Assembly: GCA_021796215.1 (NCBI GenBank)
Contig: JAJYOK010000004.1
Coordinates: 30,217-94,216 of the forward strand
DNA: 64,000 nt
Reading direction: 5' to 3'
DNA from: Bacteroidota bacterium
GTDB lineage: Bacteria; Bacteroidota; Ignavibacteria; UBA10030; UBA8401
Shown here: piece by piece, positions 1 through 64,000 of the stretch
How positions within the stretch are numbered: position 1 is the first letter of the stretch
Layout of the letters: the number at the start of each line of letters is the position of its first letter
Notes under the pieces: generated by a model
Database searches by the model: none
What the model was told of the DNA's origin: nothing
The model's input: the letters and a program-made list of their open reading frames with translations, nothing else
Program-made: the position numbers and the translations under genes

Positions 1-2001
1 GATTGCCATTGCGAGAGCCTGACGCTGTACCTGCCTCGGCAGCCGGCGGGTTTGTAACCAATTGCACAATGTCGTCATAATGGATTTTTGTACCAGGCGC
101 CGGCAATTGCCGCGTCACAACATCGCCACTGCCGGAGATAGAAACGTGAAATCCATTGTCGTCAAGTATTTGCAGCGCTGTCGTTGTTTTCACATTACAA
201 ACATTCGGAACTGAAATAAGCGAAGTATCTTCGTCCCGGTGATTGATTGCAATCTGATTTTTTGAAAACAGTCCATTGTTGTTCACAATGCGTTCTGTAA
301 TCGCCTTAAAAATCGGAGCGCTTGCCAAAGCTCCTGTGTATCCGTTTTTCGGGTTTTCCATCATCACAAGCAAAACGATCGTCGGATTATCTACAGGGAA
401 AAACCCGACAAAGGATGCATTATAATTTCCAGGCGCGTATTTTCCATCTACATATTTTCTCGAAGTTCCGGTCTTTCCCGCGATCGTAATTCCCTGAACC
501 CGTGCCGACTGTCCTGTGCCGTGTTCAACAACATCAAGAAAAAGAGTTTTCAAGAGCTGGTCCGTTTCCGGAGAAAGAACTCGCCGGACTTTTTCCGGTT
601 CCTCGATGCCGACAATATTTCCCTGCTCATCAATTTCTTTGCTGAAGATATACGGCTTCATGAGCGTGCCGCCGTTTGCAAGCGCGGCATACGCGGCAAT
701 AATTTGAAGCGGAGTCACACCGACTTCATAACCGTATGCCATTGAATTTAACGTTGCGCCCGACCATTCAACCGGTTTTTTTAAATCGCCGCTCACTTCA
801 CCCGGAAGTTCGATGCCCGTTGTCATTCCGAACCCAAAATTTCTTGCTTCGGTGTACAACCGTTCAGCTCCGACAATGTCGCCGACTTTTGCAAACACAA
901 TGTTGCTCGAAAACTCAAGCGCTTGTGTGAATGTGATCATTCCGTTTTCATGCGTGTCGCGGATAATGCGAAATCTTCCTCCGTTTAACGGAACTTTGTA
1001 CGTTCCGTTCTCGGCAAAAAACATTTGGTCCGGTTTTACAAGATCATTTTCCAGTGCGGCACTCGCAGTCACAAGCTTAAATACGGAACCCGGTTCGACC
1101 ATATCCGCGATCGCGCGAACTTTCAACGCCTCCATGGAAACATTCGAAAGCGCATTCGGATGCACGCTTGGATAATGCGCCATCGCCAGCACCGCGCCCG
1201 TGTTCGGATCGAGCATGATTGCGACACCTGCGTCAGCATTTGCCCGCTCAGCGCCTTTCGTCAACTCATCTTCGACAATGGATTGATACGCGACATCAAG
1301 CGTGAGCACAACCGAATGTCCGTTGACCGGCTCTTCTCTCGGGAAATCTGTTGACGGGCGCGTTCTGCCAAGTCCATCGCGCTGCATAATGACATAGCCG
1401 TCTTTTCCGCGAAGCTGTTTGTCAAACGTGTACTCCGCACCGCTGATGCCGACATTATCAATGTTGGTGCAGCCGACCACTTGCCCGCCGATTTCATCGT
1501 AATGATATAAACGCTTCGGCTCGTTCAAGGTGACAACACCGGCAAGCTTGCTGATATCGAATGACCGTGCAACGCTCGGTGCAATGTGGCGCTCAAGCCA
1601 TACGAAACGTTTTTCGCTCCGAAGTTTTTGAAGATATACTGTTTCCGTTTTCCCAAAAACGCGGGAGAACGCGTGCGCAACTTTTCCGGCGTTATCACCG
1701 ACAATTTTGGGATCTGCCGCATACGAAACGAACATCGAATTCGACGCCAGCACATTGCCATTGCGATCGTAAATATTCCCGCGCGTTGCCGGAAGAATAA
1801 CTTTCGCTTCATATTGTTTCCGCGCAATTGCCTGATATTTCGACGCATCCATAATTTGAATCTTCACGAGCTTGGCTAATGCAACAGTGAATGCAAGCAG
1901 CAGAAAAATCTTGACGAAGAGCAATCTGCCGTTCTTCGATTTGTGTACTTCTGTTGCCTGCGCAGCAGAACTATTTATTTCTGTTTTTTTGCGCGAAAAC
2001 A
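1..2001 (-). CDS. ftsI: Peptidoglycan D,D-transpeptidase FtsI (PBP3), 3' end off-window
   Basis: Minus-strand translation from the ATG at 2001 gives MFSRKKTEINSS... with an N-terminal TM segment. It carries the penicillin-binding motifs SVFK (SxxK) and KTGT. It lies directly downstream of ftsL/rsmH/mraZ. The ORF runs off the left edge, so it is absent from the ORF track. Confidence 0.8.
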
Positions 2002-2012
2002 TTGCTCGCCGC

Positions 2013-2453
2013 TTACTTTCCTGTTAGCTCATCAACTTTGTCACGATCAATTTCAATCCACACCGGCGCTTCTTTCGGATTGGTCATTCCAAGCCCGGCC
2101 GCCAATGTGCCGATACGATCCAAGCTCGATTTTCGGTTGATCTCTGCTTTCAATACTTCATTTGCGCTGACGATAGCGTTGTAACGGTTTGTCAGATCGT
2201 TCACTTCTTTCGCAAGTTGATTTACTGCAATCACGTTGCTTGTATAGAGCAAGCTCGCAACTGCCAACAAAAAAAGAGCACCGACAATATTAAAGGTCGA
2301 GTGTTTCCGTTTTTCCGTTTTTTTATTCGGGCGAATGGCGTACGCCGGTGCTGTTGCCTGCGGATCAGCAATGACATCGCCATTATAAATTTGACGGTCC
2401 CGCGGCTCAACATCATCAGAAAGCACCGTTGTTCGTGCAGGTATCGCCATCAA
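2013..2453 (-). CDS. ftsL: Cell division protein FtsL-like (small bitopic membrane/coiled-coil protein)
   Basis: 146 aa with one hydrophobic segment (FNIVGALFLLAVASLLY) followed by a coiled-coil-like region. Its position between rsmH and ftsI matches the canonical dcw order. The start overlaps the rsmH stop by 4 nt. Confidence 0.55.
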   Translation of the reverse strand: MMAIPARTTVLSDDVEPRDRQIYNGDVIADPQATAPAYAIRPNKKTEKRKHSTFNIVGALFLLAVASLLYTSNVIAVNQLAKEVNDLTNRYNAIVSANEVLKAEINRKSSLDRIGTLAAGLGMTNPKEAPVWIEIDRDKVDELTGK

Positions 2454-3403
2454 AGCCTTTCTGCTACGCGCATTTTTGCACTTCGCGAACGCGGGTTTTC
2501 CCGCCTTTCTCCGTCGGTAGCTACAACCGGTTTTCTCGTGATAATGCGTAACCTCGGAACACGCGGCACATCCGGCACTAATTTATGTCCCGAGAGAATT
2601 TTGTCGGCAGCTTCTTCCTGAAAAAAATTCTTTACAATTCTATCTTCCAGCGAGTGATATGAGATTACGACAATGCGCCCGCCGACAGCAAGAACTTCCA
2701 TCGCGTCACGGAGTGTTTGCGACAAATTCCCGAGTTCATTATTCACTTCAATACGTAACGCTTGAAAAATCCTGGCTAATGTTTTCACCGAAAACCTTCC
2801 GCCGGCTTTTTTTTCTACAACAAAAGCAAGGTCGCCTGTCGTTTCAATTTTCTTTTCCGCACGATGTTCAACGAGCGCCCGTGCAACACGCTGGGAAAAT
2901 TTTTCTTCGCCATACGACCAAAAAATTCTCGCTAACTCTTGTTCCGAATATGTATTCACCACTGTTCGTGCATCAAGCATTTGCCGTTTGTCCATTCTCA
3001 TATCAAGCACATCATTCGTGCGGAATGAAAATCCTTTTGAACCTTCGTCCAACTGAAACGACGACACGCCGAGGTCCAGCAATAATCCGTGAATCTGTTG
3101 AATGTTCTGTTGGCGAAGAATTGCCTGGATATTCGAGACATTGTCATGCACCAAAATTAAGCGGCCGCTCTTAGTGAACTGTTGCAAATCCACAGTAGAA
3201 GAAAACCGCTGTTGAGCTTCCGCAATGGCGTCGGCGTCCGCATCAATCCCGAGAAGAATTCCGCCCGGTGAAATTTTTTTTGCAACCGTCTCAGCATGGC
3301 CGCCGCCGCCAAGCGTTCCATCAACATATACGCCGCCCGCTGTTGTGATAAGCGCATCAACAGCTTCCTTACGCAAAACGGGAATGTGGTATTCATTGCT
3401 CAC
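2450..3403 (-). CDS. rsmH: 16S rRNA (cytosine1402-N4)-methyltransferase RsmH (MraW)
   Basis: 317 aa with a GTLGGGGHAE SAM-binding motif and overall MraW architecture. It sits between mraZ and ftsL. Confidence 0.9.
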   Translation of the reverse strand: MSNEYHIPVLRKEAVDALITTAGGVYVDGTLGGGGHAETVAKKISPGGILLGIDADADAIAEAQQRFSSTVDLQQFTKSGRLILVHDNVSNIQAILRQQNIQQIHGLLLDLGVSSFQLDEGSKGFSFRTNDVLDMRMDKRQMLDARTVVNTYSEQELARIFWSYGEEKFSQRVARALVEHRAEKKIETTGDLAFVVEKKAGGRFSVKTLARIFQALRIEVNNELGNLSQTLRDAMEVLAVGGRIVVISYHSLEDRIVKNFFQEEAADKILSGHKLVPDVPRVPRLRIITRKPVVATDGERRENPRSRSAKMRVAERL

Positions 3404-3431
3404 GCAATTCGGTTGAAAAACAAATGCTTTC

Positions 3432-3884
3432 TTATTCTGCCGCCGGTTTCAATACTGCCGCGGCAACATTTTCATAGCTGTCATGCTGCGATGCGATGTA
3501 TTCATCGTACATCCGCGGGTTCCATACTTCAATATGTTCCAGCACGCCTAGGATCAGCACTTCGTTTTCAATTTTCGCAAATTGCAAAAGTTCTTTGGGA
3601 AGGATGATGCGGGATTGACCGTCAAGCTGCGCTTCAGTCGCCCATTGCAATAATGTCCTCATCACAAAGCGATGCTTCGGATCGGAGGATGACAGCTTTC
3701 GAATTGACTGTTCAAGCTTTGCCCATTCGTCATTCGGATAAATGAACAGACAAGATTCAAACCCTCGTGTAATGACAAAAAGATCGTTGGCATCCGAAGA
3801 AACATTCTTCCGCATTTTTGCGGGAATGTTTATCCGGCCTTTACTGTCCACCGAATAACTAAATGAACCTTTAAATGTCGACAT
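3432..3884 (-). CDS. mraZ: Transcriptional regulator MraZ
   Basis: 150 aa starting MSTFKGSFSYSVDSKGRINIPAKMRK, with duplicated MraZ/SpoVT-AbrB-like halves. It is the first gene of the dcw cluster. Confidence 0.9.
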   Translation of the reverse strand: MSTFKGSFSYSVDSKGRINIPAKMRKNVSSDANDLFVITRGFESCLFIYPNDEWAKLEQSIRKLSSSDPKHRFVMRTLLQWATEAQLDGQSRIILPKELLQFAKIENEVLILGVLEHIEVWNPRMYDEYIASQHDSYENVAAAVLKPAAE

Positions 3885-3923
3885 TGTTTATCCCACGAAA
3901 TAATTAAAATCACTCTTTTCGCT

Positions 3924-3949
3924 TCTTTTCCTTCCCACTAACCACCCAC
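3924..3949 (-). promoter_or_regulatory. Three direct GTGGG repeats (10-11 bp spacing) upstream of mraZ: putative MraZ operator
   Basis: On the plus strand, CCCAC occurs at 3924, 3935 and 3945. On the minus strand this reads GTGGG-N5-GTGGG-N6-GTGGG. MraZ is known to bind direct TGGGN repeats with ~10-bp periodicity in its own promoter. The repeats lie 40-60 nt upstream of the mraZ start. Confidence 0.45.
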
Positions 3950-4195
3950 TTTTACCCACAAACATGCACGAAATGTACGCAATTCTCAGATAAAGTCAAG
4001 CGAAAAATATCAGATTTTTTGTGTTTTGTTGTGAATATCACACAAGTCAACACTTTTGAGGCGAGGAATGCTTTGGAGGGCGTCTATCTGTGGTTATTGC
4101 AAGAAGCAAAAATAAAAAAGCGGCAGGTTTCCCTTGCTTAGGCTGCGTGAAATACCTTGGATCTTATTTGAATTCCGGAAAGAATTTTGGTGCTA

Positions 4196-4492
4196 TTACC
4201 CGCCGGCAATGGCACCGATAACAAGAAACGGTTCTTCTCCCGAAACGACTTTGTCTGGTAACCGTGTGTCCAAAGATTCAAGAGAAATATCTTCCCCGCA
4301 TGCGAAGAAACGCAAGAAGGGCCGTCGCTGTTGAGTGCCATGATCCCGAATTGTCCCGCGTAACATTGGAAATTTTTTTTCAAGTGCATCGAGAACCGAA
4401 GAGATCGTGACGGTTCCTTCTACCGCGACCTGAACTTCGGCATCCGACCGTGCCAGTGTTCGTAAGTGGTATGGAAGAATAACGCGTATCAT
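4196..4492 (-). CDS. MoaD/ThiS-family ubiquitin-like small protein (C-terminal Gly-Gly)
   Basis: 98 aa starting [15 protein letters not shown] and ending ...VIGAIAGG. Size and the terminal GG are typical of sulfur-carrier/ubiquitin-like beta-grasp proteins. It abuts the SnoaL-like gene (stop 4493 / start 4492). Confidence 0.6.
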
Positions 4493-4894
4493 TTAGAACA
4501 TGCCGTTGCCATTCGGAGAGTCAGCCGGTACCTGCTGTCCGACATCCCACATTTCAATAATCTTATCGTCCCGAAAGCGGAACAGGTGAACAACGGCAAC
4601 GCCTTTTTCACCGGGGCTCATGACAACATTGGAGTGCACTGCAACAAGGTCGCCATCGCCAAGAACATTCTTAATATAAATTTGTGTGTTGGGGAATTTG
4701 TTGTGAGCTTCAATCATCCCTTGCTTGAGCGCAGAAAATTCCGCTGCAAAGTACGGGTTATGATGCTTGCCGTGCATGTCAACATATTTTTCGTATGCTT
4801 CATCGGCGCGGCGAGCCACAACAAGTTTTAGAAATTCAACGGCGGACTGTTTATGATCCTTCATGATGATTTTTTTTAATAACAAGACCGTCAT
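4493..4894 (-). CDS. SnoaL-like (NTF2-fold) protein, putative ester cyclase
   Basis: 133 aa. The MKDHKQSAVEFLKLVVARRADEAYEKYV...IIEMWDV pattern fits SnoaL/NTF2-like proteins. The start could be the internal ATG at 4864. Confidence 0.55.
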   Translation of the reverse strand: MTVLLLKKIIMKDHKQSAVEFLKLVVARRADEAYEKYVDMHGKHHNPYFAAEFSALKQGMIEAHNKFPNTQIYIKNVLGDGDLVAVHSNVVMSPGEKGVAVVHLFRFRDDKIIEMWDVGQQVPADSPNGNGMF

Positions 4895-4944
4895 CCCCGA
4901 AAGGATTCCTTTGGGACAGGAATGACGTAGTCATTGAATTGCTT

Positions 4945-6132
4945 TCAATTCAATGTTTGAACTTCGACGGAAAACACAGCGGGGAGGTTCTCCGCAATCG
5001 CACTCCAATTATCCCCGCCGTCCGGCGACATATATACTTGCCCGCCTGTAGTTCCGAAATAAATTCCGCATGAATCGAGCGAGTCCACTGCCATCGCATC
5101 GCGCAAAATGTTGACATAGCAATCGCGTTGAGGTAAACCTTTTGTAAGCGGTTCCCATTCGTTTCCACCGGACTTACTTCGGTACACGCGCAATTTCCCT
5201 TCCGGCGGAAAATGTTCCGAGTCGCTCTTAATCGGGATGACATAAATGGTATTCGGCTCGTGCGCGTGAACGTCAACCACAAATCCGAAATCAGACGGCA
5301 AGTTGCCGCTCACCTCTTTCCAATTTTCACCGGCATCGTCGCTGCGCATAACGTCCCAATGTTTTTGCATGAAGAGAACATTTGGACGCGAAGGGTGCAT
5401 AGCAATGCGATGAACACAATGGCCGACTTCGGCTTTGGGATCAGGAATATATTCTGACCGTAGTCCCTGGTTGATCGGTTTCCATGTCTTCCCGCCATCA
5501 TCGGTACGAAATACGCCGGCGGAGGAGATTGCAATGTAGATTCGATTGTGATTTTTGTGATCGAGAAGAATTGTATGCAGTCCCATGCCTCCTGCACCGG
5601 GTGCCCATTTAGGTCCGGTACCGTGGCCGCGCAATCCCGCCATTTCATTCCATGTTTGCCCGCCATCGGTTGTGCGGAACAGCGCGGCATCTTCCACACC
5701 GGCATATACTGTATTTGCATCTGTAAGCGACGGCTCAAGATGCCACACGCGCTTGAATTCCCACGGATGCTGCGTTCCATCGTACCACTGATGCGTGGTG
5801 AGCGGTTTGCCGGTTTCGGGAGAAGTGTCATAGACGAACTTGTTGCTTTCAGCTTTGGGAAAACCTTCAGGAGTTTTTGTCGGCTCGCCCGGTTTTGTGC
5901 CTGGCTGAAACCAGGTTTTCCCAGCATCATCCGAGCGTTGTATGATTTGCCCGAACCAGCCGCTTGTTTGCGACGCATACAAGCGATTCGGATCAACCGG
6001 TGAGCCTTTGACATGATAAATTTCCCAGCCTGCAAAGTGGGGACCGCTGACATCCCATTTTGTGCGTTTTCCGTCAGATGCCAGGATGAATGCCCCTTTG
6101 TGCGTGCCGACCAATACTCTAACTCCGCTCAT
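4945..6132 (-). CDS. BNR/Asp-box repeat beta-propeller protein (sialidase-like / Ycf48-like fold)
   Basis: 395 aa with at least five Asp-box motifs ([39 protein letters not shown]). Confidence 0.75.
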
Positions 6133-6247
6133 TTTTAATTCTCCTTTTTAAGTAAGATATAGGTTATTTGCATTTCCGCAATTTACTGTTGAAGAGAAAA
6201 AAATCTTTTAGATTATTTATGTTCGTAGTGGAGCACAACAACACCTG

Positions 6248-6306
6248 ATTTGAAAGTTTTCATATCAACCAATCTGAGGTTGATTTTGTTCCTCAGACTT
6301 TCAAAG
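6248..6306. promoter_or_regulatory. Nested inverted repeat in the PhnB/BNR intergenic region
   Basis: A 9-bp outer arm TTTGAAAGT (6249-6257) pairs with ACTTTCAAA (6297-6305). Inside it, a 6-bp arm CTGAGG (6274-6279) pairs with CCTCAG (6291-6296). The element lies in the 297-bp gap upstream of the BNR gene start. Confidence 0.3.
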
Positions 6307-6429
6307 AGGCGTCTTCCGCTTCTACAAATAATCGGGTGAACCGCAAATCAGTACTCATCAACCAAGCCGCAGCGCGTATCAATTTTCCTTTTATTTCAGA
6401 GTGCCGCGGCTTGCTCTCTCAGCAATGAA

Positions 6430-6861
6430 TTATTTTTGCTTAGGGTACGTGTAATTTATCATCCAGTGTATTCCGAATCTGTCAGTAAACATTCCGAAGT
6501 ACGCTCCCCAGAATTCGTCCTTGAGCGGCTGTTCGATTTTACCGCCGACTGAAAGTCCGTCGTAGAGTTTTTTTGCCTCTTCCTTACTGTCCGCCTCGAT
6601 TGAAATATGGAAGTTATTGCCGGCGGTTAGTTTGTGTCCCATGGATTCAAGAGCATCGGTTCCCATTAAAACGTTTCCTTTGCCAATCGGAAGCGAAATG
6701 TGCATTAGCTTGTCTTTTTCATTTGCCGATACACTATCCGCTACGGGCGTTTCTTTAAATCGCTGGATTGCAATGAACTCTCCGCCGAATACCGATTTAT
6801 AGAACTTAAACGCCTCCTCGGTGTTTCCCGGGAAATTCAAATACGGATTGAATGTTGCCAT
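6430..6861 (-). CDS. VOC-family protein, PhnB-like (3-demethylubiquinone-9 3-methyltransferase-like domain)
   Basis: 143 aa with the typical PhnB pattern (MATFNPYLNFPGNTEEAFKFYKSVFG...IHWMIN). Confidence 0.75.
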   Translation of the reverse strand: MATFNPYLNFPGNTEEAFKFYKSVFGGEFIAIQRFKETPVADSVSANEKDKLMHISLPIGKGNVLMGTDALESMGHKLTAGNNFHISIEADSKEEAKKLYDGLSVGGKIEQPLKDEFWGAYFGMFTDRFGIHWMINYTYPKQK

Positions 6862-6900
6862 GATGATATCTCCTCTTGTATTATGAAATAATGATTTTAA

Positions 6901-7326
6901 TTATTGATTAATGATTTTCTCTTTTTGAAATGGAATGAGTGTGCGCAGTAAATCATCGCGCAAGTACAATCCGCCCCAAATTAATATTCCAACATAAATC
7001 GGAAATAACGCTGTGCTGAACAATGGGGCGTTAATACGCAATTGCGTTGCAACTGCACCGCCAAGATATCCAGTCAACAAGACCGCTCCAAAAATTGAAG
7101 CGCGCGGAATCATGTAGATAATGAGACAAACGAGTTCAATAACTCCGAGAGTGACCGAAAGTCCGACCGGGTATCCAAGCTGTTTGAATGATTCCACGAC
7201 GGGCGGGATTATTATTAAATGGATAATGCTGTCGAAGAGCAAAAACAGAATGGCGACGCCGCTAAGAACGCGTGCGGTCCAAAGTCTCCTTTTCGAGACC
7301 GCAGATAATGCTGAGGCTGGCTGCAT
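6901..7326 (-). CDS. DoxX-family membrane protein
   Basis: 141 aa with 3-4 predicted TM helices, typical DoxX size and hydrophobic pattern. Confidence 0.6.
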   Translation of the reverse strand: MQPASALSAVSKRRLWTARVLSGVAILFLLFDSIIHLIIIPPVVESFKQLGYPVGLSVTLGVIELVCLIIYMIPRASIFGAVLLTGYLGGAVATQLRINAPLFSTALFPIYVGILIWGGLYLRDDLLRTLIPFQKEKIINQ

Positions 7327-7370
7327 GGAGTATCTCCTTCGAACTTATTAAAAATTTATTAATTCCCGTT

Positions 7371-8288
7371 TTACCCTTGCTCGTACACTTGTTTCAATTT
7401 TGCAATGTCGTACTTTTTCATCGGTAAAAATGCTTGGGTTATCCGGTCTATTTGTCCGCGTGTACCGTTTTGCATCATTTCACCCATTGCAGCGGGCCAA
7501 ACCTGCCACGAGAGACCATACTTATCTTTGAGCCAGCCGCACTGCTCAGCTTTCGGGTCGGCGGAAAGCTTTCCCCAGAAATAATCTATTTCTTCTTGAG
7601 TGTCGCAGGGAATAAGAAAAGATATTGCTTCATTGAATGTGAACTTGTGGTCGCGAGCGCTGTCCATTGCGGCAACCCACTGGCTGTTAATCATGAAGTC
7701 GGAAAACATGATTGTTCCTTCTTTCTCCGGTTCCATTCCTTTGGGGTAGCGGATGATATTTCCTCGTTTTGTATCTTGAAATATCGAGAGATAGAAATTG
7801 CTCGCTTCTTCTGCTTTGCCGCAAACAGCTTTCACAAACAAAAGCGATGGAACAATAAATGGCCGCTCTTCGCCGTCAGGATTTGATAAAATAAGCTGCC
7901 ATGTAAGTCCATATTTATCCTGTATCCAGCCATAGCGTTCGCTGAACGGATATTTGTCGAGCGGCATAAGCGCTGTGCCGCCTTGTGACATTTTCTCCCA
8001 CATTGCATCTAAATTCTTCCGTGCATTTTTGTCTCTTGATGGATCAAAATTTAGGATAAATGAGATTGAAGGATTGAACTTGAAAAGCGGCCCCGCGCTG
8101 ATTGCCATGAACGGCTGCTCAGAAAGCTCAAAAGAAACAAGGTCGGCATCACCCGAAGGCGTGTTGCGAAGTGTGATGAAGTTTGTGACTTTCGAATTCG
8201 GAAAAACAGAAGCATAAAACTCGGCGGCTTCTTTTGCTTCTTTATCGAACCACAAATGCGGCGTGATTTTATGTTTGAGTGTTACCAT
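7371..8288 (-). CDS. Tandem two-domain VOC/PhnB-like protein
   Basis: 305 aa with two repeats, each ending in the WGWIQDKYGLTWQL / WLKDKYGLSWQV motif characteristic of PhnB-like (PF06983) domains. Confidence 0.75.
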   Translation of the reverse strand: MVTLKHKITPHLWFDKEAKEAAEFYASVFPNSKVTNFITLRNTPSGDADLVSFELSEQPFMAISAGPLFKFNPSISFILNFDPSRDKNARKNLDAMWEKMSQGGTALMPLDKYPFSERYGWIQDKYGLTWQLILSNPDGEERPFIVPSLLFVKAVCGKAEEASNFYLSIFQDTKRGNIIRYPKGMEPEKEGTIMFSDFMINSQWVAAMDSARDHKFTFNEAISFLIPCDTQEEIDYFWGKLSADPKAEQCGWLKDKYGLSWQVWPAAMGEMMQNGTRGQIDRITQAFLPMKKYDIAKLKQVYEQG

Positions 8289-8315
8289 GGTGCATTTCTC
8301 CTCTCAGTAATGGAA

Positions 8316-8684
8316 TCAGTATCGTTTCTCTTCGTTAAGTCCTCCATCAACAGGACGGACTTCGATGCTACCCAAGCGTGCCGAGGGCCACTGTGATGCA
8401 ATACGAATCGCTTCGTTCAAATCTTTTGCGTTGATGAGAAAGAATCCGCCGAGCGTTTCTTTTGTTTCGGCGAAAGGACCGTCCGTAATGGAAAGTTTTC
8501 CGCTGCGAACACGAACCGTTGATGCGGTGCGAATACTCTGGAGCGGCTCTGCCGTAATAAGCTGTCCGCGCTTTTGAAGTTCCTCAACGTAGCTCATCGT
8601 TTCGCGCCGGAGAATATCCCATTCATTTCTTGAGAGAGTGCTCAGCACATTTTCTTCTTCATACGCCAAACATAGATACTTCAT
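8316..8684 (-). CDS. YCII-related (DGPF) family protein
   Basis: 122 aa with the DGPFAETKE motif and ...LINAKDLNEAI typical of YciI-like/DGPF proteins. Confidence 0.8.
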   Translation of the reverse strand: MKYLCLAYEEENVLSTLSRNEWDILRRETMSYVEELQKRGQLITAEPLQSIRTASTVRVRSGKLSITDGPFAETKETLGGFFLINAKDLNEAIRIASQWPSARLGSIEVRPVDGGLNEEKRY

Positions 8685-8725
8685 ATTCCCACCTCTAACT
8701 TTTTAAGCCGGCGTTTGTTTTGATT

Positions 8726-9178
8726 TCAATTTCTATGTTTCTCAATCGCTTCCTTTACTACTTTACTTTCCCCGGCTTTCCGCACATCGGCAGGCATTTC
8801 CGACATTTCAAATATTTGTCGTACCTCAATCACTGCACCTGAATGAACCTTTACAGCCGGACAACGTTTCGCCCATTCGACGGCTTCTTCTTTCGACTTC
8901 ACATTAATCAACCAGTAACCGCCGACCACTTCTTTTGCTTCAATAAAAGGTCCGTCGGTAACAGTTGTTTTTCCGTCTTTGAATGTGACGCGCGCGCCTT
9001 TCAGTAAGGGATGAAGTCCGTCGAGCGAGATGAGCACTCCGGCTTTTGCGAGTTCTTCATTGTATTTCATCATTGCGGCGACGGCTTCGGCCGGCGGAGC
9101 AAAATTTGCATCGGCTTTTTGTTTCGGCGATGCGTCCGGCTGGTATTCCGGCGGAATCATAAACATCATGAATCTCAT
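8726..9178 (-). CDS. YCII-related (DGPF) family protein, N-terminally extended paralog
   Basis: 150 aa with the DGPFIEAKE motif plus WLINVKSKEEAVEWAKR. A strong RBS (AAGGAGA) sits 8 nt upstream. Confidence 0.75.
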   Translation of the reverse strand: MRFMMFMIPPEYQPDASPKQKADANFAPPAEAVAAMMKYNEELAKAGVLISLDGLHPLLKGARVTFKDGKTTVTDGPFIEAKEVVGGYWLINVKSKEEAVEWAKRCPAVKVHSGAVIEVRQIFEMSEMPADVRKAGESKVVKEAIEKHRN

Positions 9179-9218
9179 TGTTGTATCTCCTTATGTAAAA
9201 ATGATTGAATTTATTGAT

Positions 9219-9245
9219 TCACTATATAGTCGTTTGACACCGGCA
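9219..9245 (-). promoter_or_regulatory. Candidate ECF-sigma-type promoter (TGTCGA-N17-CGAC) upstream of a YCII gene
   Basis: The minus strand reads TGTCGA (9245..9240), a 17-nt spacer, then CGAC (9222..9219). This is about 50 nt upstream of the start of the YCII gene 8726..9178. It resembles ECF -35 (GTC-containing) and -10 (CGxC) elements. An ECF sigma gene is encoded 2 kb upstream on the same strand. Confidence 0.3.
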
Positions 9246-9409
9246 AAAATCGACAACTGAATTCGATTTTTTTTACTCGTTTCTTTCCGGCGACCCGATA
9301 AGGCTGCTTCAGACATTTAATTATTTCGTTATCAATTTGTTTGGAATCGGTAATACTTCCCTGATGCGTGACCATGCTGCTCTCCCGCGCCTTCAAACCG
9401 CGTGTTGCT

Positions 9410-10489
9410 TCAGAATTTACAGTGCACTTCTTTTATTCCCAAAAATCGTCCGAGTTCTTCAGCTGTTTGTTGAATGGAATATTTCTCTTGCTTGCTGTGT
9501 GCACGAAAAAAATTCGTCTCCACGAGAAGATTTTTTTTCTCAATCGTTCGTTTCCATAATCCGGTAACTCTTCCGTCAATTACAATCGGAGGACGAAAGA
9601 TACCGTTTGCAGAAACAGAAATTGTTTGATGTTTTTTATCTATGCTCGCACTTCTGTCTGCGTAGCTGATGAGGAATTCGTCATAAGCGGGGAGAAGAAA
9701 AATGGAATCATATTTTTGCGGCAGGGACAAGGAGTTAGAAAGCCAGTATGTATTTCCATTAATAGTCTTGGCAACGAGCTTAGAGTTGATCGTCTCCAGC
9801 GCATTCCTCGCATCTGTCATTGACAGGCCAGACCACCATGAAAAATCTTGTACCGTTGCGGGAGCGCGGCTGGAAAAATATCTTTGAGCAAGGACCGCCA
9901 TTGATTTTTCTCTGTCAAGGGTTTTCTTTTTCGCAACTCTTTTTTCAAGAAGCGCGTACGTCTGCTTTTTTCCGTTTGTTTTCCCGCTGCAAATTAGTCC
10001 CTCCAGTTCCGCTCGCATGAGAAGATGTGACGATCTGTTCTCGTCAGTTCTGATCTTTGCTTTGGTGAGTTCGGCGACGAGTTCATCACGCGTCAAATGG
10101 TTGTCCGGAGTCAACGCTTTTTCTATGACGCGAGCGCTTTTCGCAAGAATCGCATTCGTGAGTCCAAGCGACTTTTCTCTGAATTTCATTGAAGCGATAA
10201 TTTGCGGCGCTGTAAGTTCGAGCATCCAATAAATATCATCTGCGGAAACAAAATGCCACGTGGGACGCATGAGATGTGTGCGAAGGATTTCTCCTTTATC
10301 CAACGCCGCCTCGATCATTTTGTCCGTCGCGTTAGGAAGCCGCGTTCCGACGGCTAATTTCGCCATCGGAAAATCCTGTGCCTGCATCGCACCCATCCAC
10401 GTTACAAGCTCTTTGGCAGAAGTGAATTTTTTTGTTGTAATTTGCTGATTGAATAAACGAAGAGCCGCGATGTCAGTCAGACTAATCAT
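9410..10489 (-). CDS. YcaQ-family winged-helix DNA-binding protein (DNA glycosylase/crosslink-repair-like)
   Basis: 359 aa. The N-terminal MISLTDIAALRLFNQQI... and overall length fit the YcaQ/DUF1006 winged-helix family. Confidence 0.65.
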   Translation of the reverse strand: MISLTDIAALRLFNQQITTKKFTSAKELVTWMGAMQAQDFPMAKLAVGTRLPNATDKMIEAALDKGEILRTHLMRPTWHFVSADDIYWMLELTAPQIIASMKFREKSLGLTNAILAKSARVIEKALTPDNHLTRDELVAELTKAKIRTDENRSSHLLMRAELEGLICSGKTNGKKQTYALLEKRVAKKKTLDREKSMAVLAQRYFSSRAPATVQDFSWWSGLSMTDARNALETINSKLVAKTINGNTYWLSNSLSLPQKYDSIFLLPAYDEFLISYADRSASIDKKHQTISVSANGIFRPPIVIDGRVTGLWKRTIEKKNLLVETNFFRAHSKQEKYSIQQTAEELGRFLGIKEVHCKF

Positions 10490-10506
10490 TCAAACTCCCA
10501 TTTCCA

Positions 10507-10884
10507 TTAAACATGATTCGCTTTCGATCTCACTTGCCGGCGCTCGCCATTCGTGTTCACCAGTTCTCTCACAGGTCGTACTTCAATACAGCCGACTTGC
10601 GCCGGCGGAATCTTCGCCGCGATTTGAATGGCTTCATCGAAGCCCTTCGCGTCGATCAAATAAAAACCAGCGAGCTGCTCTTTCGTTTCCGCAAAAGGTC
10701 CATCAATGATAGACACTTTTCCGTTTCGCACTCTTACAGTTTTTGCAGTGTTTGTTCGCTGCAGTGCCTCCGATGCAATGCATTGTCCGTTTTTCCTTAT
10801 CGCTGCATCATACTCCATGCACTCGTCATCGGTCATGGCACCAATCTTTTCTTCTTCGCCGTAAACAAGGCAAATATATTTCAT
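10507..10884 (-). CDS. YCII-related (DGPF) family protein
   Basis: 125 aa with the DGPFAETKEQLAGFYLIDAKGFDEAI motif. It is paralogous to 8316..8684. Confidence 0.8.
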   Translation of the reverse strand: MKYICLVYGEEEKIGAMTDDECMEYDAAIRKNGQCIASEALQRTNTAKTVRVRNGKVSIIDGPFAETKEQLAGFYLIDAKGFDEAIQIAAKIPPAQVGCIEVRPVRELVNTNGERRQVRSKANHV

Positions 10885-10945
10885 GTTAGCTCCATGTTTA
10901 ATTCTACATATATCTCAAACAACTTTTCTCAATATAAAATTGATT

Positions 10946-11368
10946 TCATGGGAGCGGTTGAGGACTCCACGAGACCTCCCACAAGTGTCCATCCGGGTCT
11001 TCGAAATAACCGTGGTATCCTCCCCAGAATGCTTTCTGTGCGGGCTTTACTATCGTCGCACCAGCTTGCGCTGCCAACGTCATCACCGAGTCAACTTCGT
11101 CAGTATTTTTCACATTGTAGCCGATTGAAAATTCGGTAGAAGCACGAGGTGCGAGCGGAACATTTGCGTCCCAGGCTAAATCCTTTCTGGAATAGATTGC
11201 GAGGGTCATTCCATTGCTCATGCCGAAAAATGCTACCTCACCATGTTCAAATTCTTTTCCGACTATTCCCTTGGAAGGAAAGCCCAATCCTTCATGATAA
11301 AATTTGTAAGCTCGTTCAAGGCTGTCAACGCCGAGCGTCAGAATTGCAAATCGCGGCTCCATAACCAT
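10946..11368 (-). CDS. VOC-family (glyoxalase/bleomycin-resistance fold) protein
   Basis: 140 aa. MVMEPRFAILTLGVDSLERAYKFYHEGLGF...HLWEVSW is typical of the VOC beta-alpha-beta-beta-beta module. Confidence 0.7.
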   Translation of the reverse strand: MVMEPRFAILTLGVDSLERAYKFYHEGLGFPSKGIVGKEFEHGEVAFFGMSNGMTLAIYSRKDLAWDANVPLAPRASTEFSIGYNVKNTDEVDSVMTLAAQAGATIVKPAQKAFWGGYHGYFEDPDGHLWEVSWSPQPLP

Positions 11369-11404
11369 TTCTCACTTGTTAAATTTATAATCCACGAAAA
11401 CGTG

Positions 11405-12655
11405 TTATCTCAGTTCATTCAGTCTTTTTTCAAGAAATCTTTTCTCCGGCTCTTGTTGAGCTAGTGAAAGCGCCCGCTCGTAGGAGTTTTGTGCATCGTT
11501 CGTTCTTCCTAACCTTCTGCATAATTCTGCACGCGCCGAATGTGCTAAATGGTACTCTGCTAAGTCGCCGCGCGCAAGTATGGAATCAATAATATCCAAA
11601 CCTGCCTGAGGCCCGTCGCGCATCGCCACGGCAACCGCACGATTCAATTCAATTACCGGCGACGGCTCAATGCGAAGCAGAACATCGTACAAGCCGACAA
11701 TTTCCCGCCAGTCCGTTGCATCAGCGGTTGGCGCTTCTGCATGCACAGCTGCGATTGCTGCCTGAAGCGTGTACGGTCCGAACCGCTGCGTGGAAAGCAC
11801 ACGCTCAACCAGTGCAACACCTTCTTTGATTTGTTCGCCGTTCCACAAAGAGCGATCCTGATTTTCCAACAAAATTAAATTACCGTCTGCTGAAGTGCGG
11901 GCGGTGCGCCGCGATTCCTGCAGAAGCATCAAAGCTAAGAGTCCCATCACTTCCGGCTCCGGAAGTAATTCCATCAACAGTTGTCCGAGACGTATCGCAT
12001 CGCCGGAGAGATCGGCTCGCGTCAGTTCCTCGCCGAATGTCGCAGAGTATCCTTCGTTGAAGACGAGATAAATTACCTGAAGCACGGTATCTAAACGCGC
12101 CGGCAATTCTGCTTGCGATGGTACCTGGTATGGAATACGGGCGTCGCGGATTTTTGCTTTAGCACGAACAATGCGCTGTGCGATTGTGGAAGGCGTTGTG
12201 AGGAATGCGTGCGCAATTTCTTCCGTCGTGAGGTCGCACACTTCCCGCAATGTGAGAGCAACGCGTGCATCGGGCGATAACGCCGGATGACAGCAAGTGA
12301 AAATCAGCCGCAGTTCATCGTCTTCAATATTTTTGTCTATCTGTTCGGCGGGATCAATGGTATCCGCTTCGAGCTGGTCGGCAACTTGTTCAAACGAGGA
12401 ATCAAACTTCGCCCGCCGCCGCATGCCGTCAATGGCTCTGAAGCGCCCGGCGGAAACGAGCCACGCGCGGGGATTTGCAGGAATGCCCTCGCGAAGCCAT
12501 TCTTCAGCCGCTGCCGCAAATGCATCGTGCATCGCATCCTCGGCAACATCGAAATCACCAAGCAAACGAATGAGCGTCGCAAGAATGCGGCGTGATTCGG
12601 CGCTGTAAACCTTTTCGAGCGTTTGACGAATGTGTTCTGGAGAACTTTCCGCCAC
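11405..12655 (-). CDS. ECF-family RNA polymerase sigma factor with long C-terminal TPR-like extension (ECF42-like)
   Basis: The sigma-2 region reads [38 protein letters not shown] and the sigma-4 HTH reads ...[16 protein letters not shown]. About 200 aa of helical-repeat C-terminal extension follow. The track ORF extends to 12823 but has no sigma-like sequence there. I place the start at the GTG at 12655 (GGGAAG 7 nt upstream). DGPF/YCII genes follow on the same strand. Confidence 0.75.
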
Positions 12656-12843
12656 TGGGCTTCCCTTCTGAATTATATTGCAAAATACTTTATGCGGAGG
12701 AAAAAGGCAAGAATTGATAATCTTGCGGAAACTTCCCTCCCTACTATCCAATTCCACCGATCTCAGTTGAGATTCTTGCCTTTCTTTTGTAGCTTCTCGA
12801 AAGCTTACGTCACCATGCACCAAAGAAAAGAAGGGAAAAAATT

Positions 12844-14229
12844 ATGGCGATCCGTATATTGTGTCTGCTTTTCGTCGCTCAGATTCTCTTTGCCGGCGAG
12901 GACCCGCGTATGAAAAACGCAACCCGCGAAGACAAGAACGGCTGGATATATATCCATCTCGAAGGAACGCCGCGTGAGATCGGTTATCAGCACGGCTCAC
13001 TGCTCGCAAAAGAAATTGACGATGTCATGCAGATGTTCGCGTACTATCTGAAAGGATCGACGCAGAAGGACTGGAATTTCTACCGCGACGCCGCCGAACG
13101 GATGTTCTGGCCCAAGCTCGACAAGGAATATCAGGAGGAAATTGAAGGAATCGCCGAAGGAATTCAGGCGCACGGTTATAAGTACGATAACATTGACATC
13201 ACCGCGCTGAACGGCAACATCGAGCTCGTTTCGTACTATCTTCCTTACCTTGCCAACAAAGCGAAAAAAGATTCCATGAACAATCGCGCGCCCGGTTATT
13301 GCAGCGCGTTCATTGCAAACGGAAGCTACACCGCGGACGGCAAGATCGTCATCGCGCATAACAACTGGAGCGAATACATCATCGGTGAACGATGGAATGT
13401 CATCGCCGATATTGCACCCGCGAGCGGCCACCGCATTCTTATGGATTGCATGCCCGGACTGATTCACAGCGGCGACGATTTCGTCATCAACGACGCCGGC
13501 ATTCTCTACACCGAAACCACCATCACGCAGTTCAAAGGATTCGACGAAACAAAAACGCCGGAGTTTATGCGGGCGCGCAAGGCGGCGCAATATGCCGGCA
13601 GCATAGACGACTTCATTAAAATTATGAGCACTGATAACAACGGTGGCTACGCGAACGATTGGCTTGTCGGTGACATCAAAACGAATGAAATCGTACGGGT
13701 CGAGCTTGGATTGAAAAACATCCGCGTGTGGCGCACGTTCGACGGCGTGTATGTCGGTTCGAATTTTCCAAGCGACGAAAAACTGACGAAAGAAGAAACG
13801 ACATTTAATCCGAACGATTCAACCAATTCACCGAACGCGCGCAAGATTCGCTGGGAACAATTGGTGAATGAGCACAAAGGGAAGATCAACGCGGACATGG
13901 CAATGGTGTTCGAGGGCGACCACATTAATGCATTGGAAGGCGTGAAGACAAGCGGGCGCTGTGTTATTTGCGGACACAATGACGAAGACCCGCACGGTAC
14001 ACCGGAATTCAGTTGGGCGCCGTTTTTTCCTGCCGGCGCTGTTCAGGGAAAAGTCTGCTCAACGTCGCTCGCAAAGGAAATGAAATTCTGGGCGCACATG
14101 GGGCATCCGTGCGGAGAAGATTTTATTGCGTCGGCATTTTTTGAAAAGCATCCGGAATTTCAGTGGCAGGCAAAATATCTTCACGACATGAAATCGTACC
14201 CATGGACGTTGTTTGAATCGAAACACTGA
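12844..14229 (+). CDS. Secreted Ntn-hydrolase-like protein (peptidase C45 / acyl-CoA:6-APA acyltransferase-like)
   Basis: 461 aa with an N-terminal signal peptide (MAIRILCLLFVAQILFAG). An internal G-C site (APGYCSAF) resembles the autoproteolytic Gly-Cys nucleophile site of C45/Ntn hydrolases. Confidence 0.45.
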   Translation: MAIRILCLLFVAQILFAGEDPRMKNATREDKNGWIYIHLEGTPREIGYQHGSLLAKEIDDVMQMFAYYLKGSTQKDWNFYRDAAERMFWPKLDKEYQEEIEGIAEGIQAHGYKYDNIDITALNGNIELVSYYLPYLANKAKKDSMNNRAPGYCSAFIANGSYTADGKIVIAHNNWSEYIIGERWNVIADIAPASGHRILMDCMPGLIHSGDDFVINDAGILYTETTITQFKGFDETKTPEFMRARKAAQYAGSIDDFIKIMSTDNNGGYANDWLVGDIKTNEIVRVELGLKNIRVWRTFDGVYVGSNFPSDEKLTKEETTFNPNDSTNSPNARKIRWEQLVNEHKGKINADMAMVFEGDHINALEGVKTSGRCVICGHNDEDPHGTPEFSWAPFFPAGAVQGKVCSTSLAKEMKFWAHMGHPCGEDFIASAFFEKHPEFQWQAKYLHDMKSYPWTLFESKH

Positions 14230-14252
14230 CAGCGCGTAATAAGTGTGATCGT

Positions 14253-14900
14253 TTACCGCAGCGCCATCACAGTGCGCACAAGAAAAAATAATGCTATCAC
14301 AAGAAGTGAAACGCCAAATCCGATTGTGGTTCGCCGGATGGCTTGCTCTGAAAAAAAATGTTTCACTTTGTGCACGCCCACAGCTAAAACTGAAAGGTAT
14401 GAAGCGATTCCCAATGCTCCTGAAAAAAGATACAGTGCCGTCTCGAATGGTGTTAAATTGCCTATCAAACCTATGCTCTTGAAAAACTGCGCGCCCATCA
14501 GCCACCATGCGACCATCAGCGGATTTGTGACTGCCAGCGAAAATCCTGTGAAAAACGCGACGTTCTTTTTATTCAATGATTGGTTTGCACTGCTATCTAT
14601 CACTTGTTGCGAACGTGCCTGACGAATAACCCAGATTCCGATCACAAGAGTAATCGCCATTCCAACGATCCAAAAAATTGCAACGACCTTTGGTTCCTGG
14701 AGGAAAGGAGCGATTCCCCAAAATGCAATCACGCCGTACATTGTATCTGAAAGTACAGAGCCTGCCACCAAGATTAAGGCTGAAGACAAATATCCGTTGA
14801 TTGATCGCCGTGCAATTTCCAACTGAGTCGCACCGACCGGTATCGCGGCAATGAATCCCACGCCATAAACACAGATTGCAAAAAGCAGAAGTTTCAGCAT
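14253..14900 (-). CDS. LysE/RhtB-family amino-acid exporter
   Basis: 215 aa with six predicted TM helices and the LysE-type N-terminal pattern (GFIAAIPVGATQLEI). Confidence 0.7.
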   Translation of the reverse strand: MLKLLLFAICVYGVGFIAAIPVGATQLEIARRSINGYLSSALILVAGSVLSDTMYGVIAFWGIAPFLQEPKVVAIFWIVGMAITLVIGIWVIRQARSQQVIDSSANQSLNKKNVAFFTGFSLAVTNPLMVAWWLMGAQFFKSIGLIGNLTPFETALYLFSGALGIASYLSVLAVGVHKVKHFFSEQAIRRTTIGFGVSLLVIALFFLVRTVMALR

Positions 14901-14909
14901 TGAGCCGTG

Positions 14910-16385
14910 TTAGTTTATTGTTCTTCGGTAAACAGCCGGGCTTGCCGCAGTTTCTGCTGTGCGAACATATTCATGGCTGCGTACCTGTCTAAAGTAGGAA
15001 AGAATGTAGTCCGTTATCTCTTTCGCTTCCAGTCCATGAAAACACCTTACCTCTTTGCAAGACTTTCCCCATTTGTTGACACAGGTGATATTTCTGCACG
15101 GCGCACGTGCGACAAACACTTTCGAAGGCGCTAATTGGTTCGCAGGGACATGATCTTTTAGCCGAGAATCGTAGCCGTACATTTTTGAATCTCCGGAACC
15201 GAACACAGTGATCACCGACGTATTGTTCTTCAACGTTTCGCTTTTGTGGATGGAAACTTTCCATGAAGCCGCAATATGAACTGGCCCGGTGTCGCTCGAA
15301 AGAAACATGTTGCATGAATCAATCAGTGCGGCGTATACACTGACGGATAAATGCGGAACAATCACGATTTTCTTCTGAAGAGATTTTGGAATAGCAGACA
15401 CAACCATTTGCTCTGACAATTCTTGAGAATAACTGGCCCCCAGCAACACTGCATCAATAAGCTGAGAAGTAAGAACATTCTGCAAAATTTCGATTTGAAG
15501 AGAAAGCGGCATTCGTGTGTAGTGCGATGTTGCATCGGGGTTGAAAAACAGTAAGTGCTTTTCATGAAGCAGACCGTACCGCTCAAGAAAATTATGCGCT
15601 TCATGGATTGCACTATATGTGAGGTAAATTGAATTTCCTTTAACCATAGCAGGGGAGTGCGTTTCTTGTTCTGAATTATGAATATGTCGAGAGGATACAA
15701 TCGGCGACAGAAGATTTTCCAAAAGAGTATGAGTAGCATCTGAAATATGCCGTTGTCCGTTCTGCTGTTTCCAGCGCCGAATAATGTGTGATGCCAAAGG
15801 AATATACATTCGCACAACGATTGCTTTCGTATCGAGAACATCGTTTGCAATGAACGGACAATAATTAATAATCACAGAATAGCGCGTGCTTTTCACAATG
15901 TTATTGACCATTGCAAGATCGTTTCTTGTTGGGATGCCGGCACCGTTAAAAACCTTGTAAACGTGATTGACCGCCGGCAAATCAGCCACAAGTTCGCCGC
16001 CAGTCTGATTGCAGAGATAATCGATCCGTGAAAACGGGAAATAGTGCCGCAGCACTTCGAGAGCCTGCTGAAGCATGATAGCATCCCCGATATTTATATC
16101 AGCAACGACAAGTATTGCGTCGAAATTTTTCGCCTTTTTCAGGATGTGTCTATATCTCGCCAGGTAAAAAGAATACACTACACCATTACCCAATAGTGTT
16201 TGAAACACTTTCTGAAAAAAAACCGGAACGATTGAAGGAAACATGTCTGTTAAACGATCCAATAAATGGAAAGCGGCCTTTGAAAGTCCTTTGTTTGTCA
16301 TGGCTTTTTCGATCTCCGAAAAACTGTCAACGTAATTACTCCCCCCATTTACAGCACCGTTGCTGGAACAATAATTTTTTGACAC
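14910..16385 (-). CDS. Glycosyltransferase family 9 (heptosyltransferase-like) with ~90-aa N-terminal extension
   Basis: The N-terminal Rossmann segment (AILVVADINIGDAIMLQQALEVL) resembles the GT9 ILIIRLSSLGD motif. The C-terminal SSDTGPVHIAASW..VFGSGD resembles the GT9 NDSGPMHLAAA..LFGPT motif. A Cys-rich tail (CRNITCVNKWGKSC) resembles the tail of the second GT9 gene at 34056. The start is uncertain. Confidence 0.55.
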   Translation of the reverse strand: MSKNYCSSNGAVNGGSNYVDSFSEIEKAMTNKGLSKAAFHLLDRLTDMFPSIVPVFFQKVFQTLLGNGVVYSFYLARYRHILKKAKNFDAILVVADINIGDAIMLQQALEVLRHYFPFSRIDYLCNQTGGELVADLPAVNHVYKVFNGAGIPTRNDLAMVNNIVKSTRYSVIINYCPFIANDVLDTKAIVVRMYIPLASHIIRRWKQQNGQRHISDATHTLLENLLSPIVSSRHIHNSEQETHSPAMVKGNSIYLTYSAIHEAHNFLERYGLLHEKHLLFFNPDATSHYTRMPLSLQIEILQNVLTSQLIDAVLLGASYSQELSEQMVVSAIPKSLQKKIVIVPHLSVSVYAALIDSCNMFLSSDTGPVHIAASWKVSIHKSETLKNNTSVITVFGSGDSKMYGYDSRLKDHVPANQLAPSKVFVARAPCRNITCVNKWGKSCKEVRCFHGLEAKEITDYILSYFRQVRSHEYVRTAETAASPAVYRRTIN

Positions 16386-16559
16386 TTCAAATTCCGATCG
16401 GTTTCAATTTTCAACCGGCTCGTGTAATGATCTCACCGAATTGTTCACAACAAACCGCATTCCCTTTCTGGTAAACAGCTTGCAGAAAAACTCAGAGTGT
16501 AATCAAAAAAAATATATTATGTTTATGAAAAGACGCTGAAAATTTTTGGAGAGGCAATA

Positions 16560-16622
16560 ATGATGGGTAAAAAAAGAGAGATAATCACGACAATTATAAT
16601 TTGTTTATTGAAAAACCGTTAG
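16560..16622 (+). CDS. 20-codon Ile/Thr-rich upstream ORF (MMGKKREIITTIIICLLKNR)
   Basis: A strong SD (GGAGAGG) lies 5 nt before the ATG-ATG. 5 Ile, 2 Thr and 2 Leu in 20 codons give leader-peptide-like composition. A 7-bp hairpin (TGCCTGC...GCAGGCA, 16641-16675) follows, and the rsmA start is 89 nt downstream. Confidence 0.25.
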   Translation: MMGKKREIITTIIICLLKNR

Positions 16623-16710
16623 ATGTTGTTTATATTTTCGTGCCTGCATGTCAAGGTGCTTACAACACGCAGGCAGGCGATTGTCATTATTGCACACATT
16701 CAGAAGCGAA

Positions 16711-17541
16711 ATGAGCCGCCCAAAAAAATCATTAGGACAGAATTTTCTTCACGACGCGAACATTGCGCGCAAAATTGTTGATTCAATGCATTTGCAACGT
16801 GATAATCGCGTCGTTGAAATTGGTCCCGGCAAAGGAGCCCTAACAGGCTTTTTGCTTGAAAAACTTTCCCATCTCACGGCAATCGAATTAGACGATGAGC
16901 TTGCCTTACAACTGCGGGCAACATTTAGCGAAAAGCTGACGCTCATTCTCGGCGATGTGCTGAAAGTTGACCTCAAGACGCTAGCGAAGCAATTGGGCGG
17001 AAAGGTACGAATAGCAGGAAATATTCCGTACAATATTACCAGCCCGATTTTATTTTGGGTTATTGATGCGCGTGAATCGGTGCGCGACTGCACATTGATG
17101 ATGCAGCACGAAGTCGCTCAACGGTTGACAGCGAAACCGCGCACTAAAGATTATGGAATTCTGTCCGTGTTTGCTCAATATTATGCTGCACCAAAATTAC
17201 TCTTCAGCGTTTCTCCGAAATCATTTACTCCGGTCCCGGAAGTCACGTCAGCAATTGTGTACTTGAATTTTTCCGGCGGCGGACCGCAGCAGCCGCAGGC
17301 ACTGAATGACAGCATTTTTCGCGCAGTTGTTCGCGGCACATTCGGTAAACGACGGAAAACGCTCCGCAATGGTCTGCGCGGACTCGGTGTTCCAGCGCAA
17401 GAATTAAAAAATATTTCCTTATCTCTCAATCGCCGTCCGGAAGAGCTGACTGTAACGGAGTTTGTTTCGCTTGCGGATGAGTTGACACGGCACAATGTAA
17501 ATATTTCTTTCCACTCAACCAGACAAAAACATGATGCATAA
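16711..17541 (+). CDS. rsmA: 16S rRNA (adenine1518/1519-N6)-dimethyltransferase RsmA/KsgA
   Basis: MSRPKKSLGQNFLHDANIARKIVD...VVEIGPGKGALT (SAM motif) and NIPYNITSPIL are KsgA hallmarks. The track ORF starts at 16648; the conserved start is the ATG at 16711. Confidence 0.9.
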   Translation: MSRPKKSLGQNFLHDANIARKIVDSMHLQRDNRVVEIGPGKGALTGFLLEKLSHLTAIELDDELALQLRATFSEKLTLILGDVLKVDLKTLAKQLGGKVRIAGNIPYNITSPILFWVIDARESVRDCTLMMQHEVAQRLTAKPRTKDYGILSVFAQYYAAPKLLFSVSPKSFTPVPEVTSAIVYLNFSGGGPQQPQALNDSIFRAVVRGTFGKRRKTLRNGLRGLGVPAQELKNISLSLNRRPEELTVTEFVSLADELTRHNVNISFHSTRQKHDA

Positions 17542-18493
17542 CAGCTCAGAGAGTCCTTTGAACATGACGAAATTTCGCAATTGGCTCTCAGCACTGACAG
17601 CGGCAGACGCCGCTACAGTTTTTTTTCTCACGATCCTTTCGATTGTGAATTTGATTTTTGCTTCGCGCGTCGAACAATGGGCTGGATTGATTCTTCTCAA
17701 CTGCGCGCTTACGTCAGGAATTATTTTTGCTGCCAATCGTTCTCTGCATTCATCATCAACAAAGCTGCAGTTCATCCATGACTGGTATCTGGTTGCGATG
17801 GTTTTATTCATTTTCAAAGAAACCTACTGGATGGTGCATCCGATTCATCCGTACGATTACGACTGGTTACTTATTAAAATTGACCGGACATTATTTGGCG
17901 TTGACCCGACGCGATGGCTGGAGCAATGGGCAAGCCCGCTAGTGACGGAAATTCTCCAAATCAGTTACACATCGTACTATTTCATCCTTCTTTCAGTTTT
18001 CACCGAATTGTATCTGGAGAAACGGCGCACGGAGTTTTTATCCGCGGGATTTTTTATTGTGTACGGCTTTTATCTTTCCTACATAGGATACTTTTTATTG
18101 CCTGCCGTCGGGCCGCGATTTGCGTTGTACAATTTTAGTTCTTTGAACCATGACCTGCCCGGGCTTTTTCTCACAAATTTTTTACGCGATTTTGTGAATA
18201 CCGGAGAATCCATTTCGAAAGGTATGGCAAATGCAGTGGCGTTTGCGCAGCGCGATGTGTTTCCAAGCGGGCACACGCAGCTCACGCTTATTGCGCTTTA
18301 TCTCGCGTTCCATTTCCGTCTTCACGTCCGGTGGGTGCTGCTGGCGCTGGGTTCACTGCTGATTATTTCCACCGTTTATTTACGTTATCATTATGGCGTG
18401 GATGTTCTTGCCGGCGTTTTATTTTTTCTCTTCACAATTTGGAGCGCCAAAAAGTTGGAAAGTTGGTGGGAAACGAAGAAAGAGATGCTCTAA
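17531..18493 (+). CDS. PAP2-superfamily integral membrane protein (phosphatase/IPC-synthase-like)
   Basis: Multi-TM, with the PAP2 signature motifs FPSGHT (PSGH) and RYHYGVDVLAG (SRxxxxxHxxxD-like). The start is possibly at 17564 (MTKF...). Confidence 0.55.
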   Translation: MMHNSSESPLNMTKFRNWLSALTAADAATVFFLTILSIVNLIFASRVEQWAGLILLNCALTSGIIFAANRSLHSSSTKLQFIHDWYLVAMVLFIFKETYWMVHPIHPYDYDWLLIKIDRTLFGVDPTRWLEQWASPLVTEILQISYTSYYFILLSVFTELYLEKRRTEFLSAGFFIVYGFYLSYIGYFLLPAVGPRFALYNFSSLNHDLPGLFLTNFLRDFVNTGESISKGMANAVAFAQRDVFPSGHTQLTLIALYLAFHFRLHVRWVLLALGSLLIISTVYLRYHYGVDVLAGVLFFLFTIWSAKKLESWWETKKEML

Positions 18494-18501
18494 ACGTTCG
18501 C

Positions 18502-18525
18502 TTGCCTTCGAGGGCAATTTTTTGT
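18502..18525 (+). terminator. Rho-independent terminator (first of a tandem pair) after the PAP2 gene
   Basis: TTGCC-ttcgag-GGCAA hairpin followed by TTTTTTGTATTTT. Confidence 0.45.
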
Positions 18526-18538
18526 ATTTTATTGCCGT

Positions 18539-18572
18539 TCAAAAAAATCCCGCTGTGTGAAGCGGGATTTTG
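18539..18572 (+). terminator. Rho-independent terminator, A-run/T-run flanked (potentially bidirectional)
   Basis: AAAAAAATCCCGCtgtgtgaaGCGGGATTTTGATTCTTT: a 7-bp GC-rich stem followed by a U-run. Confidence 0.6.
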
Positions 18573-18612
18573 ATTCTTTACTCCAAATGAGTCCCTTTGG
18601 AAAAAGTATCAT

Positions 18613-18687
18613 GGTGGCCATAGTTCAGTTGGTTAGAATGCCAGGTTGTGGCCCTGGAGGTCGTGGGTTCAAGTCCCACTGGCCACC
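18613..18687 (+). tRNA. tRNA-His (anticodon GTG) with encoded G-1
   Basis: Cloverleaf read by eye. The 8-bp acceptor stem pairs G(-1)GTGGCCA with TGGCCAC-C. The D arm is GTTC/GAAT, the anticodon stem CCAGG/CCTGG with loop TTGTGGC (GTG), the T arm GTGGG-TTCAAGT-CCCAC. The 3' CCA is not encoded (CAA follows). Confidence 0.8.
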
Positions 18688-18776
18688 CAAGATACATTAA
18701 GAAGTAAAATGAAAAATTGAAAGGGTCCATAAAGTTTCAAACCCTTTTTACAATTTTTACATTTTCATTTACTAAA

Positions 18777-18849
18777 GTCCCCATCGTCTAGAGGCCTAGG
18801 ACCGGAGCTTTTCAAGCTTCTAACACGAGTTCGAATCTCGTTGGGGACA
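18777..18849 (+). tRNA. tRNA-Glu (anticodon TTC)
   Basis: GTCCCCATCGTCTAGAGGCCTAGGAC... closely matches bacterial tRNA-Glu. The anticodon stem is GGAGC/GCTTC with loop TTTTCAA (TTC). The T arm is ACGAG-TTCGAAT-CTCGT and the acceptor GTCCCCA/TGGGGAC. CCA is not encoded. Confidence 0.85.
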
Positions 18850-18951
18850 CAAACTTAGGTGGTCATCCTAACTAATCGAATTTAAGTGTTCCTCATTTCT
18901 TAAAACTTTCGTCTCAAACTCCGCACGCACTATACCCCTATTACATTCCAT

Positions 18952-20892
18952 TCAACATAATACTTCAAATACAACGATCGGTTTTTCCAAACCTTTGACA
19001 TGAATTGGCTCAAGTTTCTTCGTACGGACAAAGTCTTTGACAAGGAGATACGTCGACTCTGAAATCAGTATTCCCCCGACTGGGGCGTTGGATTCTAGCC
19101 GTTGCGCAAGATTCACATCGGATCCAAGAACGGTGTACTCCATTCTTTGTGTCGAACCTAAGTCACCGACGACTACATAGCCTGTGTTTATTCCGATTCG
19201 AATACGCAGTGGTAATCGTCCGGCGGGTTCCCACTTTGCCCGCAGTTCCGCGCACTTACGTTGCATATCAATTGCAGCCTTGACGCATCGCAGTGCATGA
19301 TCCGACTGAGGCTCTGGTGCGCCGTAAAATACCATCAACCCGTCGCCGATAAATTTATCCACCGTTCCTCCATATTTGAACACTATCTCCGTCATTACGC
19401 CGAAATATTCATTCAATGTTGCGCTAATTTCTTCCGGTGACTTTGTCGAAGAATATGTTGTGAAGCTCTTAATATCGCTGAACATGACGGTTACTTCTTG
19501 CTTATGCGGTTTTGTACTAAGCGTATTCGGATTATCGATCATTTGTTTCACGACAGACGGAGGAAAATATGTCTCAAACTTGGAACGAAGCTTTTCTTTC
19601 TCCTTTTCCTCTGTGATATACCGTGACGCTACAATGGCTGTCACGGCAAAACCGCCTAACATCAACGGACGAACGATCTCGACGATCACCCCCATGTAGA
19701 TAAATAAAAGACTCGCCGTCACCAGGTATATAAAAACAAGCATGACCGATGCAGTCGTAAATTTTACCGAAGAATATTGCATGCTAAATATCGCTATACA
19801 GGTTGCTATGCATATCTCGATTAACGTCATGATAAATTCCGGCACTGATTGCAGAAATTGTCGTGTGAGAATGGTATTTAACACGTTCGAGTGAAGACCA
19901 ACAAGAGGAAAATTATTTTCAAAAGGCGTTGGCCCTGTATCAGAAATACCCGTCGAAACATCTCCCACAAGACCGATGGAACCAGCATATTCATCTTTAT
20001 AGGCTGCAATTTCCTCTCTGTCCTGAGCCACATCTAATAACTGTATGAATCCCACATGACGCATTGCCCCCCAACCGCCGATCCAGTTAATGAGCATATT
20101 TCCATTTTCATCAACGGGTATACTAACGTCTATTTTTTTTCCCGCTTGCATGATGGCATCATGTAAAGTTATCTGCCTTTTAGTGTCAATGCTGATTTTA
20201 TCTGGAGAGACTTTCCAGTAATCGCAAACGAGACGCATTATCATGCTTGGATAATAATCGCCTTTGTATCGAATAAGAAGGGGAACACGTCGATAGACCC
20301 CATCGATATCCGGCCGGACGCTAATAAAGCCGACGCCGCGCGACGCTTTCACAAGATCAGGCCAAGAAAGCAGAGTTGTTCCTGCAAAATAGAAATTATT
20401 CTCCGCGTTTGCTCGAAGCCTCCATGAAGTAGAGTCAAGAAAACTGATTGCCTGTTTTGATTTTGCGAACGGCTTACCGCGAGAATTCTCAAGGCTGAAC
20501 GCCACCGGTAAGTACACTCGATTTGCCTCCCGAACCGAGGCAACCATCAAGCTGTCGTCAACCATGTTGACTTTTTGGGCAAAGAGAATGTCGAATGCTA
20601 TAGCTGAAAATTCCATTTTCGAAAGCACACTTACTACTTGCGCATAATAACGGCGGGGGAAATAATAGCCAAGGCTCTCAATGGTGGAATTGGCAATATC
20701 AATATGAACAATTGAAGAATCGTATGTAGGCGGGTTCACAACGCTACGGATCAAAAATAATCTATCAACAGCTTGAAGGTTCCACGATTCGAAAACACCG
20801 GGGAGAATAAAAAAGAGGGTGCGTATTAGTAAAAAAGAGACAGCCGTTATGAAAGCGGCGCTCTTCAATCTTTGTTTTTTATTTATGGTCAA
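18952..20892 (-). CDS. CHASE2-domain sensor fused to class III adenylate/guanylate cyclase
   Basis: 646 aa. An N-terminal TM helix is followed by a ~300-aa extracytoplasmic region with CHASE2-like features, then 3 TM helices, then a cyclase catalytic domain with the motifs VTVMFSDIKSFT, KFIGDGLMVFYGAP and RIGINTGYVVVGDLGS. Confidence 0.8.
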   Translation of the reverse strand: MTINKKQRLKSAAFITAVSFLLIRTLFFILPGVFESWNLQAVDRLFLIRSVVNPPTYDSSIVHIDIANSTIESLGYYFPRRYYAQVVSVLSKMEFSAIAFDILFAQKVNMVDDSLMVASVREANRVYLPVAFSLENSRGKPFAKSKQAISFLDSTSWRLRANAENNFYFAGTTLLSWPDLVKASRGVGFISVRPDIDGVYRRVPLLIRYKGDYYPSMIMRLVCDYWKVSPDKISIDTKRQITLHDAIMQAGKKIDVSIPVDENGNMLINWIGGWGAMRHVGFIQLLDVAQDREEIAAYKDEYAGSIGLVGDVSTGISDTGPTPFENNFPLVGLHSNVLNTILTRQFLQSVPEFIMTLIEICIATCIAIFSMQYSSVKFTTASVMLVFIYLVTASLLFIYMGVIVEIVRPLMLGGFAVTAIVASRYITEEKEKEKLRSKFETYFPPSVVKQMIDNPNTLSTKPHKQEVTVMFSDIKSFTTYSSTKSPEEISATLNEYFGVMTEIVFKYGGTVDKFIGDGLMVFYGAPEPQSDHALRCVKAAIDMQRKCAELRAKWEPAGRLPLRIRIGINTGYVVVGDLGSTQRMEYTVLGSDVNLAQRLESNAPVGGILISESTYLLVKDFVRTKKLEPIHVKGLEKPIVVFEVLC

Positions 20893-21586
20893 TCGTGATA
20901 GTTTTGCTATAAAAATTGACGGCGGAGATTTCTGTGGCGAGCGTTGCGATGTCGAGGCGTCTCGGATGCATCGTGTCGGTCAGTGTGCCGCGAACATTGC
21001 CCGCAATCACTACCGGTCGCTCAGCAACAGTGGAGAATGTTCTGAACTGCTTCTTCAAATCTTGAATTTCTTTAATGACAACATCCCCGGCTTTTACCTT
21101 CTGGCTATTCTCTGCATGTATGAAATCCTTCAGTTTGTGTTCAAGTGCGATTAAACGTGTAGGAGACGCGAGAATGTAAAATGTTTCTTCTCCGGTAATG
21201 GTATCCAGAGTAAACCAAGCCCGGCCCTTTGGGATATAGTAATTCTCATCAACTGTGAGACCGCTGTCGAACATCTCTAACGAATAGGGAAATACTAAGT
21301 TGAGATCAGTGTTCGAGCTTTTGTGAATAATGTAGACAAACGTTTTCTGTATGACATACACAAACAATTTAATCTCGTCGCCGCTCTTGAGCAAAGTGTC
21401 GCGCGTAACAGCCGAAACACTCTTTTCACCTTGGGCACCGGACCGTGCAGCAAATACCCATTTAAACTTGATGTTTGCCTGGTTCGTCGAATCCTGTGCC
21501 GCACAAAGGGAGAACATGCAAATCACTGCACACGCCGCCCCAATGAATACGCTGACCTTGCGAAATGTCATAGTTCTTCCTTTCAT
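20879..21586 (-). CDS. Secreted DUF4384-like protein
   Basis: 235 aa with a signal peptide (MTFRKVSVFIGAACAVICMFSLCAAQ) and a beta-rich body. It overlaps the cyclase gene by 14 nt and lies 13 nt after the caspase gene. Assignment to DUF4384 rests on size and context recall and needs a profile search. Confidence 0.4.
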   Translation of the reverse strand: MKGRTMTFRKVSVFIGAACAVICMFSLCAAQDSTNQANIKFKWVFAARSGAQGEKSVSAVTRDTLLKSGDEIKLFVYVIQKTFVYIIHKSSNTDLNLVFPYSLEMFDSGLTVDENYYIPKGRAWFTLDTITGEETFYILASPTRLIALEHKLKDFIHAENSQKVKAGDVVIKEIQDLKKQFRTFSTVAERPVVIAGNVRGTLTDTMHPRRLDIATLATEISAVNFYSKTITIDHK

Positions 21587-21599
21587 TCGGGAGGAGTGA

Positions 21600-23975
21600 T
21601 CAGTGCGCTACTAGAGATATTGTCATATCTTTGTCGTAGTTCCCTTGGTTTCTGGTTGGATGCTGGTTTCCGTTCGTTTCTCGTTTCACTTTCTCTTCTA
21701 CATAATCCATTAGTTCTCCAATGGTTACAGTGTAGTCGTTATTGATATCAGCTGCGCCTTTCATCCCTTCTAGCAAAAAATAAGTGAACACACCATGTCC
21801 ATATTTCTCTAATTCCTGCGACACCTCACCTGCCTGGCTTGCTGTAAAGACGATCGTCCCTTCTTTGGCTTTAGAAAGATCAGAAAGATACTGGTTGATG
21901 AGATTTGTCTCGGACAACGACATTCCCCGCGTTGCAAGATCAGAGCTGATACCTCCGCTGTGACACGCATCGGAAAAAACTACAACACGCTTTGAAGGGA
22001 TATAACGAGTGAGTGCAGTGCTCACATCCCACATCGGGAATGCTGTTGTCTCAAGTGAATTAGGATCAGTGTCATAGGCGAGCAGGTAATTGTTGTTGGT
22101 ATTTGCAGGTTCAGATGCACCGTGCCCAGCAAAGTAAATGATCACGAGGTCATTTTCTATCGTTTGACGGAGAAAATTATAGAGCGCCTCCTTGATATTC
22201 CGGAGCGTTGCATCTTTGTTGAGCAAGATTTGCATGTGTGCCGATTCGAATCCTCCACCCGCAGGAGTTTTCAGGAAATCAGCAAATTCCTTAGCATCAC
22301 GATCAGCAAATTTAAGATTTTTAATTTGCGGATTTTGATACTCAGAAATTCCAACAACTACAGCCCACTGCTCCGGCTGGTTCGACGTACGCCTTACAAC
22401 ATCCGGATTTGGTGCAACCGATGCATTCAAGGTACGGCGGGTAATGTCAAATGATTTGGTGATCTTTTCTCCGTTTTTTGCAGACACAGTCAATACCAGT
22501 TGATTAAAGCCCGCGGAAAGAAAAATCTTTTCTTTGCTTTCAGCACCGATTATTCCGCGAACGGAATTTTCTTTATTTATTATTTCAACCGTATTGAGAG
22601 TGACGATATACCTCACATAATCAAACCAGACTCTGAAATCCAAATCGGTGCTTACTTGGTCGGTTTCGAAGACCTCTTTCGGTGAAAGTATTTCAAGCGC
22701 GGCGTCTTTCGAAAAACGTTGAATTTGAATATGGCTGACAGCCGTGTTTCCGCGTTTGTCGGTAGCGGTAACAATGATATTATTCATTCCAATAGTCGGG
22801 AGCTTTACCGTTGCAGAAAACCGTTTCGATTTCAGTTTTCCTGTTGCCCCTGCATCAATCAGTATGAACTTGTCGTTGCCAATCGTTGCCTCCTTCACGT
22901 CGTTTTCATCCGATGCAATACACGCAACATCAATTTGAGGTGCATAAATCTTGAAGACCTCGTTCTCTTTGGTACGAGGGTGCTCGACAACAACTTGAGG
23001 TGGAATCGTATCAGGCTTTTCCGAGAGCACTCGATATGTCTTTACGGCACCATGTACGGTGGTTGCTACCAATACCGGCGACACGGGCGAAAATGCAACA
23101 AGATTAAAAGAATCTGCTGAGTCAGAAATCGTTGTTGCCAGCGTTCTCGTTTTCAGATTCCAACATTGAATAACATTGCTTGCCGTTGCAAGCCACAAAT
23201 TATCGGCGCTATACGAAAGGGAGCTTACAATCCCCGACCGTGACTTCAAATATTGAAGCGGCGTGTAATTTGGAATCCCCCACATGCGAACCGTAGAATC
23301 CGCAAATGCAGCAGCCAAAAATTTTCCGTCCGGACTAAAGCGCAATGTGTTCATTTGCACGAGCGATGAAGTCGAGAACTTTTTTGATACTGTCAAAGTG
23401 GCAATATCTAGGATTTGTATATATCCATCACTTGTCCCTGAAGCAGCATATTTTCCATCAGGCGTAAAGGCGAGAGCCAAAACTTCACCGTCACTTTTCG
23501 GAAATGAACCAATCGCGTTTCCACCTTGCCAGAGTTTTGTTTCGTGGTCCGATCCTCCTGAAATCATTTTTCCGGACATACTGACATCGATAGCCCTCAC
23601 TCCTAACGCTGCAACATGAGCTTCTATCTCCTCTACCTGCGAGGTGTCGGGAATCCCCCAAATCATTATCTTACCATTGGCAGTGCTGGCAATGAGAGAT
23701 GTTCCGCTCGGAGCGAACGCAAGTCCAAATATCCCGCCGCTTTTTGTAGCGAGAGAATATCTTTCGCTGAGTGTGAACGGATCGACAACTTTAATTGTCT
23801 TGCCAGTTCCACTCAGGGCTATGAAGTTCCCCTTAGGGCTAAAGCTAACGGCGTAAAAAGGATATTGTTGAAGCACCGCTTTGCCCACTGGTTCCACATA
23901 AATTTCTTGGGCAAAGATTGAGAACGGAAAGACCAAAAAGAGCAGGTTGCCTATCAAAGACTTGCTAGACCTCAT
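21600..23975 (-). CDS. Secreted WD40-repeat / caspase-like (peptidase C14) fusion protein
   Basis: 791 aa with an N-terminal Sec signal (MRSSKSLIGNLLFLVFPFSIFAQE). A WD40-like propeller region is followed by a C-terminal C14 domain. The His block is ...LVIIYFAGHGAS... and the Cys block is ...VVVFSDACHSGGIS... (caspase catalytic dyad). Confidence 0.8.
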   Translation of the reverse strand: MRSSKSLIGNLLFLVFPFSIFAQEIYVEPVGKAVLQQYPFYAVSFSPKGNFIALSGTGKTIKVVDPFTLSERYSLATKSGGIFGLAFAPSGTSLIASTANGKIMIWGIPDTSQVEEIEAHVAALGVRAIDVSMSGKMISGGSDHETKLWQGGNAIGSFPKSDGEVLALAFTPDGKYAASGTSDGYIQILDIATLTVSKKFSTSSLVQMNTLRFSPDGKFLAAAFADSTVRMWGIPNYTPLQYLKSRSGIVSSLSYSADNLWLATASNVIQCWNLKTRTLATTISDSADSFNLVAFSPVSPVLVATTVHGAVKTYRVLSEKPDTIPPQVVVEHPRTKENEVFKIYAPQIDVACIASDENDVKEATIGNDKFILIDAGATGKLKSKRFSATVKLPTIGMNNIIVTATDKRGNTAVSHIQIQRFSKDAALEILSPKEVFETDQVSTDLDFRVWFDYVRYIVTLNTVEIINKENSVRGIIGAESKEKIFLSAGFNQLVLTVSAKNGEKITKSFDITRRTLNASVAPNPDVVRRTSNQPEQWAVVVGISEYQNPQIKNLKFADRDAKEFADFLKTPAGGGFESAHMQILLNKDATLRNIKEALYNFLRQTIENDLVIIYFAGHGASEPANTNNNYLLAYDTDPNSLETTAFPMWDVSTALTRYIPSKRVVVFSDACHSGGISSDLATRGMSLSETNLINQYLSDLSKAKEGTIVFTASQAGEVSQELEKYGHGVFTYFLLEGMKGAADINNDYTVTIGELMDYVEEKVKRETNGNQHPTRNQGNYDKDMTISLVAH

Positions 23976-24155
23976 GTTGTCCTTTGCTTTGGAGTGAGGT
24001 GACCCACAAACTTTAGCGCGTGATTACGCAAGGAGTATCGTGAAAAATGCCTTCTTTGTCAAGTTCTGAAGTCACATAGAAATTTGAAAGTTGATTGACT
24101 TAAAAGGCATGGTTTTATATATTTTACCTGCTTCTGTTGGATGCCTGTATTGTTT

Positions 24156-24175
24156 TTAACCTTCATAAAGGTTAA
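24156..24175 (+). promoter_or_regulatory. Perfect 8-bp palindrome TTAACCTT-cata-AAGGTTAA covering the SD of the TPR gene
   Basis: The element ends 3 nt before the ATG at 24178. The 3' arm contains the only SD-like AAGG. As RNA it would form an 8-bp hairpin masking the RBS. As DNA it would be a dyad operator. Confidence 0.3.
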
Positions 24176-24177
24176 AA

Positions 24178-26100
24178 TTGATGAAGAAACGTCTACTCAC
24201 AATATTTTTTCTGTACCTCTCCCTATTTACTAATCTCTGGACACAACCGTCTTCTGATCAAGTCAAATTAAAAATTGCAGAAAAATCAGGTTTCTTGGGG
24301 ATGGGGAAGCCGAGATGGATAACTCTTTCACTTTCTACATCAACTAAAGATCGAGACCTTAACAGCGAAAATGTCAACAGTGGTCCTCTTTATTATTTCA
24401 TAATCCAAAACGATGGTGACTGGAAACTTGATGAAGATTTCAAAAACGAAAATCTTCCACGATTGAAGATCATGCAAGACTCATCTGCAACTTCTGTGCA
24501 ATACAGCGACGCGATTATGACCGAAAGTGAAAATAGTTCCCTCCTTGTCGGCTTCCCAAAAACTTTTGCTATTTATAGGCCCTTCTTTTTTACGATTCCC
24601 GTCGGCGACACTGTTTCGAAAATCGAAATGACCGTACCAATGTCACTCTGGCCAGGGTTTTCTCAAATTACGCAATATTATAGGGAGGGCGAGAATGCTT
24701 TCCAGGCTGGTGAATTCAAAACTGCGGTGCTTTCTTTCAATACTATTATCAAAGACTACAATCTTAATATTTTTCCTGCCTATGAAGAATCTAAGCGGAA
24801 GCGGCTCGCTGCTTTTGAACAATTTTATTTGTACACGACCAACTCTTTTTCTAATACCTTGAACAACACTTCTATAGATTTGAACCGGAAAATTGACAGC
24901 GTTGTGGATATCATTTCTCGCTTTCAATATGTAGAAGATTCGCTTCCAGCTCCATCGCTCGGAATTGCAGCAACAGATCCATCTTTGATCCCATTACTCG
25001 ATGAAGCGAAAAGCTCTCTCAATCGTTCTACTTTCGTGCTTGACTCACTTCATGATGCTCTTGACGATTTGAACGTCCGCTGGATTATTACTGGTTCAAC
25101 AGGCGACAAAATGGACTTTCGATATCGGTACATGATCGAAACACTTGCCTACGCTTTCTCCTCTATTCCATTTTTCGATTCGAGTACATCAAAATTAACA
25201 TTTTCCATTTCTGACGACCTATCCGCTCGATTGAAGAAATACAACCTTGATCAATCGTACGAAACGTTTCTTCGCCTAGCAAACAAACGCTGGAAGACAA
25301 AGCAAACATTATTCCCTCCAGATTTCCTAAACAACTTAGAACGCGATTCAAGTCAATTCGCTCTTCCGTTCTTTGATGTTTTAAAAGCAGTTGCCGATTT
25401 CTATAATACCGATTTCGCCGGCAGCACATTATCAATATTTCAGGTCTTCAGAAGATCGTATGACCATGAGCTGGCAGGCAGACTGGATGAACTTCGTATC
25501 CTTATTGAAACGAAGGAGAGAAAAGTCCCGCCTGACGCTTTACAACACTTAAGCGACGGAATAGCTGCTGAACAGCGGGGAGAGACAGATTCAGCGGCAG
25601 AGCATTACAGGGATGCGATGTTAATTGCCGGGGACTATGCCCCCGCAGCGTTTGCGCTGGGTAAACTGTACGAACGGACCGGCGACTCTTACAAGGCGAA
25701 TAATTTTTTCCAAAAAGCAATTTCAACTGATTCTGTGTACTACTCAGCATACCGATTTCTCTATCTCAATTATATAAGAACTGCTAACTTCAAACCGATG
25801 ATAGATCTTCTCTCTGCTGCGATAGCCCACGGAAATGATTTCTTCAATATCCATTATTACCTTGGAATTGCTTATAACGGCGCCGGTCTCTCTGACGAGG
25901 CTGTAAAACAATACGACCGCGCTCTCGAACTTAACCCCAACAGCGTTGATGCAAATATTCAAGAAGGGATTGCATATCAGAACATGAAGTCATATACGAA
26001 AGCCAGGGAATATTACACCAGAGCAATTCAAATTGACCCAGAAAACCAGGCTGCCACTGATAACTTGAAACGTCTTGACGAGCTTCAGAAAAAATTCTAA
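24178..26100 (+). CDS. Secreted protein with C-terminal TPR repeats
   Basis: 640 aa with a signal peptide (MMKKRLLTIFFLYLSLFTNLWTQ). The C-terminal ~170 aa show TPR-like 34-aa periodicity (AEHYRDAMLIAGDYAPAAFALGKLYERTGD...AVKQYDRALELNPNSVDANIQEGIAYQNM...). It is divergent from the caspase operon. Confidence 0.6.
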   Translation: MMKKRLLTIFFLYLSLFTNLWTQPSSDQVKLKIAEKSGFLGMGKPRWITLSLSTSTKDRDLNSENVNSGPLYYFIIQNDGDWKLDEDFKNENLPRLKIMQDSSATSVQYSDAIMTESENSSLLVGFPKTFAIYRPFFFTIPVGDTVSKIEMTVPMSLWPGFSQITQYYREGENAFQAGEFKTAVLSFNTIIKDYNLNIFPAYEESKRKRLAAFEQFYLYTTNSFSNTLNNTSIDLNRKIDSVVDIISRFQYVEDSLPAPSLGIAATDPSLIPLLDEAKSSLNRSTFVLDSLHDALDDLNVRWIITGSTGDKMDFRYRYMIETLAYAFSSIPFFDSSTSKLTFSISDDLSARLKKYNLDQSYETFLRLANKRWKTKQTLFPPDFLNNLERDSSQFALPFFDVLKAVADFYNTDFAGSTLSIFQVFRRSYDHELAGRLDELRILIETKERKVPPDALQHLSDGIAAEQRGETDSAAEHYRDAMLIAGDYAPAAFALGKLYERTGDSYKANNFFQKAISTDSVYYSAYRFLYLNYIRTANFKPMIDLLSAAIAHGNDFFNIHYYLGIAYNGAGLSDEAVKQYDRALELNPNSVDANIQEGIAYQNMKSYTKAREYYTRAIQIDPENQAATDNLKRLDELQKKF

Positions 26101-26124
26101 CTGTTTGCGCAGGCGAATTTTTTA

Positions 26125-27213
26125 TTAATCTACCACCACCGCTTCTCTTACCAACCGAATTCCGAATTTCTCAAACACACGGTTTTCAATTTCCGTAGCA
26201 AGCGCAAGCACGTCGTTCGCAGTACCGCCGCAATTAATAATTGCGAGAGAATGATTTGATGAAATTCCAGCGCCTACTTTGCGATAGCTTTTTGCAAATC
26301 CTGCCTTTTCAACCAACCATGCTGCAGAAATTTTCATCTTCTCTTCAAAAGAAAACACCGGGACCTCAGAGCCATCGCCGATTTTTTTCCACAAATTCCT
26401 AAGCGAGGAATATTGCTTCCTCTCGACAATGGGGTTAAGAAAGAATGAACCTACCGATTTTGAATTCGGATCGTTCGGATCAACGAGCATGGATTTCTTT
26501 TTGCGAAGCGAGAGAACAACCTTGCGCACTGCTTCAAGCGATTCTCTTCCATCGGCAAGAGATGAAAGCGGGACCGCCGCTTCAACGTTTTTTTTAACTT
26601 CGGGATAATGAATTGTCGGACGGCCATTCTTATGCAAGCGAAACGAAACTTCTGTCACGACAAACTTTCCTAAATCCTGAAACTTGAATCGGCTTGTGCG
26701 ATACGAAAATCCACATTCGGCATTCTTCAATATTTTTTCTTGCAGTGTTGCCCGTTCGAGCACTTTTACCTCTTCAATCGTGTCCTTCACTTCCTGCCCG
26801 TACGCACCGACATTTTGGATCGGCGTTCCTCCGGTAAATCCCGGAATTCCTGAAAGACATTCAATCCCGCCAAGTCCTTTTTCAATACACGCGTGCACGA
26901 AAGCGTCCCACACCTCGCCTGCTGCCGCGCGGGCAATCATCCATTCGCCGTCATCGTCAAAATGAATTCCTTTCAAAGCAATTTTCAAAACCACTCCGGA
27001 AAATCCAGCATCCGAAAAAATGATGTTGCTTCCGCCGCCCAGCACTTGCACGGGCAAATGTTCGTGCTTTCCGAATTCCAGTCCTGCGCAGATGTGCTCA
27101 ACGGTTTTGCATTCTAAAAAATATTTAGCGGACCCGCCAAGTCCAATGGTGGTTAGCGGCGCAAGCGGAATGTTTTTTCGGATTGGAAGCTGTTCTGCGG
27201 TTGTCAGCATCAA
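26125..27213 (-). CDS. murB: UDP-N-acetylenolpyruvoylglucosamine reductase MurB
   Basis: 362 aa with an FAD-binding N-terminus (LAPLTTIGLGGSAKYF...VLGGGSNII) and the MurB C-terminal domain. Confidence 0.85.
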   Translation of the reverse strand: MMLTTAEQLPIRKNIPLAPLTTIGLGGSAKYFLECKTVEHICAGLEFGKHEHLPVQVLGGGSNIIFSDAGFSGVVLKIALKGIHFDDDGEWMIARAAAGEVWDAFVHACIEKGLGGIECLSGIPGFTGGTPIQNVGAYGQEVKDTIEEVKVLERATLQEKILKNAECGFSYRTSRFKFQDLGKFVVTEVSFRLHKNGRPTIHYPEVKKNVEAAVPLSSLADGRESLEAVRKVVLSLRKKKSMLVDPNDPNSKSVGSFFLNPIVERKQYSSLRNLWKKIGDGSEVPVFSFEEKMKISAAWLVEKAGFAKSYRKVGAGISSNHSLAIINCGGTANDVLALATEIENRVFEKFGIRLVREAVVVD

Positions 27214-27321
27214 ATAAAATTGTTTATAAAAGTAATAAATGTTTGTTAAGTGTAATCAAAAATTGAGAATGACGCAACCGGTGGCAAGATGTGAGAACAG
27301 AATCAAATTCTGAAACTCAAA

Positions 27322-28311
27322 TCACGTCGAAGATACTGTTGGGGAAGAAGTTGCATTTCCCGTTAGACTCCACGTTTGCCCGATTGTATCGAGCACAATG
27401 TGCTCTGTTGTTACGGCTTTTTTCAGTCTCTCGATCGGCTCGTGCACCGGCTCATCACTTTGAATGAATGTTCCCCAGTGCATCGGAAGAAAATTCCTCG
27501 CACCCATTTGATCTGCCATTGCCAGCGATTGTTCCGGTGTCGCGTGATTGCGAATCCAAGGATTGTACGTCCCGATAGGCATCATCGCAAGTTCGACCGG
27601 TATATTTCTTTCTTTCAATTTTTTGAAGAATTCCTGATACGCCGTATCGCCGCCAAACACAATGGTTTTCCCGTTTTTTGAAACGCGATATGCATTGTAG
27701 CTTCGCCCGTTTCTATTACCGCGCGAGCGATCCTCTTCCCACGGATAACGCCAACCGAAATGTTTCACCTGCAACCCTTCAATTTCCACATCGCCAATCA
27801 TTATTTTTTCTTCCCAATCAAGCTCATAAATTTTTTTGAAGTCCAAGCCGTCGAGCACATCGGCAGTATTTTTTGCGACGATCACCGGCGTATCCAGTGA
27901 AAATCTTTTCAGCGTCGGAAGATCGCAATGATCCATGTGTGCATGGGAAACAAGAATAAGATCAATCGGCGGAAGTTCGTCAAACTTTAACGCGGGTTTG
28001 ACAAGTCGTTTCGGACCGACGGTAACCAATCCGAGAATATTGACACCGACACGCTCGGAGAAAACAGGGTCAGTAATAATGTGCGTTCCAAAAAAATTAA
28101 TAAAGATCGTCGAGTGACCGATCCATGCGGCGGTAATCGTTGCATTGCTCCACGTTTGCGGATTGGGATGAAACGGTGCAGGCGCTGTTTTGTTATCATT
28201 GAAAATATAATTCCACCACGAACGCTTATGATTCTGCTCCTGTGCAATGAGCATACCCGGCGCCGCTATGCTTGCGCCGAGCGCTGCAAGAAATTTCCGG
28301 CGAGTTGTCAT
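27322..28311 (-). CDS. MBL-fold metallo-hydrolase, Tat/Sec-exported
   Basis: 329 aa with a twin-Arg-like signal (MTTRRKFLAALGASIAAPGMLIAQ) and the motifs HSTIFI...THIITDP and VSHAHMDHCD (HxHxDH). Confidence 0.7.
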   Translation of the reverse strand: MTTRRKFLAALGASIAAPGMLIAQEQNHKRSWWNYIFNDNKTAPAPFHPNPQTWSNATITAAWIGHSTIFINFFGTHIITDPVFSERVGVNILGLVTVGPKRLVKPALKFDELPPIDLILVSHAHMDHCDLPTLKRFSLDTPVIVAKNTADVLDGLDFKKIYELDWEEKIMIGDVEIEGLQVKHFGWRYPWEEDRSRGNRNGRSYNAYRVSKNGKTIVFGGDTAYQEFFKKLKERNIPVELAMMPIGTYNPWIRNHATPEQSLAMADQMGARNFLPMHWGTFIQSDEPVHEPIERLKKAVTTEHIVLDTIGQTWSLTGNATSSPTVSST

Positions 28312-28384
28312 TGATGAAAATTAAATTGTGAAATTCCCGAAAGGCATTTTGAATTTTTAACAGCTTTGATAAAAATAAAATTCT

Positions 28385-28744
28385 TCACACTTGTGTTTTT
28401 TCTCTCTGGCTTTTCGGCAGGCTCGCTGCGACAAGTTCAAACGAGTGATCAATCATCGTTAAGAGTTCTTTGTCGGAAATAGAGCCGTCTATTATTATTG
28501 TATTCCAATGCTTCTTGTTCATGTGGTACCCTGGTGTTACGGCGCGATAGCGCTCGCGCAAATCCAGCGCCAGCGACGGCTCGCATTTGAGATTAATCGT
28601 GAGTGGAATATCATCAAGCATTACAAGAAGGAACATTTTTCCAAAAATCTTAAAGACGAGCGCACTTTCACCAAAAGGAAATTCCTCGGTTATTTTTCCT
28701 TTCTTTCTCAAACAATGCCGTCGGATCGCTTCCAAGTCCATCAC
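28385..28744 (-). CDS. MmcQ/YjbR-family protein
   Basis: 119 aa. The MDLEAIRRHCLRKKGKITEEFPFGESALVFKI... pattern fits the MmcQ/YjbR family. Confidence 0.55.
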   Translation of the reverse strand: MMDLEAIRRHCLRKKGKITEEFPFGESALVFKIFGKMFLLVMLDDIPLTINLKCEPSLALDLRERYRAVTPGYHMNKKHWNTIIIDGSISDKELLTMIDHSFELVAASLPKSQREKTQV

Positions 28745-28899
28745 AATAACATTTGTATAACTTCTCCTTCGTTTCTTTTAAAAATACGAAGGAGGTTTAT
28801 TGGATAAGTGGTTTGTTGGATTGACGAAAAAAAAATCCAATGATCCAGCAATCTTCGCTAATTGCAACTCCCGCGGAGTTCTCATCTTCTGAACTTCTT

Positions 28900-30780
28900 T
28901 TACAATGTGTCCCCGCGGAGCATCCGGATACGTTTCCGCGCTTCGTTAACGTACAGCGACTGCGGGTACGATGCAAGGAGTTGCTCATACGCTTGTATTG
29001 CTTTTTCTTTATTATGAAAAGTATTTTGATAAAGCTCGGCTATCTTGAACTGTACCTTGTCGCGCAGAATACTGTTCGGATAATCGGCAAGCAGCTTTTG
29101 ATACGCCGTCAATGCGCTGTCTTCCTTTGCGAGCGTTGTAAGAATTTCTGCTTTCTTCACAAGCGCATCGTCCGCGAGCGGCGCTGCAGAATATAACCCG
29201 ATAATATCATCAAGGTTGGCAAGCGCCTCGTTCAATTTTTTCTGACGGACAAGAAATTCTGCGCTCGCATATTTGCGCAATGCGTCAGGATACGCGGCTT
29301 GGTTTTCATTGATGAAATACTGCAGCACCAATGCGTCGTTCGATTCATCTGTTCCAAGATTTGCAGTGAGCGGCTTCAATTCAGCAAGCGAACCGCTGAA
29401 ATCTCCTTTGAAATACTGAATCTCAGCAAGCCGGAATTGCGCCTGTGTTTTCTGCGCTGCCGCCGCATTTCGTGCCGACATCACGGCAAAGAACATTTTC
29501 GCCGCCTGTCCAAGATTCCCTTTGGCAATATAAATATCGCCTTTCGCCGCTTGAATGGTTGCCGCCATCGAATTATCGGGAATGAACACAAGCACCGAAT
29601 CGAATACCCGCAGTGCACCGTCAAGATCGAAAAACGAATGATACCGGATGTAACCGACACGATAGAGTGATTGCGCAGCGATTTCTGTTTTAGGATATTC
29701 CGCCGCTAACTTCATATACAAAGCAGCGGCGCCTTCATACGTCGGCTCGGATTCAAGGGGAAATGTCGAAGAGCTTTTGACCTCCTCATTTGCAGCAAGG
29801 GCGGCGCTGTCGCTTTGCGCGCTCAGTTCTTCAATGCACCGCGCATAACCGAACTTCGCCTGCGGAATGTAGGGAAGAGAAGAATGCTGAAAATCCTTTT
29901 GGGACTGGTCAATTGCAGCGCGATATGCTTTTGTGGCAACGGCGTATGCTTTGTCATGAAAAACGCGCTCCGCAAAACCGAACAATTCATTTCCGTTTGA
30001 GCTGATCATTCCTTCAAGCCGTTCAACAATTTCAAATGCTTTGCCGTAATGTTTTCCTTCCATGTACAGCCAAACGAGCAACCGCAATAAACCAATATTA
30101 TTCTTTTCTTTTGCAACAGTTGTTTCTGTTATGTGCACGGCTTCCGCAAGCCCCGCCTCTTTTGAAGTATAGAACGACATGCGCGATTCGACGTAACCAA
30201 GCTGACTGTCGTTTTGTTCAAGCAATTTCAAATATTCTTTTGTCGCATCGCTGTAATTCATCATCAACGCATAGAGCGATGCAAGTTCATTCACAAACAG
30301 TGAAGGATCATTCAGTTCTTGGCGGGCACGAAGATACGTCGCAATCGTTTTATCAAACAGCCGGTCTTGCGATTGAACTGAAGCTACAAGCCGGTACATT
30401 CCTAAATTTTTTGGCGCGAGCGCAATCACTGCATTCCACATTGAATCCGCCCTTGCTTCTTCGCTGTTGCTGTAGTACAAACTTCCCAATTCAACCATCA
30501 CGTTCGGATCGTTGTGAAAACGCTCCAAGCGTTGAAGACTGAGCTGGATTGCGTCGGAATAATTTTTCTGCATCGTATACGAACGCCAAAGCCCATCGAA
30601 GTACACATAATTTGATGAATCCGATGCAAGCAATTCCTGATACATTTGCACGGCTCTGTCAAATTCTCCCGCCTGTTCAAATGCCTGTGCAAGCTTCAGC
30701 TTGTTCACCGCATCAGGCGATTGAGATTGCGCCGTTGAAACAGCGATCATTATTCCTACAAGGATTGCAAAAGATTTCAT
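28900..30780 (-). CDS. Secreted tetratricopeptide-repeat protein
   Basis: The start is taken at MKSFAILVGIMIAVSTAQSQ (signal peptide, ATG at 30780). The track ORF extends to 30864. Multiple TPR-like repeats run throughout and the C-terminus is YbgF-like. Confidence 0.6.
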   Translation of the reverse strand: MKSFAILVGIMIAVSTAQSQSPDAVNKLKLAQAFEQAGEFDRAVQMYQELLASDSSNYVYFDGLWRSYTMQKNYSDAIQLSLQRLERFHNDPNVMVELGSLYYSNSEEARADSMWNAVIALAPKNLGMYRLVASVQSQDRLFDKTIATYLRARQELNDPSLFVNELASLYALMMNYSDATKEYLKLLEQNDSQLGYVESRMSFYTSKEAGLAEAVHITETTVAKEKNNIGLLRLLVWLYMEGKHYGKAFEIVERLEGMISSNGNELFGFAERVFHDKAYAVATKAYRAAIDQSQKDFQHSSLPYIPQAKFGYARCIEELSAQSDSAALAANEEVKSSSTFPLESEPTYEGAAALYMKLAAEYPKTEIAAQSLYRVGYIRYHSFFDLDGALRVFDSVLVFIPDNSMAATIQAAKGDIYIAKGNLGQAAKMFFAVMSARNAAAAQKTQAQFRLAEIQYFKGDFSGSLAELKPLTANLGTDESNDALVLQYFINENQAAYPDALRKYASAEFLVRQKKLNEALANLDDIIGLYSAAPLADDALVKKAEILTTLAKEDSALTAYQKLLADYPNSILRDKVQFKIAELYQNTFHNKEKAIQAYEQLLASYPQSLYVNEARKRIRMLRGDTL

Positions 30781-30906
30781 ATTGAAGAAATATACCAAAT
30801 TTTGTTCCGTTTTCAATACATCCACGCAGCGCTCACTTGCGGTATAGTTTTGATTCCTGTACATTTCTCAAACCTATTTAACTGATAACAACTCTATGGA
30901 GTTCAA

Positions 30907-31794
30907 ATGAAAACGTGCCTGTTTTTTTTCACCCTTCTTATTGCCGCATCCCCTTTGCCATCTCAAACGTTGTCAACGCGCTACGGAACCTACGGCACGC
31001 TGATCGTCACACAGCTTTCCACTGCACCGTTCCCTCATCCGCAGAGAGCAAACGGACACATGTACGACAGCACGCTGTATTCTGCCGCAGAACATTACAG
31101 CGACAGCAGTGTTGCAATTTTTATTCCGAAGGGATTTCGAAAAACCGCAAGCACGGATTTTGTCGTTCATTTCCACGGCTGGAATAACAACATTGATTCC
31201 GTGCTCGCTCAGTACCATCTTATAGAACAATTTTCCTCCAGCAAAAAAAATGCAATTCTTATTGTACCGCAGGGGCCGCGCAATGCGCCTGATTCTTTCG
31301 GTGGAAAATTAGAAGACAAGGACGGATTCAAAAAATTTATGGCTGACATTGTGAAGCTGCTTGTTAAAGAGAAAAAGATTCGGACATCAAGAATTGGAAA
31401 TATTATTCTATCCGGGCACAGCGGCGGCTATCATGTCATTTCATTTATTCTGATGCGCGGCGGATTGACGAATCACATTCGGGAAGTGTATCTTTTCGAT
31501 GCGCTGTACGGCGAAACGGAGAAATTTGTGTACTGGTTTACGCATCAGAATGGAAAACTTATTGACATTTACACGCAGGATGGCGGCACGAAAGCTGAGA
31601 CAGAAAGCTTGATTGATGATCTAAACGGCTGGAATATTCCGTGCTTTGCACGCAACGAGGCCGACGCTTCACCGCGTGATTTACGAACTCATCGTCTTGT
31701 GTTTCTCTTTTCAGACCTCATACACAATGAAGTCGTGAGCGCGCATAACAATTTCGAACAGTATCTCAAGGCAAGCATTTTGAAGAATAAATGA
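30907..31794 (+). CDS. Secreted alpha/beta-hydrolase-fold protein (putative esterase)
   Basis: 295 aa with a signal peptide, a nucleophile elbow GHSGG (LSGHSGGYH) and no other family match by eye. Confidence 0.5.
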   Translation: MKTCLFFFTLLIAASPLPSQTLSTRYGTYGTLIVTQLSTAPFPHPQRANGHMYDSTLYSAAEHYSDSSVAIFIPKGFRKTASTDFVVHFHGWNNNIDSVLAQYHLIEQFSSSKKNAILIVPQGPRNAPDSFGGKLEDKDGFKKFMADIVKLLVKEKKIRTSRIGNIILSGHSGGYHVISFILMRGGLTNHIREVYLFDALYGETEKFVYWFTHQNGKLIDIYTQDGGTKAETESLIDDLNGWNIPCFARNEADASPRDLRTHRLVFLFSDLIHNEVVSAHNNFEQYLKASILKNK

Positions 31795-31833
31795 TTTCGC
31801 GTGGAAATATTAAGAGGATTTTTTAGAAAAAAT

Positions 31834-34071
31834 CTACAGCATTTCTACTAATCGCTGCTTCAGCATCGTGTTTCGCTCGCGCACGTCATTATTTCTGACG
31901 GCTATGGCGAGCGCTTTCGTTTCGCCGACAAGGATAAGCAGCTCGCGCGCACGGGTGACGGCGGTATAGACAAGATTCCGTTGCAGCATAATGTAATGTG
32001 TCGTTGACAGCGGCACAATTACCGCTTTGAATTCATTCCCCTGGCTTTTGTGAATCGTCATCGCATACGCCAGCGTCAATTCATCGAGATGTTCGAAATC
32101 ATATTCAACAGTGCGCCCGTAAAAATTCACAAGCAGCAATCCTTCCTCTTTATCAACGCCTGCAACGCGGCCGATGTCGCCGTTGAATATATCCTTGTCA
32201 TAATTATTTTTTACCTGCATCACTTTATCGCCGTATAGAAATTTTCGCTCGCTTCCCTGCCAGCAGATTTTTGCGTGGCCGTTCAGTGCGTGTTGCAGCG
32301 CTTTGTTCAATTCGCGAACGCCGGATAACGACTGATGCATCGGCGAAAGCACCTGAATATCTTCGAACGCATCATAACGAAAATTCTGCGGGAGAATTGT
32401 CGAACACAAGCCGACAACTTTTTTCTGAATCTCGTCCTGCGAACTTTCTTCAATCAACTGAAAATCAGCGCTGAACTTCGGCGCTTCGCCTTGATTGATC
32501 CGGTGTGAATTAAGAATGATCGAGCTTTGTTCCGCTTGTCGGAAAATTGTATCGAGCCGTACGGTGAGTATTTTTTCCGATTCAATCAAATCGCGCAGAA
32601 CTTGCCCTGGTCCGACCGATGGAAGCTGGTCAACATCTCCCACCAGCACAAGCTGCGACTCCGGTTTTACTGCGGCAAGAAGCGCGGCGAATAATTGAAT
32701 ATCAACCATGGACATTTCATCCACGATGAGCAAACTGCAATCAAGCGGCGATTCAGCATCGCGCCGGAATAATCCGGATTGCGGTTCATACTCAAGCAAG
32801 CGATGAATTGTCTTCGCTTCACGGCCCGTCAAATCTGCAAGACGCTTCGCCGCGCGCCCGGTTGGTGCGCACAGTAAATAACCCACGCCCAGCTCATCGG
32901 CAAGTTCGATGATGCCGTTCACGCAAAGAGTTTTTCCTGTACCCGGACCGCCGGTGAGAATGGTGACCGGCTGCTGGATGGCGTGAAGAATCGCATCGCG
33001 CTGTTTTATATCGAATGCAATTTTGTGGCGATGTTCAAGGTGCGAGAGTGATAGAGATAATTTCTCGTTTGAAAATGGTTTCGCCCCTTTGCGAAGAAGC
33101 TGTTCCAGCTTTCGTGCGGATTCTTTTTCTGCTTCGTGAAGCGGGAAAGGAAAAAGCCGTTCACCTTCTTCAACAAGAAAATTGTTATGAATACTGGAAA
33201 CGGCGGCGCGCTCAATCTTCGCTTCATCAACAGAAAGCAGTTCCGCGGCGCGGCGAACGAGTTCTTCTTTCGGAAGATAACAGTGCCCGGCAGCGCGGCA
33301 CGCTTCGTCCAGCACAAATCGGATTCCCGCTTCAAGCCGGTAACCGCTTTCTTTTTCAACGCCGATTTTCTGCGCAATCGAATCGGCGATCTGAAATCCG
33401 ATTCCGGAAATATCCTGAATAAGCTGGTACGGATTATTCTGCACAACGCCGACAGCACCGTTGCCGTACGTCTTAAAAATTTTTATCGCATGGCTCGTGC
33501 CGATGTCGTACGATTTTAAAAATGCAAGCACATCCTGCATTGCCCGCATTGTTGAAGCCGCCTCGGTAATCATTACCAGCTTCTTTCTGCCGACACCTTC
33601 CACTTCTAATAATCGGTTCGGAGTTTTTTCCAGAATTTCTAAAGTTTTTGTCCCGAATTTTTTCACGATGCGTGAAGCAAACGCAGGTCCGATGCCGCGA
33701 ATCAATCCGGATGCAAGATATTCCTCAATACCGTGCAGCGATGTCGGTGCGTGAACTTCGTACTGCTCAAACTGAAATTGCTTTCCGTATTTTGCATGTG
33801 TTACCCATTTCCCCGTTACGGAATAGGTATCTCCTTCATGCGGCTGCATCATGTACCCGACAATCGAGATCGTCGTGCCGTCGGCTTTCAATCCCGCCTG
33901 CGGCTGAGCTTTCAGCAATCCGATGAGATAACCGTTCTCGTCATTCTGGTAGATGATTTTGTGAAGAACGCCGTGGAAAGTTTCGGGGTTAGAGCTTCGA
34001 TTTTTAAGTCTAAAGTTCAAAGTTCTTAGTCCAAAGTTTTTCTCTGGTTCATAATTCAGGATTTCTCCCAC
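31834..34071 (-). CDS. recD2: ATP-dependent RecD-like DNA helicase (RecD2 / helicase superfamily 1)
   Basis: 745 aa with a Walker A motif (LTGGPGTGKT), SF1 motifs (LVGDVDQLPSVGPG, TIHKSQG) and N-terminal HhH/OB-like regions typical of RecD2. Confidence 0.8.
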   Translation of the reverse strand: MGEILNYEPEKNFGLRTLNFRLKNRSSNPETFHGVLHKIIYQNDENGYLIGLLKAQPQAGLKADGTTISIVGYMMQPHEGDTYSVTGKWVTHAKYGKQFQFEQYEVHAPTSLHGIEEYLASGLIRGIGPAFASRIVKKFGTKTLEILEKTPNRLLEVEGVGRKKLVMITEAASTMRAMQDVLAFLKSYDIGTSHAIKIFKTYGNGAVGVVQNNPYQLIQDISGIGFQIADSIAQKIGVEKESGYRLEAGIRFVLDEACRAAGHCYLPKEELVRRAAELLSVDEAKIERAAVSSIHNNFLVEEGERLFPFPLHEAEKESARKLEQLLRKGAKPFSNEKLSLSLSHLEHRHKIAFDIKQRDAILHAIQQPVTILTGGPGTGKTLCVNGIIELADELGVGYLLCAPTGRAAKRLADLTGREAKTIHRLLEYEPQSGLFRRDAESPLDCSLLIVDEMSMVDIQLFAALLAAVKPESQLVLVGDVDQLPSVGPGQVLRDLIESEKILTVRLDTIFRQAEQSSIILNSHRINQGEAPKFSADFQLIEESSQDEIQKKVVGLCSTILPQNFRYDAFEDIQVLSPMHQSLSGVRELNKALQHALNGHAKICWQGSERKFLYGDKVMQVKNNYDKDIFNGDIGRVAGVDKEEGLLLVNFYGRTVEYDFEHLDELTLAYAMTIHKSQGNEFKAVIVPLSTTHYIMLQRNLVYTAVTRARELLILVGETKALAIAVRNNDVRERNTMLKQRLVEML

Positions 34072-35168
34072 AGATCTTTCTTATCTTCTATCTTCCATTT
34101 TTCATTCACTAATCTCTTCTTCACCTCCCGCAACACTTCTTCCACCGAAAGAAGTTTCATGCATTCCATATACTCATCTCCCGTGCGGTTGCAAACATTA
34201 AGATGGCACGGATGGCACGGAACGTCTTTTCGAAGCGCACTGTGTTTCGATGAGCCATCGGGAAATTCCTGTGTGTACGGAAACCAAATATTTTCTTCGC
34301 CGGGTCCAAAAATTCCGATCGTCGGAGTTCCAACTGCAACAGCAATGTGCATCGGTCCGCAGTCGTTCGTGACAAAAACAGAACATTGTGAAAGAACGGC
34401 CGCCAATTTCCGCAGCGGGAGAACCGGAAGCGTAAAAACTTTTCCCGACGCAAGCCGCTGCACTTTCTGTATAACGTCAAGATCATTTGGACCGGCGGTA
34501 AAAAATGCCGGTGTGCTCAACTCTTTTGCTATCCGGCCGCTCAACTCAGCAAATCGTTCCGGCAGCCACATTTTGCTGGGCCACGTCGCACCGGGATGAA
34601 TCGCAACTATCCGTTTCGTTACATCAATGCCCTGTTGTTTCAAGAACTCAAGCGCATCAGCTTTTTCTTTTCCTGTTAAAAATATTTCTGTCTTGTAATG
34701 CAGCGGTTGAATGCCTGCCGCTTTCAACGATTGGTAATGAAAATCAATTGCCGATTTGGGCGTTCCATCATCGCGGATGCGAATGGTATACAGCTTTCCC
34801 CGCAGGTGAAGGTCGCCGCCAACACGCACAGGAGCGCCCGTCGCAAATGTCAACAATGCGCTGCGCGGATTGCAAAACAGATCAATCGCAAGATCGAATT
34901 TTTTCTTCCGTAGAAGAGCCGCGATGCGCACCTGTTCAAGAAACGTGTTCCGGCTGAAAACCCCTTTGGAGCTGAAATTAAATGGAATAATTTCGTTGAG
35001 GTACGGATTATGTTCGAGCAGCGAAACGCTCTGCGCGTCGCCGAGATAAGCAAGGTACGCATCGGGAAATGTATCGCGAAGTGTCCGGATGAGCGGCGTC
35101 GTCAGCACAACATCGCCGATAAATTTCATCCGCGTCAGTAAAATACGGCGGAACGTTTTCTCCATCAA
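34056..35168 (-). CDS. Glycosyltransferase family 9 (ADP-heptose:LPS heptosyltransferase-like)
   Basis: 370 aa with the motifs RILLTRMKFIGDVVLTTPLIRTL and TNDCGPMHIAVAVGTPTIGIFGP. It overlaps recD2 by 16 nt. Confidence 0.8.
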   Translation of the reverse strand: MMEKTFRRILLTRMKFIGDVVLTTPLIRTLRDTFPDAYLAYLGDAQSVSLLEHNPYLNEIIPFNFSSKGVFSRNTFLEQVRIAALLRKKKFDLAIDLFCNPRSALLTFATGAPVRVGGDLHLRGKLYTIRIRDDGTPKSAIDFHYQSLKAAGIQPLHYKTEIFLTGKEKADALEFLKQQGIDVTKRIVAIHPGATWPSKMWLPERFAELSGRIAKELSTPAFFTAGPNDLDVIQKVQRLASGKVFTLPVLPLRKLAAVLSQCSVFVTNDCGPMHIAVAVGTPTIGIFGPGEENIWFPYTQEFPDGSSKHSALRKDVPCHPCHLNVCNRTGDEYMECMKLLSVEEVLREVKKRLVNEKWKIEDKKDLWEKS

Positions 35169-35177
35169 TCCTTCTTT

Positions 35178-36608
35178 TTATCTCCAGCGGTCAACAAAGT
35201 ATTGCCACGCATAATCGTTTATTGAATACGGCACGATATCATAATACACCGGCTCAGTGTCATCGCTCTGCGGAACCATCCTGAACGGAATCGAGAGCGT
35301 TGTGCTGCCAGCTGTGTAATACCAGGTTTCGTACAGCGAAGCCTGACAGTCAACATATTCGGGCGGCCCGCACACAAGGTACACAATTCCCATCGGAGTT
35401 TTCCACCCTTCCATACATGCAGTGAACAATTCGTTTGCTTCGCGCAACCGCTGCTGAAACGCCTGCATTTTTTCTGCCCCGCCGTGCCGCTTCCAAAAAC
35501 CGGCGATGATGGCAATACGCATGCTGTCGGTATGTGCGTTCAACAGACTATCCGTCTCAGAGCCGCGCGCCAGAAACAACATTGCATCTGCAAGCTCGGC
35601 GGGGGAGACGACGTCAGGAAACGACGGCGTTGTTACAAGCACTTTCAGCGAATTAACGGTGCTATCTGATATCCCGTTTCGTGTGCGTACAATTGTCCGG
35701 ACAATTTCAACATACCGCTCCGGCGGTTTCGGATAAAATTGTATAAGCTGCAATGTTCCGTTTGATGAAGCGGTCATTACCGAGTCCTTCCGGTACAGGA
35801 CGGAATCGAATTTTTGTCCGCATGGACTGAATCGCCGAAAATATCCGAGCGCCGTCGGTGCGGAATAATAATAAGGACGCGGCGGTGTGACTTTTGAAAC
35901 TCTGTACGAAAATGAAACGCGCAGTGAATCACCGGCGTGCACATTGTATACTTCCTGAAAAATTCCAAGCGAATCTTTCAGCAATGCGAGCGACGTTGGA
36001 AATGCCGGACGCAGAGAAATACCGTTTTTACCCGCGGTCACATTTTCAAGAAGAAGAAAATCGCTGGCAGCAATACTTGTATCCCCAAGTTGAAAACCCT
36101 TTTGGGGAGGATTTTCAATGTGAAAATTACGCGCCGTGATTTTTTTACGTCTGCGGTACTGTAGTCCTGAACCGTTATCAACCGCACTCATTTCAAGCAT
36201 GTATGTCCCCGGCGGCGCCGGTACCGTCAACAAAAATGCATCAATTTGTGACGACACTGATTCGTCGTACGTGCGCGCAGTGACCGAGCGCTGAACATCT
36301 TTTGACTGCAAAATATCGCCGTTTTCACTCCGGAGAACAACGGAAAACGTGTACGACCCGAAAAATCCGTTGTCAGCCTTTTCGAAATGAAGATGCTGAT
36401 ACGGAATACTGTAATAGACATCTATGCGCCCGCTGTCGCCCGATGCAACATTCATGATATACGAAGAGAACGTCGGCAGCGCTAGTTTTTTGTACTGCCG
36501 CGACACAAAACAATCGGAGATCGTCTCCGAACTTAATGAGCAGCCGCTCATCATCACAACACTGAGAACGGCACACATCAGAACGAATTGCAGCCGTTGT
36601 TTCATCAA
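35178..36608 (-). CDS. Lipoprotein with C-terminal GWxTD-like domain
   Basis: 476 aa with a lipobox (VVMMSGCSL). The C-terminal GWKTPMGIVYLVCGPPEYV resembles the GWxTD domain signature (GWxTD...Y..YG.P). Confidence 0.4.
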   Translation of the reverse strand: MMKQRLQFVLMCAVLSVVMMSGCSLSSETISDCFVSRQYKKLALPTFSSYIMNVASGDSGRIDVYYSIPYQHLHFEKADNGFFGSYTFSVVLRSENGDILQSKDVQRSVTARTYDESVSSQIDAFLLTVPAPPGTYMLEMSAVDNGSGLQYRRRKKITARNFHIENPPQKGFQLGDTSIAASDFLLLENVTAGKNGISLRPAFPTSLALLKDSLGIFQEVYNVHAGDSLRVSFSYRVSKVTPPRPYYYSAPTALGYFRRFSPCGQKFDSVLYRKDSVMTASSNGTLQLIQFYPKPPERYVEIVRTIVRTRNGISDSTVNSLKVLVTTPSFPDVVSPAELADAMLFLARGSETDSLLNAHTDSMRIAIIAGFWKRHGGAEKMQAFQQRLREANELFTACMEGWKTPMGIVYLVCGPPEYVDCQASLYETWYYTAGSTTLSIPFRMVPQSDDTEPVYYDIVPYSINDYAWQYFVDRWR

Positions 36609-38890
36609 TGGCCTCCCACGCGTTCTTCAACAAAACTGGACTCATCAATCCGTTCATCAATTTCTTGTTGAACGAATGTAGACGCGGCATAATTTTTTGC
36701 CTGCCAGAACATTGCCTTTGCCTGTTCGAACTCCCCGCTTCGATAGTACACTTCGCCGGCGCGCATTGCCGCGGCAAAACGAAGCACCGGATCATCGAAC
36801 TCGTTAATACCGCCGCTCCATAACTCTGCCGCATCCTGAAAGCGTTTCGTTCCATTTAATTCTTCCGCCATTAAATAATTTGCAATGGTACGTGTCGAAT
36901 TTTGCTGCTGAAGCCGAACGAGCATCGCCCGGCACGTAGAATCGTCGAGCTGCCCGTAATAAAAAAATTGGAGCGATTGGTTCAACTGCGGTTGTTCAAC
37001 GATCAAGCGCCGCAGTGCCGCTGTTTCTGAATACTGACCGCTGATATTCATTGACTCAATTTTCCGGTAACATTGCAGGGCTTCAAGCGGCTGCCCCTCC
37101 AGCCACAACGCATCGCCAAGAAGAAGCACAATCGCCGGGTTGAACCGAAGCATTGAACTGCCGGATAATTGACTAAATATTTCAATAACATGCTGCGGTT
37201 TCCTCTCCGCCAGCAGTGACTGAAACAGTCCCCGCAATGCAAACGCCGTCGGCGCTTCGTTATACGACGCCGAAAATTCATTTTCCGCCAGCGAATAATT
37301 TTTCACTTTGATTGCCTGTACGGCACGCGCGTTCCGTTCAGCCGTTACGCGTGCACAGACTTTATGAAAAATTGAAGGCTGTACAAATAAGGTTTCTACG
37401 GTTTCGCGCGGAAGAGAAGAATCATCAACTGAGCGGAGAAATTCTTTCCATTCACTGATAAGCACATCTATCGGCTCGCCATAGACGGTAACAAACGCGC
37501 CGGTTGGAAAAACACGCTTGAAGCGTTCAATGCCGGAGCGATCAATGAGAAACCGGCAAAAGGAGCCGGCAACAACATACGCGAATGCGCTTTGCTGTGT
37601 CATAAATCCCGTCGTTGAAAAAAGATTTTCTACTTGTCCCAACTCATGTTCGCGCAGCAGCGCTGCGGCATATTCATCCAGTGAATGATTTCCCCACCGC
37701 CAGTCAACAGCCATCGCAAGCCCTTCATTCAGCCCCATTTTATCGCTTGCCTCAATCACCGGCAATCCGAAATTTGCCGCCAGCGCATGCACCAGTTCGT
37801 GGCGGAACGTATCATGAAACGATGCCAGCGACAAGTGAATTTCGCGCAGCCACGGTTTTGTAATTTCGGTGTTCGCCGTTCCGATGAGCCGGCGCTTCGT
37901 TTCATCATTCGGATAGAGATAGACGGAAATTTTCTCGCCGGGCGGCAATATTTCCTGAAGGCGCTCAGAAACAATGCGGAACGCAAATTCTGCTTCAGCT
38001 TTCAACACCCTGACCTGCGGCGGCGAAAGTTTTTCTGGCGGCAAGTAAAAAATAAAATGTTCACTGATCGCCATTCCGCCAAGTTTTTGTTGAATCTCTT
38101 TAGCGGAAAATTCAATGTTCAGCGTATCGCGCGTGAAATGTCCGATCGCGAGCAGCGCAGCGCAGACGAGCGCTGCAGGAATCAGCACGCTGTCCCCTTT
38201 AAGCAAATGAAACTGCCGCAGGTTTTCGCGCAGTGATTGGCGCTTTGAATATTGTCCGAGGCAAAAGAAAAAAACAACGAAGAGCAGTAATGCGGCAATG
38301 AGCGTGAACTCGCGGAACAACACCAGCGTCGAAATATTATTCAACGTTTCGTCATATGTGAATCCGGGAAAATATCCGAGAATGAAATTGTACGCGAACA
38401 ACTGCGGCTTGAAATACGTTATGAACACAATCTGCAAAAGAATAACGATCACTGCCAACGTGTAGATGATGCGCGCATGCCGAAAGAACAACCTGATCAC
38501 CATCGCCAGCGCAACGGAAAAAATCATTGTGCAAACGGGAAGAAGAAGATAATACTCTGCACCCTGCACGAACGAACAATTCTTCACTGCAATCGCATTC
38601 ACGCTCATTGCAAAAAGCGGAATAACTAAAAGAAGTGCATTGACTTTCAGATAATCGAACGTAACGAACAGCCACGTGCGGCGCGTAAGTGGTTTTGTGA
38701 GATGGTCATTCAAAAAACTGATGGTGAGCATTCCGCTGATGAACGCAGTGGGAATCGTCATCAGTGCAGAAAATTCAAAGCCGAGATAATTAAAGAGCGG
38801 GACTTGCGTGAGCAAACCAGCGATGAGAAAATAAATCATCGCCATATTTTGGACAACGTGAAGACGGATGTAAGAGCGAAGAACGCGCAT
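36605..38890 (-). CDS. Polytopic membrane protein with HExxH...NEG peptidase-MA-like domain and C-terminal TPR region
   Basis: 761 aa with ~8 N-terminal TM helices. The central region carries HELVHALAANFG...MGLNEGLAMAV (gluzincin-like HExxH + E). C-terminal helical repeats follow. The start overlaps the GWxTD gene by 4 nt. Confidence 0.5.
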   Translation of the reverse strand: MRVLRSYIRLHVVQNMAMIYFLIAGLLTQVPLFNYLGFEFSALMTIPTAFISGMLTISFLNDHLTKPLTRRTWLFVTFDYLKVNALLLVIPLFAMSVNAIAVKNCSFVQGAEYYLLLPVCTMIFSVALAMVIRLFFRHARIIYTLAVIVILLQIVFITYFKPQLFAYNFILGYFPGFTYDETLNNISTLVLFREFTLIAALLLFVVFFFCLGQYSKRQSLRENLRQFHLLKGDSVLIPAALVCAALLAIGHFTRDTLNIEFSAKEIQQKLGGMAISEHFIFYLPPEKLSPPQVRVLKAEAEFAFRIVSERLQEILPPGEKISVYLYPNDETKRRLIGTANTEITKPWLREIHLSLASFHDTFRHELVHALAANFGLPVIEASDKMGLNEGLAMAVDWRWGNHSLDEYAAALLREHELGQVENLFSTTGFMTQQSAFAYVVAGSFCRFLIDRSGIERFKRVFPTGAFVTVYGEPIDVLISEWKEFLRSVDDSSLPRETVETLFVQPSIFHKVCARVTAERNARAVQAIKVKNYSLAENEFSASYNEAPTAFALRGLFQSLLAERKPQHVIEIFSQLSGSSMLRFNPAIVLLLGDALWLEGQPLEALQCYRKIESMNISGQYSETAALRRLIVEQPQLNQSLQFFYYGQLDDSTCRAMLVRLQQQNSTRTIANYLMAEELNGTKRFQDAAELWSGGINEFDDPVLRFAAAMRAGEVYYRSGEFEQAKAMFWQAKNYAASTFVQQEIDERIDESSFVEERVGGH

Positions 38891-39026
38891 GAAGATTCGA
38901 TGCCCGTGGTTTGAGGTTTGAGATCAGATTCAAGGTTCAAGTTTTACGTTTTTTGAACCGCCAAAAACCAGAACCACAAACCCCGAACCGACCAATTAAT
39001 TATTTTTCACAGAAAGATATAACTGC

Positions 39027-39791
39027 TCATTGATAATTGTTCAATGTTATCGCCGTTGCAACAATCGCTGCAGTTTCCGTCCGCAATCGCCTTTTGCCCA
39101 GAGAGACTTGCACAAATCCGTGATGTTCTGCAGTGCTGATTTCCTCATCTGTAAATCCGCCTTCAGGACCAATAACAATCAACACCGACTTCGGCGTTTC
39201 CCTATGCTTCAACGTCTCGGCGATGGAAAGCACATGGTCGGTCCGTTCGTACGGTATCATTTTCAGTTCGTACTCCGAAGAATGTTCCATCACAGCAGCC
39301 AACGGCGACACCGGATATATTTGCGGAAGGAATGAACGTCCCGACTGTTTCATCGCCGCAATGGCGACGCTGCGCCACCGCTCCACCCGCCGCGGCGACG
39401 TTTCGACACCGGTGATGAACGAAATAACGCGTGCTGTGCGAAGCGGAATAAACCGCCGGATGCCTAGCTCCGTTGCTTTTTCAACCACCCAATCCATTTT
39501 TGCGGGGTGCTTGAGAAGCGCAACGGCAAGCGTAACGTCAACGTCCGCTTCGTTCAACTGTTCTTCTACATGAAGCACTTCGCAATGCACTTCATGCTGA
39601 GAATCCTTTTGGGACTGATTCATTGCAGCAATCACCGCTTCATACGCTTTTCCCGCGCCGTCCACAACCCAGATCATGTCGCCGGGAATTTTTCTCAGCA
39701 CGCGGGCAATGTGCTTTGCTTCGTCACCGTCAATGATCAGTTCTTTTCCGTGCACTGCATCAGGACGGACATAAAAGTATTCGCTGCTCAT
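39027..39791 (-). CDS. rsmE: 16S rRNA (uracil1498-N3)-methyltransferase RsmE
   Basis: 254 aa with an N-terminal PUA-like domain and a SPOUT domain containing the IGPEGGFT motif. Confidence 0.85.
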   Translation of the reverse strand: MSSEYFYVRPDAVHGKELIIDGDEAKHIARVLRKIPGDMIWVVDGAGKAYEAVIAAMNQSQKDSQHEVHCEVLHVEEQLNEADVDVTLAVALLKHPAKMDWVVEKATELGIRRFIPLRTARVISFITGVETSPRRVERWRSVAIAAMKQSGRSFLPQIYPVSPLAAVMEHSSEYELKMIPYERTDHVLSIAETLKHRETPKSVLIVIGPEGGFTDEEISTAEHHGFVQVSLGKRRLRTETAAIVATAITLNNYQ

Positions 39792-39916
39792 GATGAAATG
39801 ATAAAAGAATTTACTTCAACAAACAAGTGGAAGGATAGGAATTAGAAATTAGGTATTAGATGTTGAGAGTTGGGTGTTTAATCAGATGTAGGACACCTCA
39901 AAGGCGCCCTGCATCT

Positions 39917-39957
39917 TCCAATAAAAAGCCATCACGCGTTTCGCACATGATGGCTTT
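39917..39957 (-). terminator. Rho-independent terminator of the YVTN-propeller gene
   Basis: On the minus strand, AAAGCCATCA-tgtgcgaaacgcg-TGATGGCTTT (10-bp stem) is followed by TTTTATTGG. Confidence 0.55.
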
Positions 39958-40076
39958 GGTTTTGAGACTTCAGAACACTTAAGGATTTCAGATGCTAGTC
40001 AGTCTCGTCATTGAATCATCTACTGGTATTTACCATTATTTTTAACTGTGCAGGAACTCTAGCGAAGTTTGGTTTT

Positions 40077-41108
40077 CTACTTCTCAAACCGCAAAACGGT
40101 GAACGTGTTCTGAATAATTGTCGGCCGCGTGCGCGGATGTTCCGGTGTCGGTGCAGGTGCGGGACCGAATTCCGCAGTCGCAGTAAAAACCGCATGAGTT
40201 GCGGGATCGAGTGCCATCGTGCGCGCGCCGCGCTGAGTAGCAATCGTTTCGACAACCGAAAATGTTGTCGGCGAATTTTCATGCACAACCGTGATCGTTC
40301 CGTCACCGCACGAAGCAAATGCGCATTCCGTTCCGGCATCGAACGCGCATGCATCAACTCCCTTACCAATAGGAAGTGCCGCAACAACTTTTCCGGTTTC
40401 GGTGCTGAGCACGATCATCGTATCGTTATGACATCCGGAAAAAAGAAGATGATGCTCGGCGTCAATCGCCAATCCCGAAGGCGAATCACCCGGCGCAATA
40501 GGCCAATGCGCTGTTGCCGTCAGCGTGCGGGAATCAACTGCGACAATTTCGTTTTTATTCTCAAGATTGATATATATGTATCCTTGTCCGTCAGCAGCGG
40601 CAAACTCCGGCCTTCCTCCAAGCGAGACGGTACCGGCAACAACTCCGGATTCCGCATTCACCGCTGTTGCGTCATCGCTTCCTCCGTTGCATGTAAATAT
40701 ATTTTTCGCTGCCGGGTCGTAGATGATCGCATCGGGTCTTTTTCCAACCGCAATTTCTTTAATGGTGTCGAGCGTTTTCAAATCGAACATTGTCACTGTC
40801 GAAGTTTTGCCGTTACTCGAAAATCCGTGGCCGAATTCGGGCGCGACTGCAACGCCGTGCACGCCTTCCGTTTTCGGAATTTCACCGACAATGGTATTGG
40901 AATCAATGTTGACGACAACGACATGGTCAGAGTGCGAAACATAAAGCCGGCGCGCGCCGGCATCCACCGAAAGATAATCCCATCCGCCTTCCCCGCCAAT
41001 GAGGATTTTTTTTGCGAGGTGGTAGCCCTGCGAAGTCTGTGCACCGCAGAGAGAAACAAGCAGAGCAAGTGCAAGTATGAGAGTAAATTTAAATATTTTC
41101 ATAGACAT
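40077..41108 (-). CDS. Secreted YVTN-family beta-propeller repeat protein
   Basis: 343 aa with a signal peptide (MSMKIFKFTLILALALLVSLCGAQ). ~40-aa repeats carry the YVxN/G-like cores RLYVSHSD, GVHGVAV and NIFTCNGG. It terminates at the hairpin at 39917-39957. Confidence 0.65.
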   Translation of the reverse strand: MSMKIFKFTLILALALLVSLCGAQTSQGYHLAKKILIGGEGGWDYLSVDAGARRLYVSHSDHVVVVNIDSNTIVGEIPKTEGVHGVAVAPEFGHGFSSNGKTSTVTMFDLKTLDTIKEIAVGKRPDAIIYDPAAKNIFTCNGGSDDATAVNAESGVVAGTVSLGGRPEFAAADGQGYIYINLENKNEIVAVDSRTLTATAHWPIAPGDSPSGLAIDAEHHLLFSGCHNDTMIVLSTETGKVVAALPIGKGVDACAFDAGTECAFASCGDGTITVVHENSPTTFSVVETIATQRGARTMALDPATHAVFTATAEFGPAPAPTPEHPRTRPTIIQNTFTVLRFEK

Positions 41109-41294
41109 TCCTTTATGAAGTGAAATAATGCTGCTGCGTCAACAAGCATCGTGTTGGACACCGATGGTGCTGTTTAGTTGAACGTGTTGGAAAAATAGTA
41201 TAGCTGGTTAAGAAAACCAAACTAATCGGTTTGCAAGTCGGGTGAAATCAGTGTACTTTTGTACAGTTATAAGTATTGAAGGGCTGGCATTTCC

Positions 41295-41966
41295 GTGAAA
41301 ATTTTAGTTGTCGAAGACGAAAAGAAAGTTGCGGCGTTCATCAAAAAAGGATTAGAGCAGGAACATTACACCGTAGATGTTGCCGCCAACGGCGAAGAAG
41401 GCGAGCAGCGCGCCTTTTCACAGCCGTATGATCTGCTGATTCTTGATATTCTGATGCCGAAAAAGGATGGTTTAACAATGCTGCAGGACATTCGCGCAAA
41501 AAATATCTCTGCGCCCGTCCTCATGATCACAGCAAAGGGAACAGTCGAAGACAAAGTGAAGGGGCTCGACACCGGAGCCGACGATTATCTTGTGAAGCCC
41601 TTCGCATTTGCCGAATTGCTCGCACGTGTCCGTTCGCTGTTACGCCGCAGAGGCAGCGACGCAGCCACGCATCTCACGATCGGAGATCTTACCCTCGACC
41701 TTGTTACGCACAAAGCAAAACGCGGCGGCCGTACTATAGAACTGACGGCAAAAGAATATATGCTGCTCGAATATTTCATGCGCAACAAGAACAACGTGTT
41801 GAGCAGAATGACGATTTCCGAACACATCTGGCATTACAATTTCGATACTGGAACGAATATCATTGATGTCTTCGTCAATCACTTGCGCACAAAAATTGAC
41901 GGGAAGTCGGAGAAGAGGTTAATTCACACTGTGCGCGGTGTCGGTTATATGTTGAAAGAAACTTAG
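41295..41966 (+). CDS. OmpR-family response regulator of the heavy-metal (CusR/CopR-like) subfamily
   Basis: GTG start. VKILVVEDEKK...DLLILDILMPKKDG...VLMITAKGTVEDKVKGLDTGADDYLVKPFAFAELLARVRSLLRR is near-identical in pattern to CusR. A winged-helix C-terminus follows. Confidence 0.85.
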   Translation: MKILVVEDEKKVAAFIKKGLEQEHYTVDVAANGEEGEQRAFSQPYDLLILDILMPKKDGLTMLQDIRAKNISAPVLMITAKGTVEDKVKGLDTGADDYLVKPFAFAELLARVRSLLRRRGSDAATHLTIGDLTLDLVTHKAKRGGRTIELTAKEYMLLEYFMRNKNNVLSRMTISEHIWHYNFDTGTNIIDVFVNHLRTKIDGKSEKRLIHTVRGVGYMLKET

Positions 41967-41975
41967 CGTTTTTCC

Positions 41976-43499
41976 ATGGAAAAAAATCCTGCCATACGGC
42001 CTAGTGTTATGAAATTCATTCATTCCATCCGTACAAAATTGACCCTGTGGTATTCACTTATCGTGTTTGCCACGCTGGTCGGTTTCGGCATCACCGCGTA
42101 TTACTACACGCAGGAAAAACTCTTTGCGAGCCTGGACTATTCTCTTCGCAACGAAGTGGTATGGCTGAAAGGCTTTATTGAGCCGCAGGCGAAAAAAATT
42201 AAGCTGAAACGTCCGAAGCGAAAACCACCAGTGAGTAAAAAACAGGAAAAAAAGATCCGCAAATCTCATGAAGTGGAAGTAACGAACGAAGACTCGCTCG
42301 AAGTTGATCAAATTTGGAATCAGATTTATGAGCACACGTTGCTCAGCCCGAAGAAACAAATCATTCAGATACGCGACCGCAATGGCGATGTACTGTACAA
42401 ATCGTACAGCCTTGGGAAAGAAGATATTTCGTTTGAAGATATTCCGTACAACACCATCAAGCTCGTGACGATTTATGATGCGACCGGACAGGCTTTGCGT
42501 CTCGCCGTGACGCAAAATGCGATCATGAAAATCTTCGTTGCGTACCCGGAAGCGGAAGTTTCCGAGGTGCTCGGGAGTCTTTTTTCAATTTTCATTTTGA
42601 TGGTGCCGGCAGCGTTTGTGCTTTCACTGCTCGGCGGATGGTTTCTTGCAACGCGCTCGCTGAAGCCGGTAGATCAGGTCACCGGAACGGCACGCGCAAT
42701 CACGGCGCAAAATCTCGACCAGCGCATTCCTCATTCCGGCGTTGATGACGAGATCGGCAGATTGATTTCGACCTTCAATGATATGATCGAGCGTCTGCAA
42801 AGCTCATTTGAAAATGTGAAACAATTTTCCGTTGACGCATCGCACGAACTCCGCACGCCGCTCACCGTGATGCGCGGTGAAGTTGAAATTGCACTTCGCT
42901 CAAAACAATCCGGCGAAGAATACCGCCGTATTCTTTCCAGCACGCTCGATGAAATTCTGCGCATGTCCGCTATCATCGAAAATCTTCTCATGCTCGCGAA
43001 AGGCGACATCGGGAAATCCGACCTGCATTTTGAGAGCGTTTCGCTTGCGGGTATTGTGCGGGATTTATCGGAAGACGGCGAGATGCTGGCGAAAACGAAA
43101 AATATTTCCGTGCACGTTGACGCATCCGGCGATATTTGCACCATCGGCGATCCCGTTCGCCTGCGCCAGCTTGTTCTTAACCTTCTCGAAAATGCGATCA
43201 AATATACGAACGAAAACGGCAATGTATGGATGTCGCTTTTCCGTGAAAATGGCTCAGCAAAAATAGTGGTAAAAGATACCGGAATCGGCATTCCGAAAGA
43301 AGCCCAAACAAAAATTTTTGACCGGTTTTACAGGGTTGATAAAGGGCGTTCCCGCGAAATGGGGGGCACAGGACTTGGGCTTTCCATCGCAAAATGGATT
43401 GTAGAATCACATGGCGGAACTATTTCGGTGGAAAGTGAGGTTAATAAAGGAAGCACATTTACGGTGGTTCTTCCATTGGAGACAGTTAATGCAAATTAA
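41976..43499 (+). CDS. Sensor histidine kinase, heavy-metal sensor (CusS-like) architecture
   Basis: TM, then periplasmic domain, then TM, then HAMP. The HisKA box is SHELRTPLT and the HATPase_c motifs are NLLENAIKYT, DTGIGIP and GGTGLGLSI. The start is possibly at 42009 (MKFIHSIRTKLTLWYS). Confidence 0.85.
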   Translation: MEKNPAIRPSVMKFIHSIRTKLTLWYSLIVFATLVGFGITAYYYTQEKLFASLDYSLRNEVVWLKGFIEPQAKKIKLKRPKRKPPVSKKQEKKIRKSHEVEVTNEDSLEVDQIWNQIYEHTLLSPKKQIIQIRDRNGDVLYKSYSLGKEDISFEDIPYNTIKLVTIYDATGQALRLAVTQNAIMKIFVAYPEAEVSEVLGSLFSIFILMVPAAFVLSLLGGWFLATRSLKPVDQVTGTARAITAQNLDQRIPHSGVDDEIGRLISTFNDMIERLQSSFENVKQFSVDASHELRTPLTVMRGEVEIALRSKQSGEEYRRILSSTLDEILRMSAIIENLLMLAKGDIGKSDLHFESVSLAGIVRDLSEDGEMLAKTKNISVHVDASGDICTIGDPVRLRQLVLNLLENAIKYTNENGNVWMSLFRENGSAKIVVKDTGIGIPKEAQTKIFDRFYRVDKGRSREMGGTGLGLSIAKWIVESHGGTISVESEVNKGSTFTVVLPLETVNAN

Positions 43500-43597
43500 T
43501 TTGACTCTTGAAGAGCAAAAACTTACGTTTGTGCCAGTTGTTGCCGTACAACATAATCCAACTTAACTAATCTAAACATTTTTCCGAGGAGGTTTTT

Positions 43598-43924
43598 ATG
43601 AACAGCAAGGTGTTGCGGCTTATTGTCGCATGGTGTGTTGCACTCGCCTTCACACTCCCTGCTTTCGCTCAAACACAGGAAGCGAAAAAAGAGCCGATGA
43701 AGCAGGAAAAAAAGGAGATGAAGACCGAGAAGAAGGGGATGAAGCATGAGAAGACGAAGATGTCAAGTGCGAAGAAAAAAATGAAAAGTGAAAAAAAGGA
43801 GATGAAGGGGGAAAAGAACGAAATGAAACATGAGAAGATGGAGATGAAAAAAAAGGAAATGAAAAAGGATAACATGAAGATGGAAAAGAAAGAAATGAAA
43901 AAAGACAATATGGAAAAGAAGTAA
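43598..43924 (+). CDS. Small secreted Met/Lys/Glu-rich repeat protein (candidate periplasmic Cu/Ag-binding protein)
   Basis: A strong SD (GAGGAGG) lies 8 nt upstream. The signal peptide is MNSKVLRLIVAWCVALAFTLPAFA. The mature 84 aa are built from E-K-K-E-M-K repeats and include two MKHEK (M-x-H) motifs, with ~17 Met in total. The gene sits directly downstream of the CusRS-like two-component system and is followed by a terminator. Confidence 0.5.
   Translation: MNSKVLRLIVAWCVALAFTLPAFAQTQEAKKEPMKQEKKEMKTEKKGMKHEKTKMSSAKKKMKSEKKEMKGEKNEMKHEKMEMKKKEMKKDNMKMEKKEMKKDNMEKK
43690..43921 (+). repeat. Imperfect tandem nucleotide repeats (GAGAAGAAGGRGATGAAG-like units) encoding the EKKEMK repeats
   Basis: GGAGATGAAG/GAAATGAAA units visibly recur. 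They produce long spurious antisense ORFs (43669..44046, 43763..44125). Confidence 0.6.
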
Positions 43925-43954
43925 TTTCCTTTTCTCGTTTCCCCTTTTTGTATC

Positions 43955-43988
43955 AAAGCCCTGCACAACGCAGGGCTTTGTTGTTTTT
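43955..43988 (+). terminator. Rho-independent terminator after the Met-rich protein gene
   Basis: AAAGCCCTGC-acaac-GCAGGGCTTT (10-bp stem) followed by GTTGTTTTT. Confidence 0.6.
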
Positions 43989-43991
43989 GCG

Positions 43992-45323
43992 GTGCGGGAA
44001 ATCGCATCGCAATTGCACGATATATTCCTTCTCCGTATCTTGTCAAGAAAAAATCTCATGCCGGCGCATCGCCCACAGAAACTCACCACCGCTGTACAAA
44101 GAGCTCTTCGGACAGTATTTTCCATCTTCCGCTCTCAAGAGCACCCGCTCACCGGAGTGTACAAAATTCAGGTTGTCTCGCTGCAGGAAGAACTCGAACA
44201 CCCGGAGTCGCTTCCGAAAGAACTGCGCTACGCTCTTCTCCAAAATCCGTCGTTGAAAGAACGTATTGAATCTGTTTTAAACAATGGAAAAACAATCGGC
44301 GTACGCACTGTGCAGAAAACTCCGGAACGTGTGCTCAGCGCCATCAACAGCATTTCACAATTCAGCCAGCACAAAACAATTGTCACATGGCTTCCCGCAC
44401 TATTGACGCGGCAGGAATCTCCACGAATGCTTCCTTCTGACCACGAGCGCGCAGCAGCCCACAATGTCGATCTGAATCGTGAAGTTACACACATCCTGGA
44501 CCACCGGCTGGAATTCAAAAAGTTCATGATCATTGATGACAGCCATGTGGGGTTGACATCTGAAGATAGATCGCTTATTGACGCTCTCAACGAACTCATC
44601 ACACCTATTGTACTGAAACATGTTGTCAGCCGGATGACATTTGACAACGCCGATACGCGAACTGCGGTAGCTCAATCCATTCTCAAAGCGCTGCTCATTA
44701 TCGGGCCGATCACGCAGGTGTTGGAACAATACACCCATGGCTTCGGAAAAATTTTTGCTGCATCAATGGATGATATTCTTTCTGAAGTTGCAGAATTGTT
44801 TGCGCTGCACGGCTCCGGTTTCCGGTGGAAGCAGCTCGTTCAACGCATGAAGATTCTCGTTCCTATTTTCGCGCTTGCTTCGTACGGCGCTTATCATGTT
44901 GATACGCTGATTGATGAACAGCATTTCGCGCTTGCCGGCATTTTGTTCGGCGCATCGGCAGTTGCACTTTCGCTTACCACCGCTTTGCAAAGTATTCGTC
45001 TATATAAACAATGCATAGATGCGTTGATTCATGATGAAAAATTACCGCCGGCACCGCCAGTGCGGCGCTGGCTTTTGGCAATCCGTCAGGATTTTACCAA
45101 TCCTGCGCGATTAGGATTATTTGTCGGCGCTTTGATTTCCCCGATTGCGGCAATGATTGTCTTTGTCGGACTTCCCTTTTTCGTTCACAACGGATGGGTG
45201 CTCGCACTTCTTGGCACAGCAGAAACACTGACAGCCGGTTTGTTTGTTGTTATCGCGCGCCGCTTGAATGCGTTACGATTTCAATTAACCATTTCACGTC
45301 TGCTGAACGGACACGGGCGTTAA
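43992..45323 (+). CDS. Hypothetical protein with C-terminal transmembrane helices
   Basis: 443 aa with no recognisable motif. The C-terminal ~150 aa are hydrophobic (3-4 TM). The start is uncertain (GTG at 43992 overlaps the terminator; ATG at 44058 is possible). Confidence 0.4.
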   Translation: MREIASQLHDIFLLRILSRKNLMPAHRPQKLTTAVQRALRTVFSIFRSQEHPLTGVYKIQVVSLQEELEHPESLPKELRYALLQNPSLKERIESVLNNGKTIGVRTVQKTPERVLSAINSISQFSQHKTIVTWLPALLTRQESPRMLPSDHERAAAHNVDLNREVTHILDHRLEFKKFMIIDDSHVGLTSEDRSLIDALNELITPIVLKHVVSRMTFDNADTRTAVAQSILKALLIIGPITQVLEQYTHGFGKIFAASMDDILSEVAELFALHGSGFRWKQLVQRMKILVPIFALASYGAYHVDTLIDEQHFALAGILFGASAVALSLTTALQSIRLYKQCIDALIHDEKLPPAPPVRRWLLAIRQDFTNPARLGLFVGALISPIAAMIVFVGLPFFVHNGWVLALLGTAETLTAGLFVVIARRLNALRFQLTISRLLNGHGR

Positions 45324-45433
45324 TGAAAAATGCTTCAGATATTGATCTGCCTGTGGCGGAGTTGCTTCTTCCTTTCTGAATCTGTATTTTCCCTGTTCAT
45401 TTCAGCCGCATTATTCACTAAAAATAGGATATT

Positions 45434-46855
45434 ATGGAACCACAAGTTGTAAGTCCGGCGGAGACAACTTTTTCTTCTGAACCGACGCTTGCCCGGCGCC
45501 TGACACTTGTCTCTGCCGTTATGGTTGTCATCGGCTCAGTGATCGGCTCGGGAATTTTCCTGACGCCGCAAAGCATCGCTGCAACAATCCAGATTCCGGG
45601 CATAATGATCTTTGTCTGGATTCTCACAGGCATTCTTACGCTCGCCGGCGCTCTTACCAATGCTGAAATTGCCGGATTGGTTCCCGAAGCGGGCGGGCAA
45701 TATGTTTTTTTCCGCGTGACATTCGGCGAACTCACAGCGTTTCTCTACGGCTGGACAACATTCATTGTGTATCAAACCGGTTCCATCGCTGCAATTGCTG
45801 TCGCATTCGGGCGTTACACCGGTTACTTCGTTCACCTGCCCCATTTCAGCCCTGCGCTTGAAGCATGGGAACTTCCGCTCATCGGCAATATTCATCCGTT
45901 CAACGATATCGGCGTAACGATGGTGGCAATTTCTGCGATTCTTATTCTTGCAGCAGTGAATTATTTCGGCGTTCAGTTCGGCGGTTTCGTGCAAAATATT
46001 TTTACTTTTTTGAAAGTTGCTGCCATCGGCGGCATCATTGTTCTTGCGTTCGGTTCAGGCAAAGGAAGCACCGCGCATTTCTTTCCGTTATGGGGAACAC
46101 CTGCATCCGGCGCACTGCTTGGCGCCATCGGCGTTGCCATGATCGCTACGCTCTGGTCATACGACGGCTGGAACAGTCTTACATATCTTGCCGGTGAAGT
46201 AAAAGAGCCACAGCGCAATATTCCCCGTGCGCTCATTCTTGGTACGATTGCTGTGATCATTATTTACGTTCTGACCAATCTAGCGTACTTATACATTCTT
46301 CCCATTGGTGAGATTGCAACATCAAAACTTGTTGCGGCAGATACGATGGAGAGAATTTTCGCCGGCTACGGCGGCGCAATTATTGCCGCGATGGTGATGA
46401 TTTCAACCTTCGGTACGGTGAACGCAACTTCGATGACGACAGCGCGGGTGTATTTTGCAATGGCGAAAGATAAATTATTTTTTAAATCGCTCGGCGAGGT
46501 GCATCCGAAATACAGAACGCCGGCAAAATCATTGGTTGTTCAGGCGGTGTGGGCGTCTCTTTTGACACTCACCGGAACGTACGATCAAATTTTCACCTAT
46601 GTTATCTTCGCCGGATGGATTTTTTATGCGTTAGGCGCCGCCGCCGTATTCATTCTGCGGAAAAAAATGCCAAACGCAGCGCGTCCGTACAAGGTGCCGG
46701 GCTATCCGTACGTGCCGATCGTTTTCATCATCGTTGCAACGTGGTTTGTGTTCAATACTATTGTTCACCAAACTGCGGATTCTATGGTGGGATTGCTTCT
46801 TGTTGCGGCTGGAATTCCTTTTTATTTGTATTGGAAGAAACAAATGTCGGCGTAA
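45434..46855 (+). CDS. APC-superfamily amino-acid permease
   Basis: 473 aa with 12 predicted TM helices. The N-terminal ...VIGSGIFLTPQ... motif is typical of APC transporters. Confidence 0.85.
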   Translation: MEPQVVSPAETTFSSEPTLARRLTLVSAVMVVIGSVIGSGIFLTPQSIAATIQIPGIMIFVWILTGILTLAGALTNAEIAGLVPEAGGQYVFFRVTFGELTAFLYGWTTFIVYQTGSIAAIAVAFGRYTGYFVHLPHFSPALEAWELPLIGNIHPFNDIGVTMVAISAILILAAVNYFGVQFGGFVQNIFTFLKVAAIGGIIVLAFGSGKGSTAHFFPLWGTPASGALLGAIGVAMIATLWSYDGWNSLTYLAGEVKEPQRNIPRALILGTIAVIIIYVLTNLAYLYILPIGEIATSKLVAADTMERIFAGYGGAIIAAMVMISTFGTVNATSMTTARVYFAMAKDKLFFKSLGEVHPKYRTPAKSLVVQAVWASLLTLTGTYDQIFTYVIFAGWIFYALGAAAVFILRKKMPNAARPYKVPGYPYVPIVFIIVATWFVFNTIVHQTADSMVGLLLVAAGIPFYLYWKKQMSA

Positions 46856-46873
46856 GAGATTCCCGTTAAGATT

Positions 46874-46908
46874 GAAAAAAAAAGCCCCGATTACGGGGCT
46901 TTTTTTAT
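46874..46908. terminator. Bidirectional rho-independent terminator between convergent genes
   Basis: AAAAAAAAAGCCCCG-atta-CGGGGCTTTTTTTATT: a 9-bp GC-rich stem flanked by an A-run and a T-run. Confidence 0.65.
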
Positions 46909-46926
46909 TCTCTTCGTGTACAACCT

Positions 46927-49900
46927 TTAGAAATCTTCCCCTAACGAAATATAATATTTCGGAATCGAGAATCCGGCAACGTTGTACGACCATGCAACAT
47001 CAAATCTCAGCGGCAGACCAAAAAGAATAATGCGCATGCCGAATCCTGTTCCCACCAGCAAATCTTTTGTAACAGTGCCGCCAGAAGAACTTTTCGCGAG
47101 ACCCTGCCACGTCCCCGTGTTCGTCCAGGCTGATCCGACATCGAGAAATGCTACGCCGGTAATATTCTGAAATGCGAGCGGCACGCCGCCGGTTACTAAA
47201 TACTGAATCAACGGAAAGCGCAATTCGTAATTCATCAATGCGAACTTCGTTCCGTTCTGTGCATTGTAATTGAATCCGCGCAGCGGCAATGCCGGAGTGA
47301 GAAATGCGTAATCGGCAACACTTTGAATCGGAATCGTCCCGTTTTCAAATTCACGATTGAGCCAGCCGTCAGTCCCGCCGATGAAAAAATGCTGCGGGTT
47401 CGCTCCCATGCTCAAACCGCCGGACCATCGCGCAACGAAATCATAATCACGCCAAAACGAGAGGTACGTTCGGTAATCAAGAGTGAATGTTTGGAAATTG
47501 AGCGAGTTCGCTCCGAGAGACGGGCTGAACATTCCTGAAATATTGTACCGCTTGCCGTTGTTCGGCGCCGTATAACCCCACAGCGTATTGTCATGAATGT
47601 AACTGACTTGCGGAATGATTAACGAGCGCTGTTGTGCCGGCTCAAAATTGAAATCGAGATTTTCCATCGAAAGGTTGAGCCACATCAACTCAAAATCCAT
47701 CCGGTTAAATCTGTCAAACGGATACGACGCTGAACCGCCGATGCCCCACGTCTGAAAACGGTACAGCGCGGTGCTCATTACCTGCGGGTTATAATCGTTC
47801 ATGTACAAGAAGCGCGCGCTGTGAAATCCCTGGATACCGTAATCAATACGCTTCGGTAAATAGTAATAGGCAAAAAGATAATCACTGTTTTTGAGATCGA
47901 GCATCAGGTTCGTTAAAAAATAAATCTGGTGGTCGCCAAGCATATCGCTGAACGCCATCATCGTCGTACCTTCCACTCCGTAGAATGTGCTGTAGCCGGC
48001 ATTACCGTAAACAATATCGGGAGTGAAATCGAGCTTGTACTTATTCACCTTGTAATTCCCGTTCTCATCCACATTGTCTGTGAGAGAAAATTTCTTGTCA
48101 TCAAGCGATCCAAACTGATCGAGCTTTTTCTCTTTTTCTTTTTTCGCTTCATCGGCAAACACATAGGTGCCGAAATCAATGTGAACATTTTTGCCGTACA
48201 CTCCGCTCGTATCGGCCGCTGAACGGTTTGCGACAGCAATGGATGATGTGTCTTTCTTCGCAGCCGTGGAATCCGCAGCAGCAACGGACGGTGATTCCTC
48301 TGCGATTAGATTTTTCATGAACTCTGTCGGCTCGAGCGATGCAACGGCGAGCTTCTTTTCGAACGGCATCTTCATCACAAAAATATCGAACCCCGCATGG
48401 TCCAGCGCTGAAAACGTAAGCTTATTTCCATCTGCAGAAACTGAAAGCTGGTACACACCCGCGATGGAATTTGTGATCGGCCAGTCGTCGCCGGTGACTA
48501 GATTGCGTTCATAAATATTATTGATGCCGTTGCGGTCGGAAATGTAAAGCATTTTTTTACCGTCGGGCGAAAGCGCAGGCGATGTTTCGTCGCTGTGTGG
48601 GTAATCAGTAATGCGCTGAATCTCTTTTGTCTCTGCATTGATCGCATACAGGTCAAGCTGTGAATAATCGTAATGCTCCATTCTGAAATCCGGTGGACGG
48701 CTTTGCAGTGAGAGATGGTCGCCGCGATCCGAAGAGAAGTAAATTGTCTTTCCGTCGGGAGACCAAACCGGATCAGCATCGGAGAAAACGTCGTCAGTTA
48801 AATTCGTCAATGTTTTTGTCGTCATATCATAAACATAGACATCGGAATTCTGATCCTTGTCGCCGATAAACGCCAGCTTGTCGCCTTGATGCGACCAATT
48901 GACGGAGAAAATTCCGTCCAATCCGAATTCCAGTTTCTCCTTATCACCGCTTGCAACATCAACGATAAAAATCGCATCCTGATCGCCGCTTTTTACTGCC
49001 AACGCAATTTTCTTTCCGTCCGGCGACCATGAAATTCCCGGCGTCAGCAGATGAAGCTCTTCAAAATTTTTCGTCTGCTGCCCATCAACAATTTTTGTCA
49101 CTTTATTATCAATGGTGGACATGATGTACACATCGAAATACTCGTCACGATCGGAAATGAATGCAATTTTGTCGCCTTGAGGAGAAATGGCGGGGCTAGT
49201 ATTATAAAAATTGCCGTCTTTATAATGATTGGTTAACCGTGTTGCGAAATCGGCAGGATCGTCCCGCTTCGCGATGTCAGGCCAGTACGTTACTTTCAAC
49301 TCTTTCTGCCATCGCTGGTTCAATTCTTCAATGCTCAGGCCGAGTGTGCTCTTGAATCCTTGTTCCACGCTTCGCGTCCCTTTAATGCGATTCAGGATCT
49401 CACCGATTTTTTGTTCACCATATTTGTTCGCGATATAATACCACACCGATTGGCCGCCGCGATATGCAAAATAACCGTTCAAATAATCAATAGGAACGAG
49501 GTACGTATGAATCGTCGCGTCGCGCATGAACATATCGGAATTGGTGTCCCACTTCAGCGATTCGTATTCTGCCAATCCTTCGTTGAACCACATCGGCAGT
49601 TGTAAACGGATATTGTTTGAAATCATGGATTGAATAGAGCCGCCGTAAAACATATCGTTCACCACCGCGTGAACAAGCTCGTGATGAATGACATGTCGAA
49701 ATTGACGAAAGCTTCCTTCAAATGGAATCACCATGCGATTCTTGAACAACTCCGTAACGCCGCCGATTCCTTCCTCAAGATATTCCGAAACAACATTGGT
49801 CTGTTGAAAATCGTTATGAGAATTGTACACCATAATCGAAATCCGGTTGTTGATCTGGTACCGGAAATCATTGCTAATCATCGTGTATGCCGACTCCGCC

Positions 49901-50091
49901 GCCGCCGCAGTGAAATTTGCAAGATACTCGCCCCCCTGGCTGAAGTAAATATCGAAATGATTGGTTTGAATATAGTACCAATGGAAATTTTTGTATTGGA
50001 CTTTATTCTTTCCGAACTCTGTATCCTGTGACATTGCCGTCACAGCGCAAAGCGCAAGCAGCGCCGCAATACACCACTGACGAATGTTCAT
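46927..50091 (-). CDS. Outer-membrane Omp85-family barrel protein with N-terminal HExxH...NEG metallopeptidase-like domain and PD40 (TolB-like) beta-propeller repeats
   Basis: The start is taken at MNIRQWCIAALLALCAVTAMSQ (signal peptide, ATG at 50091). The track ORF extends to 50151. HHELVHAVV...WFNEGLAEY is a gluzincin-like motif. Repeated SPDGKKIA/SPDGKTIYF/SPDGKKMLY match the PD40 motif. The C-terminus ...GTGFGMRIILFGLPLRFDVAWSY...ISLGEDF matches the Omp85/bacterial-surface-antigen barrel, with a terminal Phe. Confidence 0.55.
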   Translation of the reverse strand: MNIRQWCIAALLALCAVTAMSQDTEFGKNKVQYKNFHWYYIQTNHFDIYFSQGGEYLANFTAAAAESAYTMISNDFRYQINNRISIMVYNSHNDFQQTNVVSEYLEEGIGGVTELFKNRMVIPFEGSFRQFRHVIHHELVHAVVNDMFYGGSIQSMISNNIRLQLPMWFNEGLAEYESLKWDTNSDMFMRDATIHTYLVPIDYLNGYFAYRGGQSVWYYIANKYGEQKIGEILNRIKGTRSVEQGFKSTLGLSIEELNQRWQKELKVTYWPDIAKRDDPADFATRLTNHYKDGNFYNTSPAISPQGDKIAFISDRDEYFDVYIMSTIDNKVTKIVDGQQTKNFEELHLLTPGISWSPDGKKIALAVKSGDQDAIFIVDVASGDKEKLEFGLDGIFSVNWSHQGDKLAFIGDKDQNSDVYVYDMTTKTLTNLTDDVFSDADPVWSPDGKTIYFSSDRGDHLSLQSRPPDFRMEHYDYSQLDLYAINAETKEIQRITDYPHSDETSPALSPDGKKMLYISDRNGINNIYERNLVTGDDWPITNSIAGVYQLSVSADGNKLTFSALDHAGFDIFVMKMPFEKKLAVASLEPTEFMKNLIAEESPSVAAADSTAAKKDTSSIAVANRSAADTSGVYGKNVHIDFGTYVFADEAKKEKEKKLDQFGSLDDKKFSLTDNVDENGNYKVNKYKLDFTPDIVYGNAGYSTFYGVEGTTMMAFSDMLGDHQIYFLTNLMLDLKNSDYLFAYYYLPKRIDYGIQGFHSARFLYMNDYNPQVMSTALYRFQTWGIGGSASYPFDRFNRMDFELMWLNLSMENLDFNFEPAQQRSLIIPQVSYIHDNTLWGYTAPNNGKRYNISGMFSPSLGANSLNFQTFTLDYRTYLSFWRDYDFVARWSGGLSMGANPQHFFIGGTDGWLNREFENGTIPIQSVADYAFLTPALPLRGFNYNAQNGTKFALMNYELRFPLIQYLVTGGVPLAFQNITGVAFLDVGSAWTNTGTWQGLAKSSSGGTVTKDLLVGTGFGMRIILFGLPLRFDVAWSYNVAGFSIPKYYISLGEDF

Positions 50092-50174
50092 ACGTCCTTC
50101 CCTCTTGACACACAGAATGTAATCATCACCTGTTACCTTGTTACACTTCAACGCACAGACAATTTAAAAAGTGC

Positions 50175-52379
50175 CTATGCGTGTTTATGGTTTTTTTTTC
50201 TTTTTTTCGTTGTTTTTAGTGCAGTTTTCATTTTTTTTGATACTGCTTCGGACACATAGGCGAAATCAATTTCACGGTTTTCGACATCTACGCGAGCAAC
50301 CTTTACTCTGATAGCATCACCCAGCCGAAATGTGCGCCCGTGGCGCTGCCCGACAAGCGAATACTGTTTCTCATTGTGGACGTAATAATCGTCGTCAATA
50401 TTGCGAACGTGAAGCATTCCTTCCACGAGCAAATCATTGATTTCAATAAAGATTCCAAAATGAGTGACGCCGGAAATAATTCCATCGAACTCGTCGCCCA
50501 TGTGCTGCTTCATGTATTCCGCCTGCATGACCTTGATCGAAGCACGCTCGGCTTCCATTGCAACGCGCTCGCGCTCCGACGACCAACGGCACATTTCCGG
50601 CAGGCGCGATGTATAATGTTTGCGCTGTGCTTGTGTCATGCCGTGCGCATATTCTTCAAGCAATCTGTGCACGATCAGATCGGGATAGCGACGGATCGGC
50701 GAAGTGAAATGCGTGTAGTAGTCGAATCCCAAACCGTAATGCCCGATGTTCTTTTCAGAATATACCGCTTTTGCCATCGAACGCAAAGCAACTTCGGTAA
50801 TCACATTTTCGTCCGGCGTTCCCTTCACATCGTTCAGCAATTTCTGCAAAGCTTTAGACGAAACAGACGATGTCACGTTTAATGTGTAGCCGAATTTCTG
50901 CACAAACAACGAAAGTTCGCGCAATTTCTCCGTGTCAGGCGCATCGTGAATACGATACACAAACGGAGAAATACCTGCTCCGTTTTTCGGCAGCCCGATA
51001 TGTTTCGCCACGGTTTGATTTGCCATCAGCATACACTCTTCCACAAGCTGGTGGCTTTTCAACCGCTCTTTGATAAGCACTTCGACCGGTTTCCCGGATT
51101 TATCATAACGGAATTTCGCTTCTCGCGTATCGAAGTCAACACTGCCGCTTTTCATTCTTTTTTCACGAAGCGTTGCAGCAAGAGTCCACAACTTAGTAAG
51201 CTCGCGGACAAAATCTCCTTCTCCGCTGTCAAGAATTTTTTCCACCTCTTCATATGTAAACCGCCGTTTTGAATTGATCACACTTTTTACGATCGAATAA
51301 GCGGCGACTTTTCCTTTCACAGAAATATCCATGAAACAGGTGTACGCAAACCGGTCAACGTGCGGATTGAGGCTGCACAAATTGTTCGACAGCTTTTCCG
51401 GCAGCATCGGCACAACTTGGTTCGCCAGATACACACTCGTGCCGCGCTTGTATGCTTCTGCATCCAGCGGCGTATTCTCTTTCACGTACGCACTGACATC
51501 AGCAATATGAACTCCGAGCCGAAATGTCTCGCTGTTGAGTTGTTCGATAGAAATTGCATCGTCAAAATCTTTTGCATCCACTGGATCAATCGTAAGACAT
51601 GTGAGCGATCGAAGGTCAGTACGGCGCGCAATTTCTTCTTCGGGAAGTGTGTCGGGAATGCCCCGCACGTATTCCTCAACATCACGCGGAAAACTTGTCG
51701 GAAGATGGAATGCCTTGATCACTGATTTGATCTCTGCGCTCACTTCGCCGGCACGTCCGATAATCTCGACGATTGATCCTTCCGGATTCAGAAGGTCAGA
51801 TTCCCACGATTCGAATTTCACAACCACTTTGTCGCCGGGCTGCGCCCCGTTGATTTTATCCTGCGGAATGTAAATATCGCGCGGCACCGTATTGTCATCG
51901 GGAATAACGAAAAAGAAGCTTTTGCTTTGTTCCAGCGTGCCGACAATTTCGGAATTCGCCCGCTGCAAGACCGCGATAATTTCTCCTTCGCGGCGTTCCT
52001 CATAATTTTTCTGATGCTTTTTGTGTGCGGCAAAGAGCGCGACCTCAACAGTATCGCCGTTCATCCCCGTGCTGAGAAATTTCGGCCCGATGTAAATTTC
52101 CTCTCGCGGATGTTCACCGACCTTAACAATGCCGTGTCCCTGTTTGTAGATTGTGAGTGTTCCTTCAATGCCGTGTGCCGGCGACCGGCGCGCATATCCT
52201 TTGCCGCGCGTATGCGACAATGTTTTCTCATCTACCATCCCGTGCAGGACGGTGCGCAGCTCTTGGAATGCTTCTTCATCACGGATACCGAGCCGCCGTG
52301 CCACTTGCCGGGACTTCAATGCTGTATTCGGGTGCTGATCAAAAAATTCAACCACACTGCGTTTAATTGTTTCGCTCAT
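50175..52379 (-). CDS. rnr: Ribonuclease R
   Basis: 734 aa with N-terminal HTH/cold-shock-like regions, an RNB catalytic domain, a C-terminal S1 domain and a basic tail (KKRKKNHKHA). Confidence 0.9.
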   Translation of the reverse strand: MSETIKRSVVEFFDQHPNTALKSRQVARRLGIRDEEAFQELRTVLHGMVDEKTLSHTRGKGYARRSPAHGIEGTLTIYKQGHGIVKVGEHPREEIYIGPKFLSTGMNGDTVEVALFAAHKKHQKNYEERREGEIIAVLQRANSEIVGTLEQSKSFFFVIPDDNTVPRDIYIPQDKINGAQPGDKVVVKFESWESDLLNPEGSIVEIIGRAGEVSAEIKSVIKAFHLPTSFPRDVEEYVRGIPDTLPEEEIARRTDLRSLTCLTIDPVDAKDFDDAISIEQLNSETFRLGVHIADVSAYVKENTPLDAEAYKRGTSVYLANQVVPMLPEKLSNNLCSLNPHVDRFAYTCFMDISVKGKVAAYSIVKSVINSKRRFTYEEVEKILDSGEGDFVRELTKLWTLAATLREKRMKSGSVDFDTREAKFRYDKSGKPVEVLIKERLKSHQLVEECMLMANQTVAKHIGLPKNGAGISPFVYRIHDAPDTEKLRELSLFVQKFGYTLNVTSSVSSKALQKLLNDVKGTPDENVITEVALRSMAKAVYSEKNIGHYGLGFDYYTHFTSPIRRYPDLIVHRLLEEYAHGMTQAQRKHYTSRLPEMCRWSSERERVAMEAERASIKVMQAEYMKQHMGDEFDGIISGVTHFGIFIEINDLLVEGMLHVRNIDDDYYVHNEKQYSLVGQRHGRTFRLGDAIRVKVARVDVENREIDFAYVSEAVSKKMKTALKTTKKRKKNHKHA

Positions 52380-52395
52380 AAATATCTTTCACTGG

Positions 52396-55300
52396 TTAAA
52401 AAACAATTCGGTAGTACAAGCGAATGCCGCTTGTCGGACGGCGCGGGTCGCTCGGTTCTACCGATTCAACTTTTCGGTTCACTTCAAGCATGAGATTGCG
52501 AAGATTCTGGTCGCCGGTGACCGAACTCAGCGGCAATTGCACGCTGACATTTGCATTATTGATGTCATTGAATACTCTTCCTCCAAACGACCAGTACGCA
52601 TCAGCAACCTCGCCGCTGAGCCGCAAATCTGTCGCTGCACCAACTGAACGGACTTCGGCGCTCGAAACGAACGAGATATTGTTTGAGCGCATAAAATCCA
52701 TCAACACGCCGGACAACATTGTATTGGCAAAACCGGAAACCACGGAATACCCGATCGCACCGCCAACACCAAGATTGTTTGCGATGCCTTGCTTATCGTT
52801 CGACGTCAAATCGTCGCGGAATTTGCCCGGCGTTCCTGCCGATGAAGTGAGAAGAAATGCAATTGCATCGGCTTCCACGTCGCCCGTCCGTTCCGTTTCG
52901 ATATTGTTATTATCAATCGTCGAAAGCCCGATTTTGACTTTCGGCTCATAGCGCGTTCCGGAAATTGTCAGCGAGACGACTACTTTTTCCGTCGTTGAAT
53001 CGTTCACCAAATGTGTTCCGGTATATTGTGCACTGATGTCCAGCTTCGGATTATCCGGCTTCCCGGTAAATATCAAACTTCCGCTTGCATCAAACTGCTT
53101 ATAGAATTTATAATTTGACCGGTCGGAAACATTGATTGTTCCCGTTAGGCGGACATCGCCTCCTTCTTTGCTCAGGTTCAGCTTACCATTCAAATCGGCG
53201 AACAATTCTTCGTTTGTTGCGGCATTAAAAATCATTGTAATCTGTACAACGCCTTGTGTTTGAATGGTGAGATCATATCCGAGTCCGTCAAGAAATGAAG
53301 CTTCGGCAATATTGTGTTCCGCATTTTTTTGCCGGGCAAACGCTTGCAGACTTTGTTGAAGCAAAGTATCAACATGCCGCTTCGAAGTATCGTCAACAAC
53401 CGTCACCTTGACAAATCGTGAAGACGCTGACGTTAATGATTGCCGTGTCGGCGGGAACACAAGCTGCGCTTGTTTCACATAAATCGTTCCGGTCACATTT
53501 GATCGTGCATAATTACCTTCGAACCTGATGCCGTCATCACCGGTTGCAGCAACAAGATCGCCGTACACAGATTGCGTTGCAGTGCGTGATGCTTTCTGCA
53601 GCACCATCAATTCTCCTTTTGCAAGAAGATGATAGACCGATGGCACAAATCCATGCAGCATGACGGAACCATCGAGTGTGACTTTGCCATTGGGCCAATC
53701 GTTGCTTGTATTTGCAATTGTGAACTGCGAAAAAGAAATTGTGCTGTCGCGAAATTGAATGGTGCCGTTGGTTTTGTATACGATATTATTCGACATCATT
53801 CTGAACGCTCCGTCGTGAAGCTCGGCCGAGCCGCCGAAGATAGGCGAGGCAAGTGAGCCGTTGCAAAAAACGGTTCCTGTCATTTTACCGTTCACATCTT
53901 CAACACCCGGAAGGAAAGGACTCAGAATGCTCAGTTGAAAATCATTTGCGGCGAAGCTAAGATTTAGTCCCGGCAAATCAAAGCGATGATCTGTCGCAGT
54001 GAACGAAAGATCAACCGGCATCATTCCGGTAAACAGCAGCTGGCTTTGGCTTCCATTTTGCTGTTCGCGATACAGCGCAACTTGAACGGCTGCTTGTTTA
54101 TCGTGATAGAAAACACCGGCATCAATTGTTCCAAAATAAGATTCGCGAAAGGTGACATCACCGGCAACCATGTGTGCACGGATAACTGGCTCCTGCGTTG
54201 TTCCGGAAATTGAGCATTCAGCCTGCACTGTACCTCCAAACGCCAGCGCATTTGATTGAAAATTCTGTGAACTGCTGCCATAGTACATATCGCTTGGCGA
54301 AAAATTCTGAAGATTCATAAACCCTTTGATGTCTCCCTTAAAGCCGAGTTCACCGCCAAGACTCAGTTGTTCATCCTGATGAACGAACATGACAGAATCA
54401 AGCTGAATACCGCTCGGTGTAATTTTCGCTGTCACCGGCACCGTGTTATTCAACTCGTATCCTCGATAGCGAAGCGAACAATGATCGAAACGAAGATGAT
54501 ACGCCGATGGCTGCACTTCAATGCGTCCATCCACACCGACGCCGAGCGTTGTATCAAGCGAGCCTGAAATAGAATATCGCCCGATGCGATTGCGGTACAC
54601 GTAATCTACTGACGCCTTTTTGAATTGTGTCTCGTTGATAAAAATACTACCAGCAGAAGCTTTGACTGTAACAGAAGGACCATCCCGGAGCGAAAGCAAA
54701 CTGTCCGGACGTAAATTGCTCAAACGATATGCCACACTGCCGTTTTCCACCAGCACAAATCCCTGCGAAAGAGGATAACGCCCCGAGCGAACTGAAACAG
54801 TACCTTCAGTGAAAAGAGTATCCACCGTTCCTTCAAGCACACCTTCCACTGAACCGGCCATCGTGAATCCATTTTCACCAAACAAATAGGCAACCGGTTC
54901 AATGTTTTTCACCTGAAGTAAATAATGAACACGCTGAACGGGTTGAACAGATTCATAACGCATAGCGGATAAATTTTTCTGCAATGTATCTATAGAAAGA
55001 TGTGCTGCCGCCGTTGAATCGAAAATTGCGCGTTGGACAAGAAATGTTTTCGAAAAACCATGCTCTTGCACCGCAATGATATCCGCGATGTTCTTGTACG
55101 AAAACAAGCCGTTGATAGAAAGGTCCGCGACAGGAGAGTGCACCTCAATCAACTTTTGATGAAGTGAATCCTGCGCAATTTTTACTGTCGCCCGCCCTCC
55201 TTCAAACATACGCGTTCCAAAACGCGAGCGGTCAAATTGCAGCCACACATCGGCGTTCGTTTCTTCGAGGGATAGATTTTTCCCTTGTATGCCGAACGTT

Positions 55301-56925
55301 AATGAACAATCGGAACTGAATTGTTCTTCTTTTAGAAAAGGTGAAAAATCAAAATGAGTCAGACCGCCGCTGAATGTGTAGCGTGTTCCATCTGCCGCAT
55401 GGAAATCCATCATTCCGTTGAAAGACGCCGATCCGTGTGTTGATGTAAAAGCTGCTTCTGTCCGGATAACTTTCTTCAATGCCGAAATAGTCATTGCCGC
55501 ATGATGTACTTCAACGGAATGAATGAGCGAGGAATCCACCTGTACCGACGCTGTCGAGTTCAAATCTTCGATAGATGTTCCTTCGCCGTGAATTGATGCC
55601 GCAAAATTCATTCGCGAATTAAGAAAAGCCTCGGGAAAAAACCGGGCAAGATCAATAGCATGTCCGTTGGCAGTTGCTTCATATTTCATCACGGCGCCGG
55701 TAAGATTCATTGAGGCATCCGCAGTAAAGACACCTCCGGCAGTATTTGTCTGTACCGTCGCCTGAAAATCGAGAGGCTTTCCAATGTAATGAAAATCGAG
55801 CTTCACCTCGCCGAGATCCGGGAACGCAGGAATATGAAAGAACGGCAACAGGTCGGGAACATCCTGCGGTTGAACCACCGACCCTTTCGATTCAATATTC
55901 ATTGTAAGGTCTGCCGGACGATGAAGGTTCGATAACGTGCCGGAAAGAATTATTGTTGAGCGGCGCGTGGTCGCATCCAATTCTTTGATCTGCAGGTTGC
56001 CGAACTCGCCGTCAATGTGCGCGTTGAGATTAACGGAGCCGCGCAAAAAATTGAGCGATGGAAGAAATCGCTGAAGGTCTTCGGCGGCAACAGTGCTTGA
56101 AGTAACTTTGACAGACACCGGAACCGTACGCAGCGCGGCAAGATCGGGAATCTTAAAAACATCCACCGCGTGCATTGTGGCTGAGACTTCAACGTGCGAT
56201 TGCGGCGTGAGGATAACAAGATTTGTCACTTCAGCGCCTTGCCGGAAATGATGAATATGAGCCGCAAGGTGATTCAGTTTCAATCCGTTGTCCGGCGATT
56301 CAAACGAGATATTATTAATTGTAATATCCTGTTCCCGTTCTGAAATAACGCCCTTCAAATCAATCGCAATACGTTGTACATCAAGATCCGAGAAATCAAC
56401 TGTGCGGCGTGCAATGGAATCGGGCAGCCCTCGGTTTCCTTCTGCTGTTGAATCTATCATCCGAAAACGAGCGTCGTTAATTTTCAAATTTTTCACAGAA
56501 ACGACCCACGGTGACGGTGTGGTATCCGGCACAGATTTACTCTTTGCAAGATGGTCAACATTCCAGCTTCCGTCGGGGTATCGAATCAGCGTTACGGAAA
56601 GATAATTCAGCGAAACCCCGCCGAGAGAAATTCGCTTATTCCACGCGGCAAGCGGATCGTACCGAACAACAATCTTTCCGCTTTCAACAAAAGGATGATC
56701 ATCAACATACATGATGAGCGTATCCATTGAAAATCCCGTCACGAGATTCCCATGAATCTGACCAAGATACACACGTGCGTTGAGATTATTCTGCAGAAGA
56801 GTATAGAGTGTTGAACGGAGAGTTTCCTTAAATGTTCTGGTCTGGGAAAAGAGCGCTACAACAACAAGCAGTGTTACGATAGATGCGCCGATGTACAGCA
56901 ATATTTTTGAAACTTTTCGCGTCAT
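52396..56925 (-). CDS. tamB: Translocation and assembly module protein TamB (AsmA-like, DUF490 C-terminus)
   Basis: 1509 aa with a single N-terminal TM anchor (ILLYIGASIVTLLVVVALF). The body is long and beta-rich. The C-terminus ...LMLEVNRKVESVEPSD..SGIRLYYRIVF is typical of the TamB/DUF490 family. Confidence 0.7.
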   Translation of the reverse strand: MTRKVSKILLYIGASIVTLLVVVALFSQTRTFKETLRSTLYTLLQNNLNARVYLGQIHGNLVTGFSMDTLIMYVDDHPFVESGKIVVRYDPLAAWNKRISLGGVSLNYLSVTLIRYPDGSWNVDHLAKSKSVPDTTPSPWVVSVKNLKINDARFRMIDSTAEGNRGLPDSIARRTVDFSDLDVQRIAIDLKGVISEREQDITINNISFESPDNGLKLNHLAAHIHHFRQGAEVTNLVILTPQSHVEVSATMHAVDVFKIPDLAALRTVPVSVKVTSSTVAAEDLQRFLPSLNFLRGSVNLNAHIDGEFGNLQIKELDATTRRSTIILSGTLSNLHRPADLTMNIESKGSVVQPQDVPDLLPFFHIPAFPDLGEVKLDFHYIGKPLDFQATVQTNTAGGVFTADASMNLTGAVMKYEATANGHAIDLARFFPEAFLNSRMNFAASIHGEGTSIEDLNSTASVQVDSSLIHSVEVHHAAMTISALKKVIRTEAAFTSTHGSASFNGMMDFHAADGTRYTFSGGLTHFDFSPFLKEEQFSSDCSLTFGIQGKNLSLEETNADVWLQFDRSRFGTRMFEGGRATVKIAQDSLHQKLIEVHSPVADLSINGLFSYKNIADIIAVQEHGFSKTFLVQRAIFDSTAAAHLSIDTLQKNLSAMRYESVQPVQRVHYLLQVKNIEPVAYLFGENGFTMAGSVEGVLEGTVDTLFTEGTVSVRSGRYPLSQGFVLVENGSVAYRLSNLRPDSLLSLRDGPSVTVKASAGSIFINETQFKKASVDYVYRNRIGRYSISGSLDTTLGVGVDGRIEVQPSAYHLRFDHCSLRYRGYELNNTVPVTAKITPSGIQLDSVMFVHQDEQLSLGGELGFKGDIKGFMNLQNFSPSDMYYGSSSQNFQSNALAFGGTVQAECSISGTTQEPVIRAHMVAGDVTFRESYFGTIDAGVFYHDKQAAVQVALYREQQNGSQSQLLFTGMMPVDLSFTATDHRFDLPGLNLSFAANDFQLSILSPFLPGVEDVNGKMTGTVFCNGSLASPIFGGSAELHDGAFRMMSNNIVYKTNGTIQFRDSTISFSQFTIANTSNDWPNGKVTLDGSVMLHGFVPSVYHLLAKGELMVLQKASRTATQSVYGDLVAATGDDGIRFEGNYARSNVTGTIYVKQAQLVFPPTRQSLTSASSRFVKVTVVDDTSKRHVDTLLQQSLQAFARQKNAEHNIAEASFLDGLGYDLTIQTQGVVQITMIFNAATNEELFADLNGKLNLSKEGGDVRLTGTINVSDRSNYKFYKQFDASGSLIFTGKPDNPKLDISAQYTGTHLVNDSTTEKVVVSLTISGTRYEPKVKIGLSTIDNNNIETERTGDVEADAIAFLLTSSAGTPGKFRDDLTSNDKQGIANNLGVGGAIGYSVVSGFANTMLSGVLMDFMRSNNISFVSSAEVRSVGAATDLRLSGEVADAYWSFGGRVFNDINNANVSVQLPLSSVTGDQNLRNLMLEVNRKVESVEPSDPRRPTSGIRLYYRIVF

Positions 56926-57417
56926 TCATGCCTTCAATGACTCTGCGTACCGCGCTTTGATCACATCTATGATATTCGTTGTCGAACGATTTGGAAGAAA
57001 CGGTATTGTCAACACAGTACCTCCGGCGGCTTCGACCACATCTTTTCCCACAACATTGTTCACATTCCAATCAGCGCCCTTCACCAGCACGTCCGGCACG
57101 ATTGCAGAAATGATTTCGAACGGCGTCTCTTGTCCGAAGATGCAGACTGCATCCACCGGCACGAGCTGCGAAACAAGATATGCGCGGTCATCTTCCGGAA
57201 CGATGGGGCGAAGCGGCCCTTTAATCCGTCGCACCGATTCATCGCTGTTGATGCCGACAATTAACACGTCGCCAAGACGTTTTGCGGCGGCAAGATATTC
57301 AACGTGTCCGCGATGAAGAATATCAAACACGCCGTTCGTAAAAACTACTTTTTTCTTTTCATCTTTCCATCTTTTGCGCGCACGCAGGAGATCGGAAAGA
57401 ATGTACGTCTTATCCAT
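56926..57417 (-). CDS. hldC: D-glycero-beta-D-manno-heptose 1-phosphate adenylyltransferase (HldE domain II as a stand-alone protein)
   Basis: 163 aa. VVFTNGVFDILHRGHVEYL carries the cytidylyltransferase HxGH motif, and the size is RfaE2-like. Confidence 0.8.
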   Translation of the reverse strand: MDKTYILSDLLRARKRWKDEKKKVVFTNGVFDILHRGHVEYLAAAKRLGDVLIVGINSDESVRRIKGPLRPIVPEDDRAYLVSQLVPVDAVCIFGQETPFEIISAIVPDVLVKGADWNVNNVVGKDVVEAAGGTVLTIPFLPNRSTTNIIDVIKARYAESLKA

Positions 57418-57558
57418 AACTTATAAAATTCTAAATCCGAACATCGGATCTCAAACAAACCAAAAATTCTAATTTACAAAACGTTTCTTTTTGAACCTTT
57501 GGTATTTGTGCTTTGGCATTGTTTCGAAATTAGAAATTAGCGCTCCGTGTTTTTTTTC

Positions 57559-58554
57559 TTACGGATCAACAAGAATTGCCGTCTTCAGCGCTAAAGGCTC
57601 AATCGGCACGATACCGACTTCACCACAGACAACGCCCGCGGCATGATTGGCAAGCTCGGCCGCTTCGCGAATCGAAACGCCGCTCGCCAATGCCATTGTC
57701 AATGTTGCAATAACGGTATCGCCCGCGCCGGAAACATCCGCTACTTTACGTGCCTGCGTCGGAATATGTGTTACACTGGAATCTGCTTCGATGAGTGTCA
57801 TCCCGTTTTCTCCGCGCGTCAGCAAAATGGTTTCCGCGTTCAGCCTCTGGAGAACTTCTTTTCCTGCCGCAACAAGTTCTTCCTCCGTTACAAGCTTTTT
57901 ACCCAGCGCCTCTTCCAGCTCTTTCTTGTTCGGCTTAAAGACAGAAACATTTTTATACTCGAAAAAATTGTTGAACTTCGGATCAACGGCAATAATCGTT
58001 CGATTCTCTTTCGCGCTTTTCACAACCCGATGAATCAGCGGCTTCGCCACAACGCCTTTATTGTAATCTTCAATAATGATACCGTCGAGCGAACCGGCAT
58101 GTTCCCTCACAATTGAAAATATCTTCTCACGAACGGCAGTTGAAATTTCTTTTTTTCGTTCGTGATCAATTCTCACCACATGCTGGCTATGCGCAATCAC
58201 CCGCGTTTTTACCGTTGTCGGGCGTGACTCATCCACCACCAAGCCTGCGGTTGAACAATGCTCATGCTCCAAAATTTCCCCGATACGCTTCCCGTTGAGA
58301 TCGTTGCCAATAACGCCGATCAATAACGGGCTGCCGCCAAGCGATTGTATATTATGTGCAACGTTCGCCGCACCGCCCAAGCGCTCGGTTTCACTCTCAA
58401 CTTCGACAACGGGAACGGGAGCTTCAGGAGAAATACGCCCGACGCTTCCCCACACGTATTTGTCGAGCATCAGGTCCCCAATTACGGCAATTCGTTTATT
58501 CTTAAAACGCTGAAGAATATCGTTGAGTTTCGATTCGGAGAAAGAAGATGACAC
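57559..58554 (-). CDS. hldA: D-glycero-beta-D-manno-heptose-7-phosphate kinase (HldE domain I, PfkB family)
   Basis: Ribokinase-like motifs are present: RIAVIGDLMLDKYVWG, GGAANVA and DVSGAGDTVIA (anion hole). I take the GTG start at 58554 (AGGA 7 nt upstream). The track ORF (start 58893) adds 113 non-homologous residues. Confidence 0.75.
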   Translation of the reverse strand: MSSSFSESKLNDILQRFKNKRIAVIGDLMLDKYVWGSVGRISPEAPVPVVEVESETERLGGAANVAHNIQSLGGSPLLIGVIGNDLNGKRIGEILEHEHCSTAGLVVDESRPTTVKTRVIAHSQHVVRIDHERKKEISTAVREKIFSIVREHAGSLDGIIIEDYNKGVVAKPLIHRVVKSAKENRTIIAVDPKFNNFFEYKNVSVFKPNKKELEEALGKKLVTEEELVAAGKEVLQRLNAETILLTRGENGMTLIEADSSVTHIPTQARKVADVSGAGDTVIATLTMALASGVSIREAAELANHAAGVVCGEVGIVPIEPLALKTAILVDP

Positions 58555-58894
58555 GCGGAATCCTGTAAAGTTCTGGCATTTATTGAAAATATAGGTATTT
58601 GCACTGCGACAAGCAAGAAATGCGGCGGTACACGTACCGCCGTTTGAACTCCGTCCATTTTTCTGTATCTTTTTCCATTCCGCCAAAAGATGAGGCTCCA
58701 AAGAAGCTCTATTCGAACACGGCGGATTTTCAACCTTGCTGAATCCGCCGCAGGCGGCTCCGGCAGGGGTAGGTGCGTTTGCACAGATGATGTCTGACGG
58801 CGCTTTCCTGCCATCTGACATCTCCGGTCGAAAAAACGTCAGACAGCACTGAACGCTGTCAGATGTTTTCAAAAACGGTACTGAAATCAACATT

Positions 58895-61800
58895 ATGTTA
58901 GATGAGATAAAAAAGAAAATTTTTTCTGCTCCGGAGTTCTTACAACTCGCTCAACACTCATTCTCTGACCGTGAGCCTGTCATAGTGCACGGTATCGCCG
59001 GTTCACTTCGTGCGTTTGTAGCATCATTTCTCTTTGAAGAATTTTCCGGGCAGATCGTGATTGTCGCTTCGGAAAAAGATACCGCCGAACAATTACGCGA
59101 CGATTGCGCACAGCTTTTGTCGGATTCAAATGTGCATTTGTACACCATCGAACCGCTTCATGATGCACAATCACTTGATATGACTGCGCCGATCAATCAG
59201 GTGGAAACGCTGCGTGCATTGAGTGCAAACGCGGCTGGCATTTACGTGACGCATGCGACAGCGCTGGCATACAGTGTTCCGGGGAAAAAAGATTTTTCAG
59301 CGTCGGTGATTGAGCTGAGCGTGCATTCGGAAATTCCATTTCAACAGTTTCTTGACAGGCTTACCGAGCGCGGCTTTGAGCGCACGCCGCTGGTCGAATC
59401 GTACGGCGATTTTGCCGTGCGCGGCGGAATCGTGGATGTATTTCCTTTTATCGGTGAACATCCGGTGCGGCTGGAATTTTGGGGCGACACAGTTGAATCC
59501 ATCCGTGAGTTCGATGCGCTGTCGCAGCGTTCGATTCGCGAACTGCAGTCGGTCAGCATTGTTCCCGACATGAAGAAACTCACTGCCACTTCGGAGAAAT
59601 TACCGCTGACAGAATTGTTTTCTTCAGACCTGCCTGCCGGACAGCCAGGAGCGCTTTTTATTCTCGACGATCCTCAGCTTCTTGAAAAAGAATTTCAGGA
59701 ATTGGAGTCCGAGGGTGTGGCAACGGATTTTTCTTTCGCCGATATCATGCCGCGGATTGAAAAATTCCCACGCTGCGTACATTCAGTGCTTCATAAATCT
59801 TCTGAAAACAACATTGACTTTCATTCTCTTTCTCAACCCACTTGTAACGGCAGCGTGAAAATTTTTCTAAGCCACGCCGCGGAATTTTCTTCCAAAGGAT
59901 TTGATGTTGTCGTCACATCAGATACTCAGGGGGAACTGGACAGAATTCAGGAGTTGATTGAAGAAGAAGCGGTTCGAGGCTCGGGATTCGAGTTCCGAGA
60001 TGAGATACCTGAAAATGAAGACTCTCAGTCCTTCAGCTCTGAATATCAGGATTCGCGCCACAGACCTCAAACCACAAACCTCAAACCTGCTTTTCCGATT
60101 CGCTACTCCACAGAATCATTCCATTCAGGTTTCGTTTTTCCTTCCGCACGCACAGCGCTGTTCACCGAGCATGAAATTTTCGGACGTATCAAGCGGCGCG
60201 GCGTTCAGAAACGACGGCGTTTTAAAGGCATCTCGCAAAAAGAATTGCAGTCGCTTCACCGCGGCGATTTTGTCGTTCATGTTGATCACGGCATCGGAAA
60301 ATTTATTGGACTTCAAAAGATCAGAGTCGGAGGAACGGAACAGGAAGCTGCGAAGCTCGAATATGCCGAACAGGGAATCCTTTTCGTCAATCTGAATTAT
60401 ATCAACCGGATTCAAAAGTATTCTTCAGCCGAAGGGCGCATTCCGCTTCTTAATAAATTAGGAAGTGCAGAATGGGAAAAATTAAAATCGCGTGCCAAGA
60501 AAAAGATCAAAGACATCGCCCGCGACTTGATTCTGCTTTATGCAAAACGAAAACACGAACCCGGATTTTCCTTTTCACACGATTCGCATTGGCAGAAGGA
60601 AATGGAAGCATCATTCATTTTTGAAGACACGCCTGACCAGGCAAAGGCAACGCTCGATGTAAAGGCGGACATGGAAATCGCGAACCCGATGGATCGGCTG
60701 ATCTGCGGCGACGTCGGATTCGGAAAAACTGAAGTTGCCGTGCGGGCGGCGTTCAAAGCAGTGCAGGACGGAAAACAAGCAGCTGTGCTTGTTCCGACAA
60801 CAATTCTTGCACAGCAGCATTTTGTCACATTTTCGGATCGGCTTCACCGTTATCCGGTACGCATCGAATCGCTTTCACGATTCAAATCTGCAAAAGAACA
60901 GAAAAAGATTTTGGAAGATTTGAAATCCGGCACGGTGGATATCGTCATTGGAACGCATCGCCTGCTTTCGAAAGATGTTGCGTTCAAGGAACTCGGTTTG
61001 TTGATCATTGATGAAGAGCAGCGGTTCGGCGTAGCGGCAAAAGAAAAATTACGCAAAATGAAATCTGTCGTTGACACTCTTTCGCTCACGGCGACACCGA
61101 TTCCGCGCACGCTTCATTTTTCGCTCATGGGCGCGCGCGATCTGTCCATTATCAACACACCGCCTCGAAATCGGCTGCCGATTTATACTGAGATTGCGCA
61201 GTTCGACAAAAAACTGATTCGTGAAGCGGTGCTGCGGGAAATCCATCGCGGCGGCCAAGTATTCATTGTCAACGACCGCATTAGCAATATTGATATGTTC
61301 ACCGCGACGCTTCAGGAATTTATTCCCGAAGCGAAATTTCGAATTGCCCACGGACAAATGCACGGGCACGAACTGGAGAAAGTGATGGTAGAGTTCCTCG
61401 ACAAAAAATTTGATGTCCTTGTTGCAACGAAGATCATCGAATCGGGACTCGACATTCCGAACGTAAATACGATGATCATTAATCGCGCAGACCGGTTCGG
61501 GTTGGCAGAATTATATCAACTGCGCGGGCGCGTCGGCCGGTCGAATGTGCAGGCGTATGCGTACTTGCTTGTGCCGCCGATTTCTTCACTTCCGAAAGCG
61601 ACACTCCAGCGCTTACAAGCAATTGAAGAATATACTGAACTCGGCTCCGGCTTCAATCTTGCCATGCGCGATCTCGAAATACGCGGTGCGGGAAATTTGC
61701 TTGGCGCACAGCAAAGCGGATTTATTATGGAAATGGGATTCGAGATGTACACGAAAATTCTTGAAGAAGCCGTGGGCGAATTAAAGACACAGGAATTTTC

Positions 61801-62308
61801 TGAACTGTTTGCCGCTCAGCCGGCGGCAATCGCACACCAAACAGATACACTTATAGAAGCCGACCTCGATGCATACATTCCCGATTTTTATGTTGAAGAC
61901 GATTCGGAGCGGCTTGATTTTTACCGGCGGTTATACAAAGCAGCAACGCAGCGTGCAGTTGACGAGCTTCGCCTCGAGTTGCAAGATCGTTTCGGCACAC
62001 CGATAGAAGAAGCGGAAAATCTTTTTGCGCTTGCGTCGCTGCGCATTCTCGCCGCCCAAACCGGCTTTCGCAAGGTGGAGCTTAACAAGCGTACGCTGCG
62101 ATTATATTTCCCGCCCGAAACTGAAAAAGAATTTTACGAAAGCGGAATGTTTCAATCGGCGATGACAAAAGCCGGGGAACTGACATCGCCGGCGCTTACG
62201 TTGAAGCAGGAAATGAAAAATTTATTTTTGCAGGCATTTCTCTCCAAAGAATCCGGCGTTGAACGCGTGAATGAAGCGCAGGCAATTCTTGAAGCGCTGA
62301 AACAATGA
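58895..62308 (+). CDS. mfd: Transcription-repair coupling factor Mfd
   Basis: 1137 aa with UvrB-homology N-terminal domains, an RNAP-interacting domain, SF2 translocase motifs (GDVGFGKTEVA, DEEQRFGV, QLRGRVGRS) and a C-terminal D7. Confidence 0.9.
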   Translation: MLDEIKKKIFSAPEFLQLAQHSFSDREPVIVHGIAGSLRAFVASFLFEEFSGQIVIVASEKDTAEQLRDDCAQLLSDSNVHLYTIEPLHDAQSLDMTAPINQVETLRALSANAAGIYVTHATALAYSVPGKKDFSASVIELSVHSEIPFQQFLDRLTERGFERTPLVESYGDFAVRGGIVDVFPFIGEHPVRLEFWGDTVESIREFDALSQRSIRELQSVSIVPDMKKLTATSEKLPLTELFSSDLPAGQPGALFILDDPQLLEKEFQELESEGVATDFSFADIMPRIEKFPRCVHSVLHKSSENNIDFHSLSQPTCNGSVKIFLSHAAEFSSKGFDVVVTSDTQGELDRIQELIEEEAVRGSGFEFRDEIPENEDSQSFSSEYQDSRHRPQTTNLKPAFPIRYSTESFHSGFVFPSARTALFTEHEIFGRIKRRGVQKRRRFKGISQKELQSLHRGDFVVHVDHGIGKFIGLQKIRVGGTEQEAAKLEYAEQGILFVNLNYINRIQKYSSAEGRIPLLNKLGSAEWEKLKSRAKKKIKDIARDLILLYAKRKHEPGFSFSHDSHWQKEMEASFIFEDTPDQAKATLDVKADMEIANPMDRLICGDVGFGKTEVAVRAAFKAVQDGKQAAVLVPTTILAQQHFVTFSDRLHRYPVRIESLSRFKSAKEQKKILEDLKSGTVDIVIGTHRLLSKDVAFKELGLLIIDEEQRFGVAAKEKLRKMKSVVDTLSLTATPIPRTLHFSLMGARDLSIINTPPRNRLPIYTEIAQFDKKLIREAVLREIHRGGQVFIVNDRISNIDMFTATLQEFIPEAKFRIAHGQMHGHELEKVMVEFLDKKFDVLVATKIIESGLDIPNVNTMIINRADRFGLAELYQLRGRVGRSNVQAYAYLLVPPISSLPKATLQRLQAIEEYTELGSGFNLAMRDLEIRGAGNLLGAQQSGFIMEMGFEMYTKILEEAVGELKTQEFSELFAAQPAAIAHQTDTLIEADLDAYIPDFYVEDDSERLDFYRRLYKAATQRAVDELRLELQDRFGTPIEEAENLFALASLRILAAQTGFRKVELNKRTLRLYFPPETEKEFYESGMFQSAMTKAGELTSPALTLKQEMKNLFLQAFLSKESGVERVNEAQAILEALKQ

Positions 62309-62323
62309 AAGAAAAATTTTCCC

Positions 62324-62920
62324 ATGAATAAAATTACGACAGTTATTTTTGACCTTGGCAGAGTATTGATGGATATTGACTTCAGTGCATTTTCGCGCGC
62401 ACTACAATTGAACCACGGCGGCACCAGTGTTTTCTCCGAGAAAAAACTTGAATTATTGGCATTCAACTACGAAACAGGGAAAATTACAACCGACGAATTT
62501 TTTACCTCACTTGATGCATTTTTCAATAAGCGATTTTCTCGCGGACAATTATTCAACGCGTGGAACGCTATCGTTGGCGGCGAAAAAAAAGATATGACAC
62601 CAATCGTTGCGCGCATTCAGCAACAATGCCGCACGGCTATTTTGAGCAATACAAACGAAACGCACTTTCAATACGCCGCCTCGACAATACCGCTCATTCA
62701 AAAGATACCTCTTCGCTTTTTATCGTATGAAATCGGCGCCGTAAAACCCGACCCGCACGTGTACCTTCATGTTATTAACGCTTTGAATTCCGATCCGTCA
62801 GCGCTTCTTTTTATCGATGACATACCGGAAAATATCTCTGCAGCGCATGCCGCCGGAATGAAAGGAATTATTTTTCAAACACCCGCACAATTGCTCCACG
62901 AACTGGCGGCAATTTTGTAA
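62324..62920 (+). CDS. HAD-superfamily hydrolase
   Basis: 198 aa. Motif I is VIFDLGRVLMD and motifs III/IV read K...FIDDIPENI, giving a HAD-IA-like layout. Confidence 0.6.
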   Translation: MNKITTVIFDLGRVLMDIDFSAFSRALQLNHGGTSVFSEKKLELLAFNYETGKITTDEFFTSLDAFFNKRFSRGQLFNAWNAIVGGEKKDMTPIVARIQQQCRTAILSNTNETHFQYAASTIPLIQKIPLRFLSYEIGAVKPDPHVYLHVINALNSDPSALLFIDDIPENISAAHAAGMKGIIFQTPAQLLHELAAIL

Positions 62921-63197
62921 CAAAGTTTCACACTCCGGATTACACGAAAAAATATTCTTCAGTAACAGCTTTCCCAAAAAATAAACCGGGCTGGGAACAT
63001 CTATCCCCTGCTAATGATCTGTGAATTTTTTGCCCGGTCATCTGCAATGTTTGCGCACTAAATCTGAAGCCCGCATTTGATAAATGCGTAAAACTCTTCT
63101 TTTTTATCCAATTCTTTTGCTGGCACATAGCTTGCTGGTATTCTACTCAAGCAAAGTGAAACTGTGTGAATGACATGTAACTCGGAGGGAGGATAGC

Positions 63198-63608
63198 ATG
63201 GAACGAAGAACATGGTTGACGGCATTTGTGTTTGTGCTCGCACTAACGGTAACAGACAACAACAATATGTTGTCGCAACAACGCGCCAAACGCACTTATA
63301 CACTCCAGAGAATTTCTCTACAAACGTGGCGCGACCCTGACGGTATTGTGCGGCTTTCCTGGCAGCAGCCAAAAACCGGCCGCGTACAATATTATTTAAT
63401 ATATCGCGGCGTTATACACGGCGCCGCTGCGTTTACCTTAATTGATTCAACTACTTTGCTGCACTCCGCCGACGCACCACGGAATATTCCATTCCCCGAC
63501 CTGACATATTTTGTTGTCGCAAAAATGAAAGGCGGAAAAATTATTGTCAGCGTTCCTGGAATGGTAACAATGCCTGAGCGGTACGTTGCACAGCGCGGCG
63601 TGGAATAG
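63198..63608 (+). CDS. Hypothetical small secreted protein
   Basis: 136 aa with an N-terminal signal-like segment (MERRTWLTAFVFVLALTV) and no recognisable motifs. An AGGGAGG SD lies upstream. Confidence 0.35.
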   Translation: MERRTWLTAFVFVLALTVTDNNNMLSQQRAKRTYTLQRISLQTWRDPDGIVRLSWQQPKTGRVQYYLIYRGVIHGAAAFTLIDSTTLLHSADAPRNIPFPDLTYFVVAKMKGGKIIVSVPGMVTMPERYVAQRGVE

Positions 63609-63659
63609 CACGAATCATCTTCACAGTACCAAAAAGAAAATTGTTTTGTGAGAAAAAAA

Positions 63660-64000
63660 TGAAATTATTCATGGTTGTTGCAGCAATTGTTATAACGGGA
63701 ATTGCTGGATGTTCAAATTCATCGAACCCAACGGGACCGCAAACTGGTCAAGGGGAAATGAAAATGTACATGATTGATGCACCGGCAGCTTTTGATTCTG
63801 TTATCATTATGGTTGACAGTGTTGAAGTACACATGGAAAGCGAAGCCGATGATTCCATCAGTCGCGACGATTCAACCGAAAACGACAGTGACGGCGGCGG
63901 ATGGATGACTGTGAATACAATGCCGGCACAGTACGATTTGCTAACACTGCAGAACGGTGTAGCAGCAGTGCTGGGGGACACTCTGCTTCCTGCAGGACAT
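63660..64000 (+). CDS. DUF4382-like lipoprotein, 3' end off-window
   Basis: It has a lipobox (ITGIAGCSNSS) followed by MKMYMIDAPAAFDSVIIMVDSVEVH, resembling the DUF4382 N-terminus. No stop codon occurs before the window end. Confidence 0.4.

Follow-up and report, generated by a model that had tools for sequence, protein, structure and literature searches.

A predicted two-unit ECF42 sigma factor module with a single ECF42-type promoter ahead of its second unit

A sigma factor gene followed closely by DGPF/YCII, VOC/PhnB, and DoxX genes raises the question of which of these neighbors the sigma factor controls, and whether the repeated gene families were amplified locally. We examined this computationally in a 64,000-nucleotide stretch of Bacteroidota DNA (hereafter the window), in which nine genes, all on the minus strand according to open reading frame calls and Pfam, occupy positions 6430 to 12655 (Table 1). 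The first-pass annotation of this DNA described nine tightly spaced genes on one strand. The common strand is correct, and the genes are indeed separated by only 17 to 61 nt throughout, except for a 231-bp gap between the glycosylase gene and DGPF2 (from the sigma factor gene onward, the gaps are 36, 61, 17, 231, 41, 27, 44, and 39 nt). We favor the view, to which we assign a probability of about 75%, that the locus is a chromosomal ECF42 module, probably of an Ignavibacteriales-like bacterium, composed of two transcription units, with a single ECF42 promoter located before the second.

Table 1. Features of the ECF42 locus and its 3' flank
Feature	Positions	Strand	Basis
ECF42-type sigma factor, 416 aa	11405-12655	minus	GTG start; Pfam and TIGR02937
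VOC1, VOC/glyoxalase fold	10946-11368	minus	Glyoxalase PF00903, 7e-15
DGPF1, DGPF/YCII, 125 aa	10507-10884	minus	PF03795, 7.6e-21; motif DGPFAETKE
HTH_42 DNA glycosylase, AlkZ-like (QxQ)	9410-10489	minus	PF06224, 1.6e-68
Predicted ECF42-dependent promoter, TGTCGATTTTTGCCGGTGTCAAACGAC(TA)	9229-9255	minus	TGTCGA-N17-CGAC match
DGPF2, DGPF/YCII, 150 aa	8726-9178	minus	PF03795, 1.8e-20; motif DGPFIEAKE
DGPF3, DGPF/YCII, 122 aa	8316-8684	minus	PF03795, 1.4e-21; motif DGPFAETKE
Tandem two-domain PhnB-like VOC, 305 aa	7371-8288	minus	PF06983 in two stretches, 1.9e-68
DoxX_2 family membrane protein, 141 aa	6901-7326	minus	PF13564, 1e-17
PhnB/YjdN-like VOC, 143 aa	6430-6861	minus	PF00903, 1.6e-13; PF06983, 3.3e-09
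BNR/Asp-box beta-propeller, 395 aa	4945-6132	minus	PDB 3B7F, 8.6e-71
SnoaL-like protein, 133 aa	4493-4894	minus	PF12680, 7.5e-08

The identity of the sigma factor was established from its domains, its predicted structure, and its surroundings. Pfam assigns residues 17 to 83 (in the 416-aa numbering) to Sigma70_r2, residues 118 to 169 to Sigma70_r4_2, and residues 187 to 285 to DUF6596 (E = 6e-37), with a single sub-threshold TPR match at residues 373 to 404, and the protein scores 54.9 bits against TIGR02937 (sigma70-ECF), which is above the cutoff. In an AF2 model, the last ~190 residues are wholly helical with pLDDT values mostly above 85, and TPR proteins are the only top PDB fold matches found by Foldseek. 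[quoted passage not shown] Likewise, the reported lack of a separate anti-sigma gene agrees with our Pfam searches, which found no anti-sigma domain in the nine array genes or the flanking genes. Because an ECF core, a ~230-aa DUF6596/TPR-like extension, the lack of a nearby anti-sigma gene, adjoining DGPF genes, and a TGTCGA-N17-CGAC promoter occur together, we classify the protein as ECF42-type. All ECF42 hallmarks testable here are present, as the earlier ECF42-like designation had anticipated. The sigma factor has more than 8,000 homologs, and the best matches are mostly 413 to 430 aa long. A longer open reading frame with a TTG start, reaching position 12823, is not supported; homologs are 413 to 423 aa and align from residue 1.

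The family content of the array also proved to be as first described. The three genes with the DGPF motif (DGPFAETKE twice and DGPFIEAKE once) all have YCII matches, and the three PhnB/VOC genes match PF00903 or PF06983, including the tandem gene, whose two halves are 30% identical to one another. Further matches link DGPF2 to PDB 1S7I (PA1349; 9.8e-11) and the tandem protein to the PhnB structure 3OMS (9.5e-29), and the 143-aa protein matches NCBIfam YjdN at 7.5e-18, which is below the family cutoff.

The predicted promoter, spelled TGTCGATTT-N14-CGACTA, lies within the 231-bp gap and ends 50 nt 5' of the DGPF2 ATG. No other exact TGTCGA-N17-CGAC match occurs in the 64-kb window. Using a matrix of 53 sites, all from other genomes and none from the window, it scores 37.0 bits versus 2.3 bits for the runner-up in the window, although the matrix sites were picked by the exact core and only the flanking positions therefore provide independent information. 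The closest relative (L082; sigma factor 92% identical, flanks syntenic) carries genes for the sigma factor and an AlkZ-like glycosylase, a gap with a 32-bit promoter, and then three YCII genes, DoxX, and PhnB. Footprinting of the two gaps revealed that the -35 element, the -10 element, and the RBS are conserved, whereas the remaining gap sequence has diverged.

These observations bear on the model implied by the first-pass annotation, wherein the sigma factor heads a single, autoregulated nine-gene operon and the whole array is its regulon. Such an arrangement is in keeping with the common strand and with the short junctions outside the gap. Furthermore, the 231-bp gap yielded no convincing intrinsic terminator, and thus read-through from the first unit into the second is possible. 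However, motif and matrix scans of the 64-kb window detected no ECF42-type promoter upstream of the sigma factor, VOC1, DGPF1, or glycosylase genes, and the sole site is internal, preceding only the five genes from DGPF2 to the 143-aa PhnB gene. The identical split is kept in the closest relative, and S. meliloti RpoE10 likewise is not autoregulated. We therefore consider the single-operon model improbable.

In the two-unit arrangement that we prefer, unit 1 (12655 to 9410) would comprise the sigma factor gene, VOC1 as the second gene, DGPF1, and the AlkZ-like glycosylase gene as the last. It would be read from a non-ECF42 promoter within the 188 bp that also lie upstream of a divergent phospholipase-B-like gene. 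Since unit 1 has no ECF42-type promoter, direct autoregulation of the sigma factor is unlikely. Unit 2 (9178 to 6430) would begin with DGPF2 directly behind the promoter, continue with DGPF3, the tandem PhnB gene, and DoxX, and end with the 143-aa PhnB gene. When active, the sigma factor would recognize the unit 2 promoter, and five of its eight neighbor genes are predicted from the DNA sequence to be under its control through this one site.

To place the locus in a wider context, we compared 80 species-level loci around orthologous sigma factors. A YCII gene is near the sigma factor gene in 70 of these loci, at least two DGPF genes are present in 39, and at least three in 19. A VOC or PhnB gene is present in 21 loci and DoxX in six. 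At least one promoter site of 18 bits or more is present in 64 loci, whereas shuffled DNA (~600 kb) yielded no site reaching this score. At 55 of 95 sites, YCII follows the promoter as first gene, and some loci, such as L012 and L034, have DoxX directly behind a promoter. Additional open reading frames in these arrays encode RibD_C, SRPBCC/AHSA1, DUF1428, and alpha/beta hydrolase proteins, and the relatives L083 and L085 also have genes for a BBE oxidase and a MATE efflux pump. The ECF42-type promoter is conserved across phyla, and arrays with multiple DGPF genes alongside PhnB/VOC, DoxX, RibD_C, and SRPBCC genes recur in many phyla. Given this recurrence of the same families around orthologous sigma factors, and a conserved promoter that is missing from shuffled sequence, it is hardly credible that the array genes are adjacent by chance and lack a common regulation or function.

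The presence of three DGPF and three VOC/PhnB genes had been interpreted as paralog amplification. This interpretation did not hold for the locus itself: the paralogs are only 24 to 53% identical to each other, closer orthologs exist elsewhere, and multi-DGPF arrays are common, all of which speak against local expansion. For example, DGPF1 shares 83% identity with its L012 ortholog versus 53% and 32% with the other DGPF proteins in the window, and DGPF2 is 88% identical to the L082 ortholog at the same position. Each DGPF paralog has closer orthologs in other genomes, with identities reaching 75 to 83%, as do the tandem PhnB (~75%; the 305-aa orthologs in L083 and L085 are 75% identical) and the 143-aa PhnB (~66%). 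No closer ortholog of VOC1 was found in the other genomes compared. DoxX also has orthologs inside the same arrays (72% in L082, 52% in L012 and L039). Judged from these identities, the paralogs are ancient and not products of recent local amplification.

The glycosylase was initially given the imprecise label YcaQ. Its sequence can be aligned with that of AlkZ (PDB 5UUJ; 1.1e-12), and its QAQ motif lies opposite the QAQ of AlkZ, thus corresponding to the AlkZ-type QxQ and not the YcaQ-type QxD motif (subfamily motifs from PMC9040887). AlkZ-like glycosylases give resistance to DNA-alkylating natural products, and VOC resistance genes are often nearby (PMC9040887). The array protein shares the PF06224 fold, the QxQ motif, and VOC-type neighbors with the AlkZ/AZL glycosylases (PMC9040887, PMC7367128), but it is only ~20 to 25% identical to AlkZ, as estimated by eye from the alignment, and is encoded in a sigma factor operon with no recognizable biosynthetic gene cluster around it. 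Besides the closest relative, such a glycosylase is linked to ECF42 in two of the 80 loci, which is about the chance expectation, and its tie to ECF42 is only sporadic.

Beyond the array, the BNR gene is probably a further member of the ECF42 neighborhood. In 12 of the 80 loci, the ECF42 array has a BNR gene at its 3' end, the proteins are 71 to 82% identical across phyla, and several loci have an ECF42-type promoter directly upstream. A matrix scan of the 297-bp gap before the window BNR gene detected no such promoter. The SnoaL-like gene, flanked by the BNR gene on one side and the dcw cluster on the other, is possibly a peripheral member, with a weak link: homologs are near the sigma factor gene in two of 80 loci, and SnoaL-type Pfam matches occur among other array open reading frames of the surveyed loci.

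What the module accomplishes can be proposed from its predicted products. The output of unit 2 would be small cytoplasmic ligand-binding or detoxifying proteins together with the DoxX membrane protein, which along with the AlkZ-like glycosylase could protect against small molecules that are reactive or genotoxic. Defense against xenobiotics or genotoxins is a plausible role, though it is deduced from broad superfamilies (VOC, YCII, and DoxX) with many activities. The quinone or electrophile detoxification suggested earlier is similarly conjectural. In its specific form, this idea would make the module a quinone/redox-stress system by analogy with the Bacillus MhqR regulon, which includes VOC dioxygenases and a DoxX-like protein. 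Unit 2 does encode both VOC and DoxX proteins, and DoxX recurs in related arrays, at times directly behind the promoter. However, DoxX is present in only about six of 80 arrays, no PhnB-type VOC protein is known to be a ring-cleavage dioxygenase, and the glycosylase here, like the MATE pump and RibD_C in relatives, points to a wider range of toxic compounds. A dedicated quinone system is accordingly unlikely.

A stronger, albeit still less favored, alternative is that DGPF/YCII proteins are mainly regulators rather than stress effectors, binding the TPR extension in a putative feedback loop. The promoter and the DGPF gene behind it would then form a conserved regulatory core, with VOC, DoxX, and other proteins as a variable cargo. 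The ECF42 extension is essential for activity and is proposed to work via protein partners, possibly YCII proteins, and YCII-sigma fusions are noted in the same review (PMC8999054). No other neighbor is nearly as conserved as DGPF, which is also the most frequent first gene after the promoter, and the cargo changes even among close relatives while DGPF2 is retained. In contrast, a single regulator does not easily explain arrays with as many as four or five divergent DGPF paralogs, and YCII-fold relatives include enzymes such as the TftG dehydrochlorinase. Within the defense module that we favor, DGPF proteins may also feed back on the TPR extension.

Several known systems resemble this locus. 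In S. venezuelae, DGPF genes are reportedly the main ECF42 targets, with a promoter of the TGTCGA...CGAC type. The ECF42 sigma factors of that species (SVEN_0747, SVEN_4377, and SVEN_7131; Liu, Pinto and Mascher 2018, summarized in PMC8999054) share an ECF core with a ~200-aa TPR extension needed for activity, no anti-sigma factor, and adjoining DGPF/YCII genes. The window locus differs in its phylum, in its larger and more mixed downstream array, and in co-encoding the AlkZ-like glycosylase with the sigma factor. VOC-type ECF42 targets are already known from S. meliloti, where RpoE10 (ECF42) induces glyoxalase-like (VOC) and hydrophobic-ligand-binding genes via TGTCGG-N17-CGTC and is not autoregulated (PMC6180224). 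Both loci have VOC genes behind promoters of the same spacing and YCII adjoining the sigma factor gene. In S. meliloti, however, the YCII gene precedes that of the sigma factor and is not induced, whereas DGPF genes head the target operon in the window. Moreover, RpoE10 targets are on two replicons, and unit 2 includes DoxX and the tandem PhnB.

P. putida ECF-10 belongs to the same sigma group, and its knockout affects resistance to stress and antibiotics as well as biofilm formation (PMC8999054), but the gene order differs, with YCII upstream of the sigma factor gene. A Pseudomonas indica ortholog (L073) sharing 72% identity with the window sigma factor also has YCII genes upstream, and no PhnB, DoxX, or AlkZ gene was detected near its sigma factor gene. 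A more distant parallel is ECF56, including M. tuberculosis SigG, which controls glyoxalase/PhnB-like, dihydrofolate-reductase-like, and hydrolase genes and is tied to DNA damage by mitomycin C induction (bioRxiv 10.1101/2020.01.30.927608). It is likewise an extension-bearing ECF, and PhnB/VOC, RibD_C, and alpha/beta hydrolase genes also occur in the surveyed ECF42 arrays. Nevertheless, it belongs to another ECF group, its NTF2/SnoaL-type extension is inhibitory, its promoter is CGATGAGTT-N14-GGTC, and it has no DGPF genes. Compared with these systems, the locus is not new, but is a typical and well-formed example of a widespread ECF42 stress switch.

The nine minus-strand genes at 6430-12655 form a genuine, well-formed ECF42 locus and represent a known kind of system. 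ECF42 is among the most widespread of the sigma-factor groups. Gene calling and Pfam assignment bore out the nine same-strand open reading frames and the families that the first-pass annotation had given them. Likewise, the translations contain the DGPF motifs exactly as they had been read from the sequence, with DGPFAETKE occurring twice and DGPFIEAKE once.

Coordinates of the ECF42 locus and its surroundings within the window
Feature	Position	Strand	Domains and remarks
Start of dcw cluster	2013-3884	minus	mraZ (3432-3884), rsmH/mraW, ftsL-like gene
SnoaL-like protein	4493-4894	minus	between BNR gene and dcw cluster
BNR/Asp-box beta-propeller, cytoplasmic	4945-6132	minus	PDB homolog 3B7F (8.6e-71); just outside 6430-12655
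PhnB/YjdN-like VOC protein (143 aa)	6430-6861	minus	PF00903 and PF06983
DoxX protein	6901-7326	minus	DoxX_2
Tandem PhnB	7371-8288	minus	two PF06983 stretches
DGPF3	8316-8684	minus	YCII
DGPF2	8726-9178	minus	YCII
TGTCGA-N17-CGAC site	9229-9255	minus	predicted ECF42-type promoter
HTH_42 glycosylase	9410-10489	minus	AlkZ-like PF06224 (1.6e-68, full length)
DGPF1	10507-10884	minus	YCII
VOC protein (VOC1)	10946-11368	minus	Glyoxalase PF00903
ECF sigma factor	11405-12655	minus	Sigma70_r2, Sigma70_r4_2, DUF6596 (6e-37), one sub-threshold TPR (Pfam)
Phospholipase-B-like gene	12844-14229		divergent
Two tRNA genes	18614-18849	plus	about 6 kb beyond the island

The sigma factor carries Pfam matches to both regions of the ECF core, and the only NCBIfam model that it matched (TIGR02937, 54.9 bits versus a cutoff of 42.9) describes the generic ECF superfamily. 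More than 8,000 homologs were found, and the lengths of the 120 best fall mostly within 413-430 aa, with most of them aligned over 98-100% of the query. Based on these homolog lengths, we chose the GTG at 12655 as the start of the 416-aa protein, and the longer reading frame that begins at an upstream TTG (11405-12823) was rejected.

Members of the ECF42 group carry a C-terminal extension of the DUF6596/TPR type (PMC8999054; PMC7826278), which in Streptomyces venezuelae members is needed for transcriptional activity (PMC8999054). This hallmark, an extension of about 200 aa with TPR-type helical repeats, is recognizable here by the DUF6596 match and by a single TPR match below the Pfam cutoff. 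A search of the PDB found no solved structure that spans the extension. In a model that AlphaFold2 produced from 45 homologs (mean pLDDT of 78), residues from about 230 to 416 form consecutive paired helices with pLDDT values of 82-98, and the last ~190 residues are mostly above 85. The best Foldseek matches of this model in the PDB are all TPR proteins (the consensus TPR 8CHY, Tom70, APC subunits, and TTC0263), with modest E-values from 6e-4 (8CHY) upward; the match to TTC0263 (2PL2) has a target-normalized TM-score of 0.70 and an rmsd of 3.9 A. From the domain match, the modeled helix pairs, and the fold matches, the extension is thus predicted to begin with DUF6596 and to continue as a TPR-like solenoid, in agreement with published descriptions of ECF42. 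These data uphold the earlier assignment of the extension to the TPR/DUF6596 type. The observation that no separate anti-sigma gene is present also stands, as Pfam assigned a family to every gene between 4493 and 16385 and identified no anti-sigma domain among them.

The sigma factor is 65-92% identical to its homologs in Ignavibacteriales and in Bacteroidota metagenome-assembled genomes, and the same range holds for homologs from Planctomycetota, Nitrospirota, Acidobacteriota, Gemmatimonadota, Verrucomicrobiota, cyanobacteria, Pseudomonas, and Mesorhizobium. Identities of 65-77% across at least ten phyla (loci L002-L081 of our survey) are unusually high for an ECF sigma factor. We also observed that the GC content is 53% in the sigma gene versus 44-49% in the other array genes. 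These two features suggest that strong constraint, horizontal dissemination of the module, or a combination of the two is at work.

A second hallmark of ECF42 loci is a DGPF/YCII gene adjoining the sigma gene, and three PF03795 genes with the DGPF motif occur here. Their products (DGPF1-3) score 73.6-77.2 bits against a Pfam cutoff of 24, which together with the motif places all three in the DGPF subfamily, and their relative in the PDB is PA1349 (1S7I). The first-pass annotation had described one of the VOC/PhnB genes as tandem-duplicated, and the 305-aa product does carry the PhnB-type VOC domain twice. Its two PF06983 stretches total 228.7 bits in Pfam, and the PhnB structure 3OMS also matches it in two stretches (9.5e-29). 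The DoxX_2 domain of the DoxX protein scores 64.6 bits versus a cutoff of 26.3. No further members of the array families were found elsewhere in the window.

The spacing of the genes indicates how the array is organized. Read from the sigma gene, the first three gaps measure 36, 61, and 17 nt, the fourth 231 nt, and the remaining four 41, 27, 44, and 39 nt. When the motif TGTCGA-N17-CGAC was sought upstream of each array gene, one exact match was found within the 231-bp gap, its end lying 50 nt ahead of the start codon of DGPF2, and none precedes the other array genes. This match is also the sole one in the 64-kb window. It displays the promoter hallmark of the group, with TGTCGA at -35 and CGAC or CGTC at -10 separated by 17 nt, and this spacing is the same as that of the RpoE10 promoters of Sinorhizobium meliloti. 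We then scored the window with a position matrix derived from 53 distinct sites that precede array genes in genomes other than this one (consensus TGTCGATTt-N9-cc[g/a][a/t][a/t]CGACTA). The site scores 37.0 bits versus a training median of 37.9, where only the flanking positions are independent because the training sites were chosen for the exact core, and the runner-up in the window, with both strands considered, reaches 2.3 bits. The matrix scan thus revealed no comparable site before any of the first four genes (sigma, VOC1, DGPF1, and glycosylase). A looser motif (TGTCGA-N14-19-CGWC, with one mismatch allowed) gave no further promoter-positioned site near the array when applied to the whole window.

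Therefore, five genes, DGPF2 through PhnB (9178 to 6430), make up the predicted ECF42 regulon within the window. VOC1, DGPF1, and the glycosylase gene probably form a separate transcription unit with the sigma gene, and on this layout the sigma factor does not head a single nine-gene array as had been proposed. Some read-through between the two units is possible because no convincing terminator was found between them. Scans for sigma-70 promoter and terminator consensus sequences across 6000-13000 produced counts no higher than those in shuffled sequence and were set aside as evidence. We found no credible small reading frame in the 231-bp gap and no riboswitch or leader there by Rfam, whose only matches in the whole window are two tRNAs far from the locus.

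The gene previously labeled YcaQ also requires reassignment. The subfamilies of these glycosylases are defined by (Q/H)xQ for AlkZ-like and QxD for YcaQ-like members (PMC9040887). The encoded protein lacks the QxD motif, and has instead QAQ followed by D, aligned to the catalytic QAQ of AlkZ in 5UUJ, which is its only PDB relative (1.1e-12). This motif, together with the PF06224 domain, marks the protein as an AlkZ-type HTH_42 glycosylase, a putative DNA glycosylase for bulky or crosslinking alkyl-guanine adducts. AlkZ-like proteins repair adducts formed by genotoxic natural products, and their genes often neighbor VOC resistance genes (PMC9040887).

The three DGPF and three VOC/PhnB genes had been interpreted as an amplification of paralogs. 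Recent duplication in situ was rejected because the identities among the paralogs are too low: 53% between DGPF1 and DGPF3, 43% between DGPF2 and DGPF3, 32% between DGPF1 and DGPF2, 24-30% among the PhnB-type proteins, and 30% between the halves of the tandem PhnB. For all three DGPF paralogs, other genomes contain orthologs that are closer, with identities of up to 75-83%. Similarly, two loci from Ignavibacteriales relatives (L083 and L085) carry orthologs about 75% identical to the tandem PhnB and about 66% identical to the 143-aa PhnB, and no close ortholog of VOC1 was found among the compared loci.

The closest relative of the locus (L082) has a sigma factor that is 92% identical and flanking genes that are 82-94% identical to those in the window, and its layout follows the same logic: the sigma and AlkZ-like genes are followed by a gap with a 32-bit promoter, and then by three YCII genes, DoxX, and PhnB. 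Alignment of the two gaps shows conservation only of the -35 element, the -10 element (AAACGACTATATA), and the ribosome-binding site. Besides the sigma factor, this array (10001-14754) retains DGPF2 (88%), the AlkZ-like gene (74%), and DoxX (72%). VOC1, DGPF1, and the tandem PhnB are absent from this array, which has other YCII paralogs. Array content therefore turns over fast even against this relative, and this difference in content, the low paralog identities, and the closer outside orthologs all argue that the three-plus-three pattern arose by assembly rather than by local amplification. By these comparisons, the genes appear to be distinct ancient subfamilies that were brought together under rapid turnover. 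The arrays of L083 (11367-20968) and L085 (11411-20000) are on one strand and much longer, have two ECF42-type promoters, and add RibD_C, DUF1428, a BBE-type FAD oxidase, DUF998, and a MATE efflux pump. Genes for thymidylate synthase and DHFR lie immediately upstream of the sigma gene in these relatives.

We then took a census of genes in 80 species-level loci around orthologous sigma genes. At least one YCII/DGPF gene is near the sigma gene in 70 loci, two or more in 39, and three or more in 19. VOC or PhnB genes are found in 21 of the 80, BNR genes in 12, DoxX genes in six, and AlkZ-like genes in two. The last frequency is roughly that expected by chance, and AlkZ was rejected as a regular ECF42 partner; because its occurrence is sporadic (two loci plus L082), the association should not be overinterpreted. 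Among 77 array reading frames that were otherwise unclassified, Pfam assigned 15 to RibD_C, nine to AHSA1/SRPBCC, four to DUF1428, and fewer to alpha/beta hydrolases, DUF1801, and SnoaL. At least one promoter site of 18 bits or more is present in 64 of the 80 loci, and none occurs in about 600 kb of shuffled DNA. Most of these sites are located a short distance past the sigma gene and on its strand, and YCII is the first gene after 55 of 95 sites. An extended promoter consensus (TGTCGATTT...CGACTA) is common to many phyla. The accessory genes form a recurrent set, in which PhnB/VOC, RibD_C, SRPBCC, DUF1428, and DoxX are joined by a BNR beta-propeller that is highly conserved.

In the window, a BNR gene follows the array after a gap of 297 bp, with no ECF42-type promoter before it. 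Its orthologs close the ECF42 arrays of the 12 surveyed loci with BNR genes, and in several loci they lie directly behind an ECF42-type promoter. They are 71-82% identical in two genome loci from other lineages (L011 and L012), and metagenome contigs carry orthologs with 78-85% identity. Upstream sequence sufficed for a judgment at 39 metagenomic BNR loci; an ECF42-type promoter precedes the BNR gene at 12 of them, and roughly half contain a module member in the vicinity. The BNR gene thus probably belongs to the ECF42 neighborhood, a link for which we found no mention in the literature searched. The island is bounded by mraZ, at the start of the dcw cluster, on one side and by the divergent phospholipase-B-like gene on the other. 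SnoaL-type genes, such as the one that follows the BNR gene, occur occasionally in related ECF42 neighborhoods.

What the module does can be approached through its gene families and through regulons of related sigma factors. The genes induced by RpoE10, an ECF42 member of S. meliloti, are glyoxalase-like and hydrophobic-ligand-binding genes behind TGTCGG-N17-CGTC promoters, and its own operon is not among them (PMC6180224). Given these targets, the parallels with SigG (ECF56) discussed below, and the families that recur here (VOC/PhnB, RibD_C, SRPBCC, DoxX, MATE, and AlkZ-like glycosylase), protection against reactive or genotoxic small molecules is the most likely role, as judged from superfamily membership and gene context. 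Alternatively, the DGPF proteins may be partners of the TPR extension, as has been proposed (PMC8999054), which is compatible with a protective role. Recent literature on YciI/DGPF function offered nothing decisive.

A more specific proposal is that the module is a cross-phylum, horizontally mobile system for sensing and defense against DNA-reactive natural products. In this scheme, a toxin or its adduct would be captured by DGPF proteins, and possibly by the BNR protein, which would then dock on the TPR extension and so activate the sigma factor. Sequestration or inactivation of the compound would fall to VOC/PhnB proteins, and repair of the DNA lesions that it causes to the AlkZ-like glycosylase. 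We consider this proposal unlikely, and if true it would provide the first concrete biochemical context for DGPF proteins.

A general protective role remains our preferred reading. The locus leaves the current picture of the ECF42 signal and of the DGPF role unchanged, and it offers a compact system for testing both, with a single conserved promoter, a defined output operon of five genes, and a sigma operon that includes an AlkZ-type DNA-adduct glycosylase. Experiments on ECF42 sensing could also be guided by the shared promoter consensus, the recurrent accessory set, and the likeness of this set to another regulon. The regulons of ECF56/SigG include glyoxalase/PhnB-like, DHFR-like, and hydrolase genes and have been linked to mitomycin C and DNA damage (bioRxiv 10.1101/2020.01.30.927608), and it is this DNA damage-linked regulon that the ECF42 accessory set resembles.

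Follow-up and report, generated by a model that had tools for sequence, protein, structure and literature searches.

The CHASE2 cyclases of S. meliloti, CyaD1, CyaD2 and CyaK, combine a transmembrane segment, a CHASE2 domain, further transmembrane segments and a class III cyclase, and respond to an extracellular signal “of protein nature” that is relayed via another envelope protein, the outer-membrane NsrA (PMC13001267). In Burkholderia, the conserved “BiofilmReg” operon groups a response regulator, a secreted LysM/FecR protein and a CHASE2 histidine kinase (PMC5192318). CHASE2 is also found fused to caspases, in a Trichodesmium metacaspase (PMC3501461) and in the EACC2-caspase-CHASE2 architecture (PMC8195603), where the caspase is cytoplasmic and represents the output of CHASE2 sensing. 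Another caspase-superfamily protease, the TPR-CHAT protein Csx29 of the type III-E CRISPR system Craspase, cuts Csx30, and DUF4384 constitutes the C-terminal domain of some Csx30 (bioRxiv 10.1101/2022.08.17.504292). Orthocaspases and metacaspases of caspase-FGE-sulfatase architecture have been described as well (PMC3501461; Microcystis MaOC4, PMC5756287), and the FGE-sulfatase domain is described as binding ligands through a C-type-lectin fold, with retroelements as the source of its diversification (PMC7159879, PMC7517822). Searches of the literature returned no published link of these caspase-FGE-sulfatase proteins to CHASE2 cyclases, and no description of a module uniting a caspase, a DUF4384 protein and a CHASE2 cyclase.

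Such a module is present in the window analyzed here, a stretch of 64,000 nucleotides from a Bacteroidota bacterium, as three minus-strand genes encoding a caspase protein (g1), a DUF4384 protein (g2) and a CHASE2 cyclase (g3) (Table 1). The gap between g1 and g2 is 13 nt, or 28 nt if g2 starts at its second ATG, as in its 230-aa database twin (P0121), and g2 and g3 overlap by 14 nt. The initial annotation had recognized this layout, the WD40, Peptidase_C14, DUF4384, CHASE2 and class III cyclase domains, the intact catalytic blocks of both enzymes, the placement of g1 and g2 outside the cytoplasm and the orientation of g3 with CHASE2 outside and the cyclase inside; ORF analysis, Pfam, residue conservation and hydropathy heuristics, together with the signal-like N-termini of the orthologues, bear out all of these points.

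Table 1. Features of the module and of its surroundings in the window
Feature	Position	Strand	Basis or remark
g1, secreted WD40-propeller / two Ig-like spacer domains (probable) / caspase (Peptidase_C14), 791 aa	21600..23975	-	ORF, Pfam, orthologues
g1 signal peptide, aa 1-22, predicted cleavage between IFA and QE	23910..23975	-	hydropathy and -3/-1 rule (heuristic)
g1 WD40 beta-propeller, aa ~41-316	23028..23855	-	Pfam WD40 E=4e-28
g1 middle region, aa 321-525, probable pair of beta-sandwich (Ig-like) domains	22401..23015	-	weak Pfam matches
g1 caspase domain, aa 536-778	21642..22370	-	Pfam Peptidase_C14
g1 caspase His618, within YFAGHGAS	22122-22124	-
g1 caspase Cys671, within DACHSGG	21963-21965	-
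g1 caspase Asp669, two residues ahead of Cys671		-
g2, secreted DUF4384-family protein, 235 aa	20879..21586	-	ORF, Pfam, model
g2 exposed conserved motif AERPVVIAGNVRG, aa 188-200, candidate loop for cleavage or docking	20987..21025	-
g2 stop / g3 TTG start overlap, 14 nt, ATTGACCATAAATAA	20879..20892	-	window junction
g3, CHASE2 / 3-TM / class IIIb adenylate cyclase, 646 aa, starting at a TTG within the end of g2	18952..20892	-	Pfam, hydropathy, orthologues
g3 CHASE2 extracytoplasmic domain, aa 26-367	19792..20817	-	Pfam 138.9 bits
g3 cyclase catalytic domain, aa 462-637	18982..19509	-	Pfam Guanylate_cyc 119.4 bits
Divergent secreted TPR protein, 640 aa, family F5	24178..26100	+	TPR repeats, orthologue position
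tRNA-His	18614-18688	+	just past g3 3' end, outside module
tRNA-Glu	18777-18850	+	just past g3 3' end, outside module

The three genes form a recurrent association. A DUF4384-family gene abuts the cyclase gene in all 61 loci that encode a cyclase at least 37% identical to g3 and have upstream DNA present, usually via the 14-nt overlap onto a TTG start; a strict positional filter counted 56 of these neighbours, and the five loci that it missed, identified via its positional cut-offs (L006, L032, L040, L050 and L055), have a g2-family match each. A caspase with a signal peptide is also encoded in 49 of the 53 informative loci, the exceptions without a nearby caspase being L013, L052, L015 and L048. 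These loci belong to Ignavibacteriota/Bacteroidota, Desulfobacterota, Spirochaetota and Lentisphaerota. The caspase gene lies upstream in most of them; it is convergent and downstream in L049, three genes downstream in L050 and L080, and comes after an autotransporter gene in L044. Several Syntrophobacteraceae loci have an FMN-reductase gene that separates the caspase gene from that of g2. Juxtaposition by chance of three genes with no common function is effectively refuted by this conservation across phyla, which includes the overlapping start, and the arrangement of the window is no one-off. Conservation across phyla and survival of gene-order changes make a functional link between the caspase, the DUF4384 protein and the CHASE2 cyclase well founded from genome comparison. 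Independent support for the connection between caspase and CHASE2 comes from the fusions mentioned above, in which the two are functionally linked; unlike the caspase of these fusions, that of the window is secreted, on CHASE2's side of the membrane, which makes it a candidate input, the output most likely being cAMP.

The signal-peptide-like N-terminus of g1 (MRSSKSLIGNLLFLVFPFSIFA followed by QE, from hydropathy) has counterparts in caspase proteins of all four architectures found in the module, since the accessory domain varies by lineage between WD40, FGE-sulfatase, TPR (+Ig) and Sel1. The rarity of secreted bacterial caspases put forward in the initial annotation was overstated: a 2012 survey classified 98 of 671 prokaryotic metacaspases as “membrane”, mostly on account of an N-terminal helix, perhaps a signal peptide, and 30 further ones as “extracellular” (PMC3501461). 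In Desulfobacterota and Spirochaetota loci, the caspase of the module has the caspase-FGE-sulfatase architecture, from which g1 differs by its N-terminal WD40 propeller and C-terminal caspase. About 27 orthologues of g1, of ~800 aa, occupy the equivalent position in Ignavibacteriota/Bacteroidota loci. The propeller region also matches many other beta-propeller families in Pfam. The middle region, 26-48% identical to that of orthologues, gives weak Pfam matches only (Glucodextran_B E=1e-4, Cadherin-like E=0.01) and probably forms two Ig-like domains; the caspase of L014 is likewise preceded by a Glucodextran_B domain. The Peptidase_C14 domain (84.4 bits for a cutoff of 21.4) aligns with Arabidopsis metacaspase-4 (6W8S), and the HG and DxCHSGG blocks of the two agree. 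The catalytic His and Cys are invariant in the 54 aligned caspase domains, which comprise g1 and those of related loci, and we propose that g1, whose His618/Cys671 dyad is intact, is catalytically competent. Every listed sequence of these 54 also has the Asp two residues before the catalytic Cys. In Arg/Lys-specific metacaspases and in the paracaspase, an Asp at this position forms part of the lining of the S1 pocket, and this one motif residue argues that the g1 caspase is probably Arg/Lys-specific.

The TTG start of g3 is supported by full-length orthologues of 646-651 aa. Hydropathy predicts a first transmembrane segment (~11-36), an external CHASE2 domain, three transmembrane segments (349-422) and a cytoplasmic cyclase, and this receptor architecture is shared with the S. 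meliloti enzymes, to which g3 is ~25-28% identical. The metal-binding D473 and D517, the adenine-specifying K513 and T587, N594 and R598 are all present, and none of them varies among 25 orthologues. Among solved structures, the best relative of the catalytic domain is P. aeruginosa CyaB (3R5G, E=5e-46, ~49% identity), which has an equal Lys/Thr class IIIb substrate pair and equal metal and transition-state residues, a comparison limited to the catalytic domain as the 3R5G chain counts 198 residues. The membrane module of CyaB is MASE2, not CHASE2. Whereas the initial annotation had left cAMP and cGMP open as products, the Lys513/Thr587 specificity pair and the relationship to CyaB indicate that g3 most likely makes cAMP, cGMP being less likely. 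No cAMP effector gene was found linked to the module among the neighbouring genes of the window and of related loci.

The g2 and g3 genes are the tightest pair of the module. An identical 14-nt overlap is kept in 34 of the 39 placeable loci, in several phyla, with TTG at the g3 start in 32 of these 34, which argues that the two proteins are made in a coupled manner. In its predicted model, g2 consists of a signal peptide (...MFSLCAA followed by QD, from hydropathy), an Ig-like sandwich, a helical hairpin, a conserved loop and a C-terminal beta-hairpin, and DUF4384 covers aa 67-143 (42.5 bits for a Pfam cutoff of 27). Hydropathy and conservation point to signal-like N-termini in all caspase, g2 and TPR orthologues. 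The best-conserved motif of g2, AERPxxIxGNVRG, falls in the sole disordered segment of this otherwise confident model (pLDDT <50 at aa 185-187 and 190-203). Within it, E189, P191, I194, G196, N197 and the terminal Arg, R199, are invariant in an alignment of 48 sequences; across phyla (33 sequences), P191, I194 and G196 remain invariant, and A188, E189 and R199 are at least 90% conserved.

We tentatively favour, at somewhat short of an even chance, an extracytoplasmic proteolytic relay feeding a cAMP-producing receptor. The g3 protein would be a homodimeric class IIIb adenylate cyclase under the control of its periplasmic CHASE2 domain, and g2, made in fixed proportion with g3 through the overlapping TTG start, would be a periplasmic co-receptor or regulatory subunit of CHASE2 and likely a substrate of the caspase. 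The accessory domain of the secreted g1 protease, WD40 in the window and FGE-sulfatase/C-type-lectin, TPR or Sel1 elsewhere, would bind the actual cue or a scaffold. Once this domain is engaged, the caspase would cut g2, most likely within the invariant disordered loop, between the Arg and the final Gly of AERPxxIxGNVRG, thereby altering the g2-CHASE2 interaction and switching cAMP synthesis. The physical g2-CHASE2 contact, the cleavage of g2 and the site cut are inferred, as are the way in which the cyclase responds and the identity of the cue. In favour of the relay are the linkage of the three genes and its persistence through rearrangement, the constant caspase core beside a changing accessory domain, the signal-like N-termini, the g2-g3 overlap and the conserved g2 loop; Craspase, the secreted partner genes directly upstream of other CHASE2 receptors and the protein signal of the S. 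meliloti cyclases serve as precedents. If the relay is true, protein cutting outside the cell membrane would be converted into a signal inside the cell. It would resemble Craspase, with a caspase-superfamily protease associated with a repeat-domain sensor and a partner cut to release a signal; Craspase is however cytoplasmic and RNA-guided, with sigma-factor control rather than a cyclic nucleotide as output, and the likeness via DUF4384 rests on the C-terminal domain of some Csx30.

Alternatively, g2 could simply be a subunit of the CHASE2 cyclase with a ligand-binding or accessory role. The caspase would then be an envelope protease that shares its regulation but acts on other substrates, for instance in maturation, turnover or remodelling of the surface, and g2 cleavage would not control the output of the cyclase. 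Elsewhere the positional role of g2 is held by FecR-domain proteins, encoded directly upstream of the CHASE2 receptor in L075, Ruegeria and Shinella: the alphaproteobacterial CHASE2 cyclases inspected have such a gene upstream instead, the S. meliloti enzymes have no described caspase or DUF4384 partner, and “BiofilmReg” likewise places a secreted accessory gene right before its receptor, although with a FecR/LysM partner, a histidine kinase instead of a cyclase as output, and no protease. An hhalign comparison of a FecR-domain protein with g2 gave no similarity (probability 0.1%). The universal abutment of g2 on g3, the four informative loci devoid of caspase, the variable distance of the caspase gene and its separation by the FMN-reductase gene also fit an accessory subunit. 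Moreover, the loop motif is kept in L013 and L052, so that it may serve CHASE2 binding rather than cleavage, or else the genomes that lack a nearby caspase may encode it elsewhere. Against this, the co-localization of the caspase outlasts inversion and relocation in four phyla, and unrelated accessory domains carried by one protease fold with an intact dyad are hard to explain unless the protease acts in the same pathway; we regard this explanation as unlikely, at about one chance in four by our judgement. Still less probable is that g2 is devoted to inhibiting or chaperoning the secreted cysteine protease, comparable to Ig-like chagasin or to the staphostatins, which are encoded beside their proteases, with the loop filling the active site and the cyclase unrelated or sensing free inhibitor. 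The Ig-like beta-sandwich with its conserved exposed loop, the gene position between protease and cyclase and the frequent fusion of DUF4384 to proteases are compatible with it, but g2 tracks the cyclase and not the caspase, keeping its overlap with g3 in loci where the caspase is lacking or lies elsewhere, and its sequence and fold matches to known inhibitor families never rise above generic Ig-like scores.

The initial annotation had also raised abortive infection and kin recognition, and an accessory-gene location beside tRNA genes. If the module served against phages, in abortive infection or in kin recognition, an envelope event would trigger the caspase, and the cyclic nucleotide would activate a toxic effector. 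The cyclase domain does match Pycsar PycC models (E=1.5e-32), the caspase matches the PADLOC “caspase” model and is closest to the NCBIfam “caspase, EACC1-associated type”, and conflict systems commonly carry FGE-sulfatase domains (PMC7159879). The NCBIfam score of 112.6 nevertheless falls short of the cutoff for the family, 140, PADLOC models match neither g2 nor the TPR protein, and no gene for an effector (TM, TIR or nuclease) lies next to the module. The cyclase has the Lys/Thr pair canonical for adenylate cyclases and is close to CyaB, and the protease is extracytoplasmic, a location in which phage replication goes unsensed. Neither a GC shift nor an att-like repeat was found at the module, which is flanked by housekeeping genes (KsgA, PAP2 and MurB in the flanks), as are related loci elsewhere. 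A defence or kin-recognition function hence lacks contextual support and appears slightly more doubtful than the inhibitor role. The tRNA “island” idea finds no support either: a His or Glu tRNA adjoins the module in none of 34 related loci, and the lack of a GC shift and of att-like repeats and the housekeeping flanks also speak against it.

On the other side of the module, the divergent TPR protein has a signal-like N-terminus (hydropathy) and repeats in its C-terminal third, aa 1-441 having no Pfam match. In 14 Ignavibacteriota/Bacteroidota loci whose outer flanks differ, its orthologues are encoded divergently from the caspase, which suggests a probable fourth, lineage-specific member of the module. 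In the relay, this protein would probably join as a scaffold or substrate adaptor. Public assemblies contain a protein identical to g1 (P0241).

The three minus-strand ORFs of the initial annotation were found exactly where it had placed them, with the 13-nt gap and the 14-nt overlap it described, and its WD40, Peptidase_C14, DUF4384, CHASE2 and cyclase assignments all lie well above the curated Pfam thresholds. They encode a secreted WD40/Ig-like/caspase protein (g1), a secreted DUF4384 protein (g2) and a CHASE2 class IIIb adenylate cyclase (g3), and constitute, with their relatives in other genomes, the module analyzed here.

Features of the module and of the neighboring TPR gene (nucleotide positions in the window; domain positions in residues of the encoded protein)
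Feature	Position	Strand	Length	Evidence
g1, secreted caspase	21600-23975	minus	791 aa	ORF, Pfam
g1 WD40/beta-propeller	aa ~41-316			Pfam, well above curated threshold
g1 Peptidase_C14	aa 536-778			PF00656, 84.4 bits (cutoff 21.4)
g2, DUF4384 protein	20879-21586	minus	235 aa	ORF, Pfam
g2 DUF4384	aa 67-143			PF14326, 42.5 bits (cutoff 27)
g3, CHASE2 cyclase	18952-20892	minus	646 aa	ORF (TTG start), Pfam
g3 CHASE2	aa 26-367			PF05226, 138.9 bits (cutoff 26.3)
g3 class III cyclase domain	aa 462-637			Pfam, well above curated threshold
TPR protein, divergent from g1	24178-26100	plus	640 aa	

GTDB was scanned, with one genome per species, using a profile of 25 CHASE2-cyclase orthologues, and the 80 loci retrieved, with flanks of up to 8 kb per side, were annotated by tblastn, ORF clustering, purpose-built HMMs and Pfam. 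Upstream DNA is present in 61 loci with a cyclase of 37% or more identity to g3, and every one of these has a g2-family ORF that ends where the cyclase begins. A strict positional filter counted 56 of these for the g2-g3 pair; the five it missed (L006, L032, L040, L050 and L055), identified by applying its positional cut-offs to the annotated coordinates, each have a g2-family match. Of 53 informative loci, 49 also carry a caspase gene, the pair occurring without an adjacent caspase in loci L013, L015, L048 and L052. The three-gene arrangement is thus no one-off and extends to multiple phyla. Loci of Ignavibacteriota and Bacteroidota encode a WD40/Ig/caspase protein of about 800 aa, as in the window, and those of Syntrophobacteraceae and other Desulfobacterota a caspase/FGE-sulfatase protein of about 570 aa, with exceptions in Desulfobacteraceae (TPR/Ig/caspase at one locus, Sel1/caspase at another). 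The caspase/FGE-sulfatase gene lies three genes downstream of the cyclase in two Spirochaetota loci, and a convergent caspase gene immediately downstream in one Lentisphaerota locus. Since the linkage persists in at least four phyla while gene order, orientation and the accessory domain differ, it represents strong evidence that the caspase, g2 and cyclase proteins work together. The divergent, signal-bearing TPR protein, which matches no Pfam family over its N-terminal 440 aa, is found with the module in 14 loci of Ignavibacteriota/Bacteroidota despite their different outer flanks, and for this reason is probably a fourth component.

More distant CHASE2 cyclases have a g2-like neighbor in only two of 13 cases; upstream of the others that were scanned, L075 encodes a FecR-domain protein, L079 an M48 peptidase and L060 FGE-sulfatase proteins whose N-termini resemble those of lipoproteins. 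The latter locus (Treponema, 1214-7927) has three consecutive lipoprotein-like genes straight upstream of the cyclase, one with fn3 and Listeria-Bacteroides repeat domains and two that combine Big_2 with FGE-sulfatase domains, and the locus has neither a caspase domain nor a DUF4384 gene. On alphaproteobacterial plasmids of Ruegeria (L082, 3924-7040) and Shinella (L083, 2284-7043), a FecR-domain gene directly precedes the CHASE2 cyclase, and the Shinella pair is located within an NHLP bacteriocin export cluster, beside a C39 peptidase gene. Several Syntrophobacteraceae loci display an NADPH-dependent FMN reductase gene (~190 aa) between the caspase-FGE-sulfatase and DUF4384 genes, the insertion being found in L016 (2128-2715), L021, L022, L027, L042 and L066-L068. 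Two large ORFs separate the cyclase from the downstream caspase-FGE-sulfatase gene in the Spirochaetota loci L050 (9908-14543; 762 and 775 aa, without Pfam match) and L080 (10098-15272; 806 and 917 aa, of the same ORF families). In the Desulfobacteraceae locus L044 (1609-5487), the CHASE2 cyclase is followed by an autotransporter beta-barrel gene and then by the gene for a Sel1-repeat caspase whose N-terminus is lipoprotein-like; the beta-barrel recalls the outer-membrane protein NsrA, needed by the CHASE2 cyclases of S. meliloti (PMC13001267).

Bacterial caspase homologues are many, yet most have no known substrate or role. The assignment of g1 to Peptidase C14 is based on the profile threshold, which it passes, and on a catalytic His-Cys dyad in a p20-like domain. 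Both catalytic blocks are intact, as the initial annotation had claimed, His618 and Cys671 aligning with the HG and CHSGG blocks of Arabidopsis metacaspase-4. The His, the Cys and an Asp two residues before the Cys are kept in 54 of 54 aligned domains, this Asp (Asp669 in g1) being the same in every sequence listed. In metacaspase and paracaspase structures, an Asp at this position has a role in the S1 pocket and in Arg/Lys specificity, and Asp669 gives a hint that g1 may cleave after basic residues. Between the propeller and the caspase domain, aa 321-525 give weak Pfam matches to beta-sandwich families. Membership of the EACC1-associated caspases was considered and dropped, because g1 scores 112.6 bits against NCBIfam NF047832, under its cutoff of 140, and no EACC1 family is among those matched in the module proteins or their immediate neighbors in the window.

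Both g1 and g2 have textbook Sec-type N-termini, and signal-like N-termini were found again in every orthologue examined. The g1 orthologues were drawn from the genomic loci since WD40 proteins flooded the full-length homology search, which returned only three true orthologues and an identical protein. The extracytoplasmic placement proposed for g1 and the CHASE2 domain is upheld by hydropathy, the -3/-1 rule and conservation. The supposed rarity of secreted bacterial caspases is not supported, as prokaryotic metacaspases that are secreted or anchored in the membrane are not uncommon (PMC3501461).

Beyond DUF4384, proteins of the g2 subfamily have a helical hairpin, then a conserved loop and, at the C-terminus, a second hairpin. 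The family forms stand-alone proteins of about 215-275 aa, with 239 clusters (50% identity) at E<=1e-30, the best 150 of which all have at most 293 aa. The AlphaFold2 model of g2 (pLDDT 86) starts with a signal helix, which is followed by an Ig-like beta-sandwich (aa 39-141), the helical hairpin (aa 146-182), a disordered stretch with pLDDT <50 at aa 185-187 and 190-203, and the C-terminal beta-hairpin. The disordered stretch holds the most conserved motif of the family, AERPxxI(A/G)GNVRG, in which E189, P191, I194, G196, N197 and R199 are invariant across 48 sequences; among 33 cross-phylum sequences, P191, I194 and G196 are invariant and A188, E189 and R199 are at least 90% conserved. Such conservation on an exposed flexible loop is as expected of a docking or cleavage site. 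The sole match of a g2 profile among PDB sequences was a spurious coiled coil (E=0.004). Homology of g2 with the FecR-domain partners of other CHASE2 receptors was rejected (hhalign probability 0.1%), and the resemblance is confined to position.

The TAA stop of g2 and the TTG start of g3 overlap by 14 nt within ATTGACCATAAATAA, an overlap kept across phyla in 34 of the 39 loci that allowed placement of both ends, with TTG as the cyclase start in 32 of these 34. This start is located within the last g2 codons (window 20879-20892; loci L001-L072), which bears on annotation: at least one automatic gene call, that of protein P0001 (595 aa), truncates the cyclase by beginning 51 codons downstream, as does the call at locus L081. 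The predicted topology of g3 (Kyte-Doolittle heuristic) consists of a basic N-terminus, one TM at about 11-36 before CHASE2 and three TMs at 349-422 after it, which places CHASE2 outside the cytoplasm. Its CHASE2 domain gave a confident model (pLDDT 80), and no solved structure resembling CHASE2 was found. The catalytic motifs of the cyclase are intact, as first described, all six canonical residues being present: D473 and D517 for metal binding, N594 and R598 for the transition state, and the substrate pair K513/T587. The six positions match in an alignment with CyaB of P. aeruginosa (3R5G), a class IIIb adenylate cyclase, and Cya2 (2W01), a guanylate cyclase, has Glu/Gly at the substrate-pair positions. 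As CyaB is the closest solved relative of the catalytic domain and shares its Lys/Thr pair, cAMP is most likely the product, which narrows the cAMP or cGMP output initially proposed.

The tightest pair of the module is g2-g3, always adjacent and with predicted translational coupling. As g2 also holds the position that FecR proteins occupy before other CHASE2 receptors, it is taken to be a periplasmic co-receptor of CHASE2. The caspase, with its constant intact catalytic domain and swapped protein- or ligand-binding heads, follows a sensor-transducer pattern; one of these heads, the FGE-sulfatase domain, has been described as a C-type-lectin-fold binder diversified by retroelements (PMC7517822, PMC7159879). 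In the best-supported model, a cue would engage the variable head of the secreted caspase, which would then cleave or engage g2 in the periplasm; the altered g2 would shift the state of CHASE2 and the cyclase would convert this change to cAMP. We infer each of these steps from gene linkage, extracytoplasmic proteins and intact catalytic residues. The nearly invariant R199, with which the exposed g2 loop ends, is an obvious candidate P1 residue given that the Asp at -2 points to Arg/Lys specificity. Cleavage of g2 would fit two precedents: DUF4384 is reportedly a frequent fusion partner of protease domains, and Csx30, the substrate of the caspase-like Csx29, in some cases has DUF4384 as its C-terminal domain (bioRxiv 10.1101/2022.08.17.504292). 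The loop motif may instead bind CHASE2, with the caspase only peripheral, a reading compatible with L013 and L052, which keep the motif though no caspase is nearby. The caspase relay, if true, would represent a bacterial extracytoplasmic "caspase cascade to second messenger" pathway, similar in logic to protease-activated receptors or Spaetzle-Toll signalling. That an input of CHASE2 is thereby found for the first time, a caspase with interchangeable WD40, C-type-lectin/FGE, TPR or Sel1 heads cleaving a DUF4384 co-receptor whose cleavage state CHASE2 would read into cAMP, is a tentative proposal, possible rather than probable.

CHASE2 is a widespread extracytoplasmic sensor domain of cyclases, histidine kinases, diguanylate cyclases and Ser/Thr kinases. 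Its ligands are still called unknown in recent CHASE2 papers. Fusions of CHASE2 with a cytoplasmic caspase are already known (PMC3501461, PMC8195603), secreted FecR/LysM partner genes ahead of CHASE2 receptors were noted before (PMC5192318), and in one Nostoc genome WD40 and DUF928 genes have been noted beside a CHASE2 gene. No secreted-caspase/DUF4384/CHASE2-cyclase module was found described in full-text literature, including CHASE2 papers since 2021, with thin coverage of subscription journals, so that an earlier account is possible. The component families are all known, forming an extracytoplasmic receptor cyclase with accessory proteins, and there is a real chance that the module works by a new mechanism, a relay through a periplasmic caspase. 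In this module a CHASE2 adenylate cyclase is tied, across phyla, to a DUF4384 protein and to a secreted, catalytically intact caspase, and one hypothesis covers the CHASE2 input, the orthocaspase substrate and the function of DUF4384. The module is widespread and directly testable, the hypothesis being tied to defined residues (C671 of g1, R199 of g2, D473/D517 of g3), while its mechanism is purely inferential.

The tRNA-His and tRNA-Glu genes just past the 3' end of g3 had suggested an accessory-gene location. A tRNA-linked genomic island was rejected, since the module has the same GC content as its flanks (0.44-0.46), no tRNA-derived (att-like) repeat brackets it, its neighbors in the window are housekeeping genes (KsgA, PAP2 phosphatase, MurB) and a His or Glu tRNA lies beside it in none of 34 related loci. 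Its neighbors in the other genomes sampled, likewise housekeeping genes (trigger factor, squalene/phytoene synthases and PPDK), vary between loci. The tRNA pair is thus incidental. A tRNA-Leu(TAG) is located 1.7-2.7 kb into the Ignavibacteriales-type loci L007, L008, L009, L028 and L040, just past the divergent TPR gene except in L009, where no TPR-family gene is adjacent; the pattern resembles local synteny more than a site of integration. The abortive-infection idea is not retained either: Pycsar or another defence system was rejected because the PADLOC matches (PycC cyclase, generic caspase model) are at fold level only, no TM or TIR effector gene adjoins the module in the window, and the cyclase has the substrate residues of an adenylate cyclase. 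The initial interpretation is partly supported: it stands for gene linkage, secretion and intact catalytic residues, and is not supported for the tRNA island, defence and the rarity of secreted caspases.

No cAMP effector linked to the module was found among the flanking genes of the window and of the sampled related loci. A promoter scan gave no excess over the shuffled expectation, with a sigma-70 consensus that may not suit this lineage. Terminator-like hairpins were detected at 18544-18571, after the PAP2 gene, and at 18720-18747, between the two tRNA genes; the latter, on the minus strand, is the first terminator-like site that g3 transcripts would reach, after an antisense run through tRNA-Glu.

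Follow-up and report, generated by a model that had tools for sequence, protein, structure and literature searches.

The stretch of DNA analysed here (the window, 64 kb in its whole length) carries on the forward strand an OmpR-family response regulator of the CusR/HprR subfamily (41295..41966; Pfam Response_reg and Trans_reg_C, TIGR01387), followed by a sensor histidine kinase (41976..43499) with two transmembrane segments, a periplasmic domain, HAMP, HisKA and HATPase_c according to Pfam, and by an ORF of 108 aa coding for a Lys/Glu/Met repeat mini-protein (43598..43924). The Shine-Dalgarno sequence of this mini-gene, GAGGAGG (43586..43592, +), can be read off directly, with the ATG located 5 nt downstream, and AGGAG is present at the equivalent place upstream of the orthologues. 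A sigma-70-type promoter is predicted at 43501..43529 (+) from its consensus match and its conservation: it consists of a -35 element TTGACT (43501-43506), a 17-nt spacer and a -10 element TACGTT (43524-43529), and the pattern TTGAC(A/T)-N17-TA(A/C)GTT occurs 63-91 nt 5' of the ATG in 19/20 orthologous loci. On the other side, an intrinsic terminator (43954..43988, +) is formed by an 11-bp stem (7 GC) with a 5-nt loop at 43954-43980 and the subsequent T-run TTGTTTTT, and a hairpin plus T-run is found downstream of the mini-gene in 20/20 orthologues. The mini-gene, with a promoter and a terminator of its own, is therefore predicted to be monocistronic. An excellent Shine-Dalgarno sequence and a strong terminator had already been pointed out in an earlier note made from the sequence, and both are confirmed.

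With regard to its control, an Rfam scan of the 5' UTR and the locus yielded neither a riboswitch nor a known RNA. A CusR/HprR-type box was also sought in the promoters of the mini-gene and of the regulator, where no consistent ATTACA/TGACAA palindrome was found and short palindromes around the -35 element are the sole palindromic signal. For this reason, the control of the mini-gene by the two-component system is proposed on the basis of synteny.

Conservation and composition of the mini-protein

The ORF at 43598..43924 is a genuine conserved gene and not a chance open frame, as indicated by dN/dS values of 0.07 against L003 and 0.13 against L002 (both at dS>1) and by the existence of 20 positional orthologues. 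The latter were found by synteny through the kinase and lie directly after the same regulator/kinase pair in Ignavibacteria-like MAGs; the block formed by regulator, kinase and mini-gene is the only one conserved across the 20 genomes, the flanks being variable. The mini-protein is a lineage-specific partner of a CusR/HprR-family system in the Ignavibacteria-like (Bacteroidota/FCB) clade. The linkage to the neighbouring CusRS-family pair noticed earlier holds as strict synteny in these 20 genomes, and the search for homologues beside such two-component systems elsewhere, proposed at the same time, is answered by the same 20 genes. The mini-gene is missing beside the kinase orthologues L020-L025. 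An alternative, which the earlier note had named as a possible refutation of its own interpretation, is that the ORF is untranslated A/G-rich low-complexity DNA, open by chance; this might be suggested by the low complexity itself, by antisense ORFs of 120-125 aa that are also open and by single-sequence searches, which yield no homologues. Such an explanation is scarcely credible in view of the dN/dS values, of the signal peptide, Shine-Dalgarno sequence, promoter and terminator kept in ~20 genomes, of the mixed use of AAA/AAG and GAA/GAG codons, and of nine further family members recovered from metagenomes by profile search.

A protein so composed escapes sequence searches, and the way to its relatives led through the conserved gene order around the kinase. 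In fact, a word-index search of 5.8-billion proteins gave no match to the mini-protein at E<=1e-3, and an exhaustive phmmer search against 1.84 billion representatives gave two matches, both discarded as long, unrelated low-complexity proteins. No Pfam model matched the mini-protein and the NCBIfam matches were all sub-threshold; CusF, CopC, PcoE/SilE and CopM were not matched in either collection. Recurrent matches to CzcI, Sec_Non_Glob and Spy, aligned to the signal peptide or to an N-terminal part rich in K, were dismissed (16-22 bits vs cut-offs of 90-174). Finally, the compositional look-alikes P0013 and P0014 from Gallionellaceae, which are not beside two-component or Msr genes, are probably convergent.

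The mini-protein starts with a predicted Sec signal peptide of 24 aa (43598..43669, +), MNSKVLRLIVAWCVALAFTLPAFA followed by QTQ, with SPase I cleavage between AFA and Q, a site placed by the AxA/Q pattern rather than by a dedicated predictor, and without a lipobox Cys at +1. The signal is kept in 20/20 orthologues and the (F/L)AQ(D/E/T) cleavage context is common to all of them, in agreement with the clear signal peptide described in the earlier note; we infer a periplasmic location. The mature region of 84 aa, which together with the stop codon spans 43670..43924 (+) and is defined by composition, 21-nt repeats and dN/dS, contains K33, E16, M14, H2 and D2 (K 39%, E 19%, M 16.7%), has a mass of 10.3 kDa, a pI of 9.9 and a net charge of +15, and consists of K/E/D to 60.7%. 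The mature part has 14 Met and the whole protein 15, so the figure of about 17 Met in 84 residues given before was an over-count, and the two M-K-H-E-K units mentioned with it are both present. Met accounts for 14/16 of the hydrophobic residues (MVLIAF). The repeats comprise six to seven MKxEKKx heptads and then MKKDN-type pentads, the C-terminal end holding MKKDN twice in exact form along with several pentads of the MKKKE/MEKKE kind. At the DNA level, TRF reports a 21-nt period (7.3 copies, 66% match), and the lag-7 autocorrelation of hydrophobic residues is high (z=+5.5). A single-sequence AF2 model of the mature region is one continuous helix with a pLDDT of 88.9, to be taken as helical propensity only, as is typical of E/K-rich sequences in single-sequence prediction. 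The mature protein likely either forms one long helix of high charge or is disordered.

The comparison of the 20 orthologues separates what is invariant from what is variable. The signal peptide, a Lys content of 32-49%, a net charge between +7 and +22 and a heptad/14-mer periodicity are found family-wide, and Met ranges from 0 to 17%, with V/A/T at equivalent repeat positions. All members of the clade whose kinases are at least 74% identical have 6-17% Met, and the sequence of orthologue L009 closes with four perfect MxKDx units. Met replacement by V/A/T is seen even at 92% kinase identity, and the closest relative, L003, differs from the window protein by M>V (3 times), M>A and M>T. The sister lineages L016, L017 and L027 have 0-1 Met, with V/A instead, and retain charge, Lys, signal and periodicity. 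Met is thus not essential to the family, given these sister lineages and the changes in L003, and the conserved property is charge, not Met. His is 0 in 14/20 orthologues, with 5 His in L003.

The adjacent two-component system and its surroundings

The response regulator scores 274.4 bits against TIGR01387 (cut-off 279.2) and shares 51% of its residues with E. coli CusR, 41% with HprR and 33% with UPEC OrhR. The kinase scores 276.4 bits against TIGR01386 (cut-off 292.55). Its cytoplasmic transmitter shares 35% of residues with CusS and 31% with HprS, and the likeness to CusS does not extend beyond this part. The nearest NCBIfam models of both proteins are therefore heavy-metal two-component subfamilies, each just under its cut-off. 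The designation of the pair as CusRS-like in the earlier note is supported by the regulator and by these nearest models, but not by the sub-cut-off scores or by the sensor, where the CusS ligands are absent. The periplasmic sensor domain of the kinase has no sequence match in the PDB. It has a single Met, two His and no Cys, together with an insert rich in K/R and an acidic segment that is conserved, SHEVEVTxEDSxE. The residues H42, F43, M133, M135, H145 and H176, which we take to be the periplasmic metal ligands of CusS, align to K, L, a gap, a gap, D and V, positions that are approximate because of the low identity of the alignment. In HprS, periplasmic Met72 and Met153 and transmembrane Cys165 have been implicated in the sensing of HOCl (bioRxiv 10.1101/2021.09.09.459708); these residues align to L, V and V in the kinase, again at approximate positions in a low-identity alignment.

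The neighbours of the module are genes for RsmE, a beta-propeller protein, a protein of unknown function, an amino-acid permease and a PD40/peptidase protein. The downstream gene of 421 aa was considered as a partner and rejected, because a terminator lies in between, because it is absent in L015 and L017, and because it is widespread in unrelated phyla. Genes such as cusCFBA, copA, CusF, CopC or one for a multicopper oxidase were found neither among the ~37 larger ORFs screened across the 64 kb window nor in the flanks (+/-6 kb) of 26 related loci. Msr and Oxidored_molyb domains were absent from the Pfam results of the ~37 window ORFs, and E. coli MsrP and MsrQ, used as tblastn queries, matched nothing in the window or in the 26 related loci.

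Possible functions of the mini-protein

On the whole, the mini-protein looks more like the Met-rich bleach scavengers or the basic stress proteins than like a Cu/Ag sponge. By analogy, it might serve the periplasm as a buffer against oxidants or stress, as MrpX does, in connection with its two-component system, a reading that we favour tentatively and with less than even confidence. MrpX of Azospira is a small protein with a signal peptide, 20% Met and 44% charged residues, which YedY/MsrP restores after its oxidation by hypochlorite, and the demonstrated role of the MrpX/MXKDX family (TIGR02953) is hypochlorite scavenging and not metal binding (PMC4436054). In UPEC, the two-component system OrhKR adjoins and activates an msrQP-like operon and its mrpX homologue (PMC8550376), and msrPQ of E. 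coli is induced both by HprRS (HOCl) and by CusRS (Cu). In an MrpX-type mini-protein, the many solvent-exposed Met thioethers, aided by Lys amines, would serve as sacrificial targets for oxidation by reactive chlorine or oxygen species, and oxidation driven by copper may count among the insults buffered; the envelope proteins would thereby be spared, the Lys backbone would provide solubility and nearness to the anionic envelope, and the gene would be expressed from its own promoter, presumably tuned by the adjacent regulator. The match to the family is compositional and sub-threshold: against the TIGR02953 cut-off of 41 bits, the window protein scores 12.3, L004 22, and P0009 and P0010 26, a recurrent signal that is always below threshold, although c3568, an accepted and experimentally studied homologue, also stays below it with 35.2 bits. 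The family member P0009 is named "pentapeptide MXKDX repeat protein" at JGI. Selection for Met in this clade is suggested by the 21-nt units, which have diverged down to 66% identity, yet still supply Met at nearly all hydrophobic positions. The buffer reading has to face the lack of Msr genes in the window and within +/-6 kb of the 26 loci, the replacement of Met in sister lineages and partly in L003, a protein far more Lys-rich and cationic than the MrpX type and outside TIGR02953 by score, and a kinase without the HprS Met/Cys residues of HOCl sensing.

Another explanation, which is possible if somewhat unlikely, is that the mini-protein is an envelope-stress protein resembling Asr, whose function resides in positive charge and a repeat helix. 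Asr is under two-component control and is rich in A/Q/H/K, with almost no Glu or Met. It is described (PMC10746267, citing Ren et al. 2022) as a periplasmic, repetitive, basic and disordered chaperone for outer-membrane integrity, charge-dependent and very strongly induced. Possible roles of an Asr-like mini-protein would be the binding or shielding of the anionic outer membrane/LPS, or that of a charge-dependent disordered chaperone or aggregase, and Met would be merely the preferred weakly hydrophobic residue of this sub-lineage. The fact that Lys, charge, signal and periodicity are the only invariants, all kept in Met-free orthologues, and that M, V, A and T replace one another at equivalent repeat positions speaks for it, as does a recurrent sub-threshold match to the Asr model NF033636 (best 24.3 bits, in L011). 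This match does not reach the cut-off of 50 bits, however, and the window protein has none at E<=1; moreover, an Asr-like role leaves unexplained the 14/16 Met hydrophobics and the clade-wide 6-17% Met, the locus shows no tie to acid, and the composition of Asr given above differs. The earlier note had instead suggested a protein that would bind Cu(I)/Ag(I) in the periplasm through Met/His ligands, as a sponge or a chaperone, and would be induced by an adjacent Cu-sensing two-component system. This is now an improbable reading, even though the regulator is best matched by CusR, with TIGR01387/TIGR01386 scores just sub-cut-off, a periplasmic Cu-binding protein is encoded together with its system in copMRS of Synechocystis (PMC4335983), the Met content is 16.7% with two MxM, one HxxM and the two MKHEK units, and His is enriched in L003. 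The motifs of SilE, MxxHxxxxxxHxxMxx and HxxMxxxHxxMxx, have i,i+3 or i,i+4 spacing (PMC5008109); in the mini-protein, MxxH, MxxM and MxxxM are all at 0 and HxxM at 1, with Met spaced by 7 (10 times) or 5 (5 times) residues. Other arguments against a sponge are that Met and His are not conserved among the orthologues, that cations are poorly accommodated by a chain of net charge +15, that neither the ~37 screened ORFs nor the vicinity of the orthologues contain a Cu/Ag efflux or oxidase gene, that the kinase sensor is devoid of CusS ligands and that no family match to CusF, CopC, PcoE/SilE or CopM exists. As for the Lys-rich repeat chemistry stressed in the note, it does differ from that of MxxH proteins, but a known family that the note did not consider, MrpX/MXKDX, already has it.

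Two further readings give more weight to the association with the regulator/kinase pair. The mini-protein might be an accessory or feedback protein of the system, in the manner of CpxP with CpxA or ZraP with ZraS; once exported, its polycationic helix would bind the periplasmic domain of the kinase or compete with the ligand of that domain, and would thereby modulate the signal. The mini-gene is the only gene always linked to the pair, its promoter comes right after the kinase stop codon, the acidic stretch of the sensor could dock a polycation, and weak N-terminal Spy matches appear in two orthologues. This explanation is nevertheless quite unlikely: the same sensor segments, basic and acidic, also occur in the kinases that have no mini-gene beside them (L020-L025), so that these segments do not co-vary with it; repeats that evolve fast and change in length would be unusual for a specific protein-protein interface; and there is no likeness to the CpxP/Spy/ZraP fold (18-22 bits vs a cut-off of 174). 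Alternatively, and with an equally low probability, regulator, kinase and mini-gene might constitute an undescribed three-gene envelope-stress module of Ignavibacteria-like bacteria with a polycationic Met-stripe helix as its sole dedicated output, working as a self-sufficient periplasmic sink for reactive chlorine or Cu(I)/Ag(I). In such a module, Met stripes could be paired by metal or oxidation (a "Met zipper") with neither an efflux pump nor an MsrPQ partner, and the rapid Met/Val switching between lineages would represent a retuned sink chemistry.

The MrpX and Asr types have been characterised in Proteobacteria, as far as examined, and the locus provides a comparable protein outside that group, tied to a CusR/HprR-type system and not to msrPQ. 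Proteins of these two kinds escape standard annotation because of their low complexity, and even the studied UPEC homologue falls under the family cut-off. If the oxidant-buffer reading is true, sacrificial Met buffering reaches uncultured Bacteroidota/Ignavibacteria, and the orthologues offer a natural Met/Val "mutant series" with which charge-based and thioether-based functions could be separated. A word of caution also follows, since being Met-rich and beside a CusRS-like pair does not by itself make a copper or silver protein.

Comparison with known systems

What the mini-protein has in common with SilE/PcoE is small size, export, the presence of Met and a few His, a possible helical fold and a place beside a CusRS-family system (silRS, pcoRS in their case); it differs in being extremely Lys-rich, in having no sil/pco/cus efflux context and in its unconserved Met and His. 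The adjacent pair has the same domain architecture as CusRS and HprRS of E. coli, although the periplasmic sensor of its kinase is unrelated in sequence and neither of the targets of those systems, cusCFBA or msrPQ, is nearby. With Asr of Enterobacteria, the mini-protein shares export, small size, repetitiveness, strong basicity, low complexity and a monocistronic gene; net positive charge is the property conserved in its family and, as reported, the one on which the action of Asr depends. The comparison with MrpX-type proteins shows differences as well: the mini-protein has twice the Lys, Glu in place of Asp and a net charge of +15 vs 0 for c3568; its gene is monocistronic with no msrPQ/yedYZ adjacent, whereas the described MrpX genes lie in yedYZ/msrPQ operons; the MrpX-type examples examined are all from Proteobacteria, and the mini-protein belongs to Ignavibacteria-like Bacteroidota; and Met is dispensable in its sister-lineage orthologues, L016, L017 and L027 lacking the Met content of the type. 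On the other hand, MrpX, BcrX and c3568 are likewise small (80-110 aa), start with a Sec signal, and consist in their low-complexity mature part almost solely of Met and charged residues. The Met content of UPEC c3568 (16.7%) equals that of the window protein (16.7%, with 61% charged residues), Lys is more frequent than any other residue in MrpX and the mini-protein alike, and the MxKDx pentads of MrpX have counterparts in the MKKDN-like units at the C-terminus of the latter, although its main array is made of MKxEKKx heptads. Finally, MrpX-type genes are found beside a dedicated envelope-stress regulator, namely the SigF/NrsF ECF system in Azospira, BcrS/AbcS in Brucella and OrhKR in UPEC.

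The mini-gene and its product

The mini-gene occupies 43598-43924(+), with an ATG start, 108 codons and a Shine-Dalgarno sequence (GAGGAGG) 5 nt 5' of the ATG. Its product, here called the window protein, begins with a classical Sec/SPase I signal (MNSKVLRLIVAWCVALAFTLPAFA, with predicted cleavage before QTQ) that has no lipobox Cys at +1, and the gene is followed by a terminator at 43954-43988(+), composed of an 11-bp stem and a T-run. The signal peptide, strong Shine-Dalgarno sequence and strong terminator described in an earlier note are all present, and the two MKHEK units and EKKEMK-type repeats that it reported are real. Its figure of about 17 Met in 84 residues was an over-count, as the mature part contains 14 and the whole protein 15. 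The 84 mature residues (K33 E16 M14 Q3 T3 S3 N3 A2 G2 H2 D2 P1) amount to 10.3 kDa, with a pI of 9.9 and a net charge of +15, and they form an array of six to seven MKxEKKx heptads followed by pentads (MKKKE, MKKDN, MEKKE). At the DNA level, TRF reports a 21-nt unit (7.3 copies, 66% match), and in the protein hydrophobic residues recur at lag 7 (z=+5.5 vs shuffles). Single-sequence AF2 models one unbroken helix over residues 3-107 (pLDDT 88.9), which would indicate only a high helical propensity and nothing beyond.

Two further observations concern the coding strand. Lys codons are 59% AAG in the mini-gene (20 AAG, 14 AAA) vs 22% in the neighbouring genes at 41295-43499 and 45434-46855 (16 AAG, 55 AAA); in a gene with 39% Lys, this bias may avoid long slippage-prone poly-A runs or reflect codon selection for high expression. 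The antisense ORFs 43669-44046(-) and 43763-44125(-), F/L/S-rich frames of 120-125 aa open over the mini-gene and its terminator, were rejected as genes, being mirror artefacts of the A/G-rich low-complexity coding strand.

Conservation of the mini-gene family

The mini-gene is genuine and forms a transcription unit of its own. With the upstream kinase as query and one genome per species, 26 loci were found in Ignavibacteria-like or 'Bacteroidota' MAGs (kinase identity 51-92%), and in 20 of them an ORF of 71-143 aa lies directly 3' of the kinase stop; homologues beside two-component systems in other genomes, which the earlier note proposed to search for, do exist. Where kinase identity is about 62% or higher, 19 of 20 loci have the ORF (L019 is the exception), and so does L026, at 52%. 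In all 20 products the signal peptide is conserved and the mature part is of low complexity and rich in Lys. Compared with its two closest relatives, L003 and L002, the mini-gene has a dN/dS of 0.07 and 0.13, respectively (dS 1.2-1.7). A putative promoter, TTGAC(A/T)-N17-TA(A/C)GTT, is conserved in 19/20 orthologues a few bases past the kinase stop and 63-91 nt before the ATG (43501-43529(+) in the window), and a GC-rich hairpin with a T-run follows the mini-gene stop in all 20. A profile built on the 20 sequences recovered nine further family members in metagenomes.

Among the 20 orthologues, Lys content is 32-49% and net charge +7 to +22 (+12 to +22 in 19 of them), Met ranges from 0 to 17%, and 14 have no His. 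Met enrichment is limited to one sub-lineage, with 6-17% Met where kinase identity is at least 74%, and His enrichment to the trio formed by the window, L002 and L003. The repeats of L016, L017 and L027 are of the AEVKKEA type: V/A stands in the place of Met, and the period is 14 residues (z up to +7). The window and L003, despite a kinase identity of 92%, differ at 5 of the 14 Met (M>V three times, M>A, M>T). Since V, A or T occupy Met positions while Lys and charge are conserved, what the family as a whole keeps is a polycationic repeat, predicted to be exported, in which a weakly hydrophobic residue returns at intervals of 5-7 residues.

The adjacent two-component system

Immediately 5' of the mini-gene are an OmpR-type response regulator (41295-41966(+)) and a HAMP/HisKA/HATPase histidine kinase (41976-43499(+)). 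The description of this pair as CusRS-like holds in part: the regulator shares 51% identity with E. coli CusR (41% with HprR, 33% with UPEC OrhR) and the best NCBIfam models of both proteins are heavy-metal two-component subfamilies, but both score slightly under cut-off (regulator 274.4 vs 279.2; kinase 276.4 vs 292.55) and the sensor has K, L, gap, gap, D and V at the CusS ligand positions in a low-identity alignment. In a similarly low-identity alignment, L, V and V stand at HprS Met72, Met153 and Cys165. Kinase identity to CusS (35%) and HprS (31%) is confined to the cytoplasmic part; PDB sequence matches span only residues ~227 onwards, with none to the periplasmic domain. This domain has 0 Cys, 1 Met and 2 His, and its sequence is highly conserved from orthologue to orthologue; at ~42198-42320 (residues ~75-115) a K/R-rich KKIKLKRPKRKPPVSKKQEKKIRK is followed by an acidic SHEVEVTNEDSLEVD and then by the almost invariant block DQIWNQIYEHTLLSPKKQIIQIRDRNGD.

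The module of regulator, kinase and mini-gene is the only block common to all loci. Flanking genes vary: 5' of the module lie a beta-propeller protein gene in the window and L003 and TRAP-transporter genes in L006, and the downstream 421-aa gene is absent from L015 and L017. When ~37 of the larger ORFs of the 64 kb window were screened with Pfam, none proved to be a cus, cop, sil, pco, multicopper-oxidase or Msr gene, and tblastn with E. coli MsrP/MsrQ gave no match in the window or related loci. Unrelated to the mini-gene, three adjacent genes at 18952-23975(-) encode a CHASE2-adenylate/guanylate cyclase (18952-20892(-)), a DUF4384 protein (20879-21586(-)) and a 791-aa WD40 protein with a caspase-like Peptidase_C14 domain (21600-23975(-)), and may form a signalling or caspase-like module.

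Function and known analogues

The earlier note had proposed a Cu(I)/Ag(I) sponge. Pairs of MxxH/HxxM motifs are the defining feature of SilE and PcoE (PMC5008109); the window protein has one HxxM and no MxxH, MxxM or MxxxM. Motifs, conserved ligands, nearby metal genes and a CusS-type sensor, the testable hallmarks of a sponge, are all absent, and the proposal is electrostatically awkward; Cu/Ag binding is unlikely. A CpxP-like accessory role is similarly improbable. The closest analogue found in the literature is MrpX, a small protein with a signal peptide, 20% Met and 44% charged residues. Reactive chlorine species induce it strongly via SigF/NrsF, hypochlorite oxidises it, and YedY/MsrP regenerates it (PMC4436054). 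Its experimentally studied UPEC homologue, c3568 (26947-27189 of the E. coli CFT073 DNA L040; merely 'hypothetical protein' in RefSeq), shares a transcript with an msrQP-like pair, controlled by the neighbouring two-component system OrhKR (PMC8550376). The mature part of c3568 is 16.7% Met and 20% Lys, with 40% of its residues charged and a net charge of 0; the window protein equals it in Met fraction, but its Lys is doubled and its charge is +15. The tentatively preferred reading of this Met-rich protein is an MrpX-type sacrificial Met buffer, because composition and regulator family fit, the latter since E. coli HprRS and CusRS both drive msrPQ and OrhKR drives the mrpX homologue. Ranked close behind, and also possible, is an Asr-type polycationic envelope protein, which matches what the whole family conserves. 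Asr is described as a disordered chaperone of the periplasm, repetitive and basic, that acts in a manner dependent on its net charge (PMC10746267), and its model NF033636 gives recurrent sub-threshold matches in the family (best 24.3 vs 50). The MrpX-type and Asr-type readings are compatible: in one lineage, Met-based oxidant buffering could have been added to a polycationic scaffold associated with the envelope.

Against TIGR02953 (cut-off 41), the window protein obtains 12.3 bits, and the top-scoring members of its family 22-26. As the bona fide homologue c3568 itself reaches 35.2, the cut-off is a weak discriminator in this low-complexity family, and the curated model under-calls its own family. 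One family member, the metagenome protein P0009, is named 'pentapeptide MXKDX repeat protein' by JGI. Metagenomes contain many more mini-proteins that combine a signal peptide with (E/D)KKEMKK repeats (P0013, P0014, P0016-P0021, P0023, P0025; loci L041, L043), a Gallionellaceae MAG being one source. JGI names some after unrelated proteins (RcnB, SecG, MlaC, ribosomal protein L12E), and the two contexts checked contain no two-component or Msr genes nearby; these exported K/E/M peptides probably represent a class that arose by convergence and has escaped annotation.

For the specialist, the mild interest lies in an annotation blind spot and a natural Met/Val series, and further in a two-component system with the mini-gene as its only conserved neighbour. 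By HMM, the mini-protein falls in no curated family. Coupled to a two-component system, not to msrPQ, and encoded in a phylum where neither type was seen in the present analysis, it is clearly related to MrpX and Asr-type proteins in composition and architecture.
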